This document shows positions 1 to 64,000 of a DNA stretch of 64,000 nt, one piece after another; positions within the stretch are counted from its first letter, which is position 1; the number at the start of each line of letters is the position of its first letter. The notes beneath the pieces were generated by a model. It was not told the origin of the DNA, searched no databases, and saw only the letters and a list, made by a program, of their open reading frames with translations. Source of the DNA: an uncultured Acidobacterium sp. (GTDB taxonomy: Bacteria; Acidobacteriota; Terriglobia; Terriglobales; Acidobacteriaceae); the NCBI GenBank assembly GCA_964610635.1, contig CAZSWI010000003.1:194-64193 (forward strand). The letters run 5' to 3'. The translations under genes and the position numbers were made by a program.

Positions 1-1
1 G

Positions 2-481
2 AGCTCGAACCTGGCGCGCTTCGATGGGGTGCGGTATGGGTTGCGCGCGCCGCAGTCGGATACGCTGGCGGCGATGTATCGGAAGACGCGCGATCTGGGA
101 TTTGGCGCGGAGGTAAAACGGCGGATTCTGCTGGGGACGTATGTTCTGAGCCATGGCTACTACGAGGCGTACTACCGCAAGGCGCAGCAGGTAAGACGGC
201 TGCTGACGGAGGATTTTCTTAAGGCGTTTGGCGAGGTGGATGCGATTGTGACGCCGACCGCGCCCACACCGGCGTTCAAGATTGGCGAGAAGTCGGATGA
301 TCCGGTGGCTATGTATCTGGCGGACATCTATACGGTGACGGCGAGCCTGGCGGGGATTTGCGGGGTGTCGGTTCCGTGCGGGAAGTCGCGGGCGGGATTG
401 CCGATCGGGATGCAGATACTAGGGCGGCATTTTGACGAGACGACGATTTTCCGCGTGGGGCAGGCGGTGGAGAGGCTTTGA
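2..481 (+). CDS. gatA: Glu-tRNA(Gln)/Asp-tRNA(Asn) amidotransferase subunit A, C-terminal part (5' end lies outside the window)
   Basis: The frame is open from the window edge. The translation [15 protein letters not shown]...[22 protein letters not shown]...[12 protein letters not shown]...[12 protein letters not shown] matches the conserved C-terminal half of amidase-family GatA. Confidence 0.9.
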
Positions 482-1479
482 ACGTGGACGGGGATAGCAC
501 GACAGCGGCTGATTCGGCCCAGGCTCCGGGGCGGCCTGCTTTCGCAATGCAGTCGCCGCGTATTCCTGGTCACCGGATATTTTTTGGACCGCAAGGGTTG
601 CGCGCGGGTTGGTCTCTCCTGGTATTCGCCGGCATTTGGTTCTTGTTGCTTAACGTTGCCGAGGTCCTGGTTGGGCCTTATCTGCACATGCGCAGGAATC
701 AGCCGATGCCGCCGTTTACCGGTTTGCTGATGGAAGGCTCGCAGTTTGTCCCTGTGCTTCTTGCTACCGCGGCGTTGGCGCTGTTGGAGCGAAAGCCGGT
801 GCTGTTTTATGGCTTTCAGGGGCAGGCTCGGATGGTGCGCCTGATTTCAGGGGCCGTTTGGGGATTCATCGCCATTTCGGCCGTGGTTCTGGTGTTGCGC
901 CAGCTGGGTTATTTGTCGATCGAGGGGCGGACGCTGGGCGGGATCGTGGCTTTGAAATACGGGTGCGAGTGGGGCGGTTTGTTCCTGCTGGTGGGCTTGA
1001 CCGAGGAGTCGACGTTTCGTGGTTATGTTCAATTCACGGTTACGCGCGGCATTGGATTCTGGTGGGGCGCGCTGTTATTTGCGGTGCTGTTCGGGTTGGT
1101 GCACGGGACCAACGGCGGCGAGTCGCCGGTGGGTCTGATCGGCGCGGGAGCGGTAGGCCTGATTTTTTGTCTGAGTCTCTGGTACACGGGATCGCTGTGG
1201 TGGGCGGTGGGCTTTCATGCGGCGTGGGACTGGGGGCAGTCGTATTTCTTCGGCACTGCGGACAGCGGCCTGGTGGCGCAGGGGCATTTGTTCAGCGAGC
1301 ATGCTGTGGGCAGGGTGTTGTGGAGCGGCGGGGCTACGGGACCGGAGGGCAGCGTTATTGTTTTTCCATTGCTGCTGATTGTGGCGTTGATGATGTATTT
1401 GTGGTGGGGTCGGCGGGTGAAGTCGCAGTTTGCCGGGGCGGCGTGGAAGCCTGGACGATTGCCGGTGGATGATAATTAG
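478..1479 (+). CDS. CPBP (CAAX-like) family intramembrane protease
   Basis: Multi-helix hydrophobic protein with the CPBP motifs EESTFRGY (EExxxR), FGLVHG (FxxxH) and HAAWDW. The true start may be the in-frame ATG at 547. Confidence 0.8.
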
Positions 1480-1508
1480 AACGAGGCAGCATTTCGCACG
1501 ATGAAGCG

Positions 1509-1631
1509 ATGGTGAAGGAGCTTCGCGAGAGCCCTGAGTTTGCGGCCGAATATCTCAAGGCTGCACTGGAAGACGCGGAGCAGCCCGAGGTCTTCCTGAT
1601 TGCGCTGCGCAGGGTAGCTGAAGCTCGCTGA
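1509..1631 (+). pseudogene. 40-codon remnant resembling the N-terminal segment of HigA/'addiction module antidote' antitoxins, with no HTH part
   Basis: A small ORF below the track cutoff encodes MVKELRESPEFAAEYLKAALEDAEQPEVFLIALRRVAEAR. The pattern (P.EFAAEYLNAALE.GD...L.AL..IA.A) is typical of the region preceding the HTH in that antitoxin family. The ORF stops before any HTH and no toxin gene is nearby. Confidence 0.35.
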
Positions 1632-1642
1632 GGGGCGGCTAC

Positions 1643-2782
1643 TCAGGCCAGGCGATGATCCATGGGCACGTATTTCACGGGATATTCCGGGCCGGTGTAT
1701 TCGGCGCGGGGGCGGATGAGGCGGTTGTCGTCGAGTTGTTCGATGACGTGGGCGGTCCATCCGGCGATGCGGCTGACAGCGAAGATGGGCGTGAAAAGGT
1801 CGAGGTCGATGCCGAGCGTTGTGTACGTTGAGGCGGAATAAAAGTCGACGTTGGCGTTGAGCTTCTTTTCGACCTTGACGAACTCCTCGATGCGGCGGGA
1901 CATGTCGAACCACCTGGTGTTGCCGGAATCTTTACTGAGTTGCTCAGACATTCTGCGCAGGTGCGTGGCGCGAGGATCTTCGGTGCGATAGACGCGGTGG
2001 CCGAAGCCGAAGACCTTCTTCTTTTGGGCGAGCAGGCTCTTGACGTATTCGACGGGGTCGCCGCCCGACTTGCCGATCTCGAAGAGCATCTTCATCACGG
2101 CTTCGTTGGCGCCTCCGTGGAGCGGACCTTTGAGAGCGCCGATGGCGCCGGTGATGGCCGAATGCATGTCCGCCATGGTGCCGGCGATGACGCGGGCGGC
2201 GAAGGTGGAGGCGTTCAGCTCGTGATCGGCGTGGAGGATGAGAGCCATGTCGAACGCGCCGGTCGCGGCGGGGATGGGCTTCGTGCCGTGCAGCATCCAG
2301 AGGAAGTTGGCGGCGTGGGTGAGCGAGGGATCGGGCTCGACGACGCTCTTGCCTTTGCGAATGCGGTCGAAGGCTGCGACCAGCATGGGCAATTGTGCGG
2401 TCAGGGCGAAAGCTTTGCGGACGTTCGAGTCATGGTCGACGGCGGCTTCGGCCGGGTCATAAAAGCTCAGCGCGGAAACCGCTGTTCGCAGCACTTCCAT
2501 GGGCGTGGCGGTCTTCGGGACGGAACGAAAGAGGTCGTAGATTTCGGAAGGAACGCGGCGCGCATCGGTGAGCTTGCTGGTGAACTCGGCGAGCTGCGAA
2601 CGGCTGGGGAGAGTGCCGTGCCACAAGAGGTATGTGGTTTCCTCGAAGGTGGATTGTTCGGCCAGTTCGTGAATGTCGATGCCGCGATAGGCGAGGACGC
2701 CGGCATACCCATCGATCCAGCAGATGCCGGAGTTCGCTGCCACAACACCTTCAAGACCTTTTACCACCGTTGCCGTCGCCAT
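1643..2782 (-). CDS. gltA: Citrate synthase (short, about 380-aa form)
   Basis: The translation contains MATATVVKGLEGVVAANSGICWIDG..., LILHADHELNASTF and GFGHRVYRTEDPRA, which are citrate synthase signatures. The start is placed at the ATG complement 2780-2782, preceded by GGAGGAG on the coding strand. The longer ORF to 2836 is probably not used. Confidence 0.88.
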   Translation of the reverse strand: MATATVVKGLEGVVAANSGICWIDGYAGVLAYRGIDIHELAEQSTFEETTYLLWHGTLPSRSQLAEFTSKLTDARRVPSEIYDLFRSVPKTATPMEVLRTAVSALSFYDPAEAAVDHDSNVRKAFALTAQLPMLVAAFDRIRKGKSVVEPDPSLTHAANFLWMLHGTKPIPAATGAFDMALILHADHELNASTFAARVIAGTMADMHSAITGAIGALKGPLHGGANEAVMKMLFEIGKSGGDPVEYVKSLLAQKKKVFGFGHRVYRTEDPRATHLRRMSEQLSKDSGNTRWFDMSRRIEEFVKVEKKLNANVDFYSASTYTTLGIDLDLFTPIFAVSRIAGWTAHVIEQLDDNRLIRPRAEYTGPEYPVKYVPMDHRLA

Positions 2783-2957
2783 GGGTTGCTTTCTCCTCCG
2801 CCCGGAGATGTGATGCGGGATGCCGCGATGGCGCACGCGATGCGGGGAGCGCCCACTTGAAGGGAGCGTCCAGGGCCTGCACGGAACGCCAGGAATCCTT
2901 CTTATAGCTTACGCGAGGATTGGCTGTCATTCAGAATGGAGCGACGGACTGAGTTTT

Positions 2958-4022
2958 TCAGGAAGAAGCCGGGGCGAGGGCGAATCGGCCGCAGCGGAAG
3001 GGCGAGAGGTCGATCTGCGGCTCGCGGCCAGCGATCGACTGGCTGAGCAGGCGTCCGGAGCCGGGGCCGAGCAGGATTCCGTTCCGGAAGTGGCCGGTGG
3101 CGACCCAGCAGCGGTTGCCGGTCTGGTCGATGATGGGCAGGCCGTCTTCGGATCCAGGGCGGAAACCGATCCAGGTTTCCGCGATGCCGGCGTTGCGCAG
3201 GGGCGGCCAGAGGGCTGCGGCGCGGGAGAGGAGTTCGTGAATCCGGGCGGGGTCGACATTGCGATCGAAACCGGCGTCCTCAACCGTGGAGCCGATGGTG
3301 TAGCGGTTGGCGCCCCGGGGGACGATGTAGACGTTCGGAGTGCGGAGGACGCAATGCATTTGTATGGCGCCGGGGAGCTCCACGGTGAGCATGTGGCCCT
3401 TGCGTGGAAAGACGGGGAGAGCGCTGTCGAGGGTGGGGGCCCATGCTCCGGCAGCGTTGAGAAAGGCGCCGGCGGAAAATGTGCCGTTCACTGTGACGAA
3501 TTCGACTGCCGACTTTACCGCGCGTACAGACAGAACCGAAGTATTTTCGCGCAACTCGATACCGGCGGCGCGCGCGGCCGCGGGGAGTGACTCGGCCAGA
3601 TCCCATGCATCGAAGCTTTGTTCTTCGAGCAGCAGAAATCTCAAGCTCGTCGCGATGACGCCGGGGGCGAGAGTCTCGAGGTCTGTGTCGTTCAGAAGTT
3701 TTGTTTCGCCGAGGGCCACGGGAAGACGATGCACGCCCTGGACAGTTGTGCTGGTTCGGATGGGAATCCTTTTTGCAGAGAGCTGCTCGATGCGCGCGAG
3801 GAAATCGGGATAGCAGGCGAGGCTGAATCTGCTGAGCTCCCGCAGTGCGCCGGGATTTTCCGGATCGGCGGCAGCGAGCATACCGGCCGCGGCGCGCGAT
3901 GCTTCCGACATTGCCTCAGTCCGATCGAACACGGTTACGGCGCAGCCCGCACTCTTCAGTTCCAGCGCGGTTGCGAGACCGATGATGCCGCCGCCGGCGA
4001 TGGCCACATCGGCGTTGTTCAT
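2958..4022 (-). CDS. thiO: FAD-dependent oxidoreductase of the DAO family, glycine oxidase (ThiO)-like
   Basis: N-terminal dinucleotide fold VAIAGGGIIGLATALEL. C-terminal motifs RPGSEDGLPIID and GHFRNGILLGP are typical of ThiO/DAO enzymes. Confidence 0.6.
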   Translation of the reverse strand: MNNADVAIAGGGIIGLATALELKSAGCAVTVFDRTEAMSEASRAAAGMLAAADPENPGALRELSRFSLACYPDFLARIEQLSAKRIPIRTSTTVQGVHRLPVALGETKLLNDTDLETLAPGVIATSLRFLLLEEQSFDAWDLAESLPAAARAAGIELRENTSVLSVRAVKSAVEFVTVNGTFSAGAFLNAAGAWAPTLDSALPVFPRKGHMLTVELPGAIQMHCVLRTPNVYIVPRGANRYTIGSTVEDAGFDRNVDPARIHELLSRAAALWPPLRNAGIAETWIGFRPGSEDGLPIIDQTGNRCWVATGHFRNGILLGPGSGRLLSQSIAGREPQIDLSPFRCGRFALAPASS

Positions 4023-4039
4023 AAATTTATTTTAGAACC

Positions 4040-4279
4040 GGTCTCACATGCAGCGCAGGGACTCTGGAGTGCCGCATGAGGACCGCTTCGATGGCGGGTC
4101 TCACACGCGGCATTTGCGACGTATGAGGTCTATGAGAGCAGTTCCAGTTCGCAGATCGGCATGAGAGACCGACGGCCCGATCAATCATCATTACTTTAAG
4201 TACTGCCTTGAGTGACTTTTGAGGAAGTGAATTGCGAGGGTCTGGGGGATATGCTGGGGAACACATTTCACATGAGACA
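4040..4279. promoter_or_regulatory. Cluster of at least five copies of a ~10-nt motif GGTCTC(N)CATG, in both orientations, within a divergent intergenic region
   Basis: The copies are GGTCTCACATG 4040-4050, CATGAGGACC 4075-4084 (reverse), GGTCTCACACG 4097-4107, GGTCTATGAGAG 4127-4138 (variant), CATGAGAGACC 4160-4170 (reverse) and CATGAGACA 4271-4279 (reverse). Confidence 0.3.
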
Positions 4280-4657
4280 GAGATACAGATACCGTGAAAA
4301 AACACACGGCTTCTCAGAGGAAGAATCTTCCATGTTGAGGCGTATTTTTGCCTGAATGGATCGCGCTATTTTTTTTCATGTGTTGTGGAAAATGGCGGAG
4401 GATACCGAGCGAAAGCCGTGCAGTTACGGACATTCGCAGACAAAAACAGAACACAGATGATGAGTTTGTGGAGTTGGACTTCCGCGTGCACTTGCGGGAG
4501 CTAAATTCTCGGCAGACCGTCAATCGACTCGGCAAGACATACCCGCGGAGATCGGCCTCGAAAGTATTTGGGCTGCTCCGCCTTGAACTCAGCCTCCCTC
4601 TCCCAGGGAGCGTAAGCAATCCAATCGGGCCAAACACTAACAGACGTATGAGGTGAA

Positions 4658-6766
4658 GTGGTGTACGAGATCCCTGTTCGTTTTTCGTCAGAGTCAGTAT
4701 TGACTTTGCGGGACAGCATTTTGAACGACAGCAGAATTGGGGAGAATGGATGGCCGGTACGGCGGGGGACTCGAATATCGAAGCGGCTTGCAAAGCTGAG
4801 CATGCTGGCGGGCTGCTGGGCTTCGATGGTATTTGCCGGATGCGGGACGAATATGCCGACAGGGCTCACGGCCGCGGAGAGCTCGATTGATTTTGGCGCA
4901 GTGACAGTGGGTCAGGCATCCAGTTCGACGGTTTCATTCACGAACAGCGGCACAGCCGCGGTGCGGATATCACAGGTGAACGTCGCGGGCCAGTCATTCA
5001 GGATGGCGAGTGAGGGCGGTTATCCGGTTACGGTTGGCGCGGGCGGTACTTACAGCTTTCAAGTGCAGTTCAACCCGTCCACGGCGGGTCAAGCCACGGG
5101 ACAAGTGTCGGTGATCAGCAATGCGACAACGGGGGCGCTCCCGGTGATCGGGCTGAGCGGCGTGGGAGTGCAGCCTCCCGGCGAGCCTTCAGCGTCGCCA
5201 CAAACGGGGGTGCTGAACGGCATTTCGTGCAGCAGCTCGACGATCACAGGCGCGGAAACCGATCTGTGCACTGTCACCCTGACGGCGCCGGCGGGCAGCG
5301 ATGGCGTGAGCGTGATCCTGTTGAGCAGCAGTCCTGCGGTGACGGTGCCATGGGTCGTCACAGTTCCCGCAAACGCGGCCAGCGCGAGCTTCCAGGCGGC
5401 GGCGAGCGCAGTAACGGCAGCGCAGGCTGTCGAGCTGTGGGCCATCGAAGGCGGCATTGCCGAGACAACCGGGCTGGAGCTGAATGCCGCGGTGCGGACG
5501 CTGGAAAGCAGCACGAACAATGTAGCGTTCGGCAATGTCTCACTCAACACGGCAGCCATACAGACGGTAACTCTGAATTCGGCCGGGAGCGAGCCGGTAA
5601 CGATCGACTCCGCAACGCTGGACGGAACGGGCTACACGTTGAACGGGCCTGCGCTTCCGTTGATTTTGAATCCGGGCCAGGAGATCGTCCTCACGCTGCA
5701 GTTCGATCCCGGGAATGTGGGCACGTCGATGGGGATGCTCACGATAGCGAGCAACGATTCGTCGGGCGCCGCGACGGTGATCGGAATCAGCGGGACCGGC
5801 ACGGACAACTCAGGAGGCGGATCAGGCGGGGGCGGAGGATCCGGGGGCTCAGGTGGTGGTGGCGGGCCGGGTGGCGGCGGCGGGTCAGGGGGCGGCGGTG
5901 CAACCGGGCAGCCGGGGCCAGCTTCTCTTTCCTGCAGCGCCGCATCGATTACGGGTTCGGGAACGGACAGTTGCGTTGTGACTCTCGCAGCGGCAGCGCC
6001 GACGGGTGGAGTTGCAGTGAATCTTGCCAGCAACAATCCGGCGGTCGCATTGCCGGCCAGCGTAGTGGTTCCGGCGGGCGCCCTCAATGCTGGGTTTGCG
6101 GCGGCAGTGATGGCGGTGCCCGCTGTGGAAACGGCGACGCTGACCGCGGCGGCCAATGGCGTTTCGCAGTCCTTCGCGCTGCAGTTGAATGCCGCGGCGG
6201 CGCTGTTGACTGCTAATACCGCTTCGGTGGGATTCGGAAGCGTGCCGCTGAATACTGCAGCGACGCAGGCGCTGACGCTGACGTCGACGGGCTCGGTGGC
6301 TGTTTCGATCAGTGGAGCGAGCGTGACCGGGGCCGGATTCACGATTGCCGGAATGATGCTTCCGCTGACTCTGAATCCCGGACAGTCGGTCACGCTCAGT
6401 GTCGGATTCCTGCCAACGGAAACGGGGCCGTCGACGGGGCAGTTGACAATCGCCAGCAACAGCGGCAGCGGCGGGACGATCGTCATTGCATTGAAGGGCT
6501 CGGGTACGCAGACCCATTCGGTGGGGCTGACCTGGCTGGCCCCGGCGAGTTCACCCGACCAGGTGGTGGGATACAACGTCTATCGCTCGCCGAGCGGGGC
6601 GGGAGCGTTTCAGTTGCTGAACGCCGGGATCGATTTGACAACGGCGTATACGGACAGCACGGTGCAGAACGGCCTGGCCTACGATTACGTGGTCACGAGC
6701 GTCGACAGCGCGGGAGTTGAAAGCGTCCCTTCGAATATGTATACGGCGAACGTTCCCGCGGACTGA
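4658..6766 (+). CDS. Secreted, probably lipidated, multi-domain surface protein: choice-of-anchor-D-type Ig modules, Cys-pair Ig-like modules, a Gly/Ser linker and a C-terminal FN3-like domain
   Basis: A basic stretch (KRLAK) is followed by a hydrophobic segment ending in the lipobox-like VFAGC. There are three modules of the type IDFGAVTVGQ..SFTNSGTA...LTIASN and two modules with paired Cys (SCSSSTITGAETDLC, SCSAASITGSGTDSC). A Gly/Ser run is encoded at 5811-5900, and the C-terminus is FN3-like (VVGYNVYRS...YDYVVTSVD). The start is uncertain (GTG 4658 or ATG 4802). Confidence 0.75.
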   Translation: MVYEIPVRFSSESVLTLRDSILNDSRIGENGWPVRRGTRISKRLAKLSMLAGCWASMVFAGCGTNMPTGLTAAESSIDFGAVTVGQASSSTVSFTNSGTAAVRISQVNVAGQSFRMASEGGYPVTVGAGGTYSFQVQFNPSTAGQATGQVSVISNATTGALPVIGLSGVGVQPPGEPSASPQTGVLNGISCSSSTITGAETDLCTVTLTAPAGSDGVSVILLSSSPAVTVPWVVTVPANAASASFQAAASAVTAAQAVELWAIEGGIAETTGLELNAAVRTLESSTNNVAFGNVSLNTAAIQTVTLNSAGSEPVTIDSATLDGTGYTLNGPALPLILNPGQEIVLTLQFDPGNVGTSMGMLTIASNDSSGAATVIGISGTGTDNSGGGSGGGGGSGGSGGGGGPGGGGGSGGGGATGQPGPASLSCSAASITGSGTDSCVVTLAAAAPTGGVAVNLASNNPAVALPASVVVPAGALNAGFAAAVMAVPAVETATLTAAANGVSQSFALQLNAAAALLTANTASVGFGSVPLNTAATQALTLTSTGSVAVSISGASVTGAGFTIAGMMLPLTLNPGQSVTLSVGFLPTETGPSTGQLTIASNSGSGGTIVIALKGSGTQTHSVGLTWLAPASSPDQVVGYNVYRSPSGAGAFQLLNAGIDLTTAYTDSTVQNGLAYDYVVTSVDSAGVESVPSNMYTANVPAD

Positions 6767-7153
6767 GCGCGTGGAACCAGCGCTTCAACCCATGGACGCC
6801 GCGGAGGGAGTTCAAGGAGTTTACGGAGGAGGATGAAATGAAACTGCGGGGCGTGGTCCGGTGCGGTGCATTCCGGTTTAGTCATGATGGTACGCGTGGT
6901 TAATTCTGAATTAAGGTGACACTGTGCTTTGGGTTCCACGTTATAATGAACGCTCGGGCCGATCGACAGTAAGCGCCCATTCGACTTCATTCAACATTCA
7001 TCCAGCACTTTCTAAGCAACTGCGTATGGGTAGAGCGGAACTGGGTTCAGCCAGGGCCGGGATCCCTGACGTTGACTTCAGAAGGCAATGGCTCCAGGGC
7101 ATCCCGGGGGCCATTCCGCATCCGGTCTCAGTGGGCCGGCATGGGGATAACTA

Positions 7154-7840
7154 ATGGTTTCTTTATCCGATAGTCTGCCTGCTCCAATCCGTATCCTGAT
7201 CGCCGACGATCATCCGCTGTTCCGGGACGGACTGCGAAGATTGCTGCAGACGCAGCCCGGGTTCGAGGTGGTGGGGGAAGCATCGGACGGAGACGTGTTG
7301 CTGGAACTGGCTCGGCAGACTGAACCGGACATTCTGTTGCTCGATCTTTCGATGCCGCGGCGCGACGGAATGGAGGTTTTGCGGGAACTGCTGGCTCACC
7401 GTCTACCGATGCGGACCCTGCTGCTGACGGCGTCTATCGAAAAGGCTCAGATCGTTCAGGCGCTGAAACTGGGAGCGTACGGGGTGGTTATGAAAGAATC
7501 CACCACGCAGCGGCTTTTCGACAGCATTCACTGTGTGATGGCCGGCCAGTACTGGGTGGGCCGCGAGAGCGTGAGCGACCTGGTTCAGGCTCTGCGGAGC
7601 GTGGCTCCCGCGGATGAGGGATACCGCCGCAGCGATTACGGTCTGACGACGCGGGAACTGGAGATCGTGAACCTGGTGGTGGCGGGGTATTCGAATCCCG
7701 ATATCGCACAGAGGTGCGTGATCAGCGAGCAGACGGTAAAGCACCACATCAGCAACGTATTTGACAAGCTGGGGGTGTCGAACCGGCTGGAGCTCGCGCT
7801 GTTTGCCGTCAATCATCGGCTGACGTCATTCGCTTCATGA
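7154..7840 (+). CDS. NarL/LuxR-family two-component response regulator with no adjacent histidine kinase
   Basis: The REC domain shows IRILIADDHPLFRDGL and DILLLDLSMP. The C-terminal LuxR-type HTH reads LTTRELEIVNLVVAGYSNPDIAQRCVISEQTVKHHISNVFDKLGV. Confidence 0.9.
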   Translation: MVSLSDSLPAPIRILIADDHPLFRDGLRRLLQTQPGFEVVGEASDGDVLLELARQTEPDILLLDLSMPRRDGMEVLRELLAHRLPMRTLLLTASIEKAQIVQALKLGAYGVVMKESTTQRLFDSIHCVMAGQYWVGRESVSDLVQALRSVAPADEGYRRSDYGLTTRELEIVNLVVAGYSNPDIAQRCVISEQTVKHHISNVFDKLGVSNRLELALFAVNHRLTSFAS

Positions 7841-8091
7841 TGGGACAGCGGTGGCTTGAAAATGCGAGCCAGTGCGGGCGCGATCGAGGCCGGAGCAGAT
7901 GGCCTGGAAGTGTGAATTTCCATCGGTAAAAATGCACCGCGGTAACACACAAAGGTTCTATTGGACTAGCACTATGCAGTCATATGACGATAGTACTGTC
8001 GGGCTATTGCTGTACCCAGGGAAGTGCCCTAACCTTGAGCACGCGAGTCGGGACAGCAGGTTGGTCTGTGGGTGGAATGCAAGGAGAGGGC

Positions 8092-8496
8092 ATGGAACCG
8101 GATCGGGCCTTGAGCGCGACACCTACAGAAATCTGCCGAGCCCGCCGATATGAGATCGGGACGGCCATCCGTTATCGGGTGCGGGGAGAGAGGGCGTGGC
8201 ACGATGGAGTGACTGAGAATATCAGCATTTCCGGGGTGCTGATGAGGAGTTTTCGGCCGCTGGATCCGAAGACCGCAGTTGAAATGAGGTTCGTTCTTCC
8301 GGTAGAGCTGGACGGGGAGAGAGCCGCTGAAGTTTTCTGCCGAGGTTTCGTAATTCGTTCGTCGACATGCAGGATCCCGGCCGGCGCCTTCACGGTGGCT
8401 GCCAGGATTATGCATTCGCGATTTTTTCGCCAGATGAGCGGCAGGGATTACATGGCCAAAGACTCGTTCAATGGCAATGAGCGGTTATCGCTTTGA
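8092..8496 (+). CDS. Small PilZ-like domain protein
   Basis: The ATG at 8092 is preceded by AAGGAGAGGG (8081-8090). The sequence RARRYEIGTAIRYRV...DGVTENISISGVLM fits the PilZ (R)RxxxR ... D/NxSxxG arrangement. The second motif is intact (NISISG), but the first is imperfect (RARRY). Confidence 0.65.
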   Translation: MEPDRALSATPTEICRARRYEIGTAIRYRVRGERAWHDGVTENISISGVLMRSFRPLDPKTAVEMRFVLPVELDGERAAEVFCRGFVIRSSTCRIPAGAFTVAARIMHSRFFRQMSGRDYMAKDSFNGNERLSL

Positions 8497-8648
8497 CTCA
8501 CTTTCCTGTTAAGAATCAGCGTTAAAGGCAAGAGGCATCCGGGCAGGACAGGGTTGCGGATTGCCTGGAGTTCACGAATTCTGACTGTGGAAAATGGGCT
8601 GATGTAGCTCACAGGGCGGAGCTGTACCCGGATGAGCGATAATGAGAG

Positions 8649-9272
8649 ATGGAATTGAGCAAAATGACGCCTCTGACGAGGGTTAGCGCCGAAACCGAGG
8701 ACCAGGCCGCGTGGTGGGCTCTCTACACCCGGCACCAGCACGAAAAAACTGTAGCGGAAATGCTGTTGTGCAAGGGCCTGGAAGTGTTTCTGCCGCTGCA
8801 CGATTCGATGCGGCGGTGGAAAGACAGACAGAAGCTTCTTTCGCTGCCGTTGTTTCCCGGATACGTCTTTGTGCGGGGAAATCCAGACCGCAGGCTTCAG
8901 GTGGTGACGACGCCGGGGGTGCATATGATCCTGTCCCGGGGGGATCAGATCGCGGTGGTTCCGGAGGAGGAGATTCTGGCCATCCGGCGCGTGGTGGAAG
9001 GGTCCTGCCGCGTCGAGCCGCATCCGTTTTTGCGGTGTGGGGAGCGGGTGCGGATGATACGGGGCTCGCTTGAGGGAGTGGAAGGCATTCTGGTGCGGAA
9101 GAAGAATCTCTGCCGTTTGGTGTTGTCGGTGGATATGTTGGCGCGATCTGTGGGCGTGGAAGTCGATGCCTCCGACGTGGAACCGATCGGCGTGGAGGGC
9201 GCGCGGGGCGCATTTTTAGGCGGGGCCACCGCGGGGGCGGAGCGATTGAAAGAGGCATTACCGTCCGCATAG
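8649..9272 (+). CDS. NusG-paralog transcription antiterminator (UpxY/RfaH-like, NGN + KOW)
   Basis: The NGN domain reads WWALYTRHQHEKTVAEMLLCKGLEVFLPLHDSMRRWKDRQKLLSLPLFPGYVFVR. The KOW-like segment reads GERVRMIRGSLEGVEGILVRKKNLCRLVLSV. It is the first gene of the long co-directional polysaccharide cluster. Confidence 0.85.
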   Translation: MELSKMTPLTRVSAETEDQAAWWALYTRHQHEKTVAEMLLCKGLEVFLPLHDSMRRWKDRQKLLSLPLFPGYVFVRGNPDRRLQVVTTPGVHMILSRGDQIAVVPEEEILAIRRVVEGSCRVEPHPFLRCGERVRMIRGSLEGVEGILVRKKNLCRLVLSVDMLARSVGVEVDASDVEPIGVEGARGAFLGGATAGAERLKEALPSA

Positions 9273-9357
9273 CGGTTTACAGGCCCTGGGGCACAATTTG
9301 AGTGCTGCGCAACCGCATGTGATTTACTATGCAGGGTAAGCAGCAGCCGCAGAAGGT

Positions 9358-9393
9358 GTTCGATCCGGCGGATTCGAACCTCTGACAGGTCAG
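9358..9393. promoter_or_regulatory. Two adjacent palindromes in the leader between the NusG-like gene and the export genes
   Basis: GTTCGATCCGGCGGATTCGAAC (9358-9379) is a near-perfect palindrome. CTGACAGGTCAG (9382-9393) has 5-bp arms. Confidence 0.25.
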
Positions 9394-9428
9394 CGCGACG
9401 CAGCAGTCAGGGAACCTGGAGCCTTGGG

Positions 9429-10106
9429 TTGGTCTCACGAGTCAGGCGTATGAGCAGCAGAGCGGATTGGGCAATCCTCGCAGGAATTCTTGCGACGGTT
9501 CTGGCGAGCGGCGCGTGGGCGGAGGCGCCGGCCAGAGACGGGGCTCGTACTGCAACGGGGCAGGCTACCGGAACCGCACCGGGTCAGGTGACCACACAAG
9601 CGGGCCGTGCCCACAGCGACAATAACTATGTAATTGGAGCCGGCGATTCGCTGGAAATCGACGTCTGGAAGGAGCCGGACCTCAGCAAGACCGTTCCCGT
9701 TCGGTCGGACGGGAAGATTTCGCTGCCTTTTGCGGTTGAAATCCAGGCTTCGGGCCGGACGCCATTGCAACTGGAAGAGGACATCACCAACCGGCTGAAG
9801 GACAACATAAAGCAGCCGATAGTCACGGTGATCGTTCAGCAGATCAACAGCCAAAAGTACAATGTGATGGGCCAGGTGACCCGGCCGGGCGCCTATCCGC
9901 TGACCACCACAACGACGGTGATGGATGCGATTGCGAATGCGGGCGGGTTTAAGGATTTCGCCAGGAAGAAGGACGTGCACATTCTTCGGGGGAAGCCGGA
10001 TGGCACCCAGACACGGTACAAGTTTAATTACGATGCCTTCGTTAAGGGCAAGAATCCCCAGACCAATATAAGATTGCAGCCCGGCGACACAATCGTCGTG
10101 AACTGA
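9429..10106 (+). CDS. Polysaccharide export protein, Wza/EpsA-like (Poly_export + SLBB)
   Basis: A signal peptide (MSSRADWAILAGILATVLASGAWA) is present if translation starts at ATG 9450. The sequence contains NYVIGAGDSLEIDVWKEPDLSKTVPVRSDGKISLPF and VMGQVTRPGAYPL...TVMDAIANAGG, both typical of Wza-family export proteins. Confidence 0.85.
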   Translation: MVSRVRRMSSRADWAILAGILATVLASGAWAEAPARDGARTATGQATGTAPGQVTTQAGRAHSDNNYVIGAGDSLEIDVWKEPDLSKTVPVRSDGKISLPFAVEIQASGRTPLQLEEDITNRLKDNIKQPIVTVIVQQINSQKYNVMGQVTRPGAYPLTTTTTVMDAIANAGGFKDFARKKDVHILRGKPDGTQTRYKFNYDAFVKGKNPQTNIRLQPGDTIVVN

Positions 10107-10113
10107 GACGGTC

Positions 10114-11499
10114 GTGATAGCTCGAATTCTGGTAATCATGGCGATGGCGTCTGCGCCGGTCTGGTGTCAGAACGGCGGGACTCAGAGCGGTCAGAACGGG
10201 GGATCTCAGAACGGGGCGCCCCCGCCGGAAGCGGCTGCCGATCAGGGCGACGACGCGATGGCTGCGCCGCCGTCGGCGGGCGGGATGGCGTTTTCGGCCA
10301 GAACCGGATCGGAAGAGCGATCGAATTACCTGAGTATCGGCGTTGTGGCCGGGGCTGGATACGATACGAACGTCTACTACGGGGAGGGAATCGCGCCGGA
10401 GGCCGACGAGACATATTCGATTCTGCCCACGGTGCAGATCGATCGCACCACCGAGCGTCTGCACGAGAACCTGTCGTATAACCCGGGATTTCTGTTTTAC
10501 CAGCAGGCGAGTGTGCTCAATGAGGTCAGCGAGAATGCGACGGGGGAGATCGACTATCGGGTGAGCCCGCATTCGAATGTGAGCGTGTACGACTCATTTC
10601 TCAAGACTTCGAATGTATTCAGCCAGCCCTATTCGTTGTCGGGAGGCACGATATCGGGTTCGCCGGGTACGCCGGGGGCGCTGGCGATCGCGCCCTATGC
10701 GGATCAGATCCTCAATCACGGCGGTGGGCTCTACAGTTATCAGTTCAGCAGAGATGCGATGGTTGGCGTGGGGGGCGGGGCCTCGGAGCTGAATTATCCA
10801 AACAGCGGCGAGGCGGCGGGGCTCTATAACGCCAATACTTACAGCGGGAACGCCTTTTACAATCTGCGTCTTACCGGGCGCCAGTATATCGGAGCGACGG
10901 GAGACTATTTCAATATCACCGAGTCGGCGGCGGTTATGGCGGGGGGTCGAACCGAGACGGCGGCGGCATTGCCGTTTTACACATTTTATCCGCGAAAAAA
11001 TATTTTCCTGTCGGTGTCGGGTGGTCCACAATATTACACCGCAACGTTTCAGCCGGCTCCGCCTCTGAAGGGATGGTCACCCACAATTATGGCCAGCGCG
11101 CATGCGGAGGTGGAGCGAGCGGCCTTTTCGGCGAGTTACCAGCGAACGGTGACGGCAGGCGGGGGATTGCTGGGAGTATTTACCACAAACGCCGGAAGCG
11201 CGGAATTCCGCCTGCAGTTGAGCCGTTCGTGGGGGTTGGGTTGTTCCGGTAGTTATACGAGCAGCCTTGCGAATAACGCAGGGCAGCTGTCGTCGTTAAC
11301 GGTAGCCGGGGAGAATGGGCACGTGGTCAGGGCGGCGGGTTCGGTAGCGCACGCTCTGAGCCAGCGCGTATCGGCGCAGGTGGGCTACGACTACCTGCGG
11401 CAGGATTTCGCGGGAATTCCGGAGATCGCCAACGCGCCGAACACGCAGAGGGTTTACGGAACGATCCAGTATCAGCTGAGAAGGCCGCTGGGGAGATAG
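10114..11499 (+). CDS. Putative outer-membrane beta-barrel protein associated with the EPS export block
   Basis: It has a signal peptide (MIARILVIMAMASAPVWC), a Gly/Gln/Pro-rich linker and then about 400 aa rich in Y/G/S/N with alternating hydrophobicity. It sits between the Wza-like and Wzz-like genes. Confidence 0.55.
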   Translation: MIARILVIMAMASAPVWCQNGGTQSGQNGGSQNGAPPPEAAADQGDDAMAAPPSAGGMAFSARTGSEERSNYLSIGVVAGAGYDTNVYYGEGIAPEADETYSILPTVQIDRTTERLHENLSYNPGFLFYQQASVLNEVSENATGEIDYRVSPHSNVSVYDSFLKTSNVFSQPYSLSGGTISGSPGTPGALAIAPYADQILNHGGGLYSYQFSRDAMVGVGGGASELNYPNSGEAAGLYNANTYSGNAFYNLRLTGRQYIGATGDYFNITESAAVMAGGRTETAAALPFYTFYPRKNIFLSVSGGPQYYTATFQPAPPLKGWSPTIMASAHAEVERAAFSASYQRTVTAGGGLLGVFTTNAGSAEFRLQLSRSWGLGCSGSYTSSLANNAGQLSSLTVAGENGHVVRAAGSVAHALSQRVSAQVGYDYLRQDFAGIPEIANAPNTQRVYGTIQYQLRRPLGR

Positions 11500-11501
11500 G
11501 G

Positions 11502-13100
11502 ATGCCGGAAGACGCTGAGATCGAGAGCTCGGAACAGCCGGATATCGGCCGCTATGTGGACATGGCGCGGCGGCGCTATGTGTACTTTCTGATCCCGATG
11601 CTGATCGGGTTTCTGGTGGTGTGGGGAGCGAGCTGGACGATCAAGCCGCGGTATAAGTCGACCACGGTAATCCTGGTCGAGCAGCCGAGCATGCCGAAGA
11701 ATTACGTTGTTTCGAATGTGAGCGAGGATCTGCAGGACCAGCTGGAGACTATTTCCGAGCAGATCATGAGCCGCACCCATCTGCTGGAGATCATCAATAA
11801 GTACAACCTTTATTCCGGCTCGAAAAAGAAGATGAGCCCGGACGAGAAGGTGGCGGCGATGACCAAGGCGATCGACGTCCAGCTGGTTCAAAATGAGCGG
11901 GCGGGAGGGGGAGTCAGCTCTTTTTCGATCGGCTTTTCGGCCTCTACCCCGCAGGTTGCCCAGGAGATCACGCGGGAGCTGTCAACAACGGTGATCAGCC
12001 AGAACCTTCAGGTACGGCAAAAGGAGTCAACGGACACGACGAACTTCCTGAATCAGGAACTGGAGACCGCCAGGCAGGCGCTGGCCGATCAGGAGGCAAA
12101 GCGCGCGCGGTACGAGGCGGCCCATCAGGGGGCGTTGCCCTCGCAGCAGGCGGCGAATCTGTCGATTCTGGCAGGACTGCAGCAGCAGTTGCAGAACGAG
12201 CAGGACGCGCTCAACACGGCGGTGAGCCAGCGGGCATATTTCCAGACGCTGATCGAGCAATATCACGCCATGCGGGGGCCTGCGAAGGCAGTGGACGGGA
12301 CTCCGGCCGACGTCACGACGCTGGACGCGGCGCTCGAGAAAGACCGGGCGCAGCTGGCCGATCTGAGCGCGCGCTACACGGACAGCTATCCGGACGTGCA
12401 GTCGCTCAAAGCCGAGATCGCGCGGCTGGAAAAGGAACGCGACCGGGCGCTCGCGGCGCGGTCGGCAAAGCCCGGGGCGAATGCGGAGCCGAGCGATGAC
12501 CCGCTGGCGGATGGACCGAATTCACCAGTGGGGCAGCTGCAGGGCCAGTTGCAGGCCAATCAGGTGGAGATCGCCAACAAAGAGCAGAGCCTTGCGCGGC
12601 TGAAAACGCAGATCGGCGAATATCAGGGGCGGCTTGGCGCGGAACCGGCGAGCGAGGAGCAACTGGCGGAGCTGAATCGGGGGTACGATCAGTCCCTGGC
12701 CAACTACAACGAACTGCTCAAGAAGAGGGACGACTCGCAGATGGCGACCAGCATGGAACAGATGCAGGAGGGGGAGCGATTCTCGGTTCTCGATCCGCCG
12801 AGCCTGCCGTCGAAGCCCGATTTTCCCAAGCGGCTGAATTTCTGCGCGATGGGGATAGCGGCGGGGATGGCGCTGGGGGGGCTGGTGGTGCTGGTAGTCG
12901 AAATGGCGGATGACCGACTTTACCGGGAGCAGGAGATCAAGGACTTGCTGCCGGTCGCAATCTTTGCCGAGATTCCGGATATCACAACTCCGCTCGACGA
13001 ACGGAGAAGCAGGCGACGGACGTATCTGGGAGCTGCAACCGCAGCGCTGGTGCTGGTGGTTATCCTGACCGGCTCAGCGATCAGTTATCTGCACAGTTAA
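11502..13100 (+). CDS. Polysaccharide chain-length determinant (Wzz/GumC, PCP family)
   Basis: The N-terminal TM region is followed by the Wzz motif (YVYFLIPMLIGFLVVWGASWTIKPRYKSTTVILVE). A long Q/A/E/L-rich coiled-coil periplasmic region and a C-terminal TM helix (AAGMALGGLVVLVVEM) complete the protein. Confidence 0.85.
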   Translation: MPEDAEIESSEQPDIGRYVDMARRRYVYFLIPMLIGFLVVWGASWTIKPRYKSTTVILVEQPSMPKNYVVSNVSEDLQDQLETISEQIMSRTHLLEIINKYNLYSGSKKKMSPDEKVAAMTKAIDVQLVQNERAGGGVSSFSIGFSASTPQVAQEITRELSTTVISQNLQVRQKESTDTTNFLNQELETARQALADQEAKRARYEAAHQGALPSQQAANLSILAGLQQQLQNEQDALNTAVSQRAYFQTLIEQYHAMRGPAKAVDGTPADVTTLDAALEKDRAQLADLSARYTDSYPDVQSLKAEIARLEKERDRALAARSAKPGANAEPSDDPLADGPNSPVGQLQGQLQANQVEIANKEQSLARLKTQIGEYQGRLGAEPASEEQLAELNRGYDQSLANYNELLKKRDDSQMATSMEQMQEGERFSVLDPPSLPSKPDFPKRLNFCAMGIAAGMALGGLVVLVVEMADDRLYREQEIKDLLPVAIFAEIPDITTPLDERRSRRRTYLGAATAALVLVVILTGSAISYLHS

Positions 13101-13113
13101 AATATGAGCCGCA

Positions 13114-14103
13114 ATGTATAAAGCTTTTTTTAAGCTGGCGCGCAATCCTTTCGACCTGACTCCGGACCCTACTTATTTTGTGTCTACGCGCCGGCATAAC
13201 GAGGCGCTCGCTGCGCTCCACTACGGCATCCGGCGGCACAAGGGATTTGTAGTGGTAACCGGTGAAGTGGGAACGGGCAAGACGCTGCTTCTGCGCTGCC
13301 TGCTTCGCCTGCTGAAGGAAAGCAGGGATATTGCCTACGCTTATCTGTTTAACAGCCGTCTGTCGCCGTCGGAGTTTCTGCAGTACATATTGTCCGACTT
13401 CGGGCTTCCGGCTTCGGGGAAGAACAAGAGCGAGCTGTTGCTGGATCTCGGTCAGTTTCTGGTCTCGCGGGGATCGAAGGGGCTGACGACGGTCCTGATC
13501 GTGGACGAGGCCCATCATCTGTCGGAGGAGCTGCTCGAAGAGGTGCGTCTTCTCTCCAATCTGGAGACCACCGACGACAAGCTGTTACAGATCATCCTGG
13601 TGGGGCAGCCAGAGCTGGATCAGAAGCTGGATTCGGTGGCGCTGAGGCAACTCAAGCAGAGAGTTGCGCTGCGCGCGCAGCTGGGACCGCTCGACGCGCA
13701 GGAGACTAAGGAATATATCGAACATCGGCTGCGGGTTGCGGGGGCGGAGGGCGATCCGGGCCATCTGTTCGGTCCGGAAGCCGTCGCCGCGGTGTATCGC
13801 CATTCGCGGGGATTTCCGCGGCTGATCAATACCGTCTGCGAAAACGCGCTGATCATTGCTTACGCGCGGCAGATCCCGAGGATAACGGTGGATGTTGTGG
13901 AGGACGTCGCAAAGGAGTTTCGGCTCGACAACACCTCGCTCGGCGAGCCGGAAGGCGGGGGAACACTGAGCGAAATGGACGTCCAGCGGGCGGCGAAAGT
14001 CCTTCGCGATCTTTATTCGGCTCTGCGCAGGCCGGTGGCGCGCAGCGCCGATCTGAATGTGCCTGTTTCTCTCGAAGCGAGTGAGTATGAGCCGAATATT
14101 TGA
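13114..14103 (+). CDS. ExeA-like AAA+ ATPase (general-secretion-protein-A-like; EPS-locus subfamily)
   Basis: The translation reads MYKAFFKLARNPFDLTPDPTYFVSTRRHNEALAAL...GFVVVTGEVGTGKTLLLRCLL (Walker A). Walker B is LIVDEAHHLS. Confidence 0.85.
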   Translation: MYKAFFKLARNPFDLTPDPTYFVSTRRHNEALAALHYGIRRHKGFVVVTGEVGTGKTLLLRCLLRLLKESRDIAYAYLFNSRLSPSEFLQYILSDFGLPASGKNKSELLLDLGQFLVSRGSKGLTTVLIVDEAHHLSEELLEEVRLLSNLETTDDKLLQIILVGQPELDQKLDSVALRQLKQRVALRAQLGPLDAQETKEYIEHRLRVAGAEGDPGHLFGPEAVAAVYRHSRGFPRLINTVCENALIIAYARQIPRITVDVVEDVAKEFRLDNTSLGEPEGGGTLSEMDVQRAAKVLRDLYSALRRPVARSADLNVPVSLEASEYEPNI

Positions 14104-15091
14104 CGCTCTGCAAAGGTCGGAAGCCGAACGGTCGGGGGGCAGGTCGCCGGGGCGGGACGCAACCGAACTGCTGCGCCATGCCGAGCAACGTGCGGCGACG
14201 GAATGGGAGGCGGGAGCGCCGGCCGAGCAGGAAGCCATGGCGCTGCCGGAGCGCGAAGTCGCGCGGAACGGAGAGATCGCCTCCTCGGCGAGGGGATTGC
14301 CATCGCGGGCGAGGACGGCGAAGGGGAGACCCCAGTCCCTGAAGGAAGAGGCGGTTCCGCGGGACCTGCCGGACATCTTCACCCAGTTCGGCAGGCTGAA
14401 GATTTCGGTTCCCGCCCAGGGACGGCTGGTGAGCGTTTCCGACCGGGACAGTCCGGCGGCGGAGGCATTCCGGCTGCTGTCGGTGCGGTTGCGGCATCTG
14501 CGCCGCGATCGTCCGCTGCAGAAGCTGCTGATCACCAGCTCGAGTCCCCAGGAAGGGAAGAGCACGTGTTCGGCCAACCTGGCGTGCTCCATGGCCCTGC
14601 GAGCCCAGCAGAGGGTGCTGCTGCTCGAGGGCGACATCCGGCGTCCGGCGTTGTCGCAGATGTTTTCTGTTTCGCGAAAGCCGGGAATCTGTGAATGGCT
14701 GCGCGAAGAGCGGCAGCTGGCGGAGACCATTTACTACCTGGAGGGTCCGGGTCTGTGGTTTATGCCGGCCGGCAGCTCGCCCAGCAATCCGCTGGAGGTG
14801 CTGCAGTCGGGAAGGCCGGCGATGCTGCTGGAACAGCTGTCCGCGCTGTTCGACTGGATCGTCATCGATTCGCCTCCGGTCCTGCCCCTGGCCGACACCA
14901 GCGTCTGGTCGCGGCAGGCGGATGGCATTCTGCTGGTGGTGCGTCAGGGAACGTCTGAAAAGCGGAAGTTGCGGAGGGCTGTGGACGCCGTGGAGTCCCC
15001 GAAACTGATCGGTGCGTTGCTGAACTCCTCCACCAGCGCGCCGGACACCGATTATTACTACAGCCCGCGAACGAACCCCGGACCGGAATAA
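14087..15091 (+). CDS. Cytoplasmic BY-kinase (CpsD/CapB-type tyrosine autokinase)
   Basis: The ATG at 14087 (MSRIFDALQRSE...) overlaps the upstream gene by 17 nt. The kinase motifs are Walker A SSSPQEGKSTCSANLA, A' LLLEGDIRRP and B IVIDSPPV. A C-terminal Tyr cluster DTDYYYSP is present. Confidence 0.85.
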   Translation: MSRIFDALQRSEAERSGGRSPGRDATELLRHAEQRAATEWEAGAPAEQEAMALPEREVARNGEIASSARGLPSRARTAKGRPQSLKEEAVPRDLPDIFTQFGRLKISVPAQGRLVSVSDRDSPAAEAFRLLSVRLRHLRRDRPLQKLLITSSSPQEGKSTCSANLACSMALRAQQRVLLLEGDIRRPALSQMFSVSRKPGICEWLREERQLAETIYYLEGPGLWFMPAGSSPSNPLEVLQSGRPAMLLEQLSALFDWIVIDSPPVLPLADTSVWSRQADGILLVVRQGTSEKRKLRRAVDAVESPKLIGALLNSSTSAPDTDYYYSPRTNPGPE

Positions 15092-15135
15092 GGTCAGGGG
15101 CGTCAGGCGATCGCGCCGGCGATCATAACTCGGTA

Positions 15136-15147
15136 ATCCGGCCGGAT
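15136..15147. promoter_or_regulatory. Perfect 12-bp palindrome ATCCGGCCGGAT in the AT-rich gap upstream of the priming transferase
   Basis: Read directly. It lies in the 166-bp gap (15092-15257), which is one of the few non-coupled junctions in the cluster. Confidence 0.25.
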
Positions 15148-15257
15148 AATTCGGTACTACAGAAATTACCGGCTTTCATAATAAGATTACGAAACACAAC
15201 TGACCAATCAGCTTTGCGTTTCGACATTGAAATCGTGCTCGAGAGAGGAGCAAGTTT

Positions 15258-16406
15258 GTGACTCTGCCAAGGATCAATAAGGTGTCAGACAAGATGGATC
15301 CTTTATTCGATGCGGCTGCCCACGGGGATCGCGAGGTTCTGAGCGAAGATGCCTTCAGGCGGCGGATCGCGATCGAGCGGAAGCGCACGGAACGGTCGAG
15401 GGAGCCATTTCTGCTGATGCTGCTCGAAGCGGGCGTTTCGCAGACCGGCGACAAGGCCGACAGGACGCTGGAGGGTATCGTGTCGGCGATGCAGTCGTCG
15501 ACCCGCGAGACGGATGTGGTGGGCTGGTATAAGGACCGCGGCACGGTTGGGGTGATGTTTACCGGGCTGGTGGTCAGCGACAAGAACTCGGTCCTGAGCA
15601 CGATCCTCGCGAGAGTGAGCGCGGCGCTGCAGGAAGAGCTGTCGATGGAGCGATTCAATCAGATTACGTTTTCGTTCCACTTCTTTCCCGATGACTGGGA
15701 CGAGGGCAGTTCGGGCCGGCCCAGCGATCCGGTCCTTTACCCGGATCTTTTCAGTCCCAGCCGGGACCAGCGCTCGCAGCTGCGCACCAAGCGCGCGATG
15801 GACATCGCCGGAAGCACGCTGATGCTGATCGCGTGCATGCCTTTATTCGCGGTCATCGCGCTTCTCATTCGGGCGACATCGAAAGGGCCGATCCTTTTCA
15901 GGCAGGATCGCATCGGGCAATATGGGCGGCGTTTCACGTTTCTGAAATTCCGATCCATGCGCGTCGACAATGACGAGACGGTGCACAAGGAATACGTTAA
16001 GCGCCTGATCGCGGGGGTCGCGGAACGGGTGCCGGCGAATGCCGACGGGCAGGGTGTCTACAAGCTGGTCGGGGACAAGAGGATTACGCCGATCGGTAAG
16101 TTCCTGCGCATGACCAGCCTCGACGAGCTGCCCCAGTTTGTGAACGTTCTGCGAGGCGACATGTCTCTGGTGGGCCCGCGGCCGCCGGTTCCTTACGAAC
16201 TGGCCGCTTATCAGACGTGGCATCGCCGCCGCGTGCTGCAGGTCAAGCCGGGGATCACCGGATTGTGGCAGGTGACCGGCCGCAGCCGCGTCCGGTTCGA
16301 CGACATGGTTCGGCTGGACCTGCGGTATGCCATTTCCTGGTCGCCGTGGCTGGACATGAAAATACTCATGAAAACGCCGGCGGCGGTAATCAAGGGAGCG
16401 TATTGA
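15258..16406 (+). CDS. Polyprenyl-phosphate sugar phosphotransferase (Bac_transf/PglC-WbaP C-domain type) with an N-terminal degenerate GGDEF-like domain
   Basis: The GTG at 15258 lies 7 nt after GAGGAG. The C-terminal half contains one TM helix ([25 protein letters not shown]) and then [26 protein letters not shown]...[21 protein letters not shown], the bacterial sugar transferase signature. Residues ~24-165 align by eye to a GGDEF fold (see findings). Confidence 0.85.
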
Positions 16407-16522
16407 GACCTTCGCGTCCGGGCAGATCTCTTCCATTGCGATTCGTGTTTCCATTCAGGCAGGCTCGCCGCGCGGAGCGGTGTTGATTTCGTCTTCATTG
16501 GGGAAAGTGTGGTGACAGTCAC

Positions 16523-17521
16523 GTGAACTTCGGTGTAATCGGGTACGGTTACTGGGGACCGAATGTGGTGAGGAACCTTGCCAGTCTCGAGGGTTCCCAG
16601 GTCCTGGCGATTGCGGAGCTGAATGCGGCGGCGCAGGCGCGTGCGCGGAAGGCCTATCCCGGCATCCGCATCACCGCCGACACCTCGGAAGTGCTGACGT
16701 CGCCGGATATCGACGCCATCGCGGTGATCACCCCGGTGTGGACGCATTATGAGCTGACGAAAGCCGCGCTTGAGAACGGGAAGCATGTTTTCGTCGAGAA
16801 GCCTTTCACCGGTAATGTCGCGCAGGGCGAGAAGCTGATCGACCTGGCCAGGCAGAAAAACCTGATCATCATGGTGGATCACACATTCCTGTTCACCGGC
16901 GCGGTGAGAAAGATCTCGCAGCTGCTGCGGGAGGGGACGCTGGGAAAGCTGTACTACTACGACTCCACGCGAGTGAACCTGGGGCTGTTCCAGCATGACA
17001 TCAACGTCCTTTGGGATCTTGCGCCGCACGATCTTTCCATCATGGATTACGTGATCGACGGCAATCCCGAGGCGGTGGTGGCGACCGGGCAGAGTCATCT
17101 GAACTGCCACGAAGACGTGGCTTTTATGACTCTGTACTTTCCGGAGAGCGTGATCGCCCACATCAACGTGAACTGGCTTTCGCCGGTGAAGGTGCGCACC
17201 ACCCTGATCGGCGGCGAAAAGCGGATGCTGGTATGGAACGACCTCGAGGCCGATGAGAAGGTAAAAGTCTACGACAAGGGCGTCAATATCACGAACAACG
17301 AAGGCCTCTACTCGCTGCTGGTGAACTATCGATCGGGGGATATGTGGTCTCCGCAGCTCGAACAGATCGAGGCGCTGCGCCAGGAGCTGTCCTACTTTGT
17401 GGACTGTATCTCGACGGGGCAGGAGCCTTTCAACGACGGATGCGCCGGCCTGAGGGTGGTCAAGATGCTGGAGGCGGCGAGCGAATCGATGAGCAAGAGG
17501 GGTTCCCTGGTCTATTTATGA
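16523..17521 (+). CDS. Gfo/Idh/MocA-family NAD-dependent sugar-nucleotide oxidoreductase (WbpB-like)
   Basis: The Rossmann N-terminus reads NFGVIGYGYWGPNVVRNL and the EKP motif reads HVFVEKPF. It is followed by tightly coupled acetyltransferase and aminotransferase genes. Confidence 0.85.
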   Translation: MNFGVIGYGYWGPNVVRNLASLEGSQVLAIAELNAAAQARARKAYPGIRITADTSEVLTSPDIDAIAVITPVWTHYELTKAALENGKHVFVEKPFTGNVAQGEKLIDLARQKNLIIMVDHTFLFTGAVRKISQLLREGTLGKLYYYDSTRVNLGLFQHDINVLWDLAPHDLSIMDYVIDGNPEAVVATGQSHLNCHEDVAFMTLYFPESVIAHINVNWLSPVKVRTTLIGGEKRMLVWNDLEADEKVKVYDKGVNITNNEGLYSLLVNYRSGDMWSPQLEQIEALRQELSYFVDCISTGQEPFNDGCAGLRVVKMLEAASESMSKRGSLVYL

Positions 17522-18012
17522 TCACTTATAACTGCGTTGCCGACGACGTAAAGCTCGGCGCTAATGTCCGGCTGTCGACGTTCATCAACTTATATGGATG
17601 CCGGATTGGCGACGAGACAAAAATCGGCGCGTTCGTCGAGATTCAGAAAAATGCGAGCGTCGGCAAACGATGCAAGATCTCGAGCCATACTTTCATCTGC
17701 GAAGGAGTGGTCATCGAGGACAACGTGTTTATCGGACACGGCGTCACGTTCATCAACGACAGCTATCCGCGAGCTACGGCAGCGGGCGGCGGGTTGCAGA
17801 CCGAGGCGGACTGGAAGGTCGAGCCGACGGTGATCCGGAGCGGCGCATCGATCGGCTCCGGGGCCACGGTGCTTGCGAACGTGAGCGTTGGCGAGAATGC
17901 GATCGTCGGCGCGGGCAGTGTCGTAACCAGGGATGTGCCACCGCATGCGATCGTGGCCGGCAATCCGGCCAGGGTTTTGCGTTATCTCAAAGAGAGTGAA
18001 GAGGGGCTATGA
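17518..18012 (+). CDS. Left-handed beta-helix (hexapeptide) N-acetyltransferase (WbpD-like)
   Basis: The ATG at 17518 overlaps the upstream stop (ATGA). Hexapeptide repeats are visible: LGANVRLSTFINLYGCRIGDETKIGAFVEIQKNASVGKRCKISSHTFICEGVVIEDNVFIGHGVTFIND. Confidence 0.85.
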   Translation: MITYNCVADDVKLGANVRLSTFINLYGCRIGDETKIGAFVEIQKNASVGKRCKISSHTFICEGVVIEDNVFIGHGVTFINDSYPRATAAGGGLQTEADWKVEPTVIRSGASIGSGATVLANVSVGENAIVGAGSVVTRDVPPHAIVAGNPARVLRYLKESEEGL

Positions 18013-19268
18013 CCCACAACTCGAAAAACAAGTCGAACGATATACCTTTTCTTGACCTGGTGACTCCGCATATGGAGCTCGAGGAAGAACTCACCGGGGT
18101 ATTCCGGCAGGCGTTGCGCACGGCCGGATTCATCGGCGGACCGATGGTCGAGGAGTTCGAGCGGGCCTTCGCGTCGTTCTGCGGCGTCAGCTATGCGGTC
18201 GGCCTGAACAGCGGGACGGACGCGCTGCGCTTCGCGCTCATGGCGTGCGGCATTCAGGCGGGCGACGTGGTGGTGACCGTACCGCACACGTTTATTGCGA
18301 CGACCGAAGCCATCTCCCAGGCGGGAGCGATCCCGGAGTTTGTGGACATCGACGAGAACACCTGCAACATGTCGGCCGAGAGGCTGCGGGTGTATCTGGA
18401 GGAAGAGTGCACGCGGGACGCGACCGGGCGGGCGATCAGCCGGCGGAGCGGGCGGCCGGTGACCGCGGTTGTGCCGGTGCACCTCTACGGGCAGATGGCG
18501 GACATGGATGCGATTCTCGGTCTGGCGGCCGAATACCATCTGACCGTCATTGAAGACGCATGCCAGGCGCACGGCGCGCAGTACTTTTCGAGGAAGCTGA
18601 ACCGCTGGATGGAAGCGGGACAGATGGGGCGGGCGGCGGCCTTCAGTTTCTATCCGGGCAAGAACCTGGGCGCATGCGGAGAGGCGGGGGCGACAACGAC
18701 GAACGACGCCGAAGTGGCGCGCACGACAAGAATGCTGCGCGATCACGGACAGGCGAAGAAGTATCACCACGACATTGAGGGTTACAACGGACGGCTGGAT
18801 GCGATTCAGGCCGGGTTGCTGCATGTGAAGCTGGGGCATCTGGCCAGATGGAATGCGGAGCGCCGCGAGCGGGCCGCGGAGTACGATCGTCTGCTGGCCG
18901 GCAACGACGGGGTGAAGTGCCCGTTTGAGCCTTCGTGGTCGAAGGCCGTCTATCACCTGTATGTGATTCGGGTCGCGGACCGGGATGGGCTGATGAGCCA
19001 TCTCAATGCGGCAGGGATCGGTTCGGGCGTTCATTATCCGGTTCCACTGCATCTGCAGAAGGCCTATGCGGGGAGGGGCTACAGCGCGGGGGACTTTCCG
19101 GTGACCACACGGGTGGCGTCGAGCATTGTGTCGCTGCCAATGTATCCGCAGCTGACGGCTTTGCAGCAGGCACGCGTCGCCGAGGAGGTTCTGGAGTTTA
19201 CAGCGGAGTCTGCGCGGCGCGCGGAAACCGCGAAGGGCAGAGCGGTGCTTGCTGAAGTGATCCGATGA
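18009..19268 (+). CDS. DegT/DnrJ/EryC1/StrS-family PLP-dependent sugar aminotransferase (WbpE-like)
   Basis: ATGA overlap with the upstream gene. The sequence contains IPFLDL..., VIEDACQAHGA and SFYPGKNLGACGEAG (PLP lysine context). Confidence 0.9.
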   Translation: MTHNSKNKSNDIPFLDLVTPHMELEEELTGVFRQALRTAGFIGGPMVEEFERAFASFCGVSYAVGLNSGTDALRFALMACGIQAGDVVVTVPHTFIATTEAISQAGAIPEFVDIDENTCNMSAERLRVYLEEECTRDATGRAISRRSGRPVTAVVPVHLYGQMADMDAILGLAAEYHLTVIEDACQAHGAQYFSRKLNRWMEAGQMGRAAAFSFYPGKNLGACGEAGATTTNDAEVARTTRMLRDHGQAKKYHHDIEGYNGRLDAIQAGLLHVKLGHLARWNAERRERAAEYDRLLAGNDGVKCPFEPSWSKAVYHLYVIRVADRDGLMSHLNAAGIGSGVHYPVPLHLQKAYAGRGYSAGDFPVTTRVASSIVSLPMYPQLTALQQARVAEEVLEFTAESARRAETAKGRAVLAEVIR

Positions 19269-20626
19269 TCGAGACCACGAAACAGGGAGGTCTGGCGACC
19301 GAGGATCCGGAAGGGCCTGGCGACAGGCCGTTGGGGACGGACTCGGGGACGGACGCGGGACCGATGCCGGCGAGGACCGTTACGACGGGGAAGCGGCTGG
19401 CGGGGAAGCGGGCCGGGATGGTGGTGTTTTCTCACTATCCTGCCGATCCTCGGCCGCGGCGCGCGGCGCAGGCGCTCGTGAGCGAAGGAATGCGGGTGGA
19501 TCTGATCTGCGAGCAGGACGCAGGGTCTCCGAAACGGGAGATGGCGGACGGACTCGAGATCATACGGATTCCGATCCGTCACAGCCGGGGCGGCTTTCTC
19601 TCCTACGCGTATCAATATGCCACGTTCATTCTGATGTCGGCGGCCATCTTTCTATGGCGTTCGCTCCGGCGCCGGTACGATCTGATCTATGTGCACAACA
19701 TGCCCGATATTCTGGTAATCAGCGGGCTGATTCCTAAATTGTTCGGAGCAAAGCTGATACTCGATCAGCATGACCCGATGCCTGAGTTGATGATGACGAT
19801 CTTCAACAAGGACAAGGAGAGTTTTGGGGTTCGGGCCATTCGCCGGCTTGAAAAATGGAGCATTGCGCGCGCCGATCTGGTGATCACGGTGAGCGTCACC
19901 TTCAAGCGAATCTTCTGCGGGCGCGGCTGCCCGGCCGGGAAGGTCGGGGTCGTGATGAATACTCCGGACGAGAGCCTCTTTCCCTGCCGCGCGGCGCGTT
20001 CCTATCCGGTCCGCGATGCCGGCGACCCGCTGGCGATCATGTATCACGGGCTTCTGGAGAGCCGGAACGGCCTGCACCTCGCGGTGGACGCGCTGTCGCG
20101 ATTTCAAAAAAGGTTCCCGAATGTGGAGCTGCGCATCTATGGGCGGAGCACGCCCTATCTCGAACAGGTGATGGAGACGGTTCGCGGTCTGGGTCTCGAG
20201 GGCAGCGTTCATTATCTGGGGCCGAGGAAACTCGAAGACCTGGCGCGGGAGATCGAGCAGTGCGACGTGGGCATCGTTCCGAATCCGCGCAACGATTTCA
20301 CGGCCATCAATACGCCGACGCGGATTCTTGAATACCTGGCGCTCGGCAAGCCGGTCATCGCTCCGCGCACCGAAGGAATCGAGGATTATTTTGCGGCCGA
20401 TGCGTTGATCTATTTCGAGCCCGGCGATTCGAAGGATTTCGAGGAAAAACTGGAGTACGTGGCGACTCATCCTGGCGAGGCGGTTGCGACCGCGGAGCGG
20501 GGGCAGCAGGTGTACCTGCGGCATACGTGGGGGGAGGAGAGAGAGACACTGGTGAGCCTGGTGGCTCGGCTGCTCGGCCGGGGCCAGTTCGATCGGGGCA
20601 AGCTCGATCGGGCGAAGATGGCCTGA
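19265..20626 (+). CDS. Glycosyltransferase family 4 (GT-B, 'group 1')
   Basis: ATGA overlap with the upstream gene. A low-complexity N-terminus is followed by MVVFSHYPADPRPRRAAQAL. The C-terminal GT-B nucleotide-binding region reads RILEYLALGKPVIAPRTEGIEDYF. Confidence 0.8.
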   Translation: MIETTKQGGLATEDPEGPGDRPLGTDSGTDAGPMPARTVTTGKRLAGKRAGMVVFSHYPADPRPRRAAQALVSEGMRVDLICEQDAGSPKREMADGLEIIRIPIRHSRGGFLSYAYQYATFILMSAAIFLWRSLRRRYDLIYVHNMPDILVISGLIPKLFGAKLILDQHDPMPELMMTIFNKDKESFGVRAIRRLEKWSIARADLVITVSVTFKRIFCGRGCPAGKVGVVMNTPDESLFPCRAARSYPVRDAGDPLAIMYHGLLESRNGLHLAVDALSRFQKRFPNVELRIYGRSTPYLEQVMETVRGLGLEGSVHYLGPRKLEDLAREIEQCDVGIVPNPRNDFTAINTPTRILEYLALGKPVIAPRTEGIEDYFAADALIYFEPGDSKDFEEKLEYVATHPGEAVATAERGQQVYLRHTWGEERETLVSLVARLLGRGQFDRGKLDRAKMA

Positions 20627-20672
20627 GAGCCTGCCAGGATATCATCGGACCAGCTGCCGCGGACTAACCGGG

Positions 20673-22124
20673 ATGCCTCCTTTTATAGCACTTGTACTGT
20701 GGCTTATCTGCCTGGCCGCACTGTTGGTTTTCGACCCCGCCAACGATGCGAGGCTGTCGCCCGCGTCGTGGTTGACGGTAATCTGGCTGTTCATCGCCGG
20801 GACACGATTGCCTTCGCAATGGATTGGCGGCGCGGGAACGATGTCGGCGGCTGCGCTGGAGGATGGAAATCCGCTGGACAGGGCTATCTTCATGGCCCTG
20901 ATCCTGCTCTCGATCTGGATTCTGATCTCGAGATCGTTCAGGTGGAGCGGGTTTTTCGTATCCAACTGGGCACTGACGGCTTTCCTGGCGCTGGCGCTGA
21001 TCAGCGCGGTCTGGTCGGACTTTCCCCTGATCGCAATCAAGCGCTGGATACGCGATTTCGGGACTTACCTGATCGTTCTTGTAGTGCTCTCCGATCCTCG
21101 ACCGGTCGAGGCGGTGCGAGCGGTGCTGCGGCGGTTGAGTTATCTGCTGATTCCGCTGTCGATTATGCTCGACAAGTATTTTCCGGAAGTCAGCAAGCAA
21201 TACGACCCATGGACCGGCATTGGTTATTACGCCGGGGCCAGCACGAGCAAGAACATGCTGGGGCTGATGTGCCTGGTGAGCGGGTTGTTTTTCTTCTGGG
21301 ACATCGTAACGCGGTGGCGTGACCGGAAGCAAAAGCGCACGAAGCGGATTTTGCTGATCGACGCGGCGCTTTTCGGAATGACGGTATGGCTGCTGCATAC
21401 AGCTGAGAGCACGACATCGTATGTCTGTCTGGGGATAGGATGCATGGTGCTGCTGCTGGCGCACACCGGGTTTTACCGGCGCCACCCGCGGCTGGTGCAG
21501 ATCCTGATCCCGTCTCTCTTCTGCGCTTACCTGTTCCTCGATTTTGGGCTGGGCATGAATGGCTCCCTGGCGCAGGCAGTGGGCAAGAACGCGACGCTGA
21601 GCGACCGGACCAAAATCTGGGCGTTCCTGCTCAGCATGCATACGAACCCGGTGATTGGCACCGGGTACCAGACCTTCTGGCTGGGCTGGCGCCTCCAGTA
21701 TGTCTGGACCAAGTCCGGACTGGGCTTTCTGAACGAGGCCCACAACGGCTATCTCGAGGTCTATCTCGAAGAGGGCATGGTGGGGGTTGCGGTACTCGCC
21801 GTTTTCCTGGCGCAGAGCTACCACGGGATCTGCAAACGGTTGAAGCGATCGTCCAGTCTCGCCGTGCTGGGTATGGCGGTATGGATTGCATTCTTGTTTT
21901 ACAACATGTCGGAAGCCGCGTTTGAGAGCGGCTTGTTTTATGCGATGTTCCTGCTGGGAGTCGTTGTGCTTCCGGCCTCGAAAAAGCAGTTACAGGCCTC
22001 CGCCGCATCCGGCAGGAAGAAGCCGGGAACATCAGCTCCCAGGCTTGCGGCGGAAGCAGCCAGCGCGCGCACCACGCAGTGGATGGCGCACGGAAATCCA
22101 CCTGAAATCGGAACCCGTTCATAA
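20673..22124 (+). CDS. O-antigen ligase / Wzy-like polymerase family membrane protein
   Basis: It has many TM helices. The large-loop motif GLGFLNEAHNGYLEVYLEEGMVG is typical of the Wzy_C/O-antigen-ligase family. Confidence 0.8.
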   Translation: MPPFIALVLWLICLAALLVFDPANDARLSPASWLTVIWLFIAGTRLPSQWIGGAGTMSAAALEDGNPLDRAIFMALILLSIWILISRSFRWSGFFVSNWALTAFLALALISAVWSDFPLIAIKRWIRDFGTYLIVLVVLSDPRPVEAVRAVLRRLSYLLIPLSIMLDKYFPEVSKQYDPWTGIGYYAGASTSKNMLGLMCLVSGLFFFWDIVTRWRDRKQKRTKRILLIDAALFGMTVWLLHTAESTTSYVCLGIGCMVLLLAHTGFYRRHPRLVQILIPSLFCAYLFLDFGLGMNGSLAQAVGKNATLSDRTKIWAFLLSMHTNPVIGTGYQTFWLGWRLQYVWTKSGLGFLNEAHNGYLEVYLEEGMVGVAVLAVFLAQSYHGICKRLKRSSSLAVLGMAVWIAFLFYNMSEAAFESGLFYAMFLLGVVVLPASKKQLQASAASGRKKPGTSAPRLAAEAASARTTQWMAHGNPPEIGTRS

Positions 22125-22181
22125 AGAGAACCCGATTTGTGGTTCCAAGGGGACGGGCCTGGAAAAAAGAGCGCGGAGACT

Positions 22182-23102
22182 ATGGATATTTGCGGTAAAG
22201 AAGGGCTGATCGAGGGGAGGCTGGTGCGCATTGCCCGCCTCGATGCGGAAGGATTCGACTTTACAGAGGACCCGGAGGCGGCGCTGGCTGCTGTCCGGAA
22301 GTCGCGGTCGCGCGCCGATGTGTTTACGTTCATCCAGAGGCTGTCGAATACCACGCCACAATACAGCTATGCGATGGAGTGGGACAACATGGCGGCGCTC
22401 CGCATCACCACCTTCGACGACTGGATGACGAATCAGATCGATTTCAAGGCCAGGAACAAGGCCCGCAAGGCCGGGAAAAACGGCGTGACGGTGGCGGAGG
22501 TTCCTTTCAACGACTGGCTGGTTCGTGAGATATCCGCAATTTACAACGAGTGCCCGATCCGGCAGGGAAAGCCCTTCTGGCACTACGGAAAAGATCTTGA
22601 GGCCGTGCGCCGGGTGAACGAGACGTTTCTGGAGCGCAGTGTTTTTATCGGCGCCTCGCTCGAAGGCAGGCTGATTGGCTTTGTAAAGCTCGTTATGGAC
22701 GAGGAAAGAAGCCAGGCGGGGCTGATGCAGATTGTTTCGATGGTGGGGCAGCGGGACAAGGCCCCGACCAACGCGCTGATTGCCCAGGCGGTGAAATCGT
22801 GCGCGGACCGGGGAGTCCAGCACCTGTGGTACGCGAAGTTCTCGTACGGCAAAAAGGAGCGGGACAGTCTGGCCGACTTCAAGGCGAACAACGGCTTTAA
22901 GAAGGTCGAGATTCCCCGGTACTACATTCCATTAACGGTGGCGGGGAAGGTGGCGCTGCGGTTCGGCCTGCATCGCACGGCGGCGGACTGGGTTCCTGAA
23001 TCGGTGGCGGCAAGGTACAGGAAGCTGCGCAACAACTGGTACGAGGCAAAACTTCGTGGCGCAGGTCCCAAGACGCCGGCAGTTGCCGGACATTCGGACT
23101 AA
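22182..23102 (+). CDS. FemAB/CelD-like GNAT-fold acyltransferase
   Basis: The ATG at 22182 follows GGAG; the ORF is open from 22137. The pattern FKARNKARKAGKNGVTV...LIGFVKLVMDEERSQAGLMQIVS...ADFKANNGFKKVEIPRYY resembles FemAB-related/BioF2-like GNAT proteins found in EPS loci. Confidence 0.6.
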   Translation: MDICGKEGLIEGRLVRIARLDAEGFDFTEDPEAALAAVRKSRSRADVFTFIQRLSNTTPQYSYAMEWDNMAALRITTFDDWMTNQIDFKARNKARKAGKNGVTVAEVPFNDWLVREISAIYNECPIRQGKPFWHYGKDLEAVRRVNETFLERSVFIGASLEGRLIGFVKLVMDEERSQAGLMQIVSMVGQRDKAPTNALIAQAVKSCADRGVQHLWYAKFSYGKKERDSLADFKANNGFKKVEIPRYYIPLTVAGKVALRFGLHRTAADWVPESVAARYRKLRNNWYEAKLRGAGPKTPAVAGHSD

Positions 23103-23159
23103 CGCGCAGAAAATGTCAGGCGCAGAACTGAACAACGTGCAAGGCGGAAGACTTTAGAT

Positions 23160-25052
23160 ATGCCAGGAATTGTGGGATGCATAACGCGCCGGCCGCGGGC
23201 GGTGGCGGAAGCCGAAGTGCGGCGCATGACGGAAGCGCTGCTGCACAAGCGCGCGTACGTCTCCGGCACATGGGCGGATGAGTCGCTGGGCGTCTATATC
23301 GGATGGGTGGCGCGGAAGGGTTCTTTCGCAGACCGGATGCCGCTCGCGAATGAAACAGGCGATATCGCCCTGGCGTTTGCCGGCGAGGATTTTCCGGAAC
23401 CGGGGACGGTTGAAGGCCTGCAGCAGCGTGGACACGCCGTCGAGCCTGATGGGCCGTCGTATCTGGTGCATCTCTATGAGGAGTGCAGGCACGAGGACGA
23501 TCCGTCTTTTCCGGCGCGGCTGAATGGGAGATTCCACGGGTTACTGGCCGACAGCGGCCGGGGCGAGGCCGTTCTCTTCAACGACCGTTATGGGATGCAC
23601 CGGATTTATTACCACGAGGCGAAGGACGCATTCTATTTTGCCGCCGAGGCGAAGGCGATTCTGGCGGTGCGGCCCGAGCTGAGGCGGATGGATTACCAGG
23701 GCCTGGGAGAATTTGTTTCCTGTGGCGCGGTGCTTGAGAACAGGACTTTGTTCGAAGGCATCCAGGTCCTGCCTCCGGGGTCTGCATGGAAGTTTCGCAA
23801 CGGATTCCTCGAGCAAAAGAGCAGCTATTTCGAACCGAAAGAGTGGGAGGATCAGGAAACCCTCGACCCGGAGGCGTGGTATCAGGAGCTGCGGTCGGCG
23901 TTCACGCGCAACCTTCCGCGTTACTTTGCCGGGCGCGAGCGGATTGGGATGTCGCTGACCGGGGGCCTTGACACGCGCATGGTTCTGGCCTGCCGGGAGG
24001 CTGGCCCCGGCTCGCTGCCTTGTTACACCTTCGGAAGCATGTTCGGTGAGCACGAAGATCTGCGGATCGCGCGGCGTGTAGCTGCGATTTGCGGCCAGCC
24101 GCATCGGGTTCTCACGGCGGGAGCGGAGTTTCTGTCGCAGTTCGGCCATTATGCCGAGCGCGCCGTCTACCTGACCGATGGGTGCGTCGATGTAAGCCGG
24201 TCTCCCGACCTCTATCTGAACGAAAGGGCGCGGGAGATTGCGCCAGCCCGCATGACGGGACTGTATGGGGGAGAGCTGCTGCGGGGCTTTCGGGCATTCA
24301 AGCCGTCGGAACCGACCGTTGATTTGTATAGTAAGGAATTTCTCTCGAACATTCGCGAGACCGCGGCGACGTATGCAGGAGTGATTCATGGCAGTCACCT
24401 GTCGTTTGCGGCGTTCCGGCAGGGCCCGTGGTATCTGTACGGATCGCTGTCGCTCGAGCAGACGCAGCTGACGATGCGGTCTCCCTTCCTCGATAATGAC
24501 TTTGTCCGAACCATCTTTCGCGCGCCGGCTTCGGCTCTCGGCAACGACGATGTTTCGCTGCGGCTGATCGGGGACGGCAATCGCGCTTTGCGGGCCATAC
24601 CGACGGATCGCGGGGTGGGCGGCGACCGGGGAAAACTGCGGGGAGGAATCTCCCACGCGTGGCTCGAGTTTCTGTTCAAAGCCGAGTATGCGTACGACAT
24701 GGGAATGCCGCAATGGCTGGCGCGGGTGGATCATACATTTTCGGCGCTCCATCTGGAGCGGCTGTTTCTGGGCCGGCACAAGCCGTTTCATTTTCGTGTG
24801 TGGTACCGCGACGCTCTGGCCGGATACCTCCGGGAAATGCTGCTCGACGAACGGGCGCTGACGAGGCCCTACATCGAGCGCAGAAATCTCGAGGCCGTGG
24901 TCGAGGGTCATGTGAAAGGAAACCGGAACTTCACGGTCGAACTGCACAAGGTGCTGACGCTCGAACTGGTGCACCGCATTTTCGTGGATGGGCAGGATGG
25001 GGGACGACCGGGAGAATCCCTGGCCTCCGCGGTACCAGCGGCCGCTTTCTAG
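23160..25052 (+). CDS. Asparagine-synthetase-B-family adenylating enzyme lacking the N-terminal Cys nucleophile
   Basis: The N-terminus is MPGIVGC rather than MCG. The glutaminase-like fold is retained (LNGRFHGLLAD...LFNDRYGMHRIYYHE). The PP-loop variant MSLTGGLDTRMVLA is present in the synthetase domain. Confidence 0.8.
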   Translation: MPGIVGCITRRPRAVAEAEVRRMTEALLHKRAYVSGTWADESLGVYIGWVARKGSFADRMPLANETGDIALAFAGEDFPEPGTVEGLQQRGHAVEPDGPSYLVHLYEECRHEDDPSFPARLNGRFHGLLADSGRGEAVLFNDRYGMHRIYYHEAKDAFYFAAEAKAILAVRPELRRMDYQGLGEFVSCGAVLENRTLFEGIQVLPPGSAWKFRNGFLEQKSSYFEPKEWEDQETLDPEAWYQELRSAFTRNLPRYFAGRERIGMSLTGGLDTRMVLACREAGPGSLPCYTFGSMFGEHEDLRIARRVAAICGQPHRVLTAGAEFLSQFGHYAERAVYLTDGCVDVSRSPDLYLNERAREIAPARMTGLYGGELLRGFRAFKPSEPTVDLYSKEFLSNIRETAATYAGVIHGSHLSFAAFRQGPWYLYGSLSLEQTQLTMRSPFLDNDFVRTIFRAPASALGNDDVSLRLIGDGNRALRAIPTDRGVGGDRGKLRGGISHAWLEFLFKAEYAYDMGMPQWLARVDHTFSALHLERLFLGRHKPFHFRVWYRDALAGYLREMLLDERALTRPYIERRNLEAVVEGHVKGNRNFTVELHKVLTLELVHRIFVDGQDGGRPGESLASAVPAAAF

Positions 25053-25334
25053 AAATTTATTTTTGCTTCGCTGTGGATCCTGCCATGGAACCAACGTAAC
25101 TTACCGTGGCCATGAACAACACTTCGGTAACCATAACCAGATCACCAATGTACCGAAGATTCTTCGATTAATGCATGAATTCAGGCCATTTCTCTCCCGG
25201 CCGATGAGAAACTCCGGGTGGTAACTTTGGTGCTTGATACCGATGATCAAATCTGGACAATTAGCCTTGGGCAGCGTGATACTCACCTCAACAGAAATCC
25301 CAAATACTGGGTTTCCCCGAAAGGACGCTCCCCC

Positions 25335-26870
25335 GTGCTTAAGCATGCGTACGTCAAAATTTCGCCGCTTGTATTTCTTCTTGCCGTAATTTCCGCGGCA
25401 GAAGCGCAGACAACGATTAGCGCCGCCTCCTGCAACGTCTCCGATGTTCAGTCGGCACTGAACAAAATAACGTCGAACGGAACCACTGTAACCGTCCCGG
25501 CGGGCAGCTGCACCTGGACGTCGGGCATCACTTTTTCAACCCCATACTCGTTCACGCTCGCCGGCATGAGCGCCGCCGCGTCAACCAACGCGCAGGGCAA
25601 TCCGGCAACGTTCAACGACCTGACGCTGATCGTCGACGGACAGTCGGGAGGGGGCGGAAACAATCCCGCAATCGGGATCACTCTCACCGGAAGCTCTTCG
25701 CAGGTTGTGCGCGTGACGGGCCTGAGCTTTCAGGGCGGAAACGTTGTCTACAACGGCGAACTGGCGGTGGGCGGAGCCACGGGCCAGGCGCGCGTGGACC
25801 ACAATCACTTCATCAACATCAACGACCTTGCGGTGTCGATGTACGAGCCCATGACGGGGGTCGCGGACCATAACATCTTCGATGTGCCGAACGGCGATGT
25901 TTATAACGGGATTCGCGTCTATAACACCGGAGGGGACGGATTTGGGGACACGCCCTGGACGATGCCGCCGGGACTGGGAACCGGATCTTTCATCTTTTTC
26001 GAGAACAATACATTCAACAATGGCTTCATGAACGATTGCGAAGTCGGGGGAGCCTTCGTTGCCCGGTACAACACGTTCAACGCGCTGGCCCCCAATCAGA
26101 ACCTGGGCATTCAGAGCCACGCCACCGGATCGCAGCAGCGCGGAAGAGGATGCCGGGCGTGGGAAGTCTATGACAATTCTGTCGGCGGCGGCGGTGGTTC
26201 GATTATCTCCTCGGTAGGATTTCAGACGTCCGGGACCGGCGTGTGGTGGGGAAATACCATCGCCAACACGAAGAATGACATTGTGTTCGACGAGGACCGG
26301 GACAACTCGAATACCTATCAGCAAAGCGCCCCGCCGAATGGATGGGGGTATTGCGGCACGGCTCAGACCGGCTCCCTCAGCGCCTTTGACGGAAATCAGA
26401 GTTCCACTGGCTACCCTTGCCTCGACCAGATCGGACGCGGCCAGGGGGACATGATCAGCGGCATGTGGCCGACCGTTCTGGACACCGGCCATCCCGGTGT
26501 CTACACAGGCGTATGGCCGAACGAGGTTTTGCAGCCGGTTTATATCTGGATGGAAAACTTCAGCGGTACGGGGTCGATCGTCTCGGTCAGCAGTGGGGAA
26601 AACAACATCCAGGCGAATCGCGACTACTACGTCCCGGTGTCGCCGTTTACCGGCGCGACGGGAACAGGCTATGGCACGTACGCCTCGATTCCGGCGACCT
26701 GTACGACCGGCGTAGCGTACTGGGCGACAGATAAGAATCAGCTGTACGCCTGCACCGCGACGAACACATGGGCTCTCTACTATGCTCCTTACACCTACCC
26801 GCATCCGCTGGTGACCGGAACGAGTCCAGCTCCGCCCGCGTCGCTGTCAGGGACGATTCTCAATAACTAA
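25335..26870 (+). CDS. Secreted right-handed beta-helix protein (pectate-lyase-fold; possible polysaccharide depolymerase or epimerase)
   Basis: The GTG at 25335 gives the signal peptide VLKHAYVKISPLVFLLAVISAAEA. The sequence includes SCNVSDVQSALNKITSNGTTVTVPAGSCTW and repetitive beta-helix-like turns (HNHFININD..., HNIFDVPNGD..., NNTFNNGF...). The C-terminal YTYPHPL ending is common in such proteins. The ORF is open from 25218. Confidence 0.55.
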   Translation: MLKHAYVKISPLVFLLAVISAAEAQTTISAASCNVSDVQSALNKITSNGTTVTVPAGSCTWTSGITFSTPYSFTLAGMSAAASTNAQGNPATFNDLTLIVDGQSGGGGNNPAIGITLTGSSSQVVRVTGLSFQGGNVVYNGELAVGGATGQARVDHNHFININDLAVSMYEPMTGVADHNIFDVPNGDVYNGIRVYNTGGDGFGDTPWTMPPGLGTGSFIFFENNTFNNGFMNDCEVGGAFVARYNTFNALAPNQNLGIQSHATGSQQRGRGCRAWEVYDNSVGGGGGSIISSVGFQTSGTGVWWGNTIANTKNDIVFDEDRDNSNTYQQSAPPNGWGYCGTAQTGSLSAFDGNQSSTGYPCLDQIGRGQGDMISGMWPTVLDTGHPGVYTGVWPNEVLQPVYIWMENFSGTGSIVSVSSGENNIQANRDYYVPVSPFTGATGTGYGTYASIPATCTTGVAYWATDKNQLYACTATNTWALYYAPYTYPHPLVTGTSPAPPASLSGTILNN

Positions 26871-27059
26871 TCTTAATAACCAGGGAGTTCGTCCGGTCCG
26901 GGATAGCGCGCCGCGGCGTTTGCCAGCGCAGAGGCCATGTTCCGGCTGAAAATACCAACCGTTGACCGGAGTCCGGGGAGCCTGCAGTTGAGGTCCCCGG
27001 GCGCTGGTTAACGTGCGGGCTTCGATTCTGCCCGGGCTCGCGTGTGGCCGGTCAACCTC

Positions 27060-27126
27060 GGTGAAACCAGGCCCAGTGAAACCAGGCCGGGTGAGACCAG
27101 GCCCGGTGAGACCGACCCGGTGAGAT
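27060..27126. repeat. Intergenic tandem repeat, 15-bp unit x about 4.4 (GGTGARACCAGGCCC)
   Basis: The units are ggtgaaaccaggccc, agtgaaaccaggccg, ggtgagaccaggccc, ggtgagaccgaccc and ggtgagat, read directly. Confidence 0.9.
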
Positions 27127-27262
27127 AAACTCTGCACGCCTCCTCTCTTGCGCGCCTCCCTGTTGCCTCGCCGGGCGGGATTTCGCTTGGGAGCGATGAC
27201 AAAGGGATACGTTTCGCCCTAGAGTTTGAGAATCAACTTGAAAGCACTGCCCCAATGCCGCT

Positions 27263-28297
27263 ATGAAACCACTCGTCTCCATTCTGATTCCCGCTTATAA
27301 CGCCGAGCAGTGGGTTGCCGGCGCGATTCGCTCCGCCCAGGGACAAACCTGGCCCAACAAGGAAATTATCGTGGTGGACGATGAGTCTCGCGACGGGACT
27401 TTTGAGGCCGCGCGCCGGTTGGCGTCGGCGGAAGTGAAGGTGGTCACGGTGCCGAACGCGGGCGCGGCGGCGGCTCGCAACCATGCGCTCGGGCTCAGCC
27501 AGGGGGATTATATCCAGTTTCTGGATGCCGACGATCTGCTGGCTCCGGACAAAATCGAGAAGCAGCTTGGCGCGCTGCGGGAGGGCGAGAGCCGGCGGAT
27601 TCTTCTGTCCTCGGCCTGGTCTCCGTTTTACTTCAGGACGCGCAAGGCCCGGTGGGTGGAGAGCCTTTTGTGCCAGGATCTTTCGCCTGTCGATTGGCTT
27701 CTGGCGAAGCTGGGTCATAATCTGCACATGCAGACGGCGACCTGGCTTACCAGCCGTGAGCTGGCCGAGGCGGCCGGACCGTGGGATACGCGGCTGCTGA
27801 GCGATGACGACGGGGAATATTTCGCCCGGGTGCTGCTCCAGTCCGAGGGCACTCGATTCGTGCCCAACACCGGCGTGCTCTACCGGGTGACAACCTCCAG
27901 CCGGCTGAGTTATGTCGGCGACGACCGGAAGAAAGACGCGCTGCTGCTGTCGATGAGGCTGCACATCAAGTACATTCGATCGCTCGAGGACAGCGCGCGC
28001 GTACGCAGAGCTTGTCTTGCGTACCTGCAGACCTGGTATCTCAATTTTTATCCGGAGCGTCCGGACATCGTGGCCGAACTGCAAAACATGGCCGGGCTGA
28101 TGAACCAGCAGCTGGAAGAGCCGCGGCTGCGCTGGAAATACGCCTGGATGAAGCCGATCCTCGGATGGAAAACCGCGAAATGGGCCCAGGCCGTGCTGCC
28201 GCAACTGAAGGCGTCCTTCATCCGGCAATGCGATAAAACGCTCTACCAGCTGGAAACGGCTCGCGCGGGCCGAACTCCCGAGATCGGGTTGTCCTGA
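27263..28297 (+). CDS. Glycosyltransferase family 2
   Basis: The GT-A N-terminus reads VSILIPAYNAEQWVAGAIRSAQGQTWPNKEIIVVDDESRDGT, and the DxD motif reads FLDADD. Confidence 0.85.
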   Translation: MKPLVSILIPAYNAEQWVAGAIRSAQGQTWPNKEIIVVDDESRDGTFEAARRLASAEVKVVTVPNAGAAAARNHALGLSQGDYIQFLDADDLLAPDKIEKQLGALREGESRRILLSSAWSPFYFRTRKARWVESLLCQDLSPVDWLLAKLGHNLHMQTATWLTSRELAEAAGPWDTRLLSDDDGEYFARVLLQSEGTRFVPNTGVLYRVTTSSRLSYVGDDRKKDALLLSMRLHIKYIRSLEDSARVRRACLAYLQTWYLNFYPERPDIVAELQNMAGLMNQQLEEPRLRWKYAWMKPILGWKTAKWAQAVLPQLKASFIRQCDKTLYQLETARAGRTPEIGLS

Positions 28298-28386
28298 GCC
28301 GCGGCAACAGACGCAGAGGCATACGAGAATTGCATAGGAGAATCGCAAGCGATCATCGCACTCGAGGATCGCACTTGCACGGGAAC

Positions 28387-29700
28387 ATGGATCAGGAAGC
28401 CAGCAAAGCGGAGGGGCCGGTGGGGGTAACGGACGGCACGCGGTCCGGAGCGCCGGAAGAGATCGCGGTAGCCCTGCTGACCGGCGGCGGCGACCGGCCG
28501 TATGTCTTCGGAATGATCACGTCTCTGGCGCCGCGCGGGGCGGTGCTGGATCTGATAGGCAGCGATGAACTGGATCTCCCGGAACTTCGCGACCAGCCTG
28601 GCGTGCGCTTTCTCAATTTGCGGGGCAGTACGCGGGCCGACGCGCCCGGATTGCGGAAGGTCATCCGCATCCTGAAGTACTATGCGCGGTTAATGCTTTA
28701 TGCGGCGACCGCGAAGCCGAAGATATTTCATATTCTCTGGAATAACAAGTTCGAGAGCTTCGATCGTACTCTGCTGATGCTGTACTACAAACTGATGGGG
28801 AAGAAGATTGTTTTTACCGCGCATAACGTGAACGCGGGAAGGCGCGATGCAACGGATACAAGGCTGAATCGGCTGACTCTGCGAACGCAGTATCGCCTTT
28901 CCGATCAGATCTTCGTGCACACCGAAGGCATGAAGGACGAGATTGTGAGGGAATTCGGAGTGCCGGCGAGCCGGGTCGCAGTCATCCCGTTCGGCATCAA
29001 CAATTCCGTTCCCACGACCATCCTGACGGCCGGCGACGCAAAGCAGAAACTGGGAATTCGCAGCGGGGACAAGGCGCTTCTCTTTTTCGGCAGGATCACT
29101 CCGTACAAGGGGCTCGAGCTTTTGATCGCCGCGTTCCGTCAGGTGGCTGCGCGGTCGAGCGATTATCGTCTGATCATCGCCGGACGGCCGGACCGCTGCG
29201 AGGAGTACTGGAGCGGGATTCGGGAAGAGATCCGCGGGGATGTCGAGCGTGGGCAGATCGTCCTCCATGCCGGTTTTATTCCCGATGCCGAGACCGAAGT
29301 CTATTTCAAGGCTGCCGACGCGCTGATCCTGCCGTACCGGCATATTTATCAGAGCGGAGTGCTGTTCCTCGGACACAGTTTCGGTTTGCCGGTGCTGGCC
29401 GCCGATGTGGGGTCGCTCAAAGACGACATCGTCGAGGGCAGGACGGGCTATCTGTTCAGGCCGGACGATGCGGACGATCTGGCGAAGACGATCGAGCGGT
29501 ATTTCGAGGGCGATTTATATGCGAATCTCGGTCGCCGGCGGCAGGACATTCATGATTATTCGGCGGCGCGCCACTCGTGGGATGTGGTCAGCGAGACTAC
29601 GATGAACGCATACGCCCGTTTGCTGCGGATGCCGCGTCCCGATCATGCGCGGCGGCGCGATGTGTCGAGCAGCTCGCTTGACGTGAAGGCGCCTTCCTGA
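28387..29700 (+). CDS. Glycosyltransferase family 4 (GT-B)
   Basis: The start is placed at ATG 28387; the ORF is open from 28330. The sequence contains FFGRITPYKGLELLIAAF and GVLFLGHSFGLPVLAADVGSLKDDIVEGRTGYLFRPDD. Confidence 0.85.
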   Translation: MDQEASKAEGPVGVTDGTRSGAPEEIAVALLTGGGDRPYVFGMITSLAPRGAVLDLIGSDELDLPELRDQPGVRFLNLRGSTRADAPGLRKVIRILKYYARLMLYAATAKPKIFHILWNNKFESFDRTLLMLYYKLMGKKIVFTAHNVNAGRRDATDTRLNRLTLRTQYRLSDQIFVHTEGMKDEIVREFGVPASRVAVIPFGINNSVPTTILTAGDAKQKLGIRSGDKALLFFGRITPYKGLELLIAAFRQVAARSSDYRLIIAGRPDRCEEYWSGIREEIRGDVERGQIVLHAGFIPDAETEVYFKAADALILPYRHIYQSGVLFLGHSFGLPVLAADVGSLKDDIVEGRTGYLFRPDDADDLAKTIERYFEGDLYANLGRRRQDIHDYSAARHSWDVVSETTMNAYARLLRMPRPDHARRRDVSSSSLDVKAPS

Positions 29701-29737
29701 GGACCGAACACGATGAGATGCGCTCTGAAAGGACAGG

Positions 29738-30691
29738 ATGGCACGGAATAGAACGGCGCTGGTCACCGGCGCCGAAGGCTTTATCGGCTCCCACCTGGTG
29801 CGGTTTCTCGAGGTGGAGGGGTGGGATGTGGTGGGCACGTACCGCCTGCAGAACGCCCAGCTTTCCGGGGAGAGTCGGCGCGTGCGATTTGTCCAGTGCG
29901 ATCTCGCGAATGGGCAGCGGGTGGAGCAGTTGTTTGGCGAGTATGAGCCATCGCATGTGTTTCATCTGGGGGCGCAGAGTCTGCCGACGGTCTCGTGGGC
30001 CGATCCGGTGGGAACATTCGAGTCGAATGTAATGGGCTCGCTGTACGTTTTCGAAGCGGCGCGGTACAGAAGGCGCCCGCCGGTTGTGGTGTCGGCGTGC
30101 TCGAGCGCGGAATATGGCAATGTTCCGCCTGCTGCCATACCGGTGACGGAGGATCAGCCGCTTCGGCCGCTGCATCCTTACGGGATCAGCAAAGTATGCC
30201 AGGATCTGCTTTCGCGGGAATACTTTCTGGATCACAAGGTGCCGGCCGTGAGCATTCGCCTGTTCAACACAACGGGCCCGGGCAAGACCAGCGACGCTCC
30301 GTCGGATTTCGTGCGGCAGCTGGTGCGGATCAAGAAGGGGCTGCAGAAGCCGGTGATGGAAGTCGGCAATCTGAAGCCGAGGCGGGCGTTTCTCGACGTG
30401 AGCGACACGGTGCGTGGATTTTACCTGGCCGCTCTGAAGGGGAAACCCGGCGAAGCGTATAACCTGTGCGCGGCGAAGACCTGGGAAATCGGAGAGATGC
30501 TGGAGATGGCGATGCGTCTCTCGGGAGTCAAGCCGGAAATACGAACGGCGCAACGGCTGCTGCGGCCCTCCGACGAGAAGGTCATTTTCGGAGCTACGAA
30601 GAAGATTCGCCGGGATACAGGCTGGAAGCCGCTCAAAACGCTCGAGCAGACAATTGCGTCGATGGTGGAGCACTGGGAACGCGTGCTGTAG
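29738..30691 (+). CDS. Extended-SDR NAD-dependent sugar-nucleotide epimerase/dehydratase/reductase
   Basis: ALVTGAEGFIGSHLV is the GxxGxxG motif and the catalytic YGISK is the YxxxK motif. AAGGA lies 6 nt upstream of the ATG. Confidence 0.85.
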   Translation: MARNRTALVTGAEGFIGSHLVRFLEVEGWDVVGTYRLQNAQLSGESRRVRFVQCDLANGQRVEQLFGEYEPSHVFHLGAQSLPTVSWADPVGTFESNVMGSLYVFEAARYRRRPPVVVSACSSAEYGNVPPAAIPVTEDQPLRPLHPYGISKVCQDLLSREYFLDHKVPAVSIRLFNTTGPGKTSDAPSDFVRQLVRIKKGLQKPVMEVGNLKPRRAFLDVSDTVRGFYLAALKGKPGEAYNLCAAKTWEIGEMLEMAMRLSGVKPEIRTAQRLLRPSDEKVIFGATKKIRRDTGWKPLKTLEQTIASMVEHWERVL

Positions 30692-30740
30692 CGCAGTTGG
30701 CGAGTTAAGCGGGCAGCCTGCCCACGACGGAACCAGCCGG

Positions 30741-30770
30741 ATTCAACCGGATTCAACCGGATTCAACCGG
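30741..30770. repeat. Perfect intergenic tandem repeat, 10-bp unit x 3 (ATTCAACCGG), abutting the palindrome AACCGG-G-CCGGTT (30765-30777)
   Basis: Read directly. A degenerate fourth unit, AACCAGCCGG, lies at 30731-30740. The array ends 24 nt before the GHMP kinase ATG. Confidence 0.9.
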
Positions 30771-30793
30771 GCCGGTTCAGGAAGGTCAAATTT

Positions 30794-31903
30794 ATGATTA
30801 TTACAAGCACTCCTCTTCGCATATCTTTCTTCGGTGGCGGCACGGACTATCCTGTGTGGTACCGGGAGTACGGTGGCGCGGTCCTTTCGACTGCGATCGA
30901 CAAGCGTTGTTACATCACGTGCCGGCGGCTGCCACCCTTTTTTGAATTCCACAGCCGCGTCTCTTACTCGAAGGTTGAGAACGTCGCCACCAACAGTGCG
31001 ATCGAGCACCCTTCCGTCCGTGGTTGTCTCCAATTTCTGGGGATGGACGAAGGGGTCGAAGTCCATCACGTGGCGGACTTGCCCGCCCGCACCGGCCTCG
31101 GCACGAGTTCGGCATTCACGGTAGGGTTGCTGCTTGCTCTGAACGCACTCAAAAACCAGATGCGCGACAAGCACACCCTTGCCCGGGAGGCCATCTATGT
31201 GGAGCAGGAGGTGCTGGGCGAAGCGGTGGGCGCGCAGGATCAGGTAAGCGCCGCATATGGAGGCCTGAACCGGATCAATTTCTGCCAGAATGGCTCGATT
31301 GACGTGAAGCCGATGCTGATCTCGCAGGCCAGAATGGCGGAGCTCGAGCAGAACCTGGCACTCTTCTTTACCGGCTTCTCCCGAACCGCGTCGGAGATTG
31401 CGCAGGAACAGCTGCGTGTAACTCCGAGTAAGAAACAGGAGCTGAATGCGATGCTTCAGCTGGTCGATGAAGGGGAGGCGATTGTCGCCGATCCGAACCG
31501 GCCCATCGATGAGTTCGGACGGCTCCTGCACGAGGGATGGAAACTGAAGCGGTCGCTGACCAATAAGATTTCGAATGCCAGCATCGACGAGATTTATGAG
31601 GCGGGCATGAGCGCGGGCGCGGTGGGAGGCAAGCTTCTGGGCGCCGGCGGAGGCGGGTTCATGTTGTTCTGCGTTCCGCCCGAGCGGCGCGAGGCGCTGA
31701 AGGCGAAGCTGAACAAGCTGCTGTGCGTTCCTTTTGGCTTCTCCAACCGGGGCAGCCACGTGATCGTCTATGAGCCGGAAGAGGTTTACGACAAGGAACT
31801 TTCGACCCACCGCGGCGCGATCTATGGGTCGGAGACGGTTGCTGCCGGGGCAAGCTCCGCGCCGAGCAACGGCCTGATGGGTTACCCCGTCGAGGTGAAG
31901 TAA
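30794..31903 (+). CDS. GHMP-family sugar kinase (HddA-like, D-glycero-D-manno-heptose-7-phosphate kinase type)
   Basis: The sequence contains MIITSTPLRISFFGGGTDYPVWY, the GHMP motif LPARTGLGTSSAF and GKLLGAGGGGFMLF. Confidence 0.8.
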   Translation: MIITSTPLRISFFGGGTDYPVWYREYGGAVLSTAIDKRCYITCRRLPPFFEFHSRVSYSKVENVATNSAIEHPSVRGCLQFLGMDEGVEVHHVADLPARTGLGTSSAFTVGLLLALNALKNQMRDKHTLAREAIYVEQEVLGEAVGAQDQVSAAYGGLNRINFCQNGSIDVKPMLISQARMAELEQNLALFFTGFSRTASEIAQEQLRVTPSKKQELNAMLQLVDEGEAIVADPNRPIDEFGRLLHEGWKLKRSLTNKISNASIDEIYEAGMSAGAVGGKLLGAGGGGFMLFCVPPERREALKAKLNKLLCVPFGFSNRGSHVIVYEPEEVYDKELSTHRGAIYGSETVAAGASSAPSNGLMGYPVEVK

Positions 31904-32823
31904 TGAAGGGCAACCTCCCGGCCTACGTCCTCATAACTCCCTCCCGTAACGAGGAGATGTTTATCGAGAAGACGATCCAGTCCATGATTCGGCAGACGGT
32001 TCTTCCCCTGCGGTGGGTCATTGTGAATGACGGCTCGACGGACGGGACAGCGGATCGTGTTCGGCCCTGGCTTGCCGCTAATCCGTGGATGGTGCTGGTC
32101 GATTTGCCGGTCCGCGCGGAGCGGCATTTCGCGGCTAAGGTCAATGCATTTAATGCTGGGCGGGAGCGCGTCAAAGATCTGGACTACGAAGTTATCGGCA
32201 ACCTCGACGCCGATATCTCGTTTGACAGCGATCATATGGAATTCCTGCTCGGCGAATTCAGCAAGGACGCGCGCCTGGGGGTAGCGGGGACCGTCTTCAG
32301 GGAAGACGGATACAGCTCGGAGACCGACAGCTTTGAGGGAGGGAGCCATGTGGCGGGGCAGTGCCAGCTCTTCCGCCGGCGGTGCTTCGAGGAGATTGGC
32401 GGCTACCGGGCCAACAAGGCGGGCGGCATAGACTGGATGGCCTCGACAACGGCGCGCATGATGGGATGGAAGACGAGGTCGTTTCGCGAAAAGTCGTTCT
32501 TTCACCACCGGAAGATGGGGACGGCGGAGCGCGGACAGCTGGCTTCGAGTTTCTCTTATGGGGAAAAGGATTACTATCTCGGCGGTCATCCTCTGTGGGA
32601 GCTTTTCCGGGTTGGCTGGAGGATGACCAAGAAGCCCTATCTGGTGGATGGCATTGCCCTGGGTCTGGGATATCTGTGGGCACTTCTGCGCCGGGCAAAG
32701 CGCCCGGTTTCGGATGAACTGATGCGGTTCCACCGCCGGGAGCAGATGCAGAAGCTGAAATCAATCCTTGGCTCCATGCTGACCATGAAACGCTTCAATC
32801 GCTTCGAGACGAAGCCGAGCTGA
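31903..32823 (+). CDS. Glycosyltransferase family 2
   Basis: The start overlaps the upstream stop (TAATG). The sequence contains VLITPSRNEEMFIEKTIQSMIRQTVLPLRWVIVNDGSTDGT and NLDADISF. Confidence 0.8.
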   Translation: MKGNLPAYVLITPSRNEEMFIEKTIQSMIRQTVLPLRWVIVNDGSTDGTADRVRPWLAANPWMVLVDLPVRAERHFAAKVNAFNAGRERVKDLDYEVIGNLDADISFDSDHMEFLLGEFSKDARLGVAGTVFREDGYSSETDSFEGGSHVAGQCQLFRRRCFEEIGGYRANKAGGIDWMASTTARMMGWKTRSFREKSFFHHRKMGTAERGQLASSFSYGEKDYYLGGHPLWELFRVGWRMTKKPYLVDGIALGLGYLWALLRRAKRPVSDELMRFHRREQMQKLKSILGSMLTMKRFNRFETKPS

Positions 32824-32828
32824 TACCG

Positions 32829-34142
32829 ATGGGACCGACGATGACGGATGCAACGCTGACGGCGGAAGTAGAAACACGCGGAGCGAGCACGGCTCAAGCC
32901 GACCGGGCTCAGATCGACCGGGCTCAGATCGACAAGACAAAAGCCGCCGTTCTGCGATTTGTTGCGTGGCTCGATGGGTACGGCGAAGAGTCGTACGATC
33001 ATCAGAGTTTCTATGCGAGCGATACAGGCCGGAAGGCGAAGGCGTTGTATTACCGGCGTCCGTTGCTGGGAAAGCTGGCGGTGGCTCCGATGATCCTGGC
33101 CGAGGCGTTCGTGCCGCGAGCCCGGCAGCTGTTCTGGAAGCCGCAGAGACTGCCCATTGCCGACGCGCATTACGCGATGGGGTTCGCGTTCCTGTCAACG
33201 CTGACCCATGAAGACCGGTACTATCGGCGCGCTGTCCATTTTCTCGAAGTCCTCGAGCAGACGCGATGCCCGGGATATGAGCACTATTGCTGGGGCTATC
33301 CGTTTAACTGGGAGACCAGGCGCGGCACGATGCCGGAGGGAACACCGCTGGTCACAACCGTTCCCTACGTTTACGAGGCATTTCTTCAGGTTTATCGGAT
33401 CGACCGCGACCAGCGTTGGCGGGAGGTCATGCGCTCGATCGCCGAGCACGTCTGCAGCGATTACCATGACTACCCCATTTCCGAGACGGCCTCGAGTTGT
33501 TCGTATAACCCCGATCCGGAAGAGCGGGGAGGGGTGATTAACGCGAGCGCCTACCGGGCGTTTACGCTGACCCGGGCCGCCGAGGATTTCTCCGAAGATC
33601 GTTATAGAACAGTCGCCGCGAAGAATCTGAATTTTGTGCTTGAGTCGCAGAACGAAGACGGCTCCTGGTACTACTCGATCGATGGCGAGAGAGATTTTAT
33701 CGATCACTTTCACACCTGCTTTGTGCTGAAGGCTCTGGCGAAGATCGAGGCGCTCACGGGAGATGCGCGGATTACGAAGGCGATCGAGCGGGGCGTGGCT
33801 TACTATGTGAAGAATCTATTCGACGAAGAAGGCATGCCCAGGCCGTTTTCGCGGCGTCCGCGTCTTACGGTGTACCGCAACGAGCTGTATGACTACGCCG
33901 AGTGCATTAATCTGGCCGTCCTGTTGCGCGGCAGGTTTCCCGCTTTAGACAAAGTTCTGGCCAGGGTGATCGATCTGGGCGAGTGGCAGAAGCCGGATGG
34001 TTCGTTCCGGGCGCGGAGGCTTCTATTCGGCTGGGATAACACGCCGATGCATCGCTGGGCGCAGTCGCAGATGTTCAGAAGCCTGTGCTTTTACCTCGAT
34101 GCGAACGCGGGGCGCGGTGCGGAAAAGAGCGCCGGAAAGTAA
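32829..34142 (+). CDS. Conserved hypothetical protein, probably an alpha/alpha-toroid fold (function unknown)
   Basis: 437-aa ORF. The repeated helical pattern includes a QNEDGSWYYS-type motif reminiscent of alpha/alpha-barrel (terpenoid-cyclase/glycosidase/epimerase-like) proteins. The N-terminal 35 codons include a 15-bp tandem duplication, so the real start may be further downstream. Confidence 0.5.
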   Translation: MGPTMTDATLTAEVETRGASTAQADRAQIDRAQIDKTKAAVLRFVAWLDGYGEESYDHQSFYASDTGRKAKALYYRRPLLGKLAVAPMILAEAFVPRARQLFWKPQRLPIADAHYAMGFAFLSTLTHEDRYYRRAVHFLEVLEQTRCPGYEHYCWGYPFNWETRRGTMPEGTPLVTTVPYVYEAFLQVYRIDRDQRWREVMRSIAEHVCSDYHDYPISETASSCSYNPDPEERGGVINASAYRAFTLTRAAEDFSEDRYRTVAAKNLNFVLESQNEDGSWYYSIDGERDFIDHFHTCFVLKALAKIEALTGDARITKAIERGVAYYVKNLFDEEGMPRPFSRRPRLTVYRNELYDYAECINLAVLLRGRFPALDKVLARVIDLGEWQKPDGSFRARRLLFGWDNTPMHRWAQSQMFRSLCFYLDANAGRGAEKSAGK

Positions 34143-34172
34143 CGAAGAGCCGGGGAGTAACGAAGAGACTCT

Positions 34173-36074
34173 ATGTGCGGAATCTGCGGGCAATATAACT
34201 ACGGCGACGGCGCACCTGTCTTCCGCGCGGATATCGAGCGGATGGCGGACAGCATTGCGCACCGCGGTCCTGACGACGAGGGTTACTACCTTGCGGGATC
34301 GGTGGGCCTGGGATTCCGGCGCCTTTCGATCATCGACCTTGCGGGCGGCCATCAGCCGATGTCCGATGAAGAGGAGTCGGTGTGGGTGGTTTTCAACGGC
34401 GAGATCTACAATTTTCCCGAAGTTAAAAAGGAACTGGAAGGCTACGGGCACCGGTTCCGCACCCGGTCCGATACCGAAGTTATCGTCCACGGCTATAAGC
34501 AGTGGGGCGACGATGTCTTCAACCATCTGAACGGAATGTTCGGCCTCGCGATCTGGGATGCAAGGAAGAGGCGGCTGGTCGTCGCGCGGGATCCGTTCGG
34601 GATCAAGCTGATCTATTACAGCCTGAAGGACGGGCGGCTCTGTTTCGGCTCGGAGATTCGTGCGGTGCGCGCCGGCGCCGATGAAGCGGCCGAGGTCGAT
34701 CCGAACTCGCTGAACCTGTTTTTGCGGTACCGGTTTACTCCGTCGCCGCGGACGATCTTCGAGGGGATTCAGAAGCTGGCTGCGGGCACCATGCTGGTGG
34801 TCGAGGACGGGACGGCTTCGGTACGGCAGTGGTACCGGTATCGGCCGACGCCATTTTCGCCGCCCAGGTCGGTGGCCCAGGCGCGCGAGGAACTGGCCGA
34901 GCTTTACCGGCAGGCGATGAAGCGGCATCTGCTGAGCGATGTGCCGGTGGGGCTTTTGCTGAGCGGCGGCGTGGACTCCGGGCTGCTGCTGGCGCTGATG
35001 AATCTTTATGGAGATTCATGGCAGACCTACACCGTCGGCTACGGCACGAGTTTCAGCGACGATGAGTTAGCCGACGCCGCCGATACGGCAAAGCGATTCG
35101 GCGCGCGGCACACCGGCGTGATGCTGGACAGGAAGAGCTTCGAAGATGCGTTGCCAACGATCGTAGCGCAGCTGGAGGAGCCGATCGCGTCCTCGTCGAT
35201 TGTGCCCATGTATTTTGTCTGCAAGCGGGCGCGCGAAGATGTGAAAGTAGCGCTGATCGGGCAGGGTCCCGACGAGCTGTTCGGGGGCTATCGCCGCCAC
35301 CTTGGGATTCAGTATGGATCGTACTGGCGCGCGATCCCGGCGTGGATGCGCTGGCCGCTCGAGCGGGCGATCGCGGCGCTGCCCAGGAATGAGGCTCTGA
35401 AGCGAGGGGTTCACTCGCTGAGCGCGGGGGACAGGACCCGGAAATACGAGCAGGTATTGTCGCTGCTGCCCGGGGATGAGATTGACGCGCTGTTTCAGGA
35501 TGGCATGCTGGACCGGGACGCGGGGGATGAGCTTCTGGAGTGCTGGAAGGATCTGTTGCCGTTGATGAGCGAAACGGACGAGCTGGGCGGTTTCCAGTTC
35601 CTTGAAATGCGGTCGACTCTTCCCGATGAGCTCTTGATGTACGGCGACAAGCTTTCGATGGCGCATGGCCTCGAGGGGAGGGTGCCGTATCTGGACAGGG
35701 AACTGGTCGAATATGTGGAGAGATTGCCGGCCAGGTTCAAGGTCCATCTGGGAACGCGGAAATGGCTGCATCGCCAGGTGGCTGGGGAGTTTCTGCCCCG
35801 GGAGATCCTGACCAGAAAGAAGCGCGGCTTCGCGGTCAATGTTGTGGACGAGTGGTTCCGCGGATCGATGACCGCGGGGATGACCGACATCGTAATGAAC
35901 AGCGATTCGCTGCTCTACCGCTATCTCAGGCCGCCGGCGGTGCAGCGCATCTTCCTCGAGCATCAGTCGGGGCAGAATGACTATCACAAGATATTATTCA
36001 GCCTGATGGTTTTCGAGGAGTGGCTTCGGGTTCAGCAGTCTTCCGATGTTGGTGTGGGGATGGCTCGCACATAA
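34173..36074 (+). CDS. asnB: Asparagine synthetase B family amidotransferase (glutamine-hydrolysing; canonical)
   Basis: MCGICGQ carries the Cys2 nucleophile, followed by RGPDDEG. The PP-loop reads LLLSGGVDSGLLLA. Confidence 0.9.
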   Translation: MCGICGQYNYGDGAPVFRADIERMADSIAHRGPDDEGYYLAGSVGLGFRRLSIIDLAGGHQPMSDEEESVWVVFNGEIYNFPEVKKELEGYGHRFRTRSDTEVIVHGYKQWGDDVFNHLNGMFGLAIWDARKRRLVVARDPFGIKLIYYSLKDGRLCFGSEIRAVRAGADEAAEVDPNSLNLFLRYRFTPSPRTIFEGIQKLAAGTMLVVEDGTASVRQWYRYRPTPFSPPRSVAQAREELAELYRQAMKRHLLSDVPVGLLLSGGVDSGLLLALMNLYGDSWQTYTVGYGTSFSDDELADAADTAKRFGARHTGVMLDRKSFEDALPTIVAQLEEPIASSSIVPMYFVCKRAREDVKVALIGQGPDELFGGYRRHLGIQYGSYWRAIPAWMRWPLERAIAALPRNEALKRGVHSLSAGDRTRKYEQVLSLLPGDEIDALFQDGMLDRDAGDELLECWKDLLPLMSETDELGGFQFLEMRSTLPDELLMYGDKLSMAHGLEGRVPYLDRELVEYVERLPARFKVHLGTRKWLHRQVAGEFLPREILTRKKRGFAVNVVDEWFRGSMTAGMTDIVMNSDSLLYRYLRPPAVQRIFLEHQSGQNDYHKILFSLMVFEEWLRVQQSSDVGVGMART

Positions 36075-36083
36075 TATGGAAGT

Positions 36084-36617
36084 ATGCTTTTCGAGGAATC
36101 GAAGATCGGCGGAGTATTCGAGGTTCAGCTGGAGCGCAAGGCGGACGAGCGGGGATTCTTCGCGCGCTCCTGGTGCAGAGAGGAATTCGAGCGGGCAGGT
36201 TTGAATTCCGGACTGGCGCAGTGCAGTATTTCCTATAACCCGCGCAAGGGCACGCTGCGGGGCATGCACTATCAGGCGCCACCGTACGCAGAGGCCAAGC
36301 TGATTCGGTGCACCGGCGGCGCGATCTACGATGTGGTGGTCGATCTGCGGGCGCAGTCGCCGACCTACAGGCAGTGGGCGGGGTTCACGCTGACGGCCGA
36401 AAACCGCGCTATGGTTTATATCCCGGAAGGGTGCGCGCACGGCTTTCTGACCCTCGAAGACGAGAGCGAAATTTTTTATCAGATTTCGGAGTTCTACAAC
36501 GCCGAATCGGCGCGGGGCGTGCGCTGGGACGATCCGGCCTTCGGGATTGCGTGGCCGGAGAAGCCGCGGATGATGTCCGAGCGCGACCGCACTTACCCGG
36601 ACTTCCAATATGCGTGA
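36084..36617 (+). CDS. rfbC: NDP-4-dehydro-6-deoxyhexose 3,5-epimerase (RmlC/RfbC cupin family)
   Basis: The sequence contains DERGFFARSW, GTLRGMHYQAPPYAEAKLIRCTGGAIYDVVVDLR and IPEGCAHGF. Confidence 0.85.
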   Translation: MLFEESKIGGVFEVQLERKADERGFFARSWCREEFERAGLNSGLAQCSISYNPRKGTLRGMHYQAPPYAEAKLIRCTGGAIYDVVVDLRAQSPTYRQWAGFTLTAENRAMVYIPEGCAHGFLTLEDESEIFYQISEFYNAESARGVRWDDPAFGIAWPEKPRMMSERDRTYPDFQYA

Positions 36618-36668
36618 CTTTCAATCTGCGGACTGCGAAATTACGGAATTCGAAACTGCGGGCGCGGA

Positions 36669-38012
36669 ATGAGACAGCGGCTGTTCGCGGATTTCGAAGA
36701 ACAAGACCAGGCGGAGACAGGGGAAAAGCTGCACAGTTTTGCCCGCGAGCTTTATCCGATCTGCCGCAGCATTACAGGGGCAGGTATCCGGGAAACGCTG
36801 GCCCGGATCGGCGAGCGCATTCCCCTCACCGTATCGGAAGTGCCAACCGGCACGCCGGTCTTCGACTGGACGGTGCCGCGGGAATGGAATATCCGCGACG
36901 CCTGGATAAAGGATGCGCGTGGGCGCCGGGTGGTTGACTTCAGGCAGCACAATCTGCGCGTCGTCAGCTACAGCGTTCCGGTGCATGCCACTTTATCGCT
37001 CAGCGAGCTCGAGCCGCATCTGCATTCTATTCCCGATCATCCGGACTGGATTCCGTATCGCACTTCTTACTATCGGGAAGACTGGGGATTTTGTCTTACT
37101 CATAACGAGAGGTTGGCGCTCGAGAGCGGCGACTATGAAGTGTGCATCGATTCCTCACTTGAGCCGGGGAATCTGACCTACGGCGAATGTTATCTGCCGG
37201 GCCGCTCGAACGAGGAAGTGCTGATCTCCTGCCACGCCTGTCATCCTTCGCTCGCAAATGACAATCTTTCCGGCGTAACGGTGGCCACCGCGATGGCGGA
37301 ATTTCTGCGCGGGCGCGATCTGCGCTACTCGTACCGGTTCCTCTTCGTTCCCGGCACCATTGGGGCCATTACATGGCTGGCGCAGAACCAGGAGAGCGCG
37401 GGGCGAATCCGCCACGGCATGGTGTTGGCAGGGATTGGCGACCCGGGAGGGTTTCACTACAAGAAGAGCCGCCGGGGCGGCACGGAGATCGATCGGGCGG
37501 CGGCGCAGGTCCTGCGCAACGGCGGGGAAGCGTGGGAGACGCTCGATTTTTCCCCCTACGGTTATGACGAGCGGCAGTACTGCTCGCCGGGCTTCAACCT
37601 CGCGGTGGGGTGTCTGATGCGGAGCGTTTGGGGCACGTTTCCGGAATACCATACCTCCGCCGACAACCTTGATTTCATTCGCCCTGAGCAGCTGGCGGGA
37701 TCGCTGCGCGTCTGCGTGGGGGTTGCGGATGTACTCGAGAACAACCGGCGCTACCGCAATCTGAGTCCGTACTGCGAGCCGCAGCTGGGAAAGCGGAACC
37801 TCTACCGGTCGACGGGCGGAGGATCGATCGGGACGGAGATCAATGCGCGCCTGTGGGTCCTGAATTTTTCCGACGGAGAGCACACGCTCCTGGATATTGC
37901 GGAGCGATCGGGGTTGCCGTTTCCGACGATTGCCGATGCCGCGGAGCTCCTGTACGAAGGCGGGCTGCTGGCCCCCGCCGGGGACGACGCCGGGAGCGCC
38001 AACCGGGCCTGA
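36669..38012 (+). CDS. Aminopeptidase-like domain protein (DUF4910 type) commonly embedded in sugar-modification cassettes
   Basis: LYPICRSITGAGIRETL...VPTGTPVFDWTVPREWNIRDAWIKD is the characteristic N-terminal region of this family. The central part is M28-like. Confidence 0.7.
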   Translation: MRQRLFADFEEQDQAETGEKLHSFARELYPICRSITGAGIRETLARIGERIPLTVSEVPTGTPVFDWTVPREWNIRDAWIKDARGRRVVDFRQHNLRVVSYSVPVHATLSLSELEPHLHSIPDHPDWIPYRTSYYREDWGFCLTHNERLALESGDYEVCIDSSLEPGNLTYGECYLPGRSNEEVLISCHACHPSLANDNLSGVTVATAMAEFLRGRDLRYSYRFLFVPGTIGAITWLAQNQESAGRIRHGMVLAGIGDPGGFHYKKSRRGGTEIDRAAAQVLRNGGEAWETLDFSPYGYDERQYCSPGFNLAVGCLMRSVWGTFPEYHTSADNLDFIRPEQLAGSLRVCVGVADVLENNRRYRNLSPYCEPQLGKRNLYRSTGGGSIGTEINARLWVLNFSDGEHTLLDIAERSGLPFPTIADAAELLYEGGLLAPAGDDAGSANRA

Positions 38013-38271
38013 GGGCAATAAAGCTTCCGTAACATGATCGCGTTACTCGGTCTGAGACGGGCGGGTCATTGCAACGGGAAAAATGAGTGCTAGGATCGGA
38101 GCTGATCGCGGCATTCATGGGTTCTCCGGCACTCGGTTACTGGCCGGAGTGTGGTTGGCTTATCAATCGCCGGGGACACTCACAACCGGGAATCTCGAGG
38201 CGCTCGATCGGAATCGCCGGGGCAATCCCGAGCGAATACAGGCACGGAGCTTCTCCGAGCCAGGGAGTTAT

Positions 38272-39324
38272 ATGAAAGTTCTGCTCACAGGTCATAAGGG
38301 TTACATCGGCGCCGTCGCGGGGCCGGTACTGCAGTCGGCCGGTCATGAAGTAGTCGGCATCGATACCGATCTTTACGCCGGCTGCGACTTCGGCGAGGGG
38401 CCTCAGCCGATACCGGAAATTCGCAGGGACCTTCGCGATCTCGCAAAGAAGGACCTGCAGGGTTTCGATGCGGTCGTGCATCTGGCCGCTCTTTCGAACG
38501 ATCCGCTGGGCAATCTGGATGCGCAGCTCACTTACGACATTAATCATCACGCGTCCGTCAAGCTGGCGACGCTGGCGAAAGAAGCGGGCGTAACGCGATT
38601 CGTGTTTGCGTCTTCCTGCAGCACTTATGGCTCGGCGGGAGACGATTTTCTGACCGAGACGGCATCGCTCCATCCGGTTACAGCCTACGGCGAGTCAAAG
38701 GTTTTCGTGGAGCAGGCTCTCGCTCGTCTGGCGAGCGATACCTTCAGCCCGACATCGATGAGGAATGCGACTGCGTACGGGGCTTCGCCGCGCCTGCGTC
38801 TGGATATTGTGCTGAACGATCTGGTGGCATCCGCGTTTACCACGGGCCGCATTTTCATCAAGAGCGACGGCACACCATGGCGTCCGATCGTCCACATCCG
38901 CGACATTATCGCGGCCGTGGTTGCGGTGCTGGGCGCGCCGCGCGAGGCGATTCATAACGAGGTCTTCAATGTAGGCCGCAACGAGGAAAATTTTCGTATC
39001 CGGGAGATCGCCGATATCGTAGCTGAAATCGTGCCTGGCTGCCGCATCGAATACGCTTTGGGCGGAGGCCCGGACCTGCGTTGTTATCGCGTCAATTTCG
39101 ACAAGATCGCAAAGGCTTTGCCGGCTTTTCGGCCGCAGTGGACAGCGCGCAAGGGAGCTGAGGAACTGTTCGCCGCTTATCGCAGCGCGGGGCTGACGAA
39201 GGCCGATGTGGAGCACGGACGTTACACCCGGCTCAGCGAGATTCGCAGGCTGCAGGAGGCGGGACGTCTGAACAACCTGCTGCAATGGACAGAGAAGCAC
39301 GCGGAAACCGCCGTCGGCGTTTAA
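38272..39324 (+). CDS. Extended-SDR NAD-dependent epimerase/dehydratase
   Basis: The ATG at 38272 follows AGGGAG; the ORF is open from 38083. MKVLLTGHKGYIGAV is the N-terminal nucleotide-binding motif and the catalytic motif is YGESK. Confidence 0.85.
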   Translation: MKVLLTGHKGYIGAVAGPVLQSAGHEVVGIDTDLYAGCDFGEGPQPIPEIRRDLRDLAKKDLQGFDAVVHLAALSNDPLGNLDAQLTYDINHHASVKLATLAKEAGVTRFVFASSCSTYGSAGDDFLTETASLHPVTAYGESKVFVEQALARLASDTFSPTSMRNATAYGASPRLRLDIVLNDLVASAFTTGRIFIKSDGTPWRPIVHIRDIIAAVVAVLGAPREAIHNEVFNVGRNEENFRIREIADIVAEIVPGCRIEYALGGGPDLRCYRVNFDKIAKALPAFRPQWTARKGAEELFAAYRSAGLTKADVEHGRYTRLSEIRRLQEAGRLNNLLQWTEKHAETAVGV

Positions 39325-39344
39325 AAAAGGAGCTGGAACCGGAA

Positions 39345-40631
39345 ATGACTACGACCTCAGTTCTTCAGGAAGTCGATGTGCAGAAAGCCTCGGGGGTGTG
39401 CCACTTTTGCGGCGCCGGCCTCGAGCAGACCTTTGTCGATCTGGGTATGTCGCCATTGTGCGAGAGCTACCTTTCCCCCGCCGATCTGAATCGCGGCGAG
39501 ACATTTTATCCGCTGCACACGTATGTGTGCGGGAAGTGCTTCCTTGTGCAGCTGGAGGAGTACGAGAGCGCGGAGAATATTTTCAGCGACTACGCGTACT
39601 TTTCCTCGTTTTCAGACTCGTGGCTGAGGCACGCTGACAATTACTGCGCGAAGATGAAGGACCGCTTTCGCCTCGACGAGAAAAGCTTTGTCGTCGAAGT
39701 GGCGAGCAACGATGGCTACCTGCTGCAATATTTCGTGCAGCGGAATATTCCGGTGCTGGGAATCGAGCCGGCAGGCAACGTCGCCAAGGTGGCCGTCGAA
39801 AAGGGTGTTCCTTCTCTGGTGCGCTTCTTCGGTACGGCGCTGGCCGGGGAACTGGTGGAGCAGGGGCGCAGCGCCGATCTGGTGCTGGGCAACAACGTCC
39901 TCGCGCAGGTGCCCGACCTGAACGACTTTGTCGAAGGGCTGAAGGTTCTGCTGAAGCCCGAGGGTGTCCTGACTCTGGAATTTCCTCATCTGCTGAAGCT
40001 GATCGAGCACAACGAATTCGACACGATCTACCATGAGCACTTTTCGTATTTCTCCATGTTCACAACCGTAAAGATCATGGAGGCGCATGGCCTGAGGGTG
40101 TTCGACGTCGAGGAGCTCGCATCGCACGGCGGGTCGCTGCGCGTGTTTATGTGCCGGAAAGAAGCGAAGACGCATCCGGTCGAGCCCAATGTGGCGAAAG
40201 TGCTCGCCGACGAGAAGGCAGCCGGTCTTTTCGATCTGAAGGGCTACGAAACGTTTGCCCAGCGCGTGAAGGAAACCAAGCTGGCGCTGCTCGAGGTGCT
40301 GCTTGCCGCAGCCCGCGAAGGCAAGAAGGTGGCGGCCTACGGGGCGCCGGGAAAGAGCGCAACTCTGCTGAATTACTGCGGCATCGGGAAGGACTTCATC
40401 GAATATACAGTCGACCGCAGCCCTTATAAGCAGGGACGGTTCCTGCCGGGCACGCACATTCCGATTTATCACCCGGACCGTATTCGCGAGATGAAGCCTG
40501 ACTACGTGGTGATCCTGCCATGGAATCTGCAAAACGAAATCATGAAGCAGCTGCAGTACATTGGCGAGTGGGGCGGTAAGTTTATCGTGCCTATCCCCAA
40601 GGCAGTTATTCTCCCGGCGGAGAGGAGCTAG
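39345..40631 (+). CDS. SAM-dependent NDP-hexose C-methyltransferase-like enzyme with an N-terminal zinc ribbon
   Basis: The start is placed at ATG 39345. The Cys4 ribbon is CHFCGAG...CGKCFLVQL and the SAM motif is VVEVASNDGYLLQYF. The C-terminal domain is typical of sugar C-methyltransferases. Confidence 0.8.
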   Translation: MTTTSVLQEVDVQKASGVCHFCGAGLEQTFVDLGMSPLCESYLSPADLNRGETFYPLHTYVCGKCFLVQLEEYESAENIFSDYAYFSSFSDSWLRHADNYCAKMKDRFRLDEKSFVVEVASNDGYLLQYFVQRNIPVLGIEPAGNVAKVAVEKGVPSLVRFFGTALAGELVEQGRSADLVLGNNVLAQVPDLNDFVEGLKVLLKPEGVLTLEFPHLLKLIEHNEFDTIYHEHFSYFSMFTTVKIMEAHGLRVFDVEELASHGGSLRVFMCRKEAKTHPVEPNVAKVLADEKAAGLFDLKGYETFAQRVKETKLALLEVLLAAAREGKKVAAYGAPGKSATLLNYCGIGKDFIEYTVDRSPYKQGRFLPGTHIPIYHPDRIREMKPDYVVILPWNLQNEIMKQLQYIGEWGGKFIVPIPKAVILPAERS

Positions 40632-40638
40632 CCCGGCT

Positions 40639-41457
40639 ATGAAGGTAGTCTTATTTTGCGGCGGAGCGGGGATGCGGCTCCGCGGATATGCTGACGATGT
40701 TCCGAAGCCGATGGTAACGATCGGCACGCGGCCGATTTTATGGCACATCATGAAGTACTATGCGCATTTCGGGCATAAGGACTTCGTTCTGTGCCTGGGC
40801 TACAAGGGAAACGTCATTAAGGATTACTTCCTGCATTACGACGAAGCCGTTTCCAACGACTTTGTATGGTCGCGCGGCGGCCAGAATATCCAGTACATCA
40901 ACCGGGATATCGATGACTGGACGATTACGTTTGTGGAGACCGGCGCGACGTCGAACATCGGGCAGCGGCTGAAGGCGGTCGAGCCTTACGTGCAGGGCGA
41001 AGAGATGTTCCTCGCGAACTACGGAGACGGGTTGAGCGATGTTCCGCTGCCGGCTATGCTCGACCGGTTCCGCCAGAGCAACGCGGTGGCGTCGCTGCTG
41101 CTGGTGCAGCCGACGTCGAGCTTCGACATTGTTTACTCCGAGCCGGAGGGAGCGGTGAAGGAGATCTGCCCTCTGACCCGCAGCGATATCTGGATCAATG
41201 GCGGCTTCTTCGCGATGCGCGGAGAGATCTTCAACTATATCCGGCCGGGCGAGGAGCTGGTGCGCGAGCCGTTCCAGCGGCTGATCGAGAAGCGGGCGCT
41301 GCTGGCGCACAAGTACAACGGATTCTGGCAGTGCATGGATACCTTCAAGGACAAGCAGCACCTCGAGGAGCTGAATCAGGGTCCGGCGCCGTGGAAAGTC
41401 TGGAATCACCTGCTTGCATCCTCTGACAGCTCGCTGCTCGTGTCTGCCACCGTATGA
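40639..41457 (+). CDS. rfbF: Glucose-1-phosphate cytidylyltransferase
   Basis: The start is placed at ATG 40639. The translation MKVVLFCGGAGMRLRGYADDVPKPMVTIGTRPILWHIMKYYAHFGHKDFVLCLGYKG closely matches the RfbF N-terminus. Confidence 0.85.
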   Translation: MKVVLFCGGAGMRLRGYADDVPKPMVTIGTRPILWHIMKYYAHFGHKDFVLCLGYKGNVIKDYFLHYDEAVSNDFVWSRGGQNIQYINRDIDDWTITFVETGATSNIGQRLKAVEPYVQGEEMFLANYGDGLSDVPLPAMLDRFRQSNAVASLLLVQPTSSFDIVYSEPEGAVKEICPLTRSDIWINGGFFAMRGEIFNYIRPGEELVREPFQRLIEKRALLAHKYNGFWQCMDTFKDKQHLEELNQGPAPWKVWNHLLASSDSSLLVSATV

Positions 41458-42104
41458 TGCCTCTGCGGTTCCAGACGAAAGCCGGCGCGGGTCTGAAGGT
41501 GCTGTGCATGGGCGCGCACTCCGACGATATCGAGATCGGGTGCGGGGGAACGATTCTGCGCCTCGCCGAGCAATACCCGGACTGCGAATTTCACTGGATC
41601 GTCTTCAACGCGATCGGCGAACGGGAGAGCGAGGCTCGCCGAGCGGCGGATTTGTTTGCCGGAGCGCGGCTGAGGGGCCCGCTGCTAAAGACGTTTAAGG
41701 ATGGTTTCATGCCCTTCGTGGGCAGCGAGGTGAAAGCTGTATTTGAAAACGAGCTGAAGCAGCTTTCTCCCGACCTGGTGTTCACGCACAATGGCAACGA
41801 TGCTCACCAGGATCACCGGCTGATCTGCCAGCTGACCTGGAATACGTTCCGGGAGCATTTCATTCTGGAGTATGAAATTCCGAAATACGATGGGGATATG
41901 GGCCGGCCGAGTGTCTTTGTGCCTCTTGAAAAAGAGCTCTGCCAAAAGAAGGTGGATTGTCTGATGGACGCCTTCCAGTCGCAACAGAAGAAGCGCTGGT
42001 TTCAGCCGGATACGTTTTTTTCCCTGATGCGGTTGCGGGGCATGGAGTGCGCCGCTCCCAGCGGTTACGCCGAGGCCTTTTACTGCCGCAAGCTGGTGCT
42101 GTAG
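41454..42104 (+). CDS. PIG-L/LmbE-family N-acetylglucosaminyl deacetylase
   Basis: ATGA overlap with rfbF. The family motifs are CMGAHSDDIEIGCGGT and HQDH. Confidence 0.85.
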   Translation: MMPLRFQTKAGAGLKVLCMGAHSDDIEIGCGGTILRLAEQYPDCEFHWIVFNAIGERESEARRAADLFAGARLRGPLLKTFKDGFMPFVGSEVKAVFENELKQLSPDLVFTHNGNDAHQDHRLICQLTWNTFREHFILEYEIPKYDGDMGRPSVFVPLEKELCQKKVDCLMDAFQSQQKKRWFQPDTFFSLMRLRGMECAAPSGYAEAFYCRKLVL

Positions 42105-42161
42105 GTTGCGGGGGAAGACGACAACGAGGCGGCCGATAGGGCGCCGGCACCGTGGGGAGCG

Positions 42162-43625
42162 ATGGAACACCTGAAGGAAAAGACAATCCGGGGCGGCGTA
42201 GCCAGGCTCTTCGCGCAGGGAACGAACTTCTTCCTGCGCATCGGGTCGCTCATGATCCTGGCGCGGCTGCTGAGTCCGGCGGACTTCGGGTTAGTAGGGA
42301 TGGTGATGGCTTTTACGGGAGCCCTGACTCTGTTCCGCGACTTCGGACTTTCGGCGGCAGCGGTGCAGCGAGCTAACGTTACAGAGGAGCAGCTCTCGAC
42401 ATTATTCTGGATCAACCTGTTTGTGGGAGTCGCTCTCGGGCTGCTGGCGATAGTATGCGCGCCGGCAATCGCTCATTTTTATCATGAACCGAGACTGGTC
42501 GCGGTTACGGCCGTCCTCGCGCTTGCATTCTTTTTCAACGCGGCGGGCGTGCAGCATTCGGCTATGCTGCAGCGGGAAATGAGGTTTACGGCGCTGGCGG
42601 TCATCAACACGGTGGCGCTGGCCATCGGAACCGCAATCGCGATATGGGGCGCAAAGGCCGGCTATGGCTACTGGGCGCTTGTGGTGATGACGGTGGCGAC
42701 CCCGTTCGTGAGCACGATCGGGTTCTGGCTGACGACATGGTGGGTTCCGGGGCTCCCGCAAAGGCGGGCCGGCATCCGGTCGATGATGCATTTTGGCGGA
42801 ACGGTTACGCTGAATGGCCTTGTGGTTTATATAGCCACGAACTTCGAAAAGGTTTTGCTGGGAAGATTCTGGGGAGTGGACGTACTCGGAATGTACGGAC
42901 GGGCCTATCAGCTCATTAACATTCCCACGGACAATTTGAACTTCGCAGCCGGTGAAGTGGCGTTTTCGGCGCTTTCGAGGCTGCAGCACGATCCAACCCG
43001 GCTGAGGAGCTACTTCCTCAAGGGCTACTCGGTGGTGGTGGCTATGACGGTGCCGATCACCATAGCGTGCGCGCTCTTCGCGGACGATATCATCCGCGTT
43101 TTCCTGGGTCCGAAGTGGGGTGGCGCGGTTCCGATTTTCCGCCTGCTTTCTCCGACCATCCTGGTATTTGCCATTGCTAATCCGCTGGGCTGGCTGCTTT
43201 CCTCGCTGGGAATGGTGGGACGCGGCCTGAAGATGAGCATGGTCATTGCCCCGGCGATGATTGCCAGTTATCTGATCGCCGTTCCATACGGCCCCCGCGC
43301 GGTAGCATCGGCTTACTCCGGCGTGATGTTGCTTTGGGTGGTTCCGGTGATTGCATGGTCGGTGCATGGCACAGTGATTTCGTTCGGGGATATTGTGCGG
43401 GCAGCGAGCCGGCCGCTGATCTCATGCCTGGTTGCCGCGGTTATTGCTCTGGTTGTGCGATCGGCATGCGGACCATTGTTTTCTCCGCTGGGGCGGCTCA
43501 CGCTCGAAACCACGGCTTTGTTCGCCGCATTTGCGGGGCTGCTTCTGTTTGCGGCGGGGCAGAGGACGCTCTATCTGGATATTCTTCGCGGGCTGCGGCG
43601 GCCCCGGGAGACAGCGGTCACGTAA
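42162..43625 (+). CDS. Wzx-type oligosaccharide flippase (MOP/PST family)
   Basis: The protein has about 12-14 TM helices. The N-terminus KEKTIRGGVARLFAQGTNFFLRIGSLMILARLLSPADFGLVGMV is typical of polysaccharide biosynthesis (Wzx) proteins. Confidence 0.8.
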   Translation: MEHLKEKTIRGGVARLFAQGTNFFLRIGSLMILARLLSPADFGLVGMVMAFTGALTLFRDFGLSAAAVQRANVTEEQLSTLFWINLFVGVALGLLAIVCAPAIAHFYHEPRLVAVTAVLALAFFFNAAGVQHSAMLQREMRFTALAVINTVALAIGTAIAIWGAKAGYGYWALVVMTVATPFVSTIGFWLTTWWVPGLPQRRAGIRSMMHFGGTVTLNGLVVYIATNFEKVLLGRFWGVDVLGMYGRAYQLINIPTDNLNFAAGEVAFSALSRLQHDPTRLRSYFLKGYSVVVAMTVPITIACALFADDIIRVFLGPKWGGAVPIFRLLSPTILVFAIANPLGWLLSSLGMVGRGLKMSMVIAPAMIASYLIAVPYGPRAVASAYSGVMLLWVVPVIAWSVHGTVISFGDIVRAASRPLISCLVAAVIALVVRSACGPLFSPLGRLTLETTALFAAFAGLLLFAAGQRTLYLDILRGLRRPRETAVT

Positions 43626-44600
43626 GTGTGCGGGTTTGATCATGCATCGCCAGGCGGAAGAAAGGATCGGGATTTGACCACGAAGTCGGAAACAGGGACC
43701 CTCGAAAAATATGTCGGCAGGCCATTCCTGTCGGTGAATGAGCGGGTGTGGAAGCGTCTGCCTAAATCGGCGGCGTCGACTGCGCCGTATCACGCGTATG
43801 GAACGTTGCTGCATTCGCTGGTATGCCGATTCTCGGACCGCAACCAGTATCACGGAACGTTCTTCCTGCGGAACCGTCCGGAGCTGGCGCTGCTGAGCAA
43901 GCTCGGGGCCGAGAAGGCGAAGGCGGGCAAGCTGAAGGTCGCGGTGCTGGGCTGCAGCAACGGGGCCGAGGTTTATTCGATCGTCTGGACCATTCGCAAA
44001 GAGCATCCGGACCTGAAGGTCGCCGTATACGCAGCAGATATTTCGCCCGAGATTCTGGAGATTGCCAGGCGCGGCGTCTACTCCCTGAAGGCGAACGATC
44101 TGATGGATTCGGAAATCTTCGAGCGTCTCTCGGAACAAGAGATGCAGGCAATGTTCGATGTGCGGGATGGCCGGGTAACTGTTAAGCCGTCGATCAGGGA
44201 AGGTATCGACTTTCAGATTGCCGATGCCGGGGATCCGGGGTTAGTCGATCGTGTGGGACGCTGTCAGATCGTGGTGGCGAATCGGTTTCTGTGTCACATG
44301 GCTCCCCCTGACGCGGAAAGATGTCTTCGCAATCTGGCGAGCCTCGTCGAGCCTGGCGGATATCTTTTCGTTTCGGGTGTTGACCTCGATGTCCGAGCCA
44401 AAGTTGCGCTCGATCTGAAATGGGTTGTCGTGCCGGAAGCGATGGAAGAAATCCACGAGGGCGATCCTTCGGTAAGGGGCGACTGGCCCTGGCGGTGGTG
44501 GGGGCTGGAGCCTTTCACTCGAAGCAGACGGGACTGGGGGATCCGCTACGCATCGGTCTTCAGAATCGGCGAAGCGGGAGTACCGGCGACACAGCGATGA
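43626..44600 (+). CDS. CheR-type SAM-dependent methyltransferase domain protein
   Basis: LKVAVLGCSNGAEVYSIVWTI, AADISPEILEIARRGVYS and IVVANRFLCHM parallel the CheR catalytic-domain motifs. The start is either GTG 43626 or TTG 43674, which follows AAAGGA. Confidence 0.7.
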   Translation: MCGFDHASPGGRKDRDLTTKSETGTLEKYVGRPFLSVNERVWKRLPKSAASTAPYHAYGTLLHSLVCRFSDRNQYHGTFFLRNRPELALLSKLGAEKAKAGKLKVAVLGCSNGAEVYSIVWTIRKEHPDLKVAVYAADISPEILEIARRGVYSLKANDLMDSEIFERLSEQEMQAMFDVRDGRVTVKPSIREGIDFQIADAGDPGLVDRVGRCQIVVANRFLCHMAPPDAERCLRNLASLVEPGGYLFVSGVDLDVRAKVALDLKWVVVPEAMEEIHEGDPSVRGDWPWRWWGLEPFTRSRRDWGIRYASVFRIGEAGVPATQR

Positions 44601-45994
44601 AAATAGGTTTGCTCGATCACATGGGATACGGGAACCTGGGCGATGCCGCCACCCAGGAGGCTCTGATAGCGAACATCAGAAGCCGTCTCCCGGATGCCGA
44701 GATCGTCGGGTTTTCGCTGAATCCGGTGGACACCACGAAGCGTCACGGAATCGAGTCCTGGTCGATCACCTACTGGCATCCGGGTCTTGGTAAATCCGGC
44801 CTGAGCGATTCTTCTCAGGCAGGCTCGAGCGGGGCCGATTCGCGCGGCGCCGATTCAAAACGGCCCCATTTACGCGCGCGCCTGAAGTCGATCGCCAAAA
44901 ATATTCCCGTTGTATCGCGCGTGGCGAGACGCCTGTTGCATGCGGGCAGGGAAGCAGCGCATCTGGGAAGGTCTTACAGGCGCCTCCGTTCCCTGGATGC
45001 TCTGATCATCGCGGGCGGAGGCCAGCTGAGCGAGTTATGGGGCGGCCCGTGGTCGCATCCTTACAATGTATTCAAATTTTCGCTCCTGACCACAGTCGCC
45101 AGGAGAAAGCTGGTCTTCGCGAATGTGGGCGCGGGTCCGCTGAAAAGCGGGTTGAGCAGAGCCTTCGTGAGATGGTCGATCCGTATGGCCGACTATGTCT
45201 CGTTCCGCGATGCCGAATCGCAGGAGCTGGCCTGCGGCTCGGGCGTGAAGCGGCAGACGCATGTTTTTCCGGACTCGGCGTACGCCCTGGATGTTTCGAA
45301 ATACGCCCAGGATGTTTCGAGATATGCCAGTGGCTCTCGCACCAGCTCCGCGAAGCCGCTGGTCGGTCTCAATCCCATCGGCTTTTGCGACCCTCGTATC
45401 TGGCCAAAGAAAGACGCGGCTGTCTACGAAAGCTATATCGGGAAGCTGGCCGATTTCTCGGTGTGGCTGCTGAATAATAATTACGACCTGCGACTGTATT
45501 CGGCGGAAGCCAGCGTCGATATCTACGCCATTGAAGACCTCGGAAAATGTTTGAGAAGCCGGCTTTCTGCCGCCGAGCTCGACAGAATTTGCCGGCCCTC
45601 CGCCGGAACGGTGTCCGGGCTGATGGCGGAGATGTCGGGGTTCGATTTCGTCGTGACAGCGAAATTTCATGGAGTGGTATTTTCCCATCTGTTGGCCAAG
45701 CCGGTCATCGCTCTCAGTTATCACCCGAAGATCGACGACCTGATGCGTAAGGTGGGGCACAGCCAATATTGCCTCGACATAGCGACGTTCGATAACAAAG
45801 GTCTCGAGAATACGTTCGTGGCTCTTGTCAACGATTCTGAGCAGCTGAAGGCGAGATTCCGCCGGACCGCGGCGTCGTATTCGGAAACGCTGAAAACCCA
45901 GTTTGACGGTCTGTTTGCTCCGGGAACGCAGCGCCTGCGCTCGCGGACGCCGGAATCGGAACGGAACGAAGCGGTTGCCGGCGGCCCCGCGTAA
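44597..45994 (+). CDS. Polysaccharide pyruvyl transferase family protein (WcaK/CsaB-like)
   Basis: ATGA overlap with the upstream gene. The sequence contains MKIGLLDHMGYGNLGDAATQEA and FVVTAKFHGVVFS. An in-frame 21-bp tandem duplication lies at 45281-45322. Confidence 0.8.
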   Translation: MKIGLLDHMGYGNLGDAATQEALIANIRSRLPDAEIVGFSLNPVDTTKRHGIESWSITYWHPGLGKSGLSDSSQAGSSGADSRGADSKRPHLRARLKSIAKNIPVVSRVARRLLHAGREAAHLGRSYRRLRSLDALIIAGGGQLSELWGGPWSHPYNVFKFSLLTTVARRKLVFANVGAGPLKSGLSRAFVRWSIRMADYVSFRDAESQELACGSGVKRQTHVFPDSAYALDVSKYAQDVSRYASGSRTSSAKPLVGLNPIGFCDPRIWPKKDAAVYESYIGKLADFSVWLLNNNYDLRLYSAEASVDIYAIEDLGKCLRSRLSAAELDRICRPSAGTVSGLMAEMSGFDFVVTAKFHGVVFSHLLAKPVIALSYHPKIDDLMRKVGHSQYCLDIATFDNKGLENTFVALVNDSEQLKARFRRTAASYSETLKTQFDGLFAPGTQRLRSRTPESERNEAVAGGPA

Positions 45995-46053
45995 CCCTAA
46001 CATAACTGGCATTCCCCATCGACACGGTTCACGCCTGAGAAGAGGCAATCAAG

Positions 46054-47064
46054 ATGGCAAGGCAACCACTGGTCAGCATCGTAACGCCGGTCTACAACGA
46101 GGCGGGCTATCTCGGCGAATGTATCGAAAGCGTTCTCGCTCAGACATACACGAACTGGGATTACACCATCATCGATAACTGCAGCACGGATGGGTCCGGG
46201 GACGTGGCCCGGCGGTATGCGGCCAAAGACCCGCGGATACGCGTCCATCGCAACGCCGATTTTCTCAGCGTCATTGCGAACCACAATGTAGCCCTGCGAC
46301 AGATTTCTCCGGAGAGCAAATACTGCAAGATGGTCCTCGGAGACGATCTGATCTACCCGAATTGTCTCGAGAAAATGGTTGGGCTCGCGGAGGCAAATCC
46401 GTCGGTGGGGATGGTTGGCGCCTATGCGCAGGAAGGGGAGCGGATTGCGTGGACCGGATTACCGCGCGAGGAATCGGTCGTGCCGGGCCGGGAAATCTGC
46501 CGCCGCCACCTTCTGGAGGGGCTGCACATCTTTGGGTCTGCCAACGCCGTGCTGTATCGCGCGGATCTGGTGAGGGGCCGGAACCCCTTCTATAGCGAGA
46601 CGAACATTCATGCGGACACCGAAGTTTCCTTCGCGCTTCTGAAGAAATGCGATTTTGGCTTCGTGCATGAGGTTCTCACATTCACTCGGGTCCGGCAGGC
46701 GTCGCTGAGCACAGTGTCCCGAGGTCTGCACACCTACTTCGGCGGCACGCTGCAGGTCCTGCTGGGCTACGGGCCGGATTATCTGACCATGGAAGAGTAC
46801 GAAGCCGAGTTAACCTGGCATTTGGCGGACTATTACAGGTTTCTGGGCAAGAGCTTGATCCAGCGCCGCGAGCCGAAGTTCTGGGAGTATCACAAACGCC
46901 AGCTGGAGCAGGCGGGGCTGGGCTTTAGCCGGCTGCGGGTCGCGGCTGGCGCGGTGTCAGCCCTGGGTCACGTGGCGGCAAAGAGGTTACGGAAAAGCAA
47001 GATGACCGGCAGGTCCGGAAAGTCCGGTACCGGGATCGGCGAACCTATAACCAGGGATTGTTAA
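46054..47064 (+). CDS. Glycosyltransferase family 2
   Basis: The N-terminus reads VSIVTPVYNEAGYLGECIESVLAQTYTNWDYTIIDNCSTDGS, and the DxD-like motif reads VLGDDL. Confidence 0.85.
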   Translation: MARQPLVSIVTPVYNEAGYLGECIESVLAQTYTNWDYTIIDNCSTDGSGDVARRYAAKDPRIRVHRNADFLSVIANHNVALRQISPESKYCKMVLGDDLIYPNCLEKMVGLAEANPSVGMVGAYAQEGERIAWTGLPREESVVPGREICRRHLLEGLHIFGSANAVLYRADLVRGRNPFYSETNIHADTEVSFALLKKCDFGFVHEVLTFTRVRQASLSTVSRGLHTYFGGTLQVLLGYGPDYLTMEEYEAELTWHLADYYRFLGKSLIQRREPKFWEYHKRQLEQAGLGFSRLRVAAGAVSALGHVAAKRLRKSKMTGRSGKSGTGIGEPITRDC

Positions 47065-47172
47065 CGAGGTATATCGGGGCGCGGGCCGGTATCGTCCGCG
47101 CCGCCGTCATTGTTGTCGGGCCGCGGAAGGTGAACGCATTTCTCACCGATCCGCCGCAGTGGAGGCGAGGGC

Positions 47173-48141
47173 TTGAAAGCGACGGAGTTAAACGAGCGAA
47201 TAGCCGGAAGATCGGTGCTTGTTACGGGGGCGAGTGGCTTCATCGGAACACACCTTTGCGATCGTCTGATCGCCGGCGGCGCGCAGATTCACGCGATTTC
47301 CCGGACGCGGCAGGAGTCGGAGGGCGAGCAATTGCGATGGTGGCAGGCCGACCTGAGAGACGTTGACGCGGTGCGGCAGCTGGTAGCGGCCCTGCAACCC
47401 CAGATCGTGTTTCATCTGGCCAGCTACGTCATGGGGGCCCGGGAGCTGGGGGTCGTGGTTCAGACCTTCTATGACAATCTCGCCAGCACCGTTCATCTGC
47501 TGACTGCGGCGGCTGAGACGGGATGCCGGCGTCTTGTGCTGGCCAGTTCGTCGGAGGAGCCGCTGAACCCCGCGGGCGACGGCTTTCCGTGCTCTCCTTA
47601 TGCGGCGGCCAAGTGGGCGAGCGGCATGTACGGACGGATGTTTCACCAGCTGTTCGGTTTGCCCGTGGTTATGCCTCGTATCAATATGACTTACGGTCCA
47701 AACCAGAGGGACTTACAAAAGCTGGTGCCGTTCGTAGTCCGTCACTTGATGCGCGCGGAAGCCCCGAAGCTCAGCAGCGGTCAGAGGCGCGCCGACTGGA
47801 TTTACGTTGACGATGTGGTGGAGGGGCTCTTGAGAGCCGCGGTCTGTCCCGGGATAGAAGGCTGCGCGTTCGATCTGGGCACCGGCAGGCTGACCTCTGT
47901 GCGCGAAATCGTGGAACAGATTGTCGAGATTATGGACAGTCCGGTCAAGCCCGCCTTTGGCGCCCTGCAGGATCGGCCATTTGAACAGGAGAGGCCCGCG
48001 GATACGACCTTTCTCGCCGAGAAGCTGGACTATCAGCCCGGAACCACAATTAGGCGCGGGCTTGAAGAGACAGTCGAGTGGTATCGGCGGCAGTTCAGCC
48101 CGGCGCTGGCAGGTACTGCGGCAGAGGCAGGGAATTCGTAA
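47173..48141 (+). CDS. Extended-SDR NAD-dependent epimerase/dehydratase
   Basis: The TTG at 47173 follows GGAGG. The Rossmann motif is VLVTGASGFIGTHLCDRL and the catalytic motif is YAAAK. Confidence 0.85.
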   Translation: MKATELNERIAGRSVLVTGASGFIGTHLCDRLIAGGAQIHAISRTRQESEGEQLRWWQADLRDVDAVRQLVAALQPQIVFHLASYVMGARELGVVVQTFYDNLASTVHLLTAAAETGCRRLVLASSSEEPLNPAGDGFPCSPYAAAKWASGMYGRMFHQLFGLPVVMPRINMTYGPNQRDLQKLVPFVVRHLMRAEAPKLSSGQRRADWIYVDDVVEGLLRAAVCPGIEGCAFDLGTGRLTSVREIVEQIVEIMDSPVKPAFGALQDRPFEQERPADTTFLAEKLDYQPGTTIRRGLEETVEWYRRQFSPALAGTAAEAGNS

Positions 48142-48269
48142 GGCGATTCGCCATCGATTCGTCGACTGAGTGGCGTTTGACAGGAACATCGTCATCGTCG
48201 TCGGTCGATTCAGTGACCAGTTAGCGTTCAGAGAAATTTTCGTACGGACAGGTTCGGAGATTCAATCCT

Positions 48270-50252
48270 ATGAAGACTGCGCAAAACGATTCTGTGGGGA
48301 CGGCGGTCCGCCAGGTTGCGGCGATCGTGTTGGTTGCTGCATTCCTGAGCCTGCCGGTATGGCTGGTTGGAATTCCGCAAACCGGCGATGGCTCGACCCA
48401 TGTGGGGTATCAATATCACTTCAGCAAGCAGTTCTTTCACGGCGACTTCTATCCGCGATGGCTGGCCGGCTCGAACAAAGGCTACGGCGCCCCGATATTC
48501 TTCGTGCAGTACCCGTTTCCGTACTTTGTGACAGCGCTGCTGCGTCCTGTGACCTGGTTCTCAGCAACGACTACGAGGGAAGCGCACGAACTGGGACTGT
48601 ATTGCCTGCTGGTGCTGGCAGCAGCTGGTCTGGCGGCAAGAACATGGTTTCGCAGCCGCTATAGCCCGCTCGCATCGACCATCGGGGCGGTGGTGTATAT
48701 CTCCCTGCCCTATATAGTCGGCCAGACGATCTACGAGCGGGCGTCTCTCGGCGAGCTGGCGGCCTTCGTCTGGATGCCATTAATCTTTTTGCTGTGCGAC
48801 CGCCTTCGTCCGGTTCGCTTCAGTGTGCTGAGCGGCATCGGAGTGCTGTTTGCGCTGTTGATTTTCAGCAATGTTCTGACGGCCGCATTGTTTGCTCCGG
48901 CGATGGTGCTGTACCCGGTCTTCGTGGGCAGGGATTCAGGCATGCCGCTGATTCGCCGGGTGGCGCCGATGTTCGCCGCGTTTATTATCGGGACCGGGGT
49001 GGCCGCGGCCTACGTGTTTCCGATGCTGTCGTATCACCGGCTGTTCGATGCCGGCGCCGTGCCGAAACACCATCCCGTTGCCGAGCTGGGTCGATCCCTG
49101 GTCAGCATCACCCGCAGCGACTTTTCCAATTACCACATTATTATTCCGGGAGCGATGGTGGCTGTGTGCATCATCCTTTTCGCCGCATTCCATGTATGGC
49201 GGGCCCAGGCGGGATCGATTGGGCGATGGCTGGTACTGGGAACCCTGGCAGCGGGCGTGGCGATGCTTGTTCCTGGGCTGGGGCCGAAACTGATCCAGCT
49301 GAGCGGTCTGAAAACAACGGGATTCGACAGCTACAACGGATTTGTTGCAAGGATGCTGTTCACGATGCTGTTCACCGCGGGATTGGGAATGCTTGCCTGG
49401 TGCCGCGTTGCTCGAGAGAAAACGGATGACAGAGAGAGCTTCCTGCTGGCCGTGTGCTGCTTCGCATTCGTGTTGGCGCTGCCGTGGAGCGCGATTCTGT
49501 GGAAGACGATGCCGGTATTTGGCGATGTCATCCAGTTTCCCTGGAGGCTGTGCGCGGTTCTGACTGTCGCGGTTGGCGGCCTCTTCGCCGCCGCCGTCGA
49601 CGATGGCCTGCGTAACAGAGAGAGCAGCCGAGCCAAGCCGTCGCTGCGGGTGATGGTGTCGGCCGCGCTCGTCGTCATTGTCGCCAGCAACATGATCTGG
49701 CGAGTCGATCAGAAGTTCCGCCACCCGAGTACTCCTCACTATGACGCATCGCGGGATGTGGATCCGATGTACAACACCTACGTTCCCGACAGCAAACTTG
49801 TCGCGTTTGCGAAGCTCGTGGGAACTTCCCCTGAAACCTGGCAGGTGGCTCCGACGCCGCCCGTCGAGGGTGTGCGTGCGGAACTGACCGGCAGTACGGG
49901 AACCGTGCAGGTGACCCGCGAAGGGCCGCGCGAGCTGCTGGTTTCCGTACAATCCGAAGGAAATGCCCGGGTGGAGATCGGGCAGCTGGATTTTCCGCTC
50001 TGGAGAATCGTGCCCGCAGGGAACGCGGCGCAGGATGAGTCGCTGAGCACATCCGATGCGGGGCTGGTCGAGGTATCGGTGGGTCCGGGCAAGCACGATT
50101 TCCGGTTGCTGCTCGATGCCGGCAGGCCTGCGCGCTGGGGCGACATCGTTACACTGTTATCGGTGGTGCTGATTGCGGTGGGGCTCGTCGTTTCTGCTTT
50201 GATGACAGGACAGACACAACGGAATGCGGACAGACACCTTGTTTCATCGTAG
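48270..50252 (+). CDS. Large polytopic membrane protein, possibly a GT-C-like glycosyltransferase
   Basis: There are at least 12 hydrophobic helices followed by a ~200-aa C-terminal soluble domain and a final TM helix. The N-terminal loop GDGSTHVGYQYHFSKQFFHGDFYPRWLAGSNKGYGAPIFFVQYPFPYF resembles a family of uncharacterised integral membrane proteins found in glycan loci. Confidence 0.55.
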   Translation: MKTAQNDSVGTAVRQVAAIVLVAAFLSLPVWLVGIPQTGDGSTHVGYQYHFSKQFFHGDFYPRWLAGSNKGYGAPIFFVQYPFPYFVTALLRPVTWFSATTTREAHELGLYCLLVLAAAGLAARTWFRSRYSPLASTIGAVVYISLPYIVGQTIYERASLGELAAFVWMPLIFLLCDRLRPVRFSVLSGIGVLFALLIFSNVLTAALFAPAMVLYPVFVGRDSGMPLIRRVAPMFAAFIIGTGVAAAYVFPMLSYHRLFDAGAVPKHHPVAELGRSLVSITRSDFSNYHIIIPGAMVAVCIILFAAFHVWRAQAGSIGRWLVLGTLAAGVAMLVPGLGPKLIQLSGLKTTGFDSYNGFVARMLFTMLFTAGLGMLAWCRVAREKTDDRESFLLAVCCFAFVLALPWSAILWKTMPVFGDVIQFPWRLCAVLTVAVGGLFAAAVDDGLRNRESSRAKPSLRVMVSAALVVIVASNMIWRVDQKFRHPSTPHYDASRDVDPMYNTYVPDSKLVAFAKLVGTSPETWQVAPTPPVEGVRAELTGSTGTVQVTREGPRELLVSVQSEGNARVEIGQLDFPLWRIVPAGNAAQDESLSTSDAGLVEVSVGPGKHDFRLLLDAGRPARWGDIVTLLSVVLIAVGLVVSALMTGQTQRNADRHLVSS

Positions 50253-50300
50253 GGCCACTCGGAGGCGGCAGAGGCACCTGCTGAGCGGAGGAAATCACTC

Positions 50301-52418
50301 TTGAGGAAGTCACGCAAGCTCCTTCTGGGTGCTGTCGCGGTAGTTGCTGTCGGCGGGGCGATAGCGGCAATTTTTGCATTCAAATCCCTCTCGCGCGGAG
50401 CGACGCTGGAGATGATGACCTGGCGCGCGAAGCTGTTTGCGCGCAAAGCGGAGGGTCGCCTGCCTGACCTGTCATGGCGGGAAATCTGGTTCATGACGCA
50501 CGTTCACGGCGGTTTCGGCCTCGAGGGCGTAACCGACGAAGGATTCAGTCTGGATGGCGCGCTCGTAAATCCTTTCGTGACCGATGCGGACCATCAGGCC
50601 GGAGCGCGAACATTCCGGCAACGTTGCGGGACCTGCCACGGCAAATCGGGAGGCGGCGGATTTGGCCCTCCTCTGAATCATCCGGGGCTGAAGCATGGTG
50701 ACAGCGACCTGGCGATTTACAAAGTAATACGGGAAGGCATTGGCGGAACCGCGATGCCTCGCGTTACCATGACCGCTCAGGACCGCTGGCAGCTGGTCGG
50801 CTATCTGAGGACTTTGCAGGTTGCCGATTCCGGCCATCAGACGGATGATGCGGTCCCGGCAGACCTCCAGGTGAGTAATGGGGATCTTGTCGAGGCGGGG
50901 AACAAAACCGATCGGTGGCTAACATACTCGGGCACTCTCGACGGACATCGTTACACTCCACTCACCGAAATTACTCCAAAGAACGTTGCGGGTCTTCGTA
51001 TCCGTTGGGTTCACCAATACGACACAAACGAAACATCAAGAAGCGAAGCCACACCTCTTGTAATCGACGGAACGATTTTTCTGACAGAGCCGCCGGCCAA
51101 CGTCGTTGCTCTGAATGCGGCGACCGGGGCGGTAAGGTGGCGCTACAGCCGCACCATACCCGATAAGTTGCCGATATGCTGTGCGCGGTCGAACCGGGGG
51201 CTGGCAATCCTGGGCAACGTGCTGTACTTCGGTAGTCTCGATGGTCATCTGATCGCTATCAATGCGGTTACTGGAAGCGTGATTTGGGATACCGGTGTGT
51301 GCAGCCCGTCCGAAGGTTTCACGATGACGGGTGCGCCACTGATCGCTAACGACTCGGTCGTGGTGGGCGTGGCAGGCGGCGAGTATGGAGTGCGCGGTTT
51401 TCTGGCGGCCTACGACACAAAGACGGGTCAGCAGCGATGGAAGTTCAACACGATACCGGGTCCGGGCGAATTCGGACATGATAGTTGGAAGAGCGATGCC
51501 TGGAAAACGGGCGGTGGTCCCACCTGGGTTACGGGGAGTTTCGATCCATCTCTCGACCTCGTTTACTGGGGCGTCGGCAATCCGGCGCCTAATTTTCTGG
51601 GCGATATTCGGGGCGGCGACAACCTGTTCACCGACAGCGTAATCGCGCTGCACCGCGGCAGCGGCAAGCTTGCCTGGTATTTTCAGTTCACGCCTCACGA
51701 CGAACACGATTGGGACGCGGCGCAGACTCCGGTGCTGGCGGATCTGCCCATCCGGGGCGTCACAAGGAAAGTGCTCTGCACAGCGGACCGGAATGGGTTC
51801 TACTATGTGCTCGATCGAACCACCGGCGAGTTTCTGGTGGGTGTGCCTTTCGTGGCGCAGAACTGGGCGAAAGGTCTCGATGCGCGAGGACGACCCATCC
51901 TTACGGACAATGCCGAGGTATCGGTCACCGGCAAATTGACCAGGCCAGGCGTTGCCGGGGGCATCAACTGGCAGAACACGGCGCTCGATCAAAAGCGGGG
52001 ACTGATTTTCGTCCCTTCGACGGAAGGGGCTTCCGTTTTCACGAAGTCCGCGGACGCTGAGCCCGCGCGCGGTGACCAGGGACTCTATCCGGGCAGTTCC
52101 GGCAGCGCCAGCGAACAGCCTGATCCGGTCATCAAGGCGCTCGATGCCGCGACGGGGGACAGGAAATGGGAACTGCCCCTGCCGCCCTGGAAAAAATCCT
52201 TCGGCTACGGCTACAGCGGTCTCCTGGCTACGGGGGGTGGTCTCGTTTTCGGCTCGTCGGGAGGCTACACCTTTGCGATCGATTCGGGCACCGGCCACGA
52301 GATGTGGAGGGTATTCCTCGGCGCGGACACCTATGCCGCGCCCATCTCATTCACCGTTGACGGGCGCCAGGTGATTGCGGTATCGGCCGGCCGGTCTTTG
52401 TACATGTTTGGACTCTGA
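50301..52418 (+). CDS. PQQ-dependent dehydrogenase (methanol/ethanol family beta-propeller) with an N-terminal membrane anchor and c-type cytochrome domain
   Basis: The TTG at 50301 follows GGAGGA. A TM/signal segment reads LLLGAVAVVAVGGAIAAIF. The heme motif is CGTCHG, with a downstream GGTAMP. The propeller shows WLTYSGTLDGHRYTPL, the vicinal CC in LPICCARSNRG, and TPHDEHDWD. Confidence 0.85.
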   Translation: MRKSRKLLLGAVAVVAVGGAIAAIFAFKSLSRGATLEMMTWRAKLFARKAEGRLPDLSWREIWFMTHVHGGFGLEGVTDEGFSLDGALVNPFVTDADHQAGARTFRQRCGTCHGKSGGGGFGPPLNHPGLKHGDSDLAIYKVIREGIGGTAMPRVTMTAQDRWQLVGYLRTLQVADSGHQTDDAVPADLQVSNGDLVEAGNKTDRWLTYSGTLDGHRYTPLTEITPKNVAGLRIRWVHQYDTNETSRSEATPLVIDGTIFLTEPPANVVALNAATGAVRWRYSRTIPDKLPICCARSNRGLAILGNVLYFGSLDGHLIAINAVTGSVIWDTGVCSPSEGFTMTGAPLIANDSVVVGVAGGEYGVRGFLAAYDTKTGQQRWKFNTIPGPGEFGHDSWKSDAWKTGGGPTWVTGSFDPSLDLVYWGVGNPAPNFLGDIRGGDNLFTDSVIALHRGSGKLAWYFQFTPHDEHDWDAAQTPVLADLPIRGVTRKVLCTADRNGFYYVLDRTTGEFLVGVPFVAQNWAKGLDARGRPILTDNAEVSVTGKLTRPGVAGGINWQNTALDQKRGLIFVPSTEGASVFTKSADAEPARGDQGLYPGSSGSASEQPDPVIKALDAATGDRKWELPLPPWKKSFGYGYSGLLATGGGLVFGSSGGYTFAIDSGTGHEMWRVFLGADTYAAPISFTVDGRQVIAVSAGRSLYMFGL

Positions 52419-52857
52419 TCGGATCCGGCGCTGGTGGGTTCCGGAGTGGCCGAGCCCGCGGCTGCGAGGCGGGGTCATGAACCCGGATAGATTGAGGCGG
52501 GCGGTGCGGTTGCCACAAACCGGTGTGTCGCTGAATGTGGTTGCGATCTCGGTTCGAGCGGGTCGCCGCTGACACAACCGGGCGGGAGCGAACCGCATCC
52601 AGAATAACTGCACTGGTCGACTCAGAATCGTCTGCCGCAGTAAAAATCAGCGCGAACCAGCCATTGGGCCTGGGGGAGTTTGCCGGGAGCTGACATTTTT
52701 TTGCGGCGCTCCTACAACCTTAGTGTTACTAAAGTGAAACTTTCGGTTCTGCTTGCGCTAATGTGACTACTGGAACCTTGCGGCGGTCACAATGGGACCG
52801 ATAGACTGACCGTTGAATGGGGCCGGCGGAACGTTTTGGGTGTGGAGGATTTTTCTC

Positions 52858-54348
52858 GTGAGACGCATTGTTTTCCTATTTGCGATTTTTTCCCTGTGCA
52901 CGCTCGCAGGGGCGCAGACTCCAACGCTGGTTCAGCACGTCAGCTGCCCAAATTCAGGAGGCGCCGGAAGCGGCATTGGCGGCGCCATCAGCAATACACC
53001 GGTCTATCAGTGCCCGTTGCCGGAACCGACACAAGCGGGAAATGCCATTATCCTGGGGCTCATTTCGAACAATTCGGGCAATCCGACCTGGACCATATCC
53101 GATGACAAATCGAATGGGTGGACCCTCGGGGCAAGTACGACCGATAGCCAGGGGAACATTATTGCCGTGTACTACGCGCTCAACGTAACGGCCGGGACGA
53201 GAATGCTTTCCGTAAAGAGCTCAGCCGCGACCCAGGGTAACCTGGCGGTTTCCGCCAGCGAGTATTACAACGTTGCTTCCACCGCCGCCCTCGATGCCAA
53301 AAGCTGCAGTGCGGGTTCGAATTCCAAGTCGATCGCCGCGGGAAGCATTACGCCGACTGCTTCCGGAGACCTCCTGTGGCAGTGGGCGGCCACCGCCAAT
53401 ACCTCTTCCGTAACGTCTATCGCAGCAGGCTCCCAGTCGAATATCTCCTGGCAGCTGAACGGAACCGATATCGACGATGGAGACGCCACTCAGGCGGGAG
53501 TCTATAACTCGACCGCCGCGATCAATCCCACATTCAGCAGCGCCACGTCTCAGCCTTTCGACTCCTGCGTCGTCGCCCTGAAGGCTGCCAGCGCCGGCAA
53601 TGCGCCGACGAAGGCATTCCGCATCGTCCACATGCTGCACGAGCAGGAGACTTCAAGCGCGCCCAGTACTTATCCGGTAGAGATGCCGACGTCGGGCAAC
53701 CTGGTCGTGCTCTCCTTCATATCGGGGGGGAATGCCATAACCGGGATCAGCAGCGTCCCCGCGAATAACTGGACGGCCACGGGCCAGGCGATCAGCTCGG
53801 GCCAGCAGGCCACCAGCCAGATCTATTACGCTGCAAATGCCAGCAGCTCAAACTCGATGACTCTCTCGATCAATCAAAATGGAACCATGACCGGTTCCAC
53901 ATTCATGATGTATGACTTTGTCGGCGCCGCGACATCGCCCTTCGATGTGGACTCAGGCGGCCTGGAGGGTGACCAGCAAAGTGCCGTTACCAGCCTCACA
54001 AGCTGCAATAACTGCTTTACGCCGTCGGCGGCCAACGAAGCGATCATCGGAAATATTGGAAATGCATGGTGCACCGCGACCGGCCTCACGGCGCCGGCGG
54101 GTGGGTTGTTCGACGTTGCTGTCTATACCGGCAACAGCGTGAATGGCCCGGAAAGCGTGGATCAGAACAACGGTTGGTTTCATTACTACAGCACCGGCAC
54201 CAGCCCGGTCTCGGTGACCTGGAACTACCTCTGCGGCGGCGATGCGGAAGGGGTTTGGACCGGTCGCCTGGCGGCGTTCAAGCCGGGTTCCCAGAATCAG
54301 CCTGCGCCACCGACCGGGTTGACAGGAACGGTCGTACCTCAGGCATAA
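52858..54348 (+). CDS. Secreted protein of unknown function built from two homologous ~230-aa halves
   Basis: The GTG at 52858 lies 9 nt after GGAGG and gives the signal peptide VRRIVFLFAIFSLCTLAGA. The composition is S/T/A/G/N-rich. Half 1 (LVQHVSC...GNAIILGLIS...WTISDDKSNGWT...IIAVYYALNV) parallels half 2 (IVHMLHE...GNLVVLSFIS...ISSVPANNWT...QIYYAANA). The ORF is open from 52813. Confidence 0.55.
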   Translation: MRRIVFLFAIFSLCTLAGAQTPTLVQHVSCPNSGGAGSGIGGAISNTPVYQCPLPEPTQAGNAIILGLISNNSGNPTWTISDDKSNGWTLGASTTDSQGNIIAVYYALNVTAGTRMLSVKSSAATQGNLAVSASEYYNVASTAALDAKSCSAGSNSKSIAAGSITPTASGDLLWQWAATANTSSVTSIAAGSQSNISWQLNGTDIDDGDATQAGVYNSTAAINPTFSSATSQPFDSCVVALKAASAGNAPTKAFRIVHMLHEQETSSAPSTYPVEMPTSGNLVVLSFISGGNAITGISSVPANNWTATGQAISSGQQATSQIYYAANASSSNSMTLSINQNGTMTGSTFMMYDFVGAATSPFDVDSGGLEGDQQSAVTSLTSCNNCFTPSAANEAIIGNIGNAWCTATGLTAPAGGLFDVAVYTGNSVNGPESVDQNNGWFHYYSTGTSPVSVTWNYLCGGDAEGVWTGRLAAFKPGSQNQPAPPTGLTGTVVPQA

Positions 54349-55057
54349 GCCGGACAGCTCTCAATTTCGAGGCGACTCACGCTGCCATCGGGGCCCTGCT
54401 TTGCTGCAATTTACTTGTTCCGATAGTGCCAATTGCTCTCGGCTTTAGGCCACTTTGGTATCATCGGGCGGCGGTCAGCGACCGGACTGGCTCGCATTCG
54501 TCATCGTACCGCCCGCGCTGCGGTAGAGCGCCGCACTCGCCTGCACTTTCGTGTCGCCCGACACGGCAGAATGAAAGCATTACGGATTTCATTCAAAGCA
54601 GGCTACGGGGCAAGTCTTCCTGGCTGCCCTCTGTCTATCAGATATCCTCCCCTCCCACCCAAAACCCTGCCTCGGGACCAGCGCCACCACCAGACAAATT
54701 CATTGTTCGCCGCGAACCAGGTTCTTCTGGTCCGAGAGTATCTCTCACTGGGGTTACTCCCACGTTGGACTACTCGAAAGAGTCATTGACCAGGGTTTTT
54801 TGCCTGGTTACTTTTGACTGCACGAATGAAGATTTCCGCGCCTACCGGTTCGTCTGCGGGATTAGAGTCTGTGTGGGTTTCCTCTGTTTCGGTGCGGTGG
54901 GTGGAATTCTTTAGGTTTCTCTTTGGTTTCTGATGGGTTGGCCCGGCTGTTTGATTACCCGTCTCGTTGATGTTAACTCCTGGACAGCAGGCAGCCGCTG
55001 CGGAACGGCTGCGCGTGGCCCCTGTCGCATGGGACGATCCGATTTCAGTGAGGTTCA

Positions 55058-58000
55058 GTGAATATGTCGCCAGCAGTTACTCCCCTTCGTATGTCGCCTG
55101 TCCGCTTTTTTTATTTATTTGTTGTCGGCACTCTCTGGATGGTTCCCGCGCTGTTGCTCGCGCCGGCCACCGCCGCTCAGGCGGGGGATACATATACCGT
55201 CACGGTGCTCACGGACGACTATAGCGGCAGTACCAGCAATCTGAATGGCACCGCGGGTAATTGCCCGGCCAACGGCAACGGCGGGAACTGCTCTCTGCGC
55301 GATGCGATCACGGCGGCCAACGGGGACGCGGGAAGCACGGTCAACTTTACCGGGCTCGCGGGCGATCTTCCGCTGGGGTATTCGCTTCCGCCGATTGCGG
55401 TGAACATGACCATCGACGGGACGGGCGCGGCCATCACCATCGACGGCCAGAATGCGACCGCTGCGATAGCCGTTAATTCCGGCACGGTGATCGTTCAAAA
55501 CCTGACCATCGCCAATGGAAATTCCGCCACTGAGGGCGGCCTTGGCGGGGCGATCTACAACAACGGGAACCTCACGGTGAACGGCGTCGTCTTCCAGAGC
55601 GACACCACTGAAGGCGGCGGTACAGGCGGCGCCATTTACAACAGCGGAACTCTGGCGGTGAATACCAGCAGCTTCAACAACGACTCCGCCGGAGCGGGCG
55701 GCGCAATCTACAACGACGCGGGCGGCACTTTGACGGTGAGTGACTGCACCTTTAACGGAAACACGGCCAACACCTTTGGCGGCGCGGTTTTCCAGAACAA
55801 CGGCAACCTGCTGACCGTCACCACCAGCACCTTCGTCGGTAATACGGCTCTTGGCGGTTACGGTGGCGGCGTGTACAGCGCAGCGACCGGCGCCAGCGTC
55901 ACAGTTCAGGACAGCACATTTTCCGGAAACGTTGCCGCCACGGCTGGCGGCGGCGTCGCATACAAAGGCACGGTTCTGACGCTCGAAAACAACATCTTCG
56001 TGGAATCGACCGAGTGCTTTGCCGAAAGTGGTTCAACCTGCCCGGCAACAGGCGGCGTCGATGCGAATGGCAACCTGGTCGGATCCAGCGCGAACACCAG
56101 CGCCGCCAGTCTTGGCCTGCTTCCTCCTGGCAGCTACGGCGGCCCCACCCAAACCATGCTGCCTTTGCCTGGCAGCGCTGCAATCTGCGCCGGGAACGCC
56201 ACACTTGTGCCGGGCGGCCTCGCTACCTATGTCGATCAGCGCGGTTTTGTATCGAATGCCACCTGTGCGGATGCGGGCGCGGATCAATCGAACTACATCA
56301 CGGTTACCACTGGCGCCGATGACGCCATCCCCGGTAATGCAGGGCACTGCCCCGGCGCGGCCTGCACGCTGCGCGATGCCATTGCGGCCGCCAACGCTGT
56401 CCTGGGCGGAGATATCGACTTCAATAACGGTCTGAGCACCATCACCATCGGAATTCCAACCACGGCGACGGAAGGTCCGAGCATCTTCTACGACACTAAT
56501 GTTATTGGGCCCGGTGCAAATTCCCTCACCGTCACAGGCCAAAATGGCTACGTACTCCTCGGCGCAAAAGGTGGCAATGTTTATCTTTCCGGGATGACGT
56601 TTGCCAACGGGTACAACAACTCCAATCCCCCCGCCAATGAGGACGGGACCGGTGGTGCGATCTACAACCAGACCAACCTCACGGTGACCGGGATGTCCTT
56701 CACCGGCAATACCGCGACCAATGCGGGCGGCGCGATCTACAGCCAAACCGGCACGGTCAACGTTTTCGACAGCACCTTTGCCAACAATACGTCTCCGGCG
56801 GGCAGCGCCATCTTTAACAACGACACGGCCGACCTGTTGACGGTTGAGTACAGCACCTTCACAGGCAATACCGCGAATAATGCCGGCGCCATCCACAGTG
56901 TTTACGGTGCGCCGCTGAGCGTGTACAACACCACCCTGTCGGGCAACACGCCGTACGGAATCAATTTCGACAACGGCACCCTGGTTGCGAAAAACGACAT
57001 CTTCGCGGACACAGGCGAGTGCACCAGCGCTTATTGCCCAACATCGGGCGGCGGCAACGTCTATCCCGCTTCCACACCGGCTTTGGCCGCGCTCGGCAAT
57101 TACGGCGGGACCACTCAGACCATGATCCCGCCGCCGGGAAGCTCTGCCATCTGCGCAGGTCTGGCAGCTGATATTCCCGCGGGAGTCACCATCGATCAGC
57201 GCGGCTTCGCGAACACGAATACCACTTACACCGGGGTGACGTCGCCCTGTGTCGACGCGGGTGCGGTGCAGACGGCCTACACTTCGGCGCAGTTCGTCAA
57301 CCCGGGCACGCCGTATACAGGGAACGCCAACTCGCCGAGCATCAGTCCGGAAGTGGTCGTTTCCATAACTGAAAACGGCCTGAACCAGGGTGGCGTACCG
57401 ATAACTCTGGCGCTGGGTGGAACGGGACCGGGGACGATCGCGGCCGGGACCGGAACGGCTACTACCGTTACCGGCACCGGGGCGAGCTTCGGCAATCTCA
57501 CAATTGACTCGGCTAGCGGGACAACGGACGACTACACACTGTCGGTTTCAATTCCGGTTGTCGGCACTTATTCCCTTGCGGCCGGACCTGAAGATCTCAC
57601 CCTCGACCCGGGGCCGGGGATCACCATCTCGCCGTCCACATTGCCGGCTGCCACGATCGGCGTGGCTTACGCGCATAACCTGACCGCCAGTGGCGGCACG
57701 GCTCCCTATACCTTTACGAAGACGGGCATGCTGCCAGCCGGAATCGCGATGTCCAACGCGGGCCACTTCACGGGAACGCCCACAGAGGCCGGCAGCTTCA
57801 CAATCTCAGTAACCGCAACCGACAGTAACGGCTACTTCGCCCGGCAGGATTACACGCTCACGGTGAACGCCCCAACGATCACGATGACGCCGGCCGCGGG
57901 TACCCTCGCGGTGACCGAGAACGTAGCGTACAGCCAGACCTTCACCGCCGCCGCCGGTACGGCGCCCTACACCTATACGCAGACCGGCACTCTGCCCACA

Positions 58001-61000
58001 GGCCTTACGTGGCACGCCGGGACCCATATCATCTCCGGAACGACGACCGACATCGGCTCCTTCCCAATCACCGTAAAAGCACAAGACAGCAGCACTGGTA
58101 CCGGCGCACCGTTTAGCCAGACCTTCAGCTACACCATCGTGGTCAGCGCGCCCACGATCACCATTGCTCCCACGACCTTGACCGCTGCAACCGTGGGCGT
58201 GGCCTACAGCCAGCAGCTCACGGCGTCAGCCGGATCTGGTGGCTACACCTATGCAATAACCTCAGGGGCGAAGCCCGCCGGGATCAACCTGTCCACTGGA
58301 GGCCTGCTCTCCGGAACGCCGACGGAAGGCGGAACCTTTAACTTCACCGTAACCGCGACCGACAGTGACAACAACACGGGGGCACAGGCCTACACATGGA
58401 CGGTCAATGTTCCCACCATCACCATTACCCCGGCGGCGGGAACGCTGTCCGCAACGAAGAATGTAGCGTACAGCCAGACCTTTACAGTCAGCGGCGGGAC
58501 GCCGACCTACACCTGGTCAGAGACGGGAACGCTGCCGGCAGGCATCACCTTCAATACTGCGACGGCAACGCTTTCCGGAACGACGACGGCAACCGGCTCT
58601 TTCCCGATCACCATCAAGGCGCAGGACAGCAGCACTGGATCAGGACCGTATAGCCAGAGCAATGGGTATACGCTGTCGGTAACTGCGCCCACGATCACCA
58701 TTGCGCCCACCACCCTGACCGCACCAGCCGATGGTGTTGCTTACAGTCAGCAGCTCACCGCCAGCGGTGGCGTAGCGGCGTATACCTACGCGATAACAAC
58801 AGGCGCCGCGCCTGCCGGGATCACACTGTCCACCGGGGGTCTGCTCTCCGGAACGCCGACGGCAGGCGGAGCCTATAGCTTCACCGTGACTGCAACCGAC
58901 CACAACGGCAACACCGGCGCACAGGCCTACTCCGGAACGGTCACCGCTCCGACCATCACCATTACCCCAGCGGCCGGAACGCTCGCCGCAACGAAGAATG
59001 TGGCATACAGCCAGACCTTTACAGTCAGCGGCGGAACGCCCACCTACACCTGGTCAGAGACGGGAACGCTGCCGGCAGGCATCACCTTCAATACTGCGAC
59101 GGCAACGCTTTCCGGAACGACGACGGCAACCGGCTCTTTCCCGATCACCATCAAGGCGCAGGACAGCAGCACTGGATCAGGACCGTATAGCCAGAGCAAT
59201 GGGTACACGCTTACGGTCACTGCGCCCACGATCACCATCGCTCCCACCACCCTTACCGCGCCCACAGTGGGCGTGGCGTATAGCCAGCAACTCACTGCCA
59301 GCGGTGGCGTAGCTACGTATACCTACGCGATAACAACAGGCGCAGCGCCTGCCGGCATCACGCTGTCCAACGCGGGTCTGCTCTCGGGAACGCCGACGGC
59401 CGGCGGAGCTTATAGCTTCACCGTGACCGCAACCGACCACAACGGGAACACCGGCGCGCAGGCTTACTCCGGAACGGTGACCGCTCCGACGATCGCAATT
59501 TTGCCTGCGGCGGGACCGCTGACGGCTACAGGAGAAACAGCCTACAGCCAGACCTTCACAGCCAGCGGCGGCACGCCGTCTTACACCTGGCTGGAGACGG
59601 GAACGCTGCCGACGGGCATCACGTTCAATACTGCGACGGCAACCCTCTCAGGAACCCCCACGCAGGGTGGCTCTTTCCCGATCACTATCAAGGCGACGGA
59701 CAGCAGCACGGGATCAGGACCGTACAACCAGAGCAACGCTTATACGCTGACCGTCAACGGGCCGACGATCACAGTTTCGCCGGCATCGCTGGCGGCGGCC
59801 ACGGTTGCCGTGACCTACAGCCAGACATTCACTGCTACCGGCGGCGCCGGTACTTATACCTATACCGAGACCGGGACTCTGCCCGCAGGGCTCAGTTTGA
59901 GCACAGCGGGTGTGCTCTCCGGAACGCCAACCCAGGCTGGCAGCTTCCCCATCACCGTGACCGCGAAGGACAGCGACAACTTTACCGGAAGCAAAGCGTA
60001 CACGTTGACGGTCAATGGACCAGCCATCACAGTGCTGCCTGCGGCGGGTACGTTAACGGCGACTGCGGAAGTGGCGTATAGCCAGACCTTCACGGCAAGC
60101 GGCGGAACATCGCCCTACACTTATGCAGAGACCGGGACCCTGCCGACGGGCATCACGTTCAACACCGCAACGGCAACGCTCTCCGGGACTGCGACGCAAG
60201 CCGGCTCGTTCCCGATCTCCATCAAGGTCACGGACAGCACCACGGGCACGGGTTCTCCGTTTAGTCAGACCAACGCCTATACGCTGACGGTCAGCGGGCC
60301 CACGATCACGATCACGCCAACGTCGCTGACTGCGGCAACGGCTGACGCGGCTTACAGCCAGCAATTCGCCGCCAGCGGTGGAACAGGCACTTACACCTGG
60401 ACGGAAACGGGCGCGCTGCCGGCCGGGATCACCCTCTCCGCTGCAGGTCTCCTCTCCGGAACACCGGCGGCGGCGGGCAGCTTCCCCATCACTGTAACTG
60501 CCAAAGACGGTGACAGCTTCACGGGCACTGAGAACGTGACGCTGACCGTGAACGGTCCGACGCTCGCGATGCTGCCGGCCAGTCTGCCAGCGGCATCGAC
60601 GAATGTAGCCTACACGCAGACCTTCACGGCCAGCGGAGGCGCCTCGCCTTACACCTGGACTGAGACGGGCGCATTGCCAACCGGCATCACGTGGACCGCT
60701 GCAACCGCCACGCTCGCCGGAACCCCGACGGTAAGCGGGACATTCCCCATCACCATCAAGGTGACGGACAGCACCACGGGAACCGGTTCGCCATTCAGCA
60801 AGACCGTTGGATACACCCTGTCGGTGAGCGCACCGACGATCACGATCACGCCGGCCACACTTCCAGCAGCCACGGTGGCCGCGGCGTACAGCCAGAGTGT
60901 CGCCGCCGGCGGTGGCACTTCGCCCTATACCTATACCGTTACAACCGGAGCGTTGCCTGCCGGTCTCACGTTGAGCTCGGCTGGGACGATTGCGGGGACG

Positions 61001-62968
61001 CCGACCGCGGGTGGAAGCTTCACCTTCACCGTGACCGCCAGGGACAGCGCCAACTTTACCGGCACGCAGAACTACACCCTGACGGTAGGTGCACCAACCG
61101 TTGCACTGACGCCCGCGGCTGGGACGCTGTCCGCGGCTGCCAACGCTGCTTACAGCCAGTCCTTCACGGCGAGCGGCGGCACGGCGCCCTATACCTACAC
61201 GGAAACAGGGACGCTGCCCACCGGGTTGACCTTTAACAGCAGCACAGGCGTGCTGGCCGGAACGCCCACAGTGACCGGTAGCTTCCCGATCACGGTGAAA
61301 GCGACCGACAGCAGCACCGGAACAGGTCCTTACTCGAGCGCAGCAGTCGCTTACACCCTGTCGGTTGGAACCGCCGGAGTTACGATCACGTGGGCCAGCC
61401 CCTCGCCGATCGCCTACGGGACCACTCTGTCAGGAGTTCTGGACGCGACTGCATCCTATAACGGCGGCACGGTAGCTGGGACCTTCACTTATACGGCAAC
61501 TCCCACGGGCGGTTCGGCCACCACGGTGACCGCGTCAACCGTGCTGACTGCTGGCGCCTATACTCTGACGGCCAGCTTCGCACCGTCCAATAACTCTTAC
61601 GCAGCTCCGACGCCGAAGACGGTCCCCCTGACTGTCAATCAGGATCAGCCGGCAATTACGTGGGCGCCGGCTTCCAGCATTCCTTATGGAACCACCCTCT
61701 CGGCTCTGCTGAACGCGACTGCCAGCTTTGGCGGTAACTCAGTCGCGGGCAGCTTCGCGTACACAGCTACTCCCACGGGTGGCACTGCGGCGGCGGTAAC
61801 TGCCTCCACCGTGCTGACCCAGGGCACGTACACTCTCGGTGTAACCTTCACACCGACTGACAATACCGACTACAAAACGGCCACGGCGACGGCGCCGCTG
61901 TCCGTCACCAGCGGAACCCTCACCGTAACGGCCAACAACGCCACTCGAGTTTACGGCGTGGCGAATCCAACCTTCACTGGAACCATCACCGGCCAGCAAA
62001 ACGGCGACACCTTCACTGAGTCCTTCGCGACGACCGCAACAATCAGTTCCACCGTTGGAAATTACTCCATCGTCCCCAGCGCAAGCGGAGCGAATCTGAG
62101 CGATTACACCGTGGTGATCGATGACGGAACGCTGACCGTTACCCAGGCGGCCAGCACGACGACGCTGGCAGTCAACAACAGTACAGTCGGCGTGGGAGGC
62201 ACGTTGATGCTGACCGCCACGGTCGCTTCGGCGACAACCGGTACTCCCACCGGGACTGTCAATTTCTACGATGGATCGACGCTGCTCAATACCGCGACTT
62301 TGAGCGCGGGCGTCGCGACATATTCGACAACGACCCTCTCGTCGGGAAGCCATACGATCACCGCGGTCTACAGCGGCGACACCAACTTCACCGCCAGCAG
62401 CACGGCTTCGGCGACAACCATCACCGTTGCGGCGCTGGACTTTACGATGGCTGCGACGCCCTCTTCACAACTGGGGAATGCGGGCACGACCTTTACCTAC
62501 CAGTTGGCATTAGCGCCGACCTACGCCGGGACGAACTATCCTGGTACGGTGACGTTCAGCGCGATTGGTATGCCGGCCGGGTCCACTGTGACATTCACCC
62601 CGTCCTCGGTTGCTGCCAACGCGGGACCGCAGACGGTCGACATGGCCGTCGCCACAGCCGCCACGGGTTCGGCGGCGGTTCGGCCCTTCGACCTCGGCCG
62701 CAAGATGGCGCCGCTGGCGCTGGCATTCCTCCTCTTGCCTTTCGCGGGCACCGGGAGAATGCGGCGGAACGGACGCCGCTTGAGCCGTATGATCTGCCTG
62801 CTTCTGCTGGCGCTCGGCGGTGTCGTAGCCACCACGGCGCTTTCCGGATGCGGCAGCAACGGCGGTTCCGGACAAAAGACGTCGCAGGGAACCCTCTACA
62901 CAATCACGGTCGCGGGGACGACCGGCGCCGACACTCACACTGCAACCGTCACCTTAACGGTTGAATAA
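55058..62968 (+). CDS. Giant (2636-aa) cell-surface protein: signal peptide, two choice-of-anchor-Q-type beta-helix modules, 14 putative-Ig (He_PIG-like) domains, MBG-type and Ig group-3-like domains, and a C-terminal membrane-hairpin module
   Basis: The signal peptide reads FFYLFVVGTLWMVPALLLAPATAAQA, with a start at GTG 55058 or ATG 55064. CSLRDAITAAN (~55289) and CTLRDAIAAAN (~56363) are each followed by GGAIYN-type beta-helix repeats and a ...YGGPTQTM.P.PGSAAICAG end motif. There are 14 ~89-aa repeats (57617-61369). RVYGVANPTFTG...GNYSIVPS is MBG-like, and GTVNFYDGSTLL...HTITAVYSGDTNF is Big_3-like. Confidence 0.9.
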   Translation: MNMSPAVTPLRMSPVRFFYLFVVGTLWMVPALLLAPATAAQAGDTYTVTVLTDDYSGSTSNLNGTAGNCPANGNGGNCSLRDAITAANGDAGSTVNFTGLAGDLPLGYSLPPIAVNMTIDGTGAAITIDGQNATAAIAVNSGTVIVQNLTIANGNSATEGGLGGAIYNNGNLTVNGVVFQSDTTEGGGTGGAIYNSGTLAVNTSSFNNDSAGAGGAIYNDAGGTLTVSDCTFNGNTANTFGGAVFQNNGNLLTVTTSTFVGNTALGGYGGGVYSAATGASVTVQDSTFSGNVAATAGGGVAYKGTVLTLENNIFVESTECFAESGSTCPATGGVDANGNLVGSSANTSAASLGLLPPGSYGGPTQTMLPLPGSAAICAGNATLVPGGLATYVDQRGFVSNATCADAGADQSNYITVTTGADDAIPGNAGHCPGAACTLRDAIAAANAVLGGDIDFNNGLSTITIGIPTTATEGPSIFYDTNVIGPGANSLTVTGQNGYVLLGAKGGNVYLSGMTFANGYNNSNPPANEDGTGGAIYNQTNLTVTGMSFTGNTATNAGGAIYSQTGTVNVFDSTFANNTSPAGSAIFNNDTADLLTVEYSTFTGNTANNAGAIHSVYGAPLSVYNTTLSGNTPYGINFDNGTLVAKNDIFADTGECTSAYCPTSGGGNVYPASTPALAALGNYGGTTQTMIPPPGSSAICAGLAADIPAGVTIDQRGFANTNTTYTGVTSPCVDAGAVQTAYTSAQFVNPGTPYTGNANSPSISPEVVVSITENGLNQGGVPITLALGGTGPGTIAAGTGTATTVTGTGASFGNLTIDSASGTTDDYTLSVSIPVVGTYSLAAGPEDLTLDPGPGITISPSTLPAATIGVAYAHNLTASGGTAPYTFTKTGMLPAGIAMSNAGHFTGTPTEAGSFTISVTATDSNGYFARQDYTLTVNAPTITMTPAAGTLAVTENVAYSQTFTAAAGTAPYTYTQTGTLPTGLTWHAGTHIISGTTTDIGSFPITVKAQDSSTGTGAPFSQTFSYTIVVSAPTITIAPTTLTAATVGVAYSQQLTASAGSGGYTYAITSGAKPAGINLSTGGLLSGTPTEGGTFNFTVTATDSDNNTGAQAYTWTVNVPTITITPAAGTLSATKNVAYSQTFTVSGGTPTYTWSETGTLPAGITFNTATATLSGTTTATGSFPITIKAQDSSTGSGPYSQSNGYTLSVTAPTITIAPTTLTAPADGVAYSQQLTASGGVAAYTYAITTGAAPAGITLSTGGLLSGTPTAGGAYSFTVTATDHNGNTGAQAYSGTVTAPTITITPAAGTLAATKNVAYSQTFTVSGGTPTYTWSETGTLPAGITFNTATATLSGTTTATGSFPITIKAQDSSTGSGPYSQSNGYTLTVTAPTITIAPTTLTAPTVGVAYSQQLTASGGVATYTYAITTGAAPAGITLSNAGLLSGTPTAGGAYSFTVTATDHNGNTGAQAYSGTVTAPTIAILPAAGPLTATGETAYSQTFTASGGTPSYTWLETGTLPTGITFNTATATLSGTPTQGGSFPITIKATDSSTGSGPYNQSNAYTLTVNGPTITVSPASLAAATVAVTYSQTFTATGGAGTYTYTETGTLPAGLSLSTAGVLSGTPTQAGSFPITVTAKDSDNFTGSKAYTLTVNGPAITVLPAAGTLTATAEVAYSQTFTASGGTSPYTYAETGTLPTGITFNTATATLSGTATQAGSFPISIKVTDSTTGTGSPFSQTNAYTLTVSGPTITITPTSLTAATADAAYSQQFAASGGTGTYTWTETGALPAGITLSAAGLLSGTPAAAGSFPITVTAKDGDSFTGTENVTLTVNGPTLAMLPASLPAASTNVAYTQTFTASGGASPYTWTETGALPTGITWTAATATLAGTPTVSGTFPITIKVTDSTTGTGSPFSKTVGYTLSVSAPTITITPATLPAATVAAAYSQSVAAGGGTSPYTYTVTTGALPAGLTLSSAGTIAGTPTAGGSFTFTVTARDSANFTGTQNYTLTVGAPTVALTPAAGTLSAAANAAYSQSFTASGGTAPYTYTETGTLPTGLTFNSSTGVLAGTPTVTGSFPITVKATDSSTGTGPYSSAAVAYTLSVGTAGVTITWASPSPIAYGTTLSGVLDATASYNGGTVAGTFTYTATPTGGSATTVTASTVLTAGAYTLTASFAPSNNSYAAPTPKTVPLTVNQDQPAITWAPASSIPYGTTLSALLNATASFGGNSVAGSFAYTATPTGGTAAAVTASTVLTQGTYTLGVTFTPTDNTDYKTATATAPLSVTSGTLTVTANNATRVYGVANPTFTGTITGQQNGDTFTESFATTATISSTVGNYSIVPSASGANLSDYTVVIDDGTLTVTQAASTTTLAVNNSTVGVGGTLMLTATVASATTGTPTGTVNFYDGSTLLNTATLSAGVATYSTTTLSSGSHTITAVYSGDTNFTASSTASATTITVAALDFTMAATPSSQLGNAGTTFTYQLALAPTYAGTNYPGTVTFSAIGMPAGSTVTFTPSSVAANAGPQTVDMAVATAATGSAAVRPFDLGRKMAPLALAFLLLPFAGTGRMRRNGRRLSRMICLLLLALGGVVATTALSGCGSNGGSGQKTSQGTLYTITVAGTTGADTHTATVTLTVE
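57617..61369 (+). repeat. Array of 14 ~89-aa Ig-like (He_PIG-type) coding repeats arranged as seven alternating A/B pairs
   Basis: Type A has the form TL.AAT.GVAYSQQL.ASGG...YTY.IT.GA.PAGITLS..GLLSGTPT.GG..FTVTATD. Type B has the form AAGTL.AT..VAYSQTFT.SGGT..YT..ETGTLP.GITFN.ATATLSGT.T..GSFPITIKA.DSSTG. Confidence 0.9.
58421..59494 (+). repeat. Tandem duplication (2 x 537 bp, each one A/B-type domain pair) inside the giant gene
   Basis: Copy 1 spans 58421-58957 and copy 2 spans 58958-59494. They share a 164-nt perfectly identical core (58505-58668 versus 59042-59205). The antisense track ORFs 58507..58713 and 59044..59295 share identical peptide tails, confirming the identity. Confidence 0.9.
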
Positions 62969-63012
62969 CCGGAGCGTCTGGTGACTCCATCCACAACCTC
63001 ACGATTCAGACT

Positions 63013-63043
63013 GGCCGGACCGATAAGGTCCGGCCTTTTTGTT
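63013..63043 (+). terminator. Rho-independent terminator downstream of the giant gene
   Basis: The structure is GGCCGGACC (63013-63021), loop GATAA, GGTCCGGCC (63027-63035), then TTTTTGTT. This is a perfect 9-bp GC-rich stem plus a T-tract, 45 nt after the stop codon. Confidence 0.85.
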
Positions 63044-63226
63044 CGTGTTGCCCTCGAGAGCACAACCAGCAACGGCGCATGGCCGCCGGGAATAAATGCT
63101 ATAGAGCTATGCGGTAAATTGCATATGCCCGGGACCTTTTCGCGCGTGGGTAAAGTCGAGACGCGAATCGGAGACTGCTATATTTGTGAGTCGTAATTCA
63201 GGGAAATTCGTATTCAGGAGGCAATT

Positions 63227-64000
63227 GTGTCTCGTCCTCGTCTCGTTATCATAGGAGCCGGCATTGTTGGACTCGCCACAGGGCTGGAGTTTCTGCGCAG
63301 TCATCCCGATGCGGAACTGGTGATCCTCGAAAAGGAATCAGAGATTGCTCGCCATCAGACGAGCCATAACAGCGGCGTAATCCATTCGGGCATCTATTAC
63401 AAGCCGGGATCGCTCAAGGCGAAGCTCTGCCGCGCCGGCTCGGGCGACATGGTCCGCTTCTGCCAGGAACACCGGATTCCGTATCTGATCACCGGCAAAC
63501 TGATCGTTGCCACGCAGCCGGAGGAACTCCCGAAACTCGAAATGCTGTTCCAGCGCGGAATCGCCAATGGCATCCCCAACCTTCGCCTCGTTTCGCCGGC
63601 TGAGATTGCGGAACTGGAACCGCACGCTTCAGGACTGCGCGGAATTCATGTCCCCGAGGTCGGCGTCGTCGACTATCTCAATGTCGCGCGCAAAATGGGC
63701 GAGTTGATTCGGCAGCTCGGAGGGGATATTCGCTGCGATGCCGCAGTGCTTGGAATCCGTGAAACCTCGGATGCGGTGGAGATCAGGACGAAGCACGGCG
63801 ACTTTGCCGCCACTTATGTTGTCAACTGCGCCGGTTTGCAGAGCGACTATGTGGGGCGCATGGCCGGATCGCACGATAACGTGCGCATTGTCCCGTTTCG
63901 CGGCGAATATTACGAAGTCGTGCCTCAGAGGCGCAGCCTGGTGAACGGACTTATCTATCCGGTTCCTGATCCGCGCTTCCCCTTCCTGGGCGTCCACTTC
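63227..64000 (+). CDS. lhgO: L-2-hydroxyglutarate oxidase/dehydrogenase, N-terminal 258 codons (runs off the window; absent from the ORF track because no stop is reached)
   Basis: The GTG at 63227 lies 5 nt after AGGAGG. The translation VSRPRLVIIGAGIVGLATGLEFL...LEKESEIARHQTSHNSGVIHSGIYYKPGSLKAKLC...FRGEYYEV...LIYPVPDPRFPFLGVHF is collinear with E. coli LhgO (...LEKES..A.HQTGHNSGVIHAGVYY.PGSLKA...PFRGEYF...LIYPIPDP..PFLGVH). Confidence 0.85.
   Translation, partial: MSRPRLVIIGAGIVGLATGLEFLRSHPDAELVILEKESEIARHQTSHNSGVIHSGIYYKPGSLKAKLCRAGSGDMVRFCQEHRIPYLITGKLIVATQPEELPKLEMLFQRGIANGIPNLRLVSPAEIAELEPHASGLRGIHVPEVGVVDYLNVARKMGELIRQLGGDIRCDAAVLGIRETSDAVEIRTKHGDFAATYVVNCAGLQSDYVGRMAGSHDNVRIVPFRGEYYEVVPQRRSLVNGLIYPVPDPRFPFLGVHF

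Follow-up and report, generated by a model that had tools for sequence, protein, structure and literature searches.

The closest described counterpart of the tail reported here is the NCBIfam family NF058595 (invert_tail, 'lipo-invert putative C-terminal anchoring domain'), a model from 2026 for which a literature search found neither a paper nor experimental data. Its architecture, as read from the model name and the matches, consists of two hydrophobic segments, a basic cluster and a Cys-containing lipobox. In ordinary lipoprotein precursors the signal is N-terminal, the Cys being reached within some 15-35 residues, and Lgt and LspA are known to act on such N-terminal signals. In the SEA/GAIN domains of mucins and adhesion GPCRs, a cleaved chain is held non-covalently and a large extracellular part remains tethered to a membrane piece, and in chaperone-usher pili a domain takes its missing strand from a second chain (donor-strand complementation). 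The MYXO-CTERM of Myxococcota is a C-terminal module of many surface proteins that combines a transmembrane helix with an Arg-rich stretch in the cytoplasm; lipidation of its invariant Cys, and cleavage for display at the surface, have been predicted (PMC11980579).

The window, that is, the whole stretch of 64,000 nucleotides analyzed here, comes from an uncultured Acidobacterium sp. and contains a gene for a giant repeat protein (Table 1), for which ATG starts at 55064 or 55091 are likely. Its product has an N-terminal CSLREA domain followed by choice-of-anchor Q, Chlam_PMP repeats, 14 He_PIG Ig domains, MBG_2, Big_3_5 and the tail, which makes up the last 110 of the 2,636 residues. The N-terminal signal would probably place the passenger outside the cytoplasm. 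A hydrophobic N-terminal segment was present in 39 of 70 Met-starting tail carriers, many carriers being fragments, and AQA/AHA-type sites close many of those listed. Among full-length carriers, Big_3_5 was found in 25/29 and MBG_2 in 14/29. The open reading frame ends in exactly the sequence given in the original prediction, with the parts of the tail at the positions proposed there.

Table 1 Features of the carrier gene and its C-terminal tail (window coordinates)
Feature	Sequence	Position	Strand	Remark
Carrier gene, secreted repeat protein		55058..62968	+	2,636 codons from GTG
Probable N-terminal Sec-type signal peptide	MSPAVTPLRMSPVRFFYLFVVGTLWMVPALLLAPATAAQA/GD	55064..55183	+	Read from sequence
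MBG_2 and Big_3_5 domains		61919..62431	+	Usual stalk preceding the tail
Terminal Ig-like domain, strands 1-6	AALDFTMAATPSS...PQTVDMAVAT	62429..62656	+	AF2 and alignment with uninterrupted copies
Linker from strand 6 to helix 1	AATGSAAVRPFDLGRK	62657..62704	+	Holds semi-conserved G-R-x-L-A-P lead-in
Helix 1, short hydrophobic, proposed stop-transfer	MAPLALAFLLLPFAG	62705..62749	+	Conserved LLLP motif
Basic loop	TGRMRRNGRRLSRM	62750..62791	+	Predicted cytoplasmic; doubles as n-region of lipoprotein-type signal
Helix 2, h-region of internal lipoprotein-type signal	ICLLLLALGGVVATTALSG	62792..62848	+	AF2 helix at model residues 116-138
Lipobox	L-S-G-C	62840..62851	+	Cys2598 codon TGC at 62849-62851
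Gly/Ser-rich tether after Cys	GSNGGSGQKTSQGTL	62852..62896	+	pLDDT <50
Last beta-hairpin	YTITVAGTTGADTHTATVTLTVE	62897..62965	+	Strands 7 and 8 of terminal Ig-like domain
Stop	TAA	62966-62968	+	
Intrinsic-terminator-like hairpin (63013-63035), then T run		63013..63045	+	45 nt past stop

When the last 107-256 aa were scanned, the tail matched NF058595 with 58.0 bits (cut-off 37; E = 1e-15) over positions 2-112 of the 113-position profile. The same family was not matched when the whole 2,636-aa protein was scanned, and whole-protein scans of carriers gave a match in only 6 of 29; the cut-off was reached by 10 of 10 diverse tails. The window tail shows two hydrophobic segments with a basic cluster between them, the second segment closing in a Cys-containing lipobox, and a short tail after the Cys motif; no difference from the family was seen. 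By this profile match, it is a member of the lipo-invert family, which is curated as 'putative'. The original prediction had regarded the C-terminal signal as unrecognised. That stands for PEP-CTERM and LPXTG, since no model of either matched, but not for NF058595, the one sorting-signal model that matched the tail at E<=10.

In the terminal Ig-like domain of the carrier, 70 residues are inserted into the loop that leads to the last beta-hairpin. They make up a short hydrophobic helix, a loop with a charge of about +6 and a second helix that closes with a canonical lipobox. When this helical hairpin was deleted, AF2 folded the flanks into a single eight-strand Ig-like sandwich (pLDDT 90.6, pTM 0.79), and Foldseek gave TM values of 0.63-0.68 to Ig-like domains over ~110 columns. 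The hairpin-deleted domain was also aligned end to end, spanning the junction, with uninterrupted copies in P0015 (BLASTP across the junction: E = 1e-12, 38% identity). With the hairpin kept, the model showed the same strands and two helices. The first strands were placed at model residues 5-75 of the domain with pLDDT >90 and helix 1 at residues 94-106, the confidence for both helices being 50-69; the last beta-hairpin scored 85-96 with the helical hairpin and 93-94 in the hairpin-deleted model. Alignment and model together indicate that both flanks form one contiguous Ig-like domain, and the earlier proposal of a beta-sandwich split by a hairpin is thereby borne out.

Conservation was counted in an alignment of 157 tails. 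The linker is conserved at Gly34 (93/157), Arg35 (92/157) and Pro39 (119/157), helix 1 (mean length 14.6 aa) at Leu45 and Leu47 (151/157 each) and Pro48 (150/157), and the basic loop at Arg56 (154/157). Helix 2 has a mean length of 19.6 aa. The tether follows the family consensus G-S-x-N-G-F-F-x-Q, Tyr99 of the last beta-hairpin is present in 155/157, and the protein ends 36±1 residues after the Cys. The lipobox itself has Cys in 156/157 tails, Gly at -1 in 155/157, Ser or Thr at -2 in 140/157 and Leu, Val or Met at -3 in 147/157, and the +2 residue is Gly in 140/157 and Asp in none. A PROSITE-style lipobox rule was satisfied by 148 of the 157. In the window, the signal (...RRLSRM-ICLLLLALGGVVATTA-LSG-C) fits [LVI][ASTVI][GAS]C with an uncharged h-region and a basic n-region, and LSGC/GS is common to the tail and to N-terminal lipoprotein signals of related genomes. 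The mean net charge was +5.8 for the loop (range 4-8), against +1.3 upstream and +0.3 after the Cys. Both the lipoprotein-type character of helix 2 with its LSGC and the positive-inside topology, as originally predicted, are consistent with these counts.

The signal thus resembles that of classical lipoproteins (Lgt/LspA/Lnt) in its positive n-region, its h-region of ~20 residues and its L-[ST]-G-C followed by G-S. It differs in lying ~2,570 residues into the chain, behind a proposed stop-transfer helix, with the Cys as residue 2598 of 2,636. Just 39 residues would make up the 'mature' part, and most of the chain stands on the N-terminal side of the signal.

The original prediction had raised a fusion of two genes in case the arrangement were unique to this gene. 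It proved to be recurrent. Thirteen homologues with 38-66% identity have it, and the tail forms the extreme C-terminus of one open reading frame in 31 of 32 genome loci, all of them from Terriglobales metagenome-assembled genomes. The full tail was also present in 66 of 80 metagenome loci, and in the 56 distinct tails listed from these the tail ends 0-3 residues before the stop. Our own tail profile matched 1,965 cluster representatives at E<=1e-10; the match reaches the last residue of the protein in 141 of 156 representatives, as it does in the window. The passengers are diverse and include NHL propellers, SBBP, He_PIG arrays, beta-helices, FG-GAP and choice-of-anchor domains (Q in 15/29, D in 8/29 and Z in 1/29 full-length carriers). 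With its near-constant C-terminal place and its unrelated passengers, the tail appears to act like a modular sorting or anchoring module. An orthologous locus (L004) shares 89.6% identity over 2,615 aa and has the same genes on either side. In the 35 codons of both helices and the lipobox, 5-7 synonymous and 0 non-synonymous differences were counted against L004 and a second locus (L003). As no non-synonymous change was seen against the orthologs, the helices are judged to be under purifying selection.

On balance, we consider a lipo-invert tail with the following lipidation and cleavage mechanism to be the best explanation, and the tail probably gives a C-terminal lipid anchor. The passenger would leave via Sec by its N-terminal signal. 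Helix 1 would halt the transfer (outside to inside), the Arg-rich loop would remain cytoplasmic, and helix 2 would re-enter the membrane in the opposite direction, as a lipoprotein signal peptide does, exporting the last 36 residues. Lgt would place diacylglycerol onto Cys2598, LspA would cut before it and Lnt would acylate the new N-terminus. The resulting 39-residue lipopeptide would provide strands 7 and 8 of the Ig-like domain and would therefore be held on the passenger by strand complementation. The giant protein would thus gain a C-terminal lipid anchor, reversing the layout of ordinary lipoproteins, which are anchored at the N-terminus. MYXO-CTERM offers a published precedent for predicted Cys lipidation and cleavage in a C-terminal module (PMC11980579). 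The likeness to SEA/GAIN domains and chaperone-usher pili is an analogy without homology, as the cut in the tail would be made by signal peptidase II in the membrane and not by autoproteolysis.

The mechanism needs a second cut, because the LspA cut alone would leave the passenger on the helix 1-loop-helix 2 hairpin in the inner membrane. This cut may fall within or before helix 1 and would release both chains, still in complex, from the inner membrane; the enzyme could be a protease of the rhomboid, site-2 or CPBP type, and sorting might then take the complex to the outer membrane or the cell surface. A protease was not seen as a conserved neighbour. We know of no precedent for Lgt/LspA action ~2,600 residues into a chain. 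Two structural points speak against the mechanism: helix 1, with ~15 residues, is rather short to cross a membrane, and the AF2 confidence for both helices reached only 50-69.

If the two helices simply held the protein in the inner membrane as a hairpin, the lipobox-like motif would stay unprocessed, and its Cys and Gly would serve for packing or another role. The two predicted helices with their strongly basic loop agree with such a plain anchor, a second protease is not required, and processing of the lipobox is itself a matter of inference. We regard this explanation as unlikely, however, since packing hardly explains the near-invariance of Cys and Gly or the match to N-terminal lipoboxes. 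The fixed tail of 36 residues completes the Ig-like fold, which suggests that the part after the Cys matters. The passengers, moreover, are of the choice-of-anchor kind, a name given in NCBIfam to domains whose relatives elsewhere carry surface-sorting signals.

We give little credence to a dedicated sorting enzyme, by which the anchor would be defined in place of Lgt/LspA, with helix 1 and the Arg cluster as a tripartite signal for an exosortase-, rhombosortase- or CPBP/myxosortase-like enzyme. Helix 1 and the basic cluster do resemble the rear two-thirds of C-terminal sorting signals already known, and LLLP and the G-R-x-L-A-P lead-in are conserved. The PEP-CTERM/exosortase, GlyGly-CTERM/rhombosortase, LPXTG/sortase and PGF-CTERM/archaeosortase systems likewise tag diverse passengers, choice-of-anchor proteins among them, with C-terminal modules in which basic residues come after a helix. 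The window tail, in contrast, lacks their signature motifs and has a second helix and a folded element past the basic cluster. No PEP motif was found in it, and it extends ~85 residues past the cluster; the only LPXTG look-alike (LP[FL]AG) lies at the cytoplasmic end of helix 1, on the wrong side of the membrane. With MYXO-CTERM it shares a C-terminal module with an invariant Cys, a hydrophobic helix and an Arg-rich stretch. The MYXO-CTERM Cys, however, stands before a single helix and is cut by a dedicated CPBP protease, whereas the Cys of the window tail comes after the second helix in a standard lipobox, and the tail is not known to have a dedicated enzyme; no Cys precedes helix 1 and no MYXO-CTERM model matched. 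The window does contain an EPS locus with sub-threshold matches resembling an XrtA system and a CPBP-family protease gene (478-1476, ~54 kb from the tail) that is sub-threshold to the myxosortase core (Mrt_core). One tail weakly matched 'midcut-by-XrtH' (E = 0.0013, below cut-off), a model whose name points to a mid-protein exosortase signal. Against such an enzyme, no PEP, GlyGly, LPXTG or Cys-containing motif lies ahead of helix 1, NF058595 is the sole matching sorting-signal model, the multi-pass open reading frames scanned in the window yielded neither an exosortase nor a rhombosortase, and a conserved protease neighbour was likewise not seen. The invariant lipobox after helix 2 would also be left unexplained.

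An in-frame ATG (62759-62761) could start a separate prolipoprotein of ~69 residues to complement an Ig-like domain that is itself truncated. MRRNGRR...LSGC looks like a complete prolipoprotein, and AGA/AGG precedes the ATG in 28 of 31 loci of the RMR subfamily, giving a Shine-Dalgarno-like GGAGA directly upstream. Nevertheless, we judge this very improbable. The Shine-Dalgarno-like core is just 0-1 nt from the ATG, and AGR codons also occur at Lys/Arg-toggling positions, which is a neutral explanation. A second subfamily has the non-start CTN at the ATG position (21 of 56 tails), and across the family this residue is Leu in 66, Met in 61 and Val in 15 of 157. In every case the full-length frame runs on through the tail without a stop. 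Two short 'stand-alone' tail proteins were traced to a contig-edge artefact and a frameshift artefact, and the other stand-alone tails listed begin at Met, Val or Leu within the usual tail sequence. An assembly or annotation artefact, with a large gene fused to a small lipoprotein gene, has nothing in its favour except the unusual look of the sequence and is refuted by recurrence, as the in-frame arrangement is shared by 31 independent genome assemblies, 66 metagenome loci and database proteins in the thousands. The identical flanks of L004 and the membership of both halves in one domain also speak against it, which leaves it practically no chance.

Within the lipo-invert mechanism preferred here, a bolder version is possible but doubtful, namely that the tail is a self-contained device which turns the housekeeping lipoprotein pathway to C-terminal anchoring, with a triacylated lipopeptide of 39 residues as the sole, non-covalent anchor. 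Signal peptidase II would then cut within a folded Ig-like domain, and the lipopeptide would be the only anchor once the helix hairpin is removed. If this were true, Lol or other sorting machinery could put giant adhesin-like proteins on the acidobacterial outer membrane, and bacteria would have, in this tail, a counterpart to SEA/GAIN-type split tethering and to C-terminal lipid anchoring of the GPI kind.

When the last 107-256 residues of the 2,636-codon repeat protein (the carrier) were compared on their own with NCBIfam, they matched NF058595 ('invert_tail', 'lipo-invert putative C-terminal anchoring domain-containing protein'; June 2026 release) at 58 bits (cut-off 37), with profile positions 2-112 out of 113 covered. 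The tail is therefore a member of a family already modelled by curators, and the statement in the original prediction that no recognised C-terminal sorting signal is present does not hold; otherwise the finding was real and had been interpreted well. The same cut-off was reached by 10 of 10 diverse tails of other proteins (37.3-65.1 bits). The match was lost when the whole 2,636-aa carrier (55058-62965) was scanned and was present for the tail alone (62645-62965), and whole-protein scans reported it in just 6 of 29 full-length carriers. Nor is NF058595 mentioned in the database names seen for carriers ('CSLREA domain-containing', 'sugar lactone lactonase YvrE', 'hypothetical'). Because the curated model is missed in scans of whole giant proteins, lipo-invert tails are probably under-annotated, with most members passed over by pipelines of that kind. 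A full-text search returned no paper using the term 'lipo-invert', and nothing relevant was found in the literature on internal or C-terminal lipoboxes and Acidobacteria. The split-domain evidence contributes a concrete step open to testing, in which a lipidated beta-hairpin would act as a non-covalent tether. In the tail of another database protein (P0010), the stretch from helix 1 to helix 2 gave a sub-threshold match to NF033207 'midcut-by-XrtH' (E=0.0013, 18.8 bits, cut-off 45), a family with its sorting signal in mid-protein; this match is probably compositional.

Features of the carrier gene, its tail and the exopolysaccharide locus in the window (assignments in the exopolysaccharide locus come from NCBIfam matches that all lie under equivalog cut-offs)
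Feature	Position	Strand	Remarks
Chain-length determinant, similar to XrtA-system type	11502-13097		
XrtA/PEP-CTERM-system-like amidotransferase	34173-36071		
MOP flippase	42162-43622		
Pyruvyl transferase	44420-45991		
GT2	46054-47061		
Epimerase	47173-48138		
Carrier ORF	55058-62968	+	2,636 codons from GTG; in-frame ATGs at 55064 and 55091
Helix 1	62705-62749	+	MAPLALAFLLLPFAG
Loop	62750-62791	+	TGRMRRNGRRLSRM
Helix 2	62792-62848	+	ICLLLLALGGVVATTALSG
Cys2598	62849-62851	+	codon TGC
Tether	62852-62896	+	
Last segment	62897-62965	+	YTITVAGTTGADTHTATVTLTVE
Stop of carrier ORF	62966-62968	+	
Terminator-like hairpin, 3' of carrier gene	63013-63035		

Reading of the carrier ORF recovered the C-terminal sequence on which the original prediction was based, at the same coordinates. 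A six-frame pattern scan of the window turned up no second tail of this kind. The carrier contains 14 He_PIG Ig domains, Chlam_PMP repeats, MBG_2 and Big_3_5 (Pfam), in addition to a CSLREA N-terminal domain and choice-of-anchor Q (NCBIfam). Its N-terminus, read by eye, resembles a Sec-type signal (LLLAPATAAQA-GD). Given these repeat domains and this N-terminus, the passenger is predicted to be an exported, adhesin-like repeat protein.

The tail arrangement was common to 13 homologues with 38-66% identity. A genome scan yielded 32 loci, all from Terriglobales or Acidobacteriaceae metagenome-assembled genomes, a range that is a lower bound since the scan pattern was narrow. In 31 of the 32 loci, one ORF ended in a full-length match to the tail profile, and the carriers ranged from 352 to >3,452 aa. 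When the profile was searched against 1.84 billion cluster representatives, 6,666 matches were obtained at E<=1e-3, 1,965 at E<=1e-10 and 95 at E<=1e-30; the match ended on the last residue in 141 of 156 full matches. A metagenome scan with the second subfamily of tails added 80 loci, 66 with full tails, and the distance from match to stop was 0-3 residues in the 56 distinct tails listed from it. One locus (L004), in which the neighbouring genes on either side are shared with the window, carries an ortholog with 89.6% identity across 2,615 aa. An assembly artefact or fusion is ruled out by this recurrence and by the shared flanks of the ortholog; the same C-terminal arrangement, looked for on other proteins, is widespread and not unique to the carrier gene.

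The passengers differ widely. Among the 29 full-length carriers, choice-of-anchor Q (15), NHL propellers (14), SBBP (12), choice-of-anchor D (8), He_PIG (5), beta-helix (3), TIG (2), choice-of-anchor Z (1) and FG-GAP (1) domains were observed, and the usual stalk before the tail consists of MBG_2 (14/29) and Big_3_5 (25/29). A hydrophobic N-terminal segment was present in 39 of 70 Met-starting carriers, many of which are fragments, and many of those listed look Sec-type. Judged from these sequences, a tail found on such different passengers behaves as sorting or anchoring tags would. In one 455-kb long-read contig (L034, 3906-6318), an NHL/Big_3_5 tail gene was called as three overlapping genes with the tail as a separate 105-aa protein, most likely through a frameshift error or in a pseudogene. 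Stand-alone small lipoprotein genes were also considered and rejected: the 69-107-aa database 'proteins' start at Met, Val or Leu inside usual tail sequence, and the two that were traced (one called at a contig edge, the other from a long-read assembly with a frameshift) were both artefacts.

Conservation was counted in 157 tails, and the counts are somewhat favoured because the tails were chosen by similarity to a profile containing the scored positions; nevertheless, the scored columns stand far above their neighbours. The lipobox Cys was conserved in 156 tails, preceded by Gly at -1 (155), Ser/Thr at -2 (140) and Leu/Val/Met at -3 (147), and followed by Gly, never Asp, at +2 (140). Conserved as well were the Pro within the helix 1 motif LLLP (150), the first Arg of the loop (154) and the Tyr opening the last hairpin (155). 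Helix 1 and helix 2 averaged 14.6 and 19.6 residues, and 36±1 residues separated the Cys from the end. The mean net charge was +5.8 in the loop (range 4-8), compared with +1.3 upstream of helix 1 and +0.3 downstream of the Cys, in agreement with the positive-inside pattern described originally. Of the fragments starting at the loop, 148 of 157 obeyed a PROSITE-style lipobox rule. When N-terminal lipoprotein signals were sought in a rough scan of the window and related loci, 22 candidates came up, 12 with LSGC-GS, most of these 12 being orthologues of one family. When the window was compared with the orthologous loci L004 and L003, the two helices and the lipobox (35 codons) showed 5-7 synonymous and 0 non-synonymous differences, against 26-27 synonymous and 11 non-synonymous in the 78 codons of the Ig-like N-terminal part (62429-62656). 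Synonymous differences, though small in number, were rarer in 62705-62851 than in 62429-62656; constraint at the nucleotide level, or exchange between tails, could account for this.

That the flanks form one Ig domain once the hairpin is removed, as originally proposed, was borne out by alignment, BLASTP and modelling. Another database protein (P0015) contains two uninterrupted copies of the domain, and the hairpin-deleted window domain (111 aa) aligned end to end with both (alignment A6); in hairpin-bearing homologues, the hairpin appears as a 70-75-column insertion in the loop preceding the last two strands. BLASTP of the hairpin-deleted domain against P0015 gave an alignment crossing the junction (E=1e-12, 38% identity). 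The AF2 model with the hairpin had strands with pLDDT >90 and 85-96, helices at residues 94-106 and 116-138 with pLDDT 50-69, and a pTM of 0.59; with the hairpin deleted, eight strands and no helix were predicted (pLDDT 90.6, pTM 0.79). Foldseek matched Ig-like domains over about 110 columns with a query-normalised TM-score of 0.63-0.68 (a sialidase linker domain, Vpr peptidase and PapD-like chaperones), and a PDB sequence search detected no solved relative. From the strand order, the insertion point and the C-terminus would lie at the sandwich end opposite the N-terminus, an orientation that would fit a stalk rising from the membrane.

The anatomy of the tail and the constraint on it are established here; for its processing, we infer that the passenger is exported by Sec, helix 1 acts as a stop-transfer segment, the loop stays cytoplasmic and helix 2 re-inserts as a lipoprotein-type signal, on which Lgt, LspA and Lnt would act at Cys2598. 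The resulting 39-residue lipopeptide would remain bound because it supplies two of the eight strands. As LspA cleavage would leave the passenger joined to the hairpin, a second cut at or before helix 1 would be needed to free it from the inner membrane. Among housekeeping enzymes, the site-2 protease, which degrades remnants of signal peptides, and rhomboids, whose substrates are helices with an outside-to-inside orientation, are speculative candidates for this cut. ORF clustering at the 32 loci gave no conserved protease neighbour, only exopolysaccharide enzymes (UDP-glucose dehydrogenase and glycosyltransferases) and Ig-repeat lipoproteins.

Processing by a dedicated sorting enzyme is possible and compatible with the lipidation route, as such an enzyme could make the helix 1 cut, but apart from NF058595 no motif or sorting-model match was found in the tail. 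The closest published parallel is MYXO-CTERM, in which an invariant Cys, predicted to be lipidated, is followed by a helix and an Arg-rich end, and in which cleavage is by the CPBP protease myxosortase (PMC11980579). If the helices simply held the protein as an unprocessed hairpin anchor, the invariant lipobox would be left unexplained. An internal start at the loop ATG (62759), giving a separate small product, was considered as AGA or AGG directly precedes this ATG in 28 of 31 loci of the first subfamily (L001-L031; AGA ATG at 62756-62761 in the window), a sample biased because the genome-scan pattern forced the Met. The Arg codon creates a Shine-Dalgarno-like GGAGA adjoining the ATG, and AGR occurs in about 1 of 150 cases at the other six loop Arg positions (passenger background 15%). 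However, in the second subfamily AGR codons track positions toggling between Lys and Arg and the ATG position is CTN in 21 of 56 tails, so the pattern probably reflects neutral history and not an internal start. An LPXTG-like reading of LP[FL]AG was rejected because the motif is at the cytoplasmic end of helix 1.

A large exopolysaccharide locus occupies about 10000-48200 of the window, and no exosortase was found among the window ORFs scanned. In related loci, the tail gene also lies beside UDP-glucose dehydrogenase and glycosyltransferases. Two multi-pass proteins, 48270-50249 (+; about 13 hydrophobic segments, 5 kb upstream of the carrier gene and unmatched in Pfam and NCBIfam) and 20673-22121 (+; about 10 segments, no NCBIfam match), may be Wzy-like polymerases or something else. 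Between the locus and the carrier gene lies a PQQ-dependent dehydrogenase that bears a cytochrome c domain at its N-terminus (50301-52415, +). Directly upstream of the carrier gene, a 511-aa protein with no family match (52813-54345, +) keeps the same position in L003 and L004 (89-93% identity). The ORF at 4658-6763 (+) encodes an N-terminal lipoprotein (FAGC-GT) with choice-of-anchor D/ASH/Cep192-type Ig repeats. Its homologues (in L002, L005, L006, L009, L010, L017, L020 and others) have LSGC-GS and are encoded on the strand opposite to the tail gene, some 2-8 kb downstream of it. Such relatives adjoin the tail gene in 18-19 of 32 loci and the two are 50 kb apart in the window; this lipoprotein could be a partner of the tail protein, or the synteny could simply be shared. 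A CPBP-family intramembrane protease ORF (478-1476, +; about 5 hydrophobic segments) resembled the myxosortase core model (E=9e-4) and MrtS below threshold; the ORF is too distant (54 kb) and the match too weak for a link to the tail.

Textbooks define bacterial lipoproteins by an N-terminal anchor, and the known C-terminal anchors, to our knowledge, each require a dedicated enzyme (sortase, exosortase, rhombosortase, archaeosortase or myxosortase). The lipo-invert family suggests a third route, in which a topology-inverting helix would place an internal lipoprotein signal inside the last domain of a protein and ordinary Lgt/LspA/Lnt could then anchor the C-terminus by a lipid. Were this correct, the substrates of Lgt and LspA would include signals thousands of residues from the N-terminus, and the tail would be a natural example of a cleaved domain whose two parts stay together by strand complementation. 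Such a route would also explain how the abundant Acidobacteriota of soil and peat display very large repeat proteins encoded near exopolysaccharide loci.
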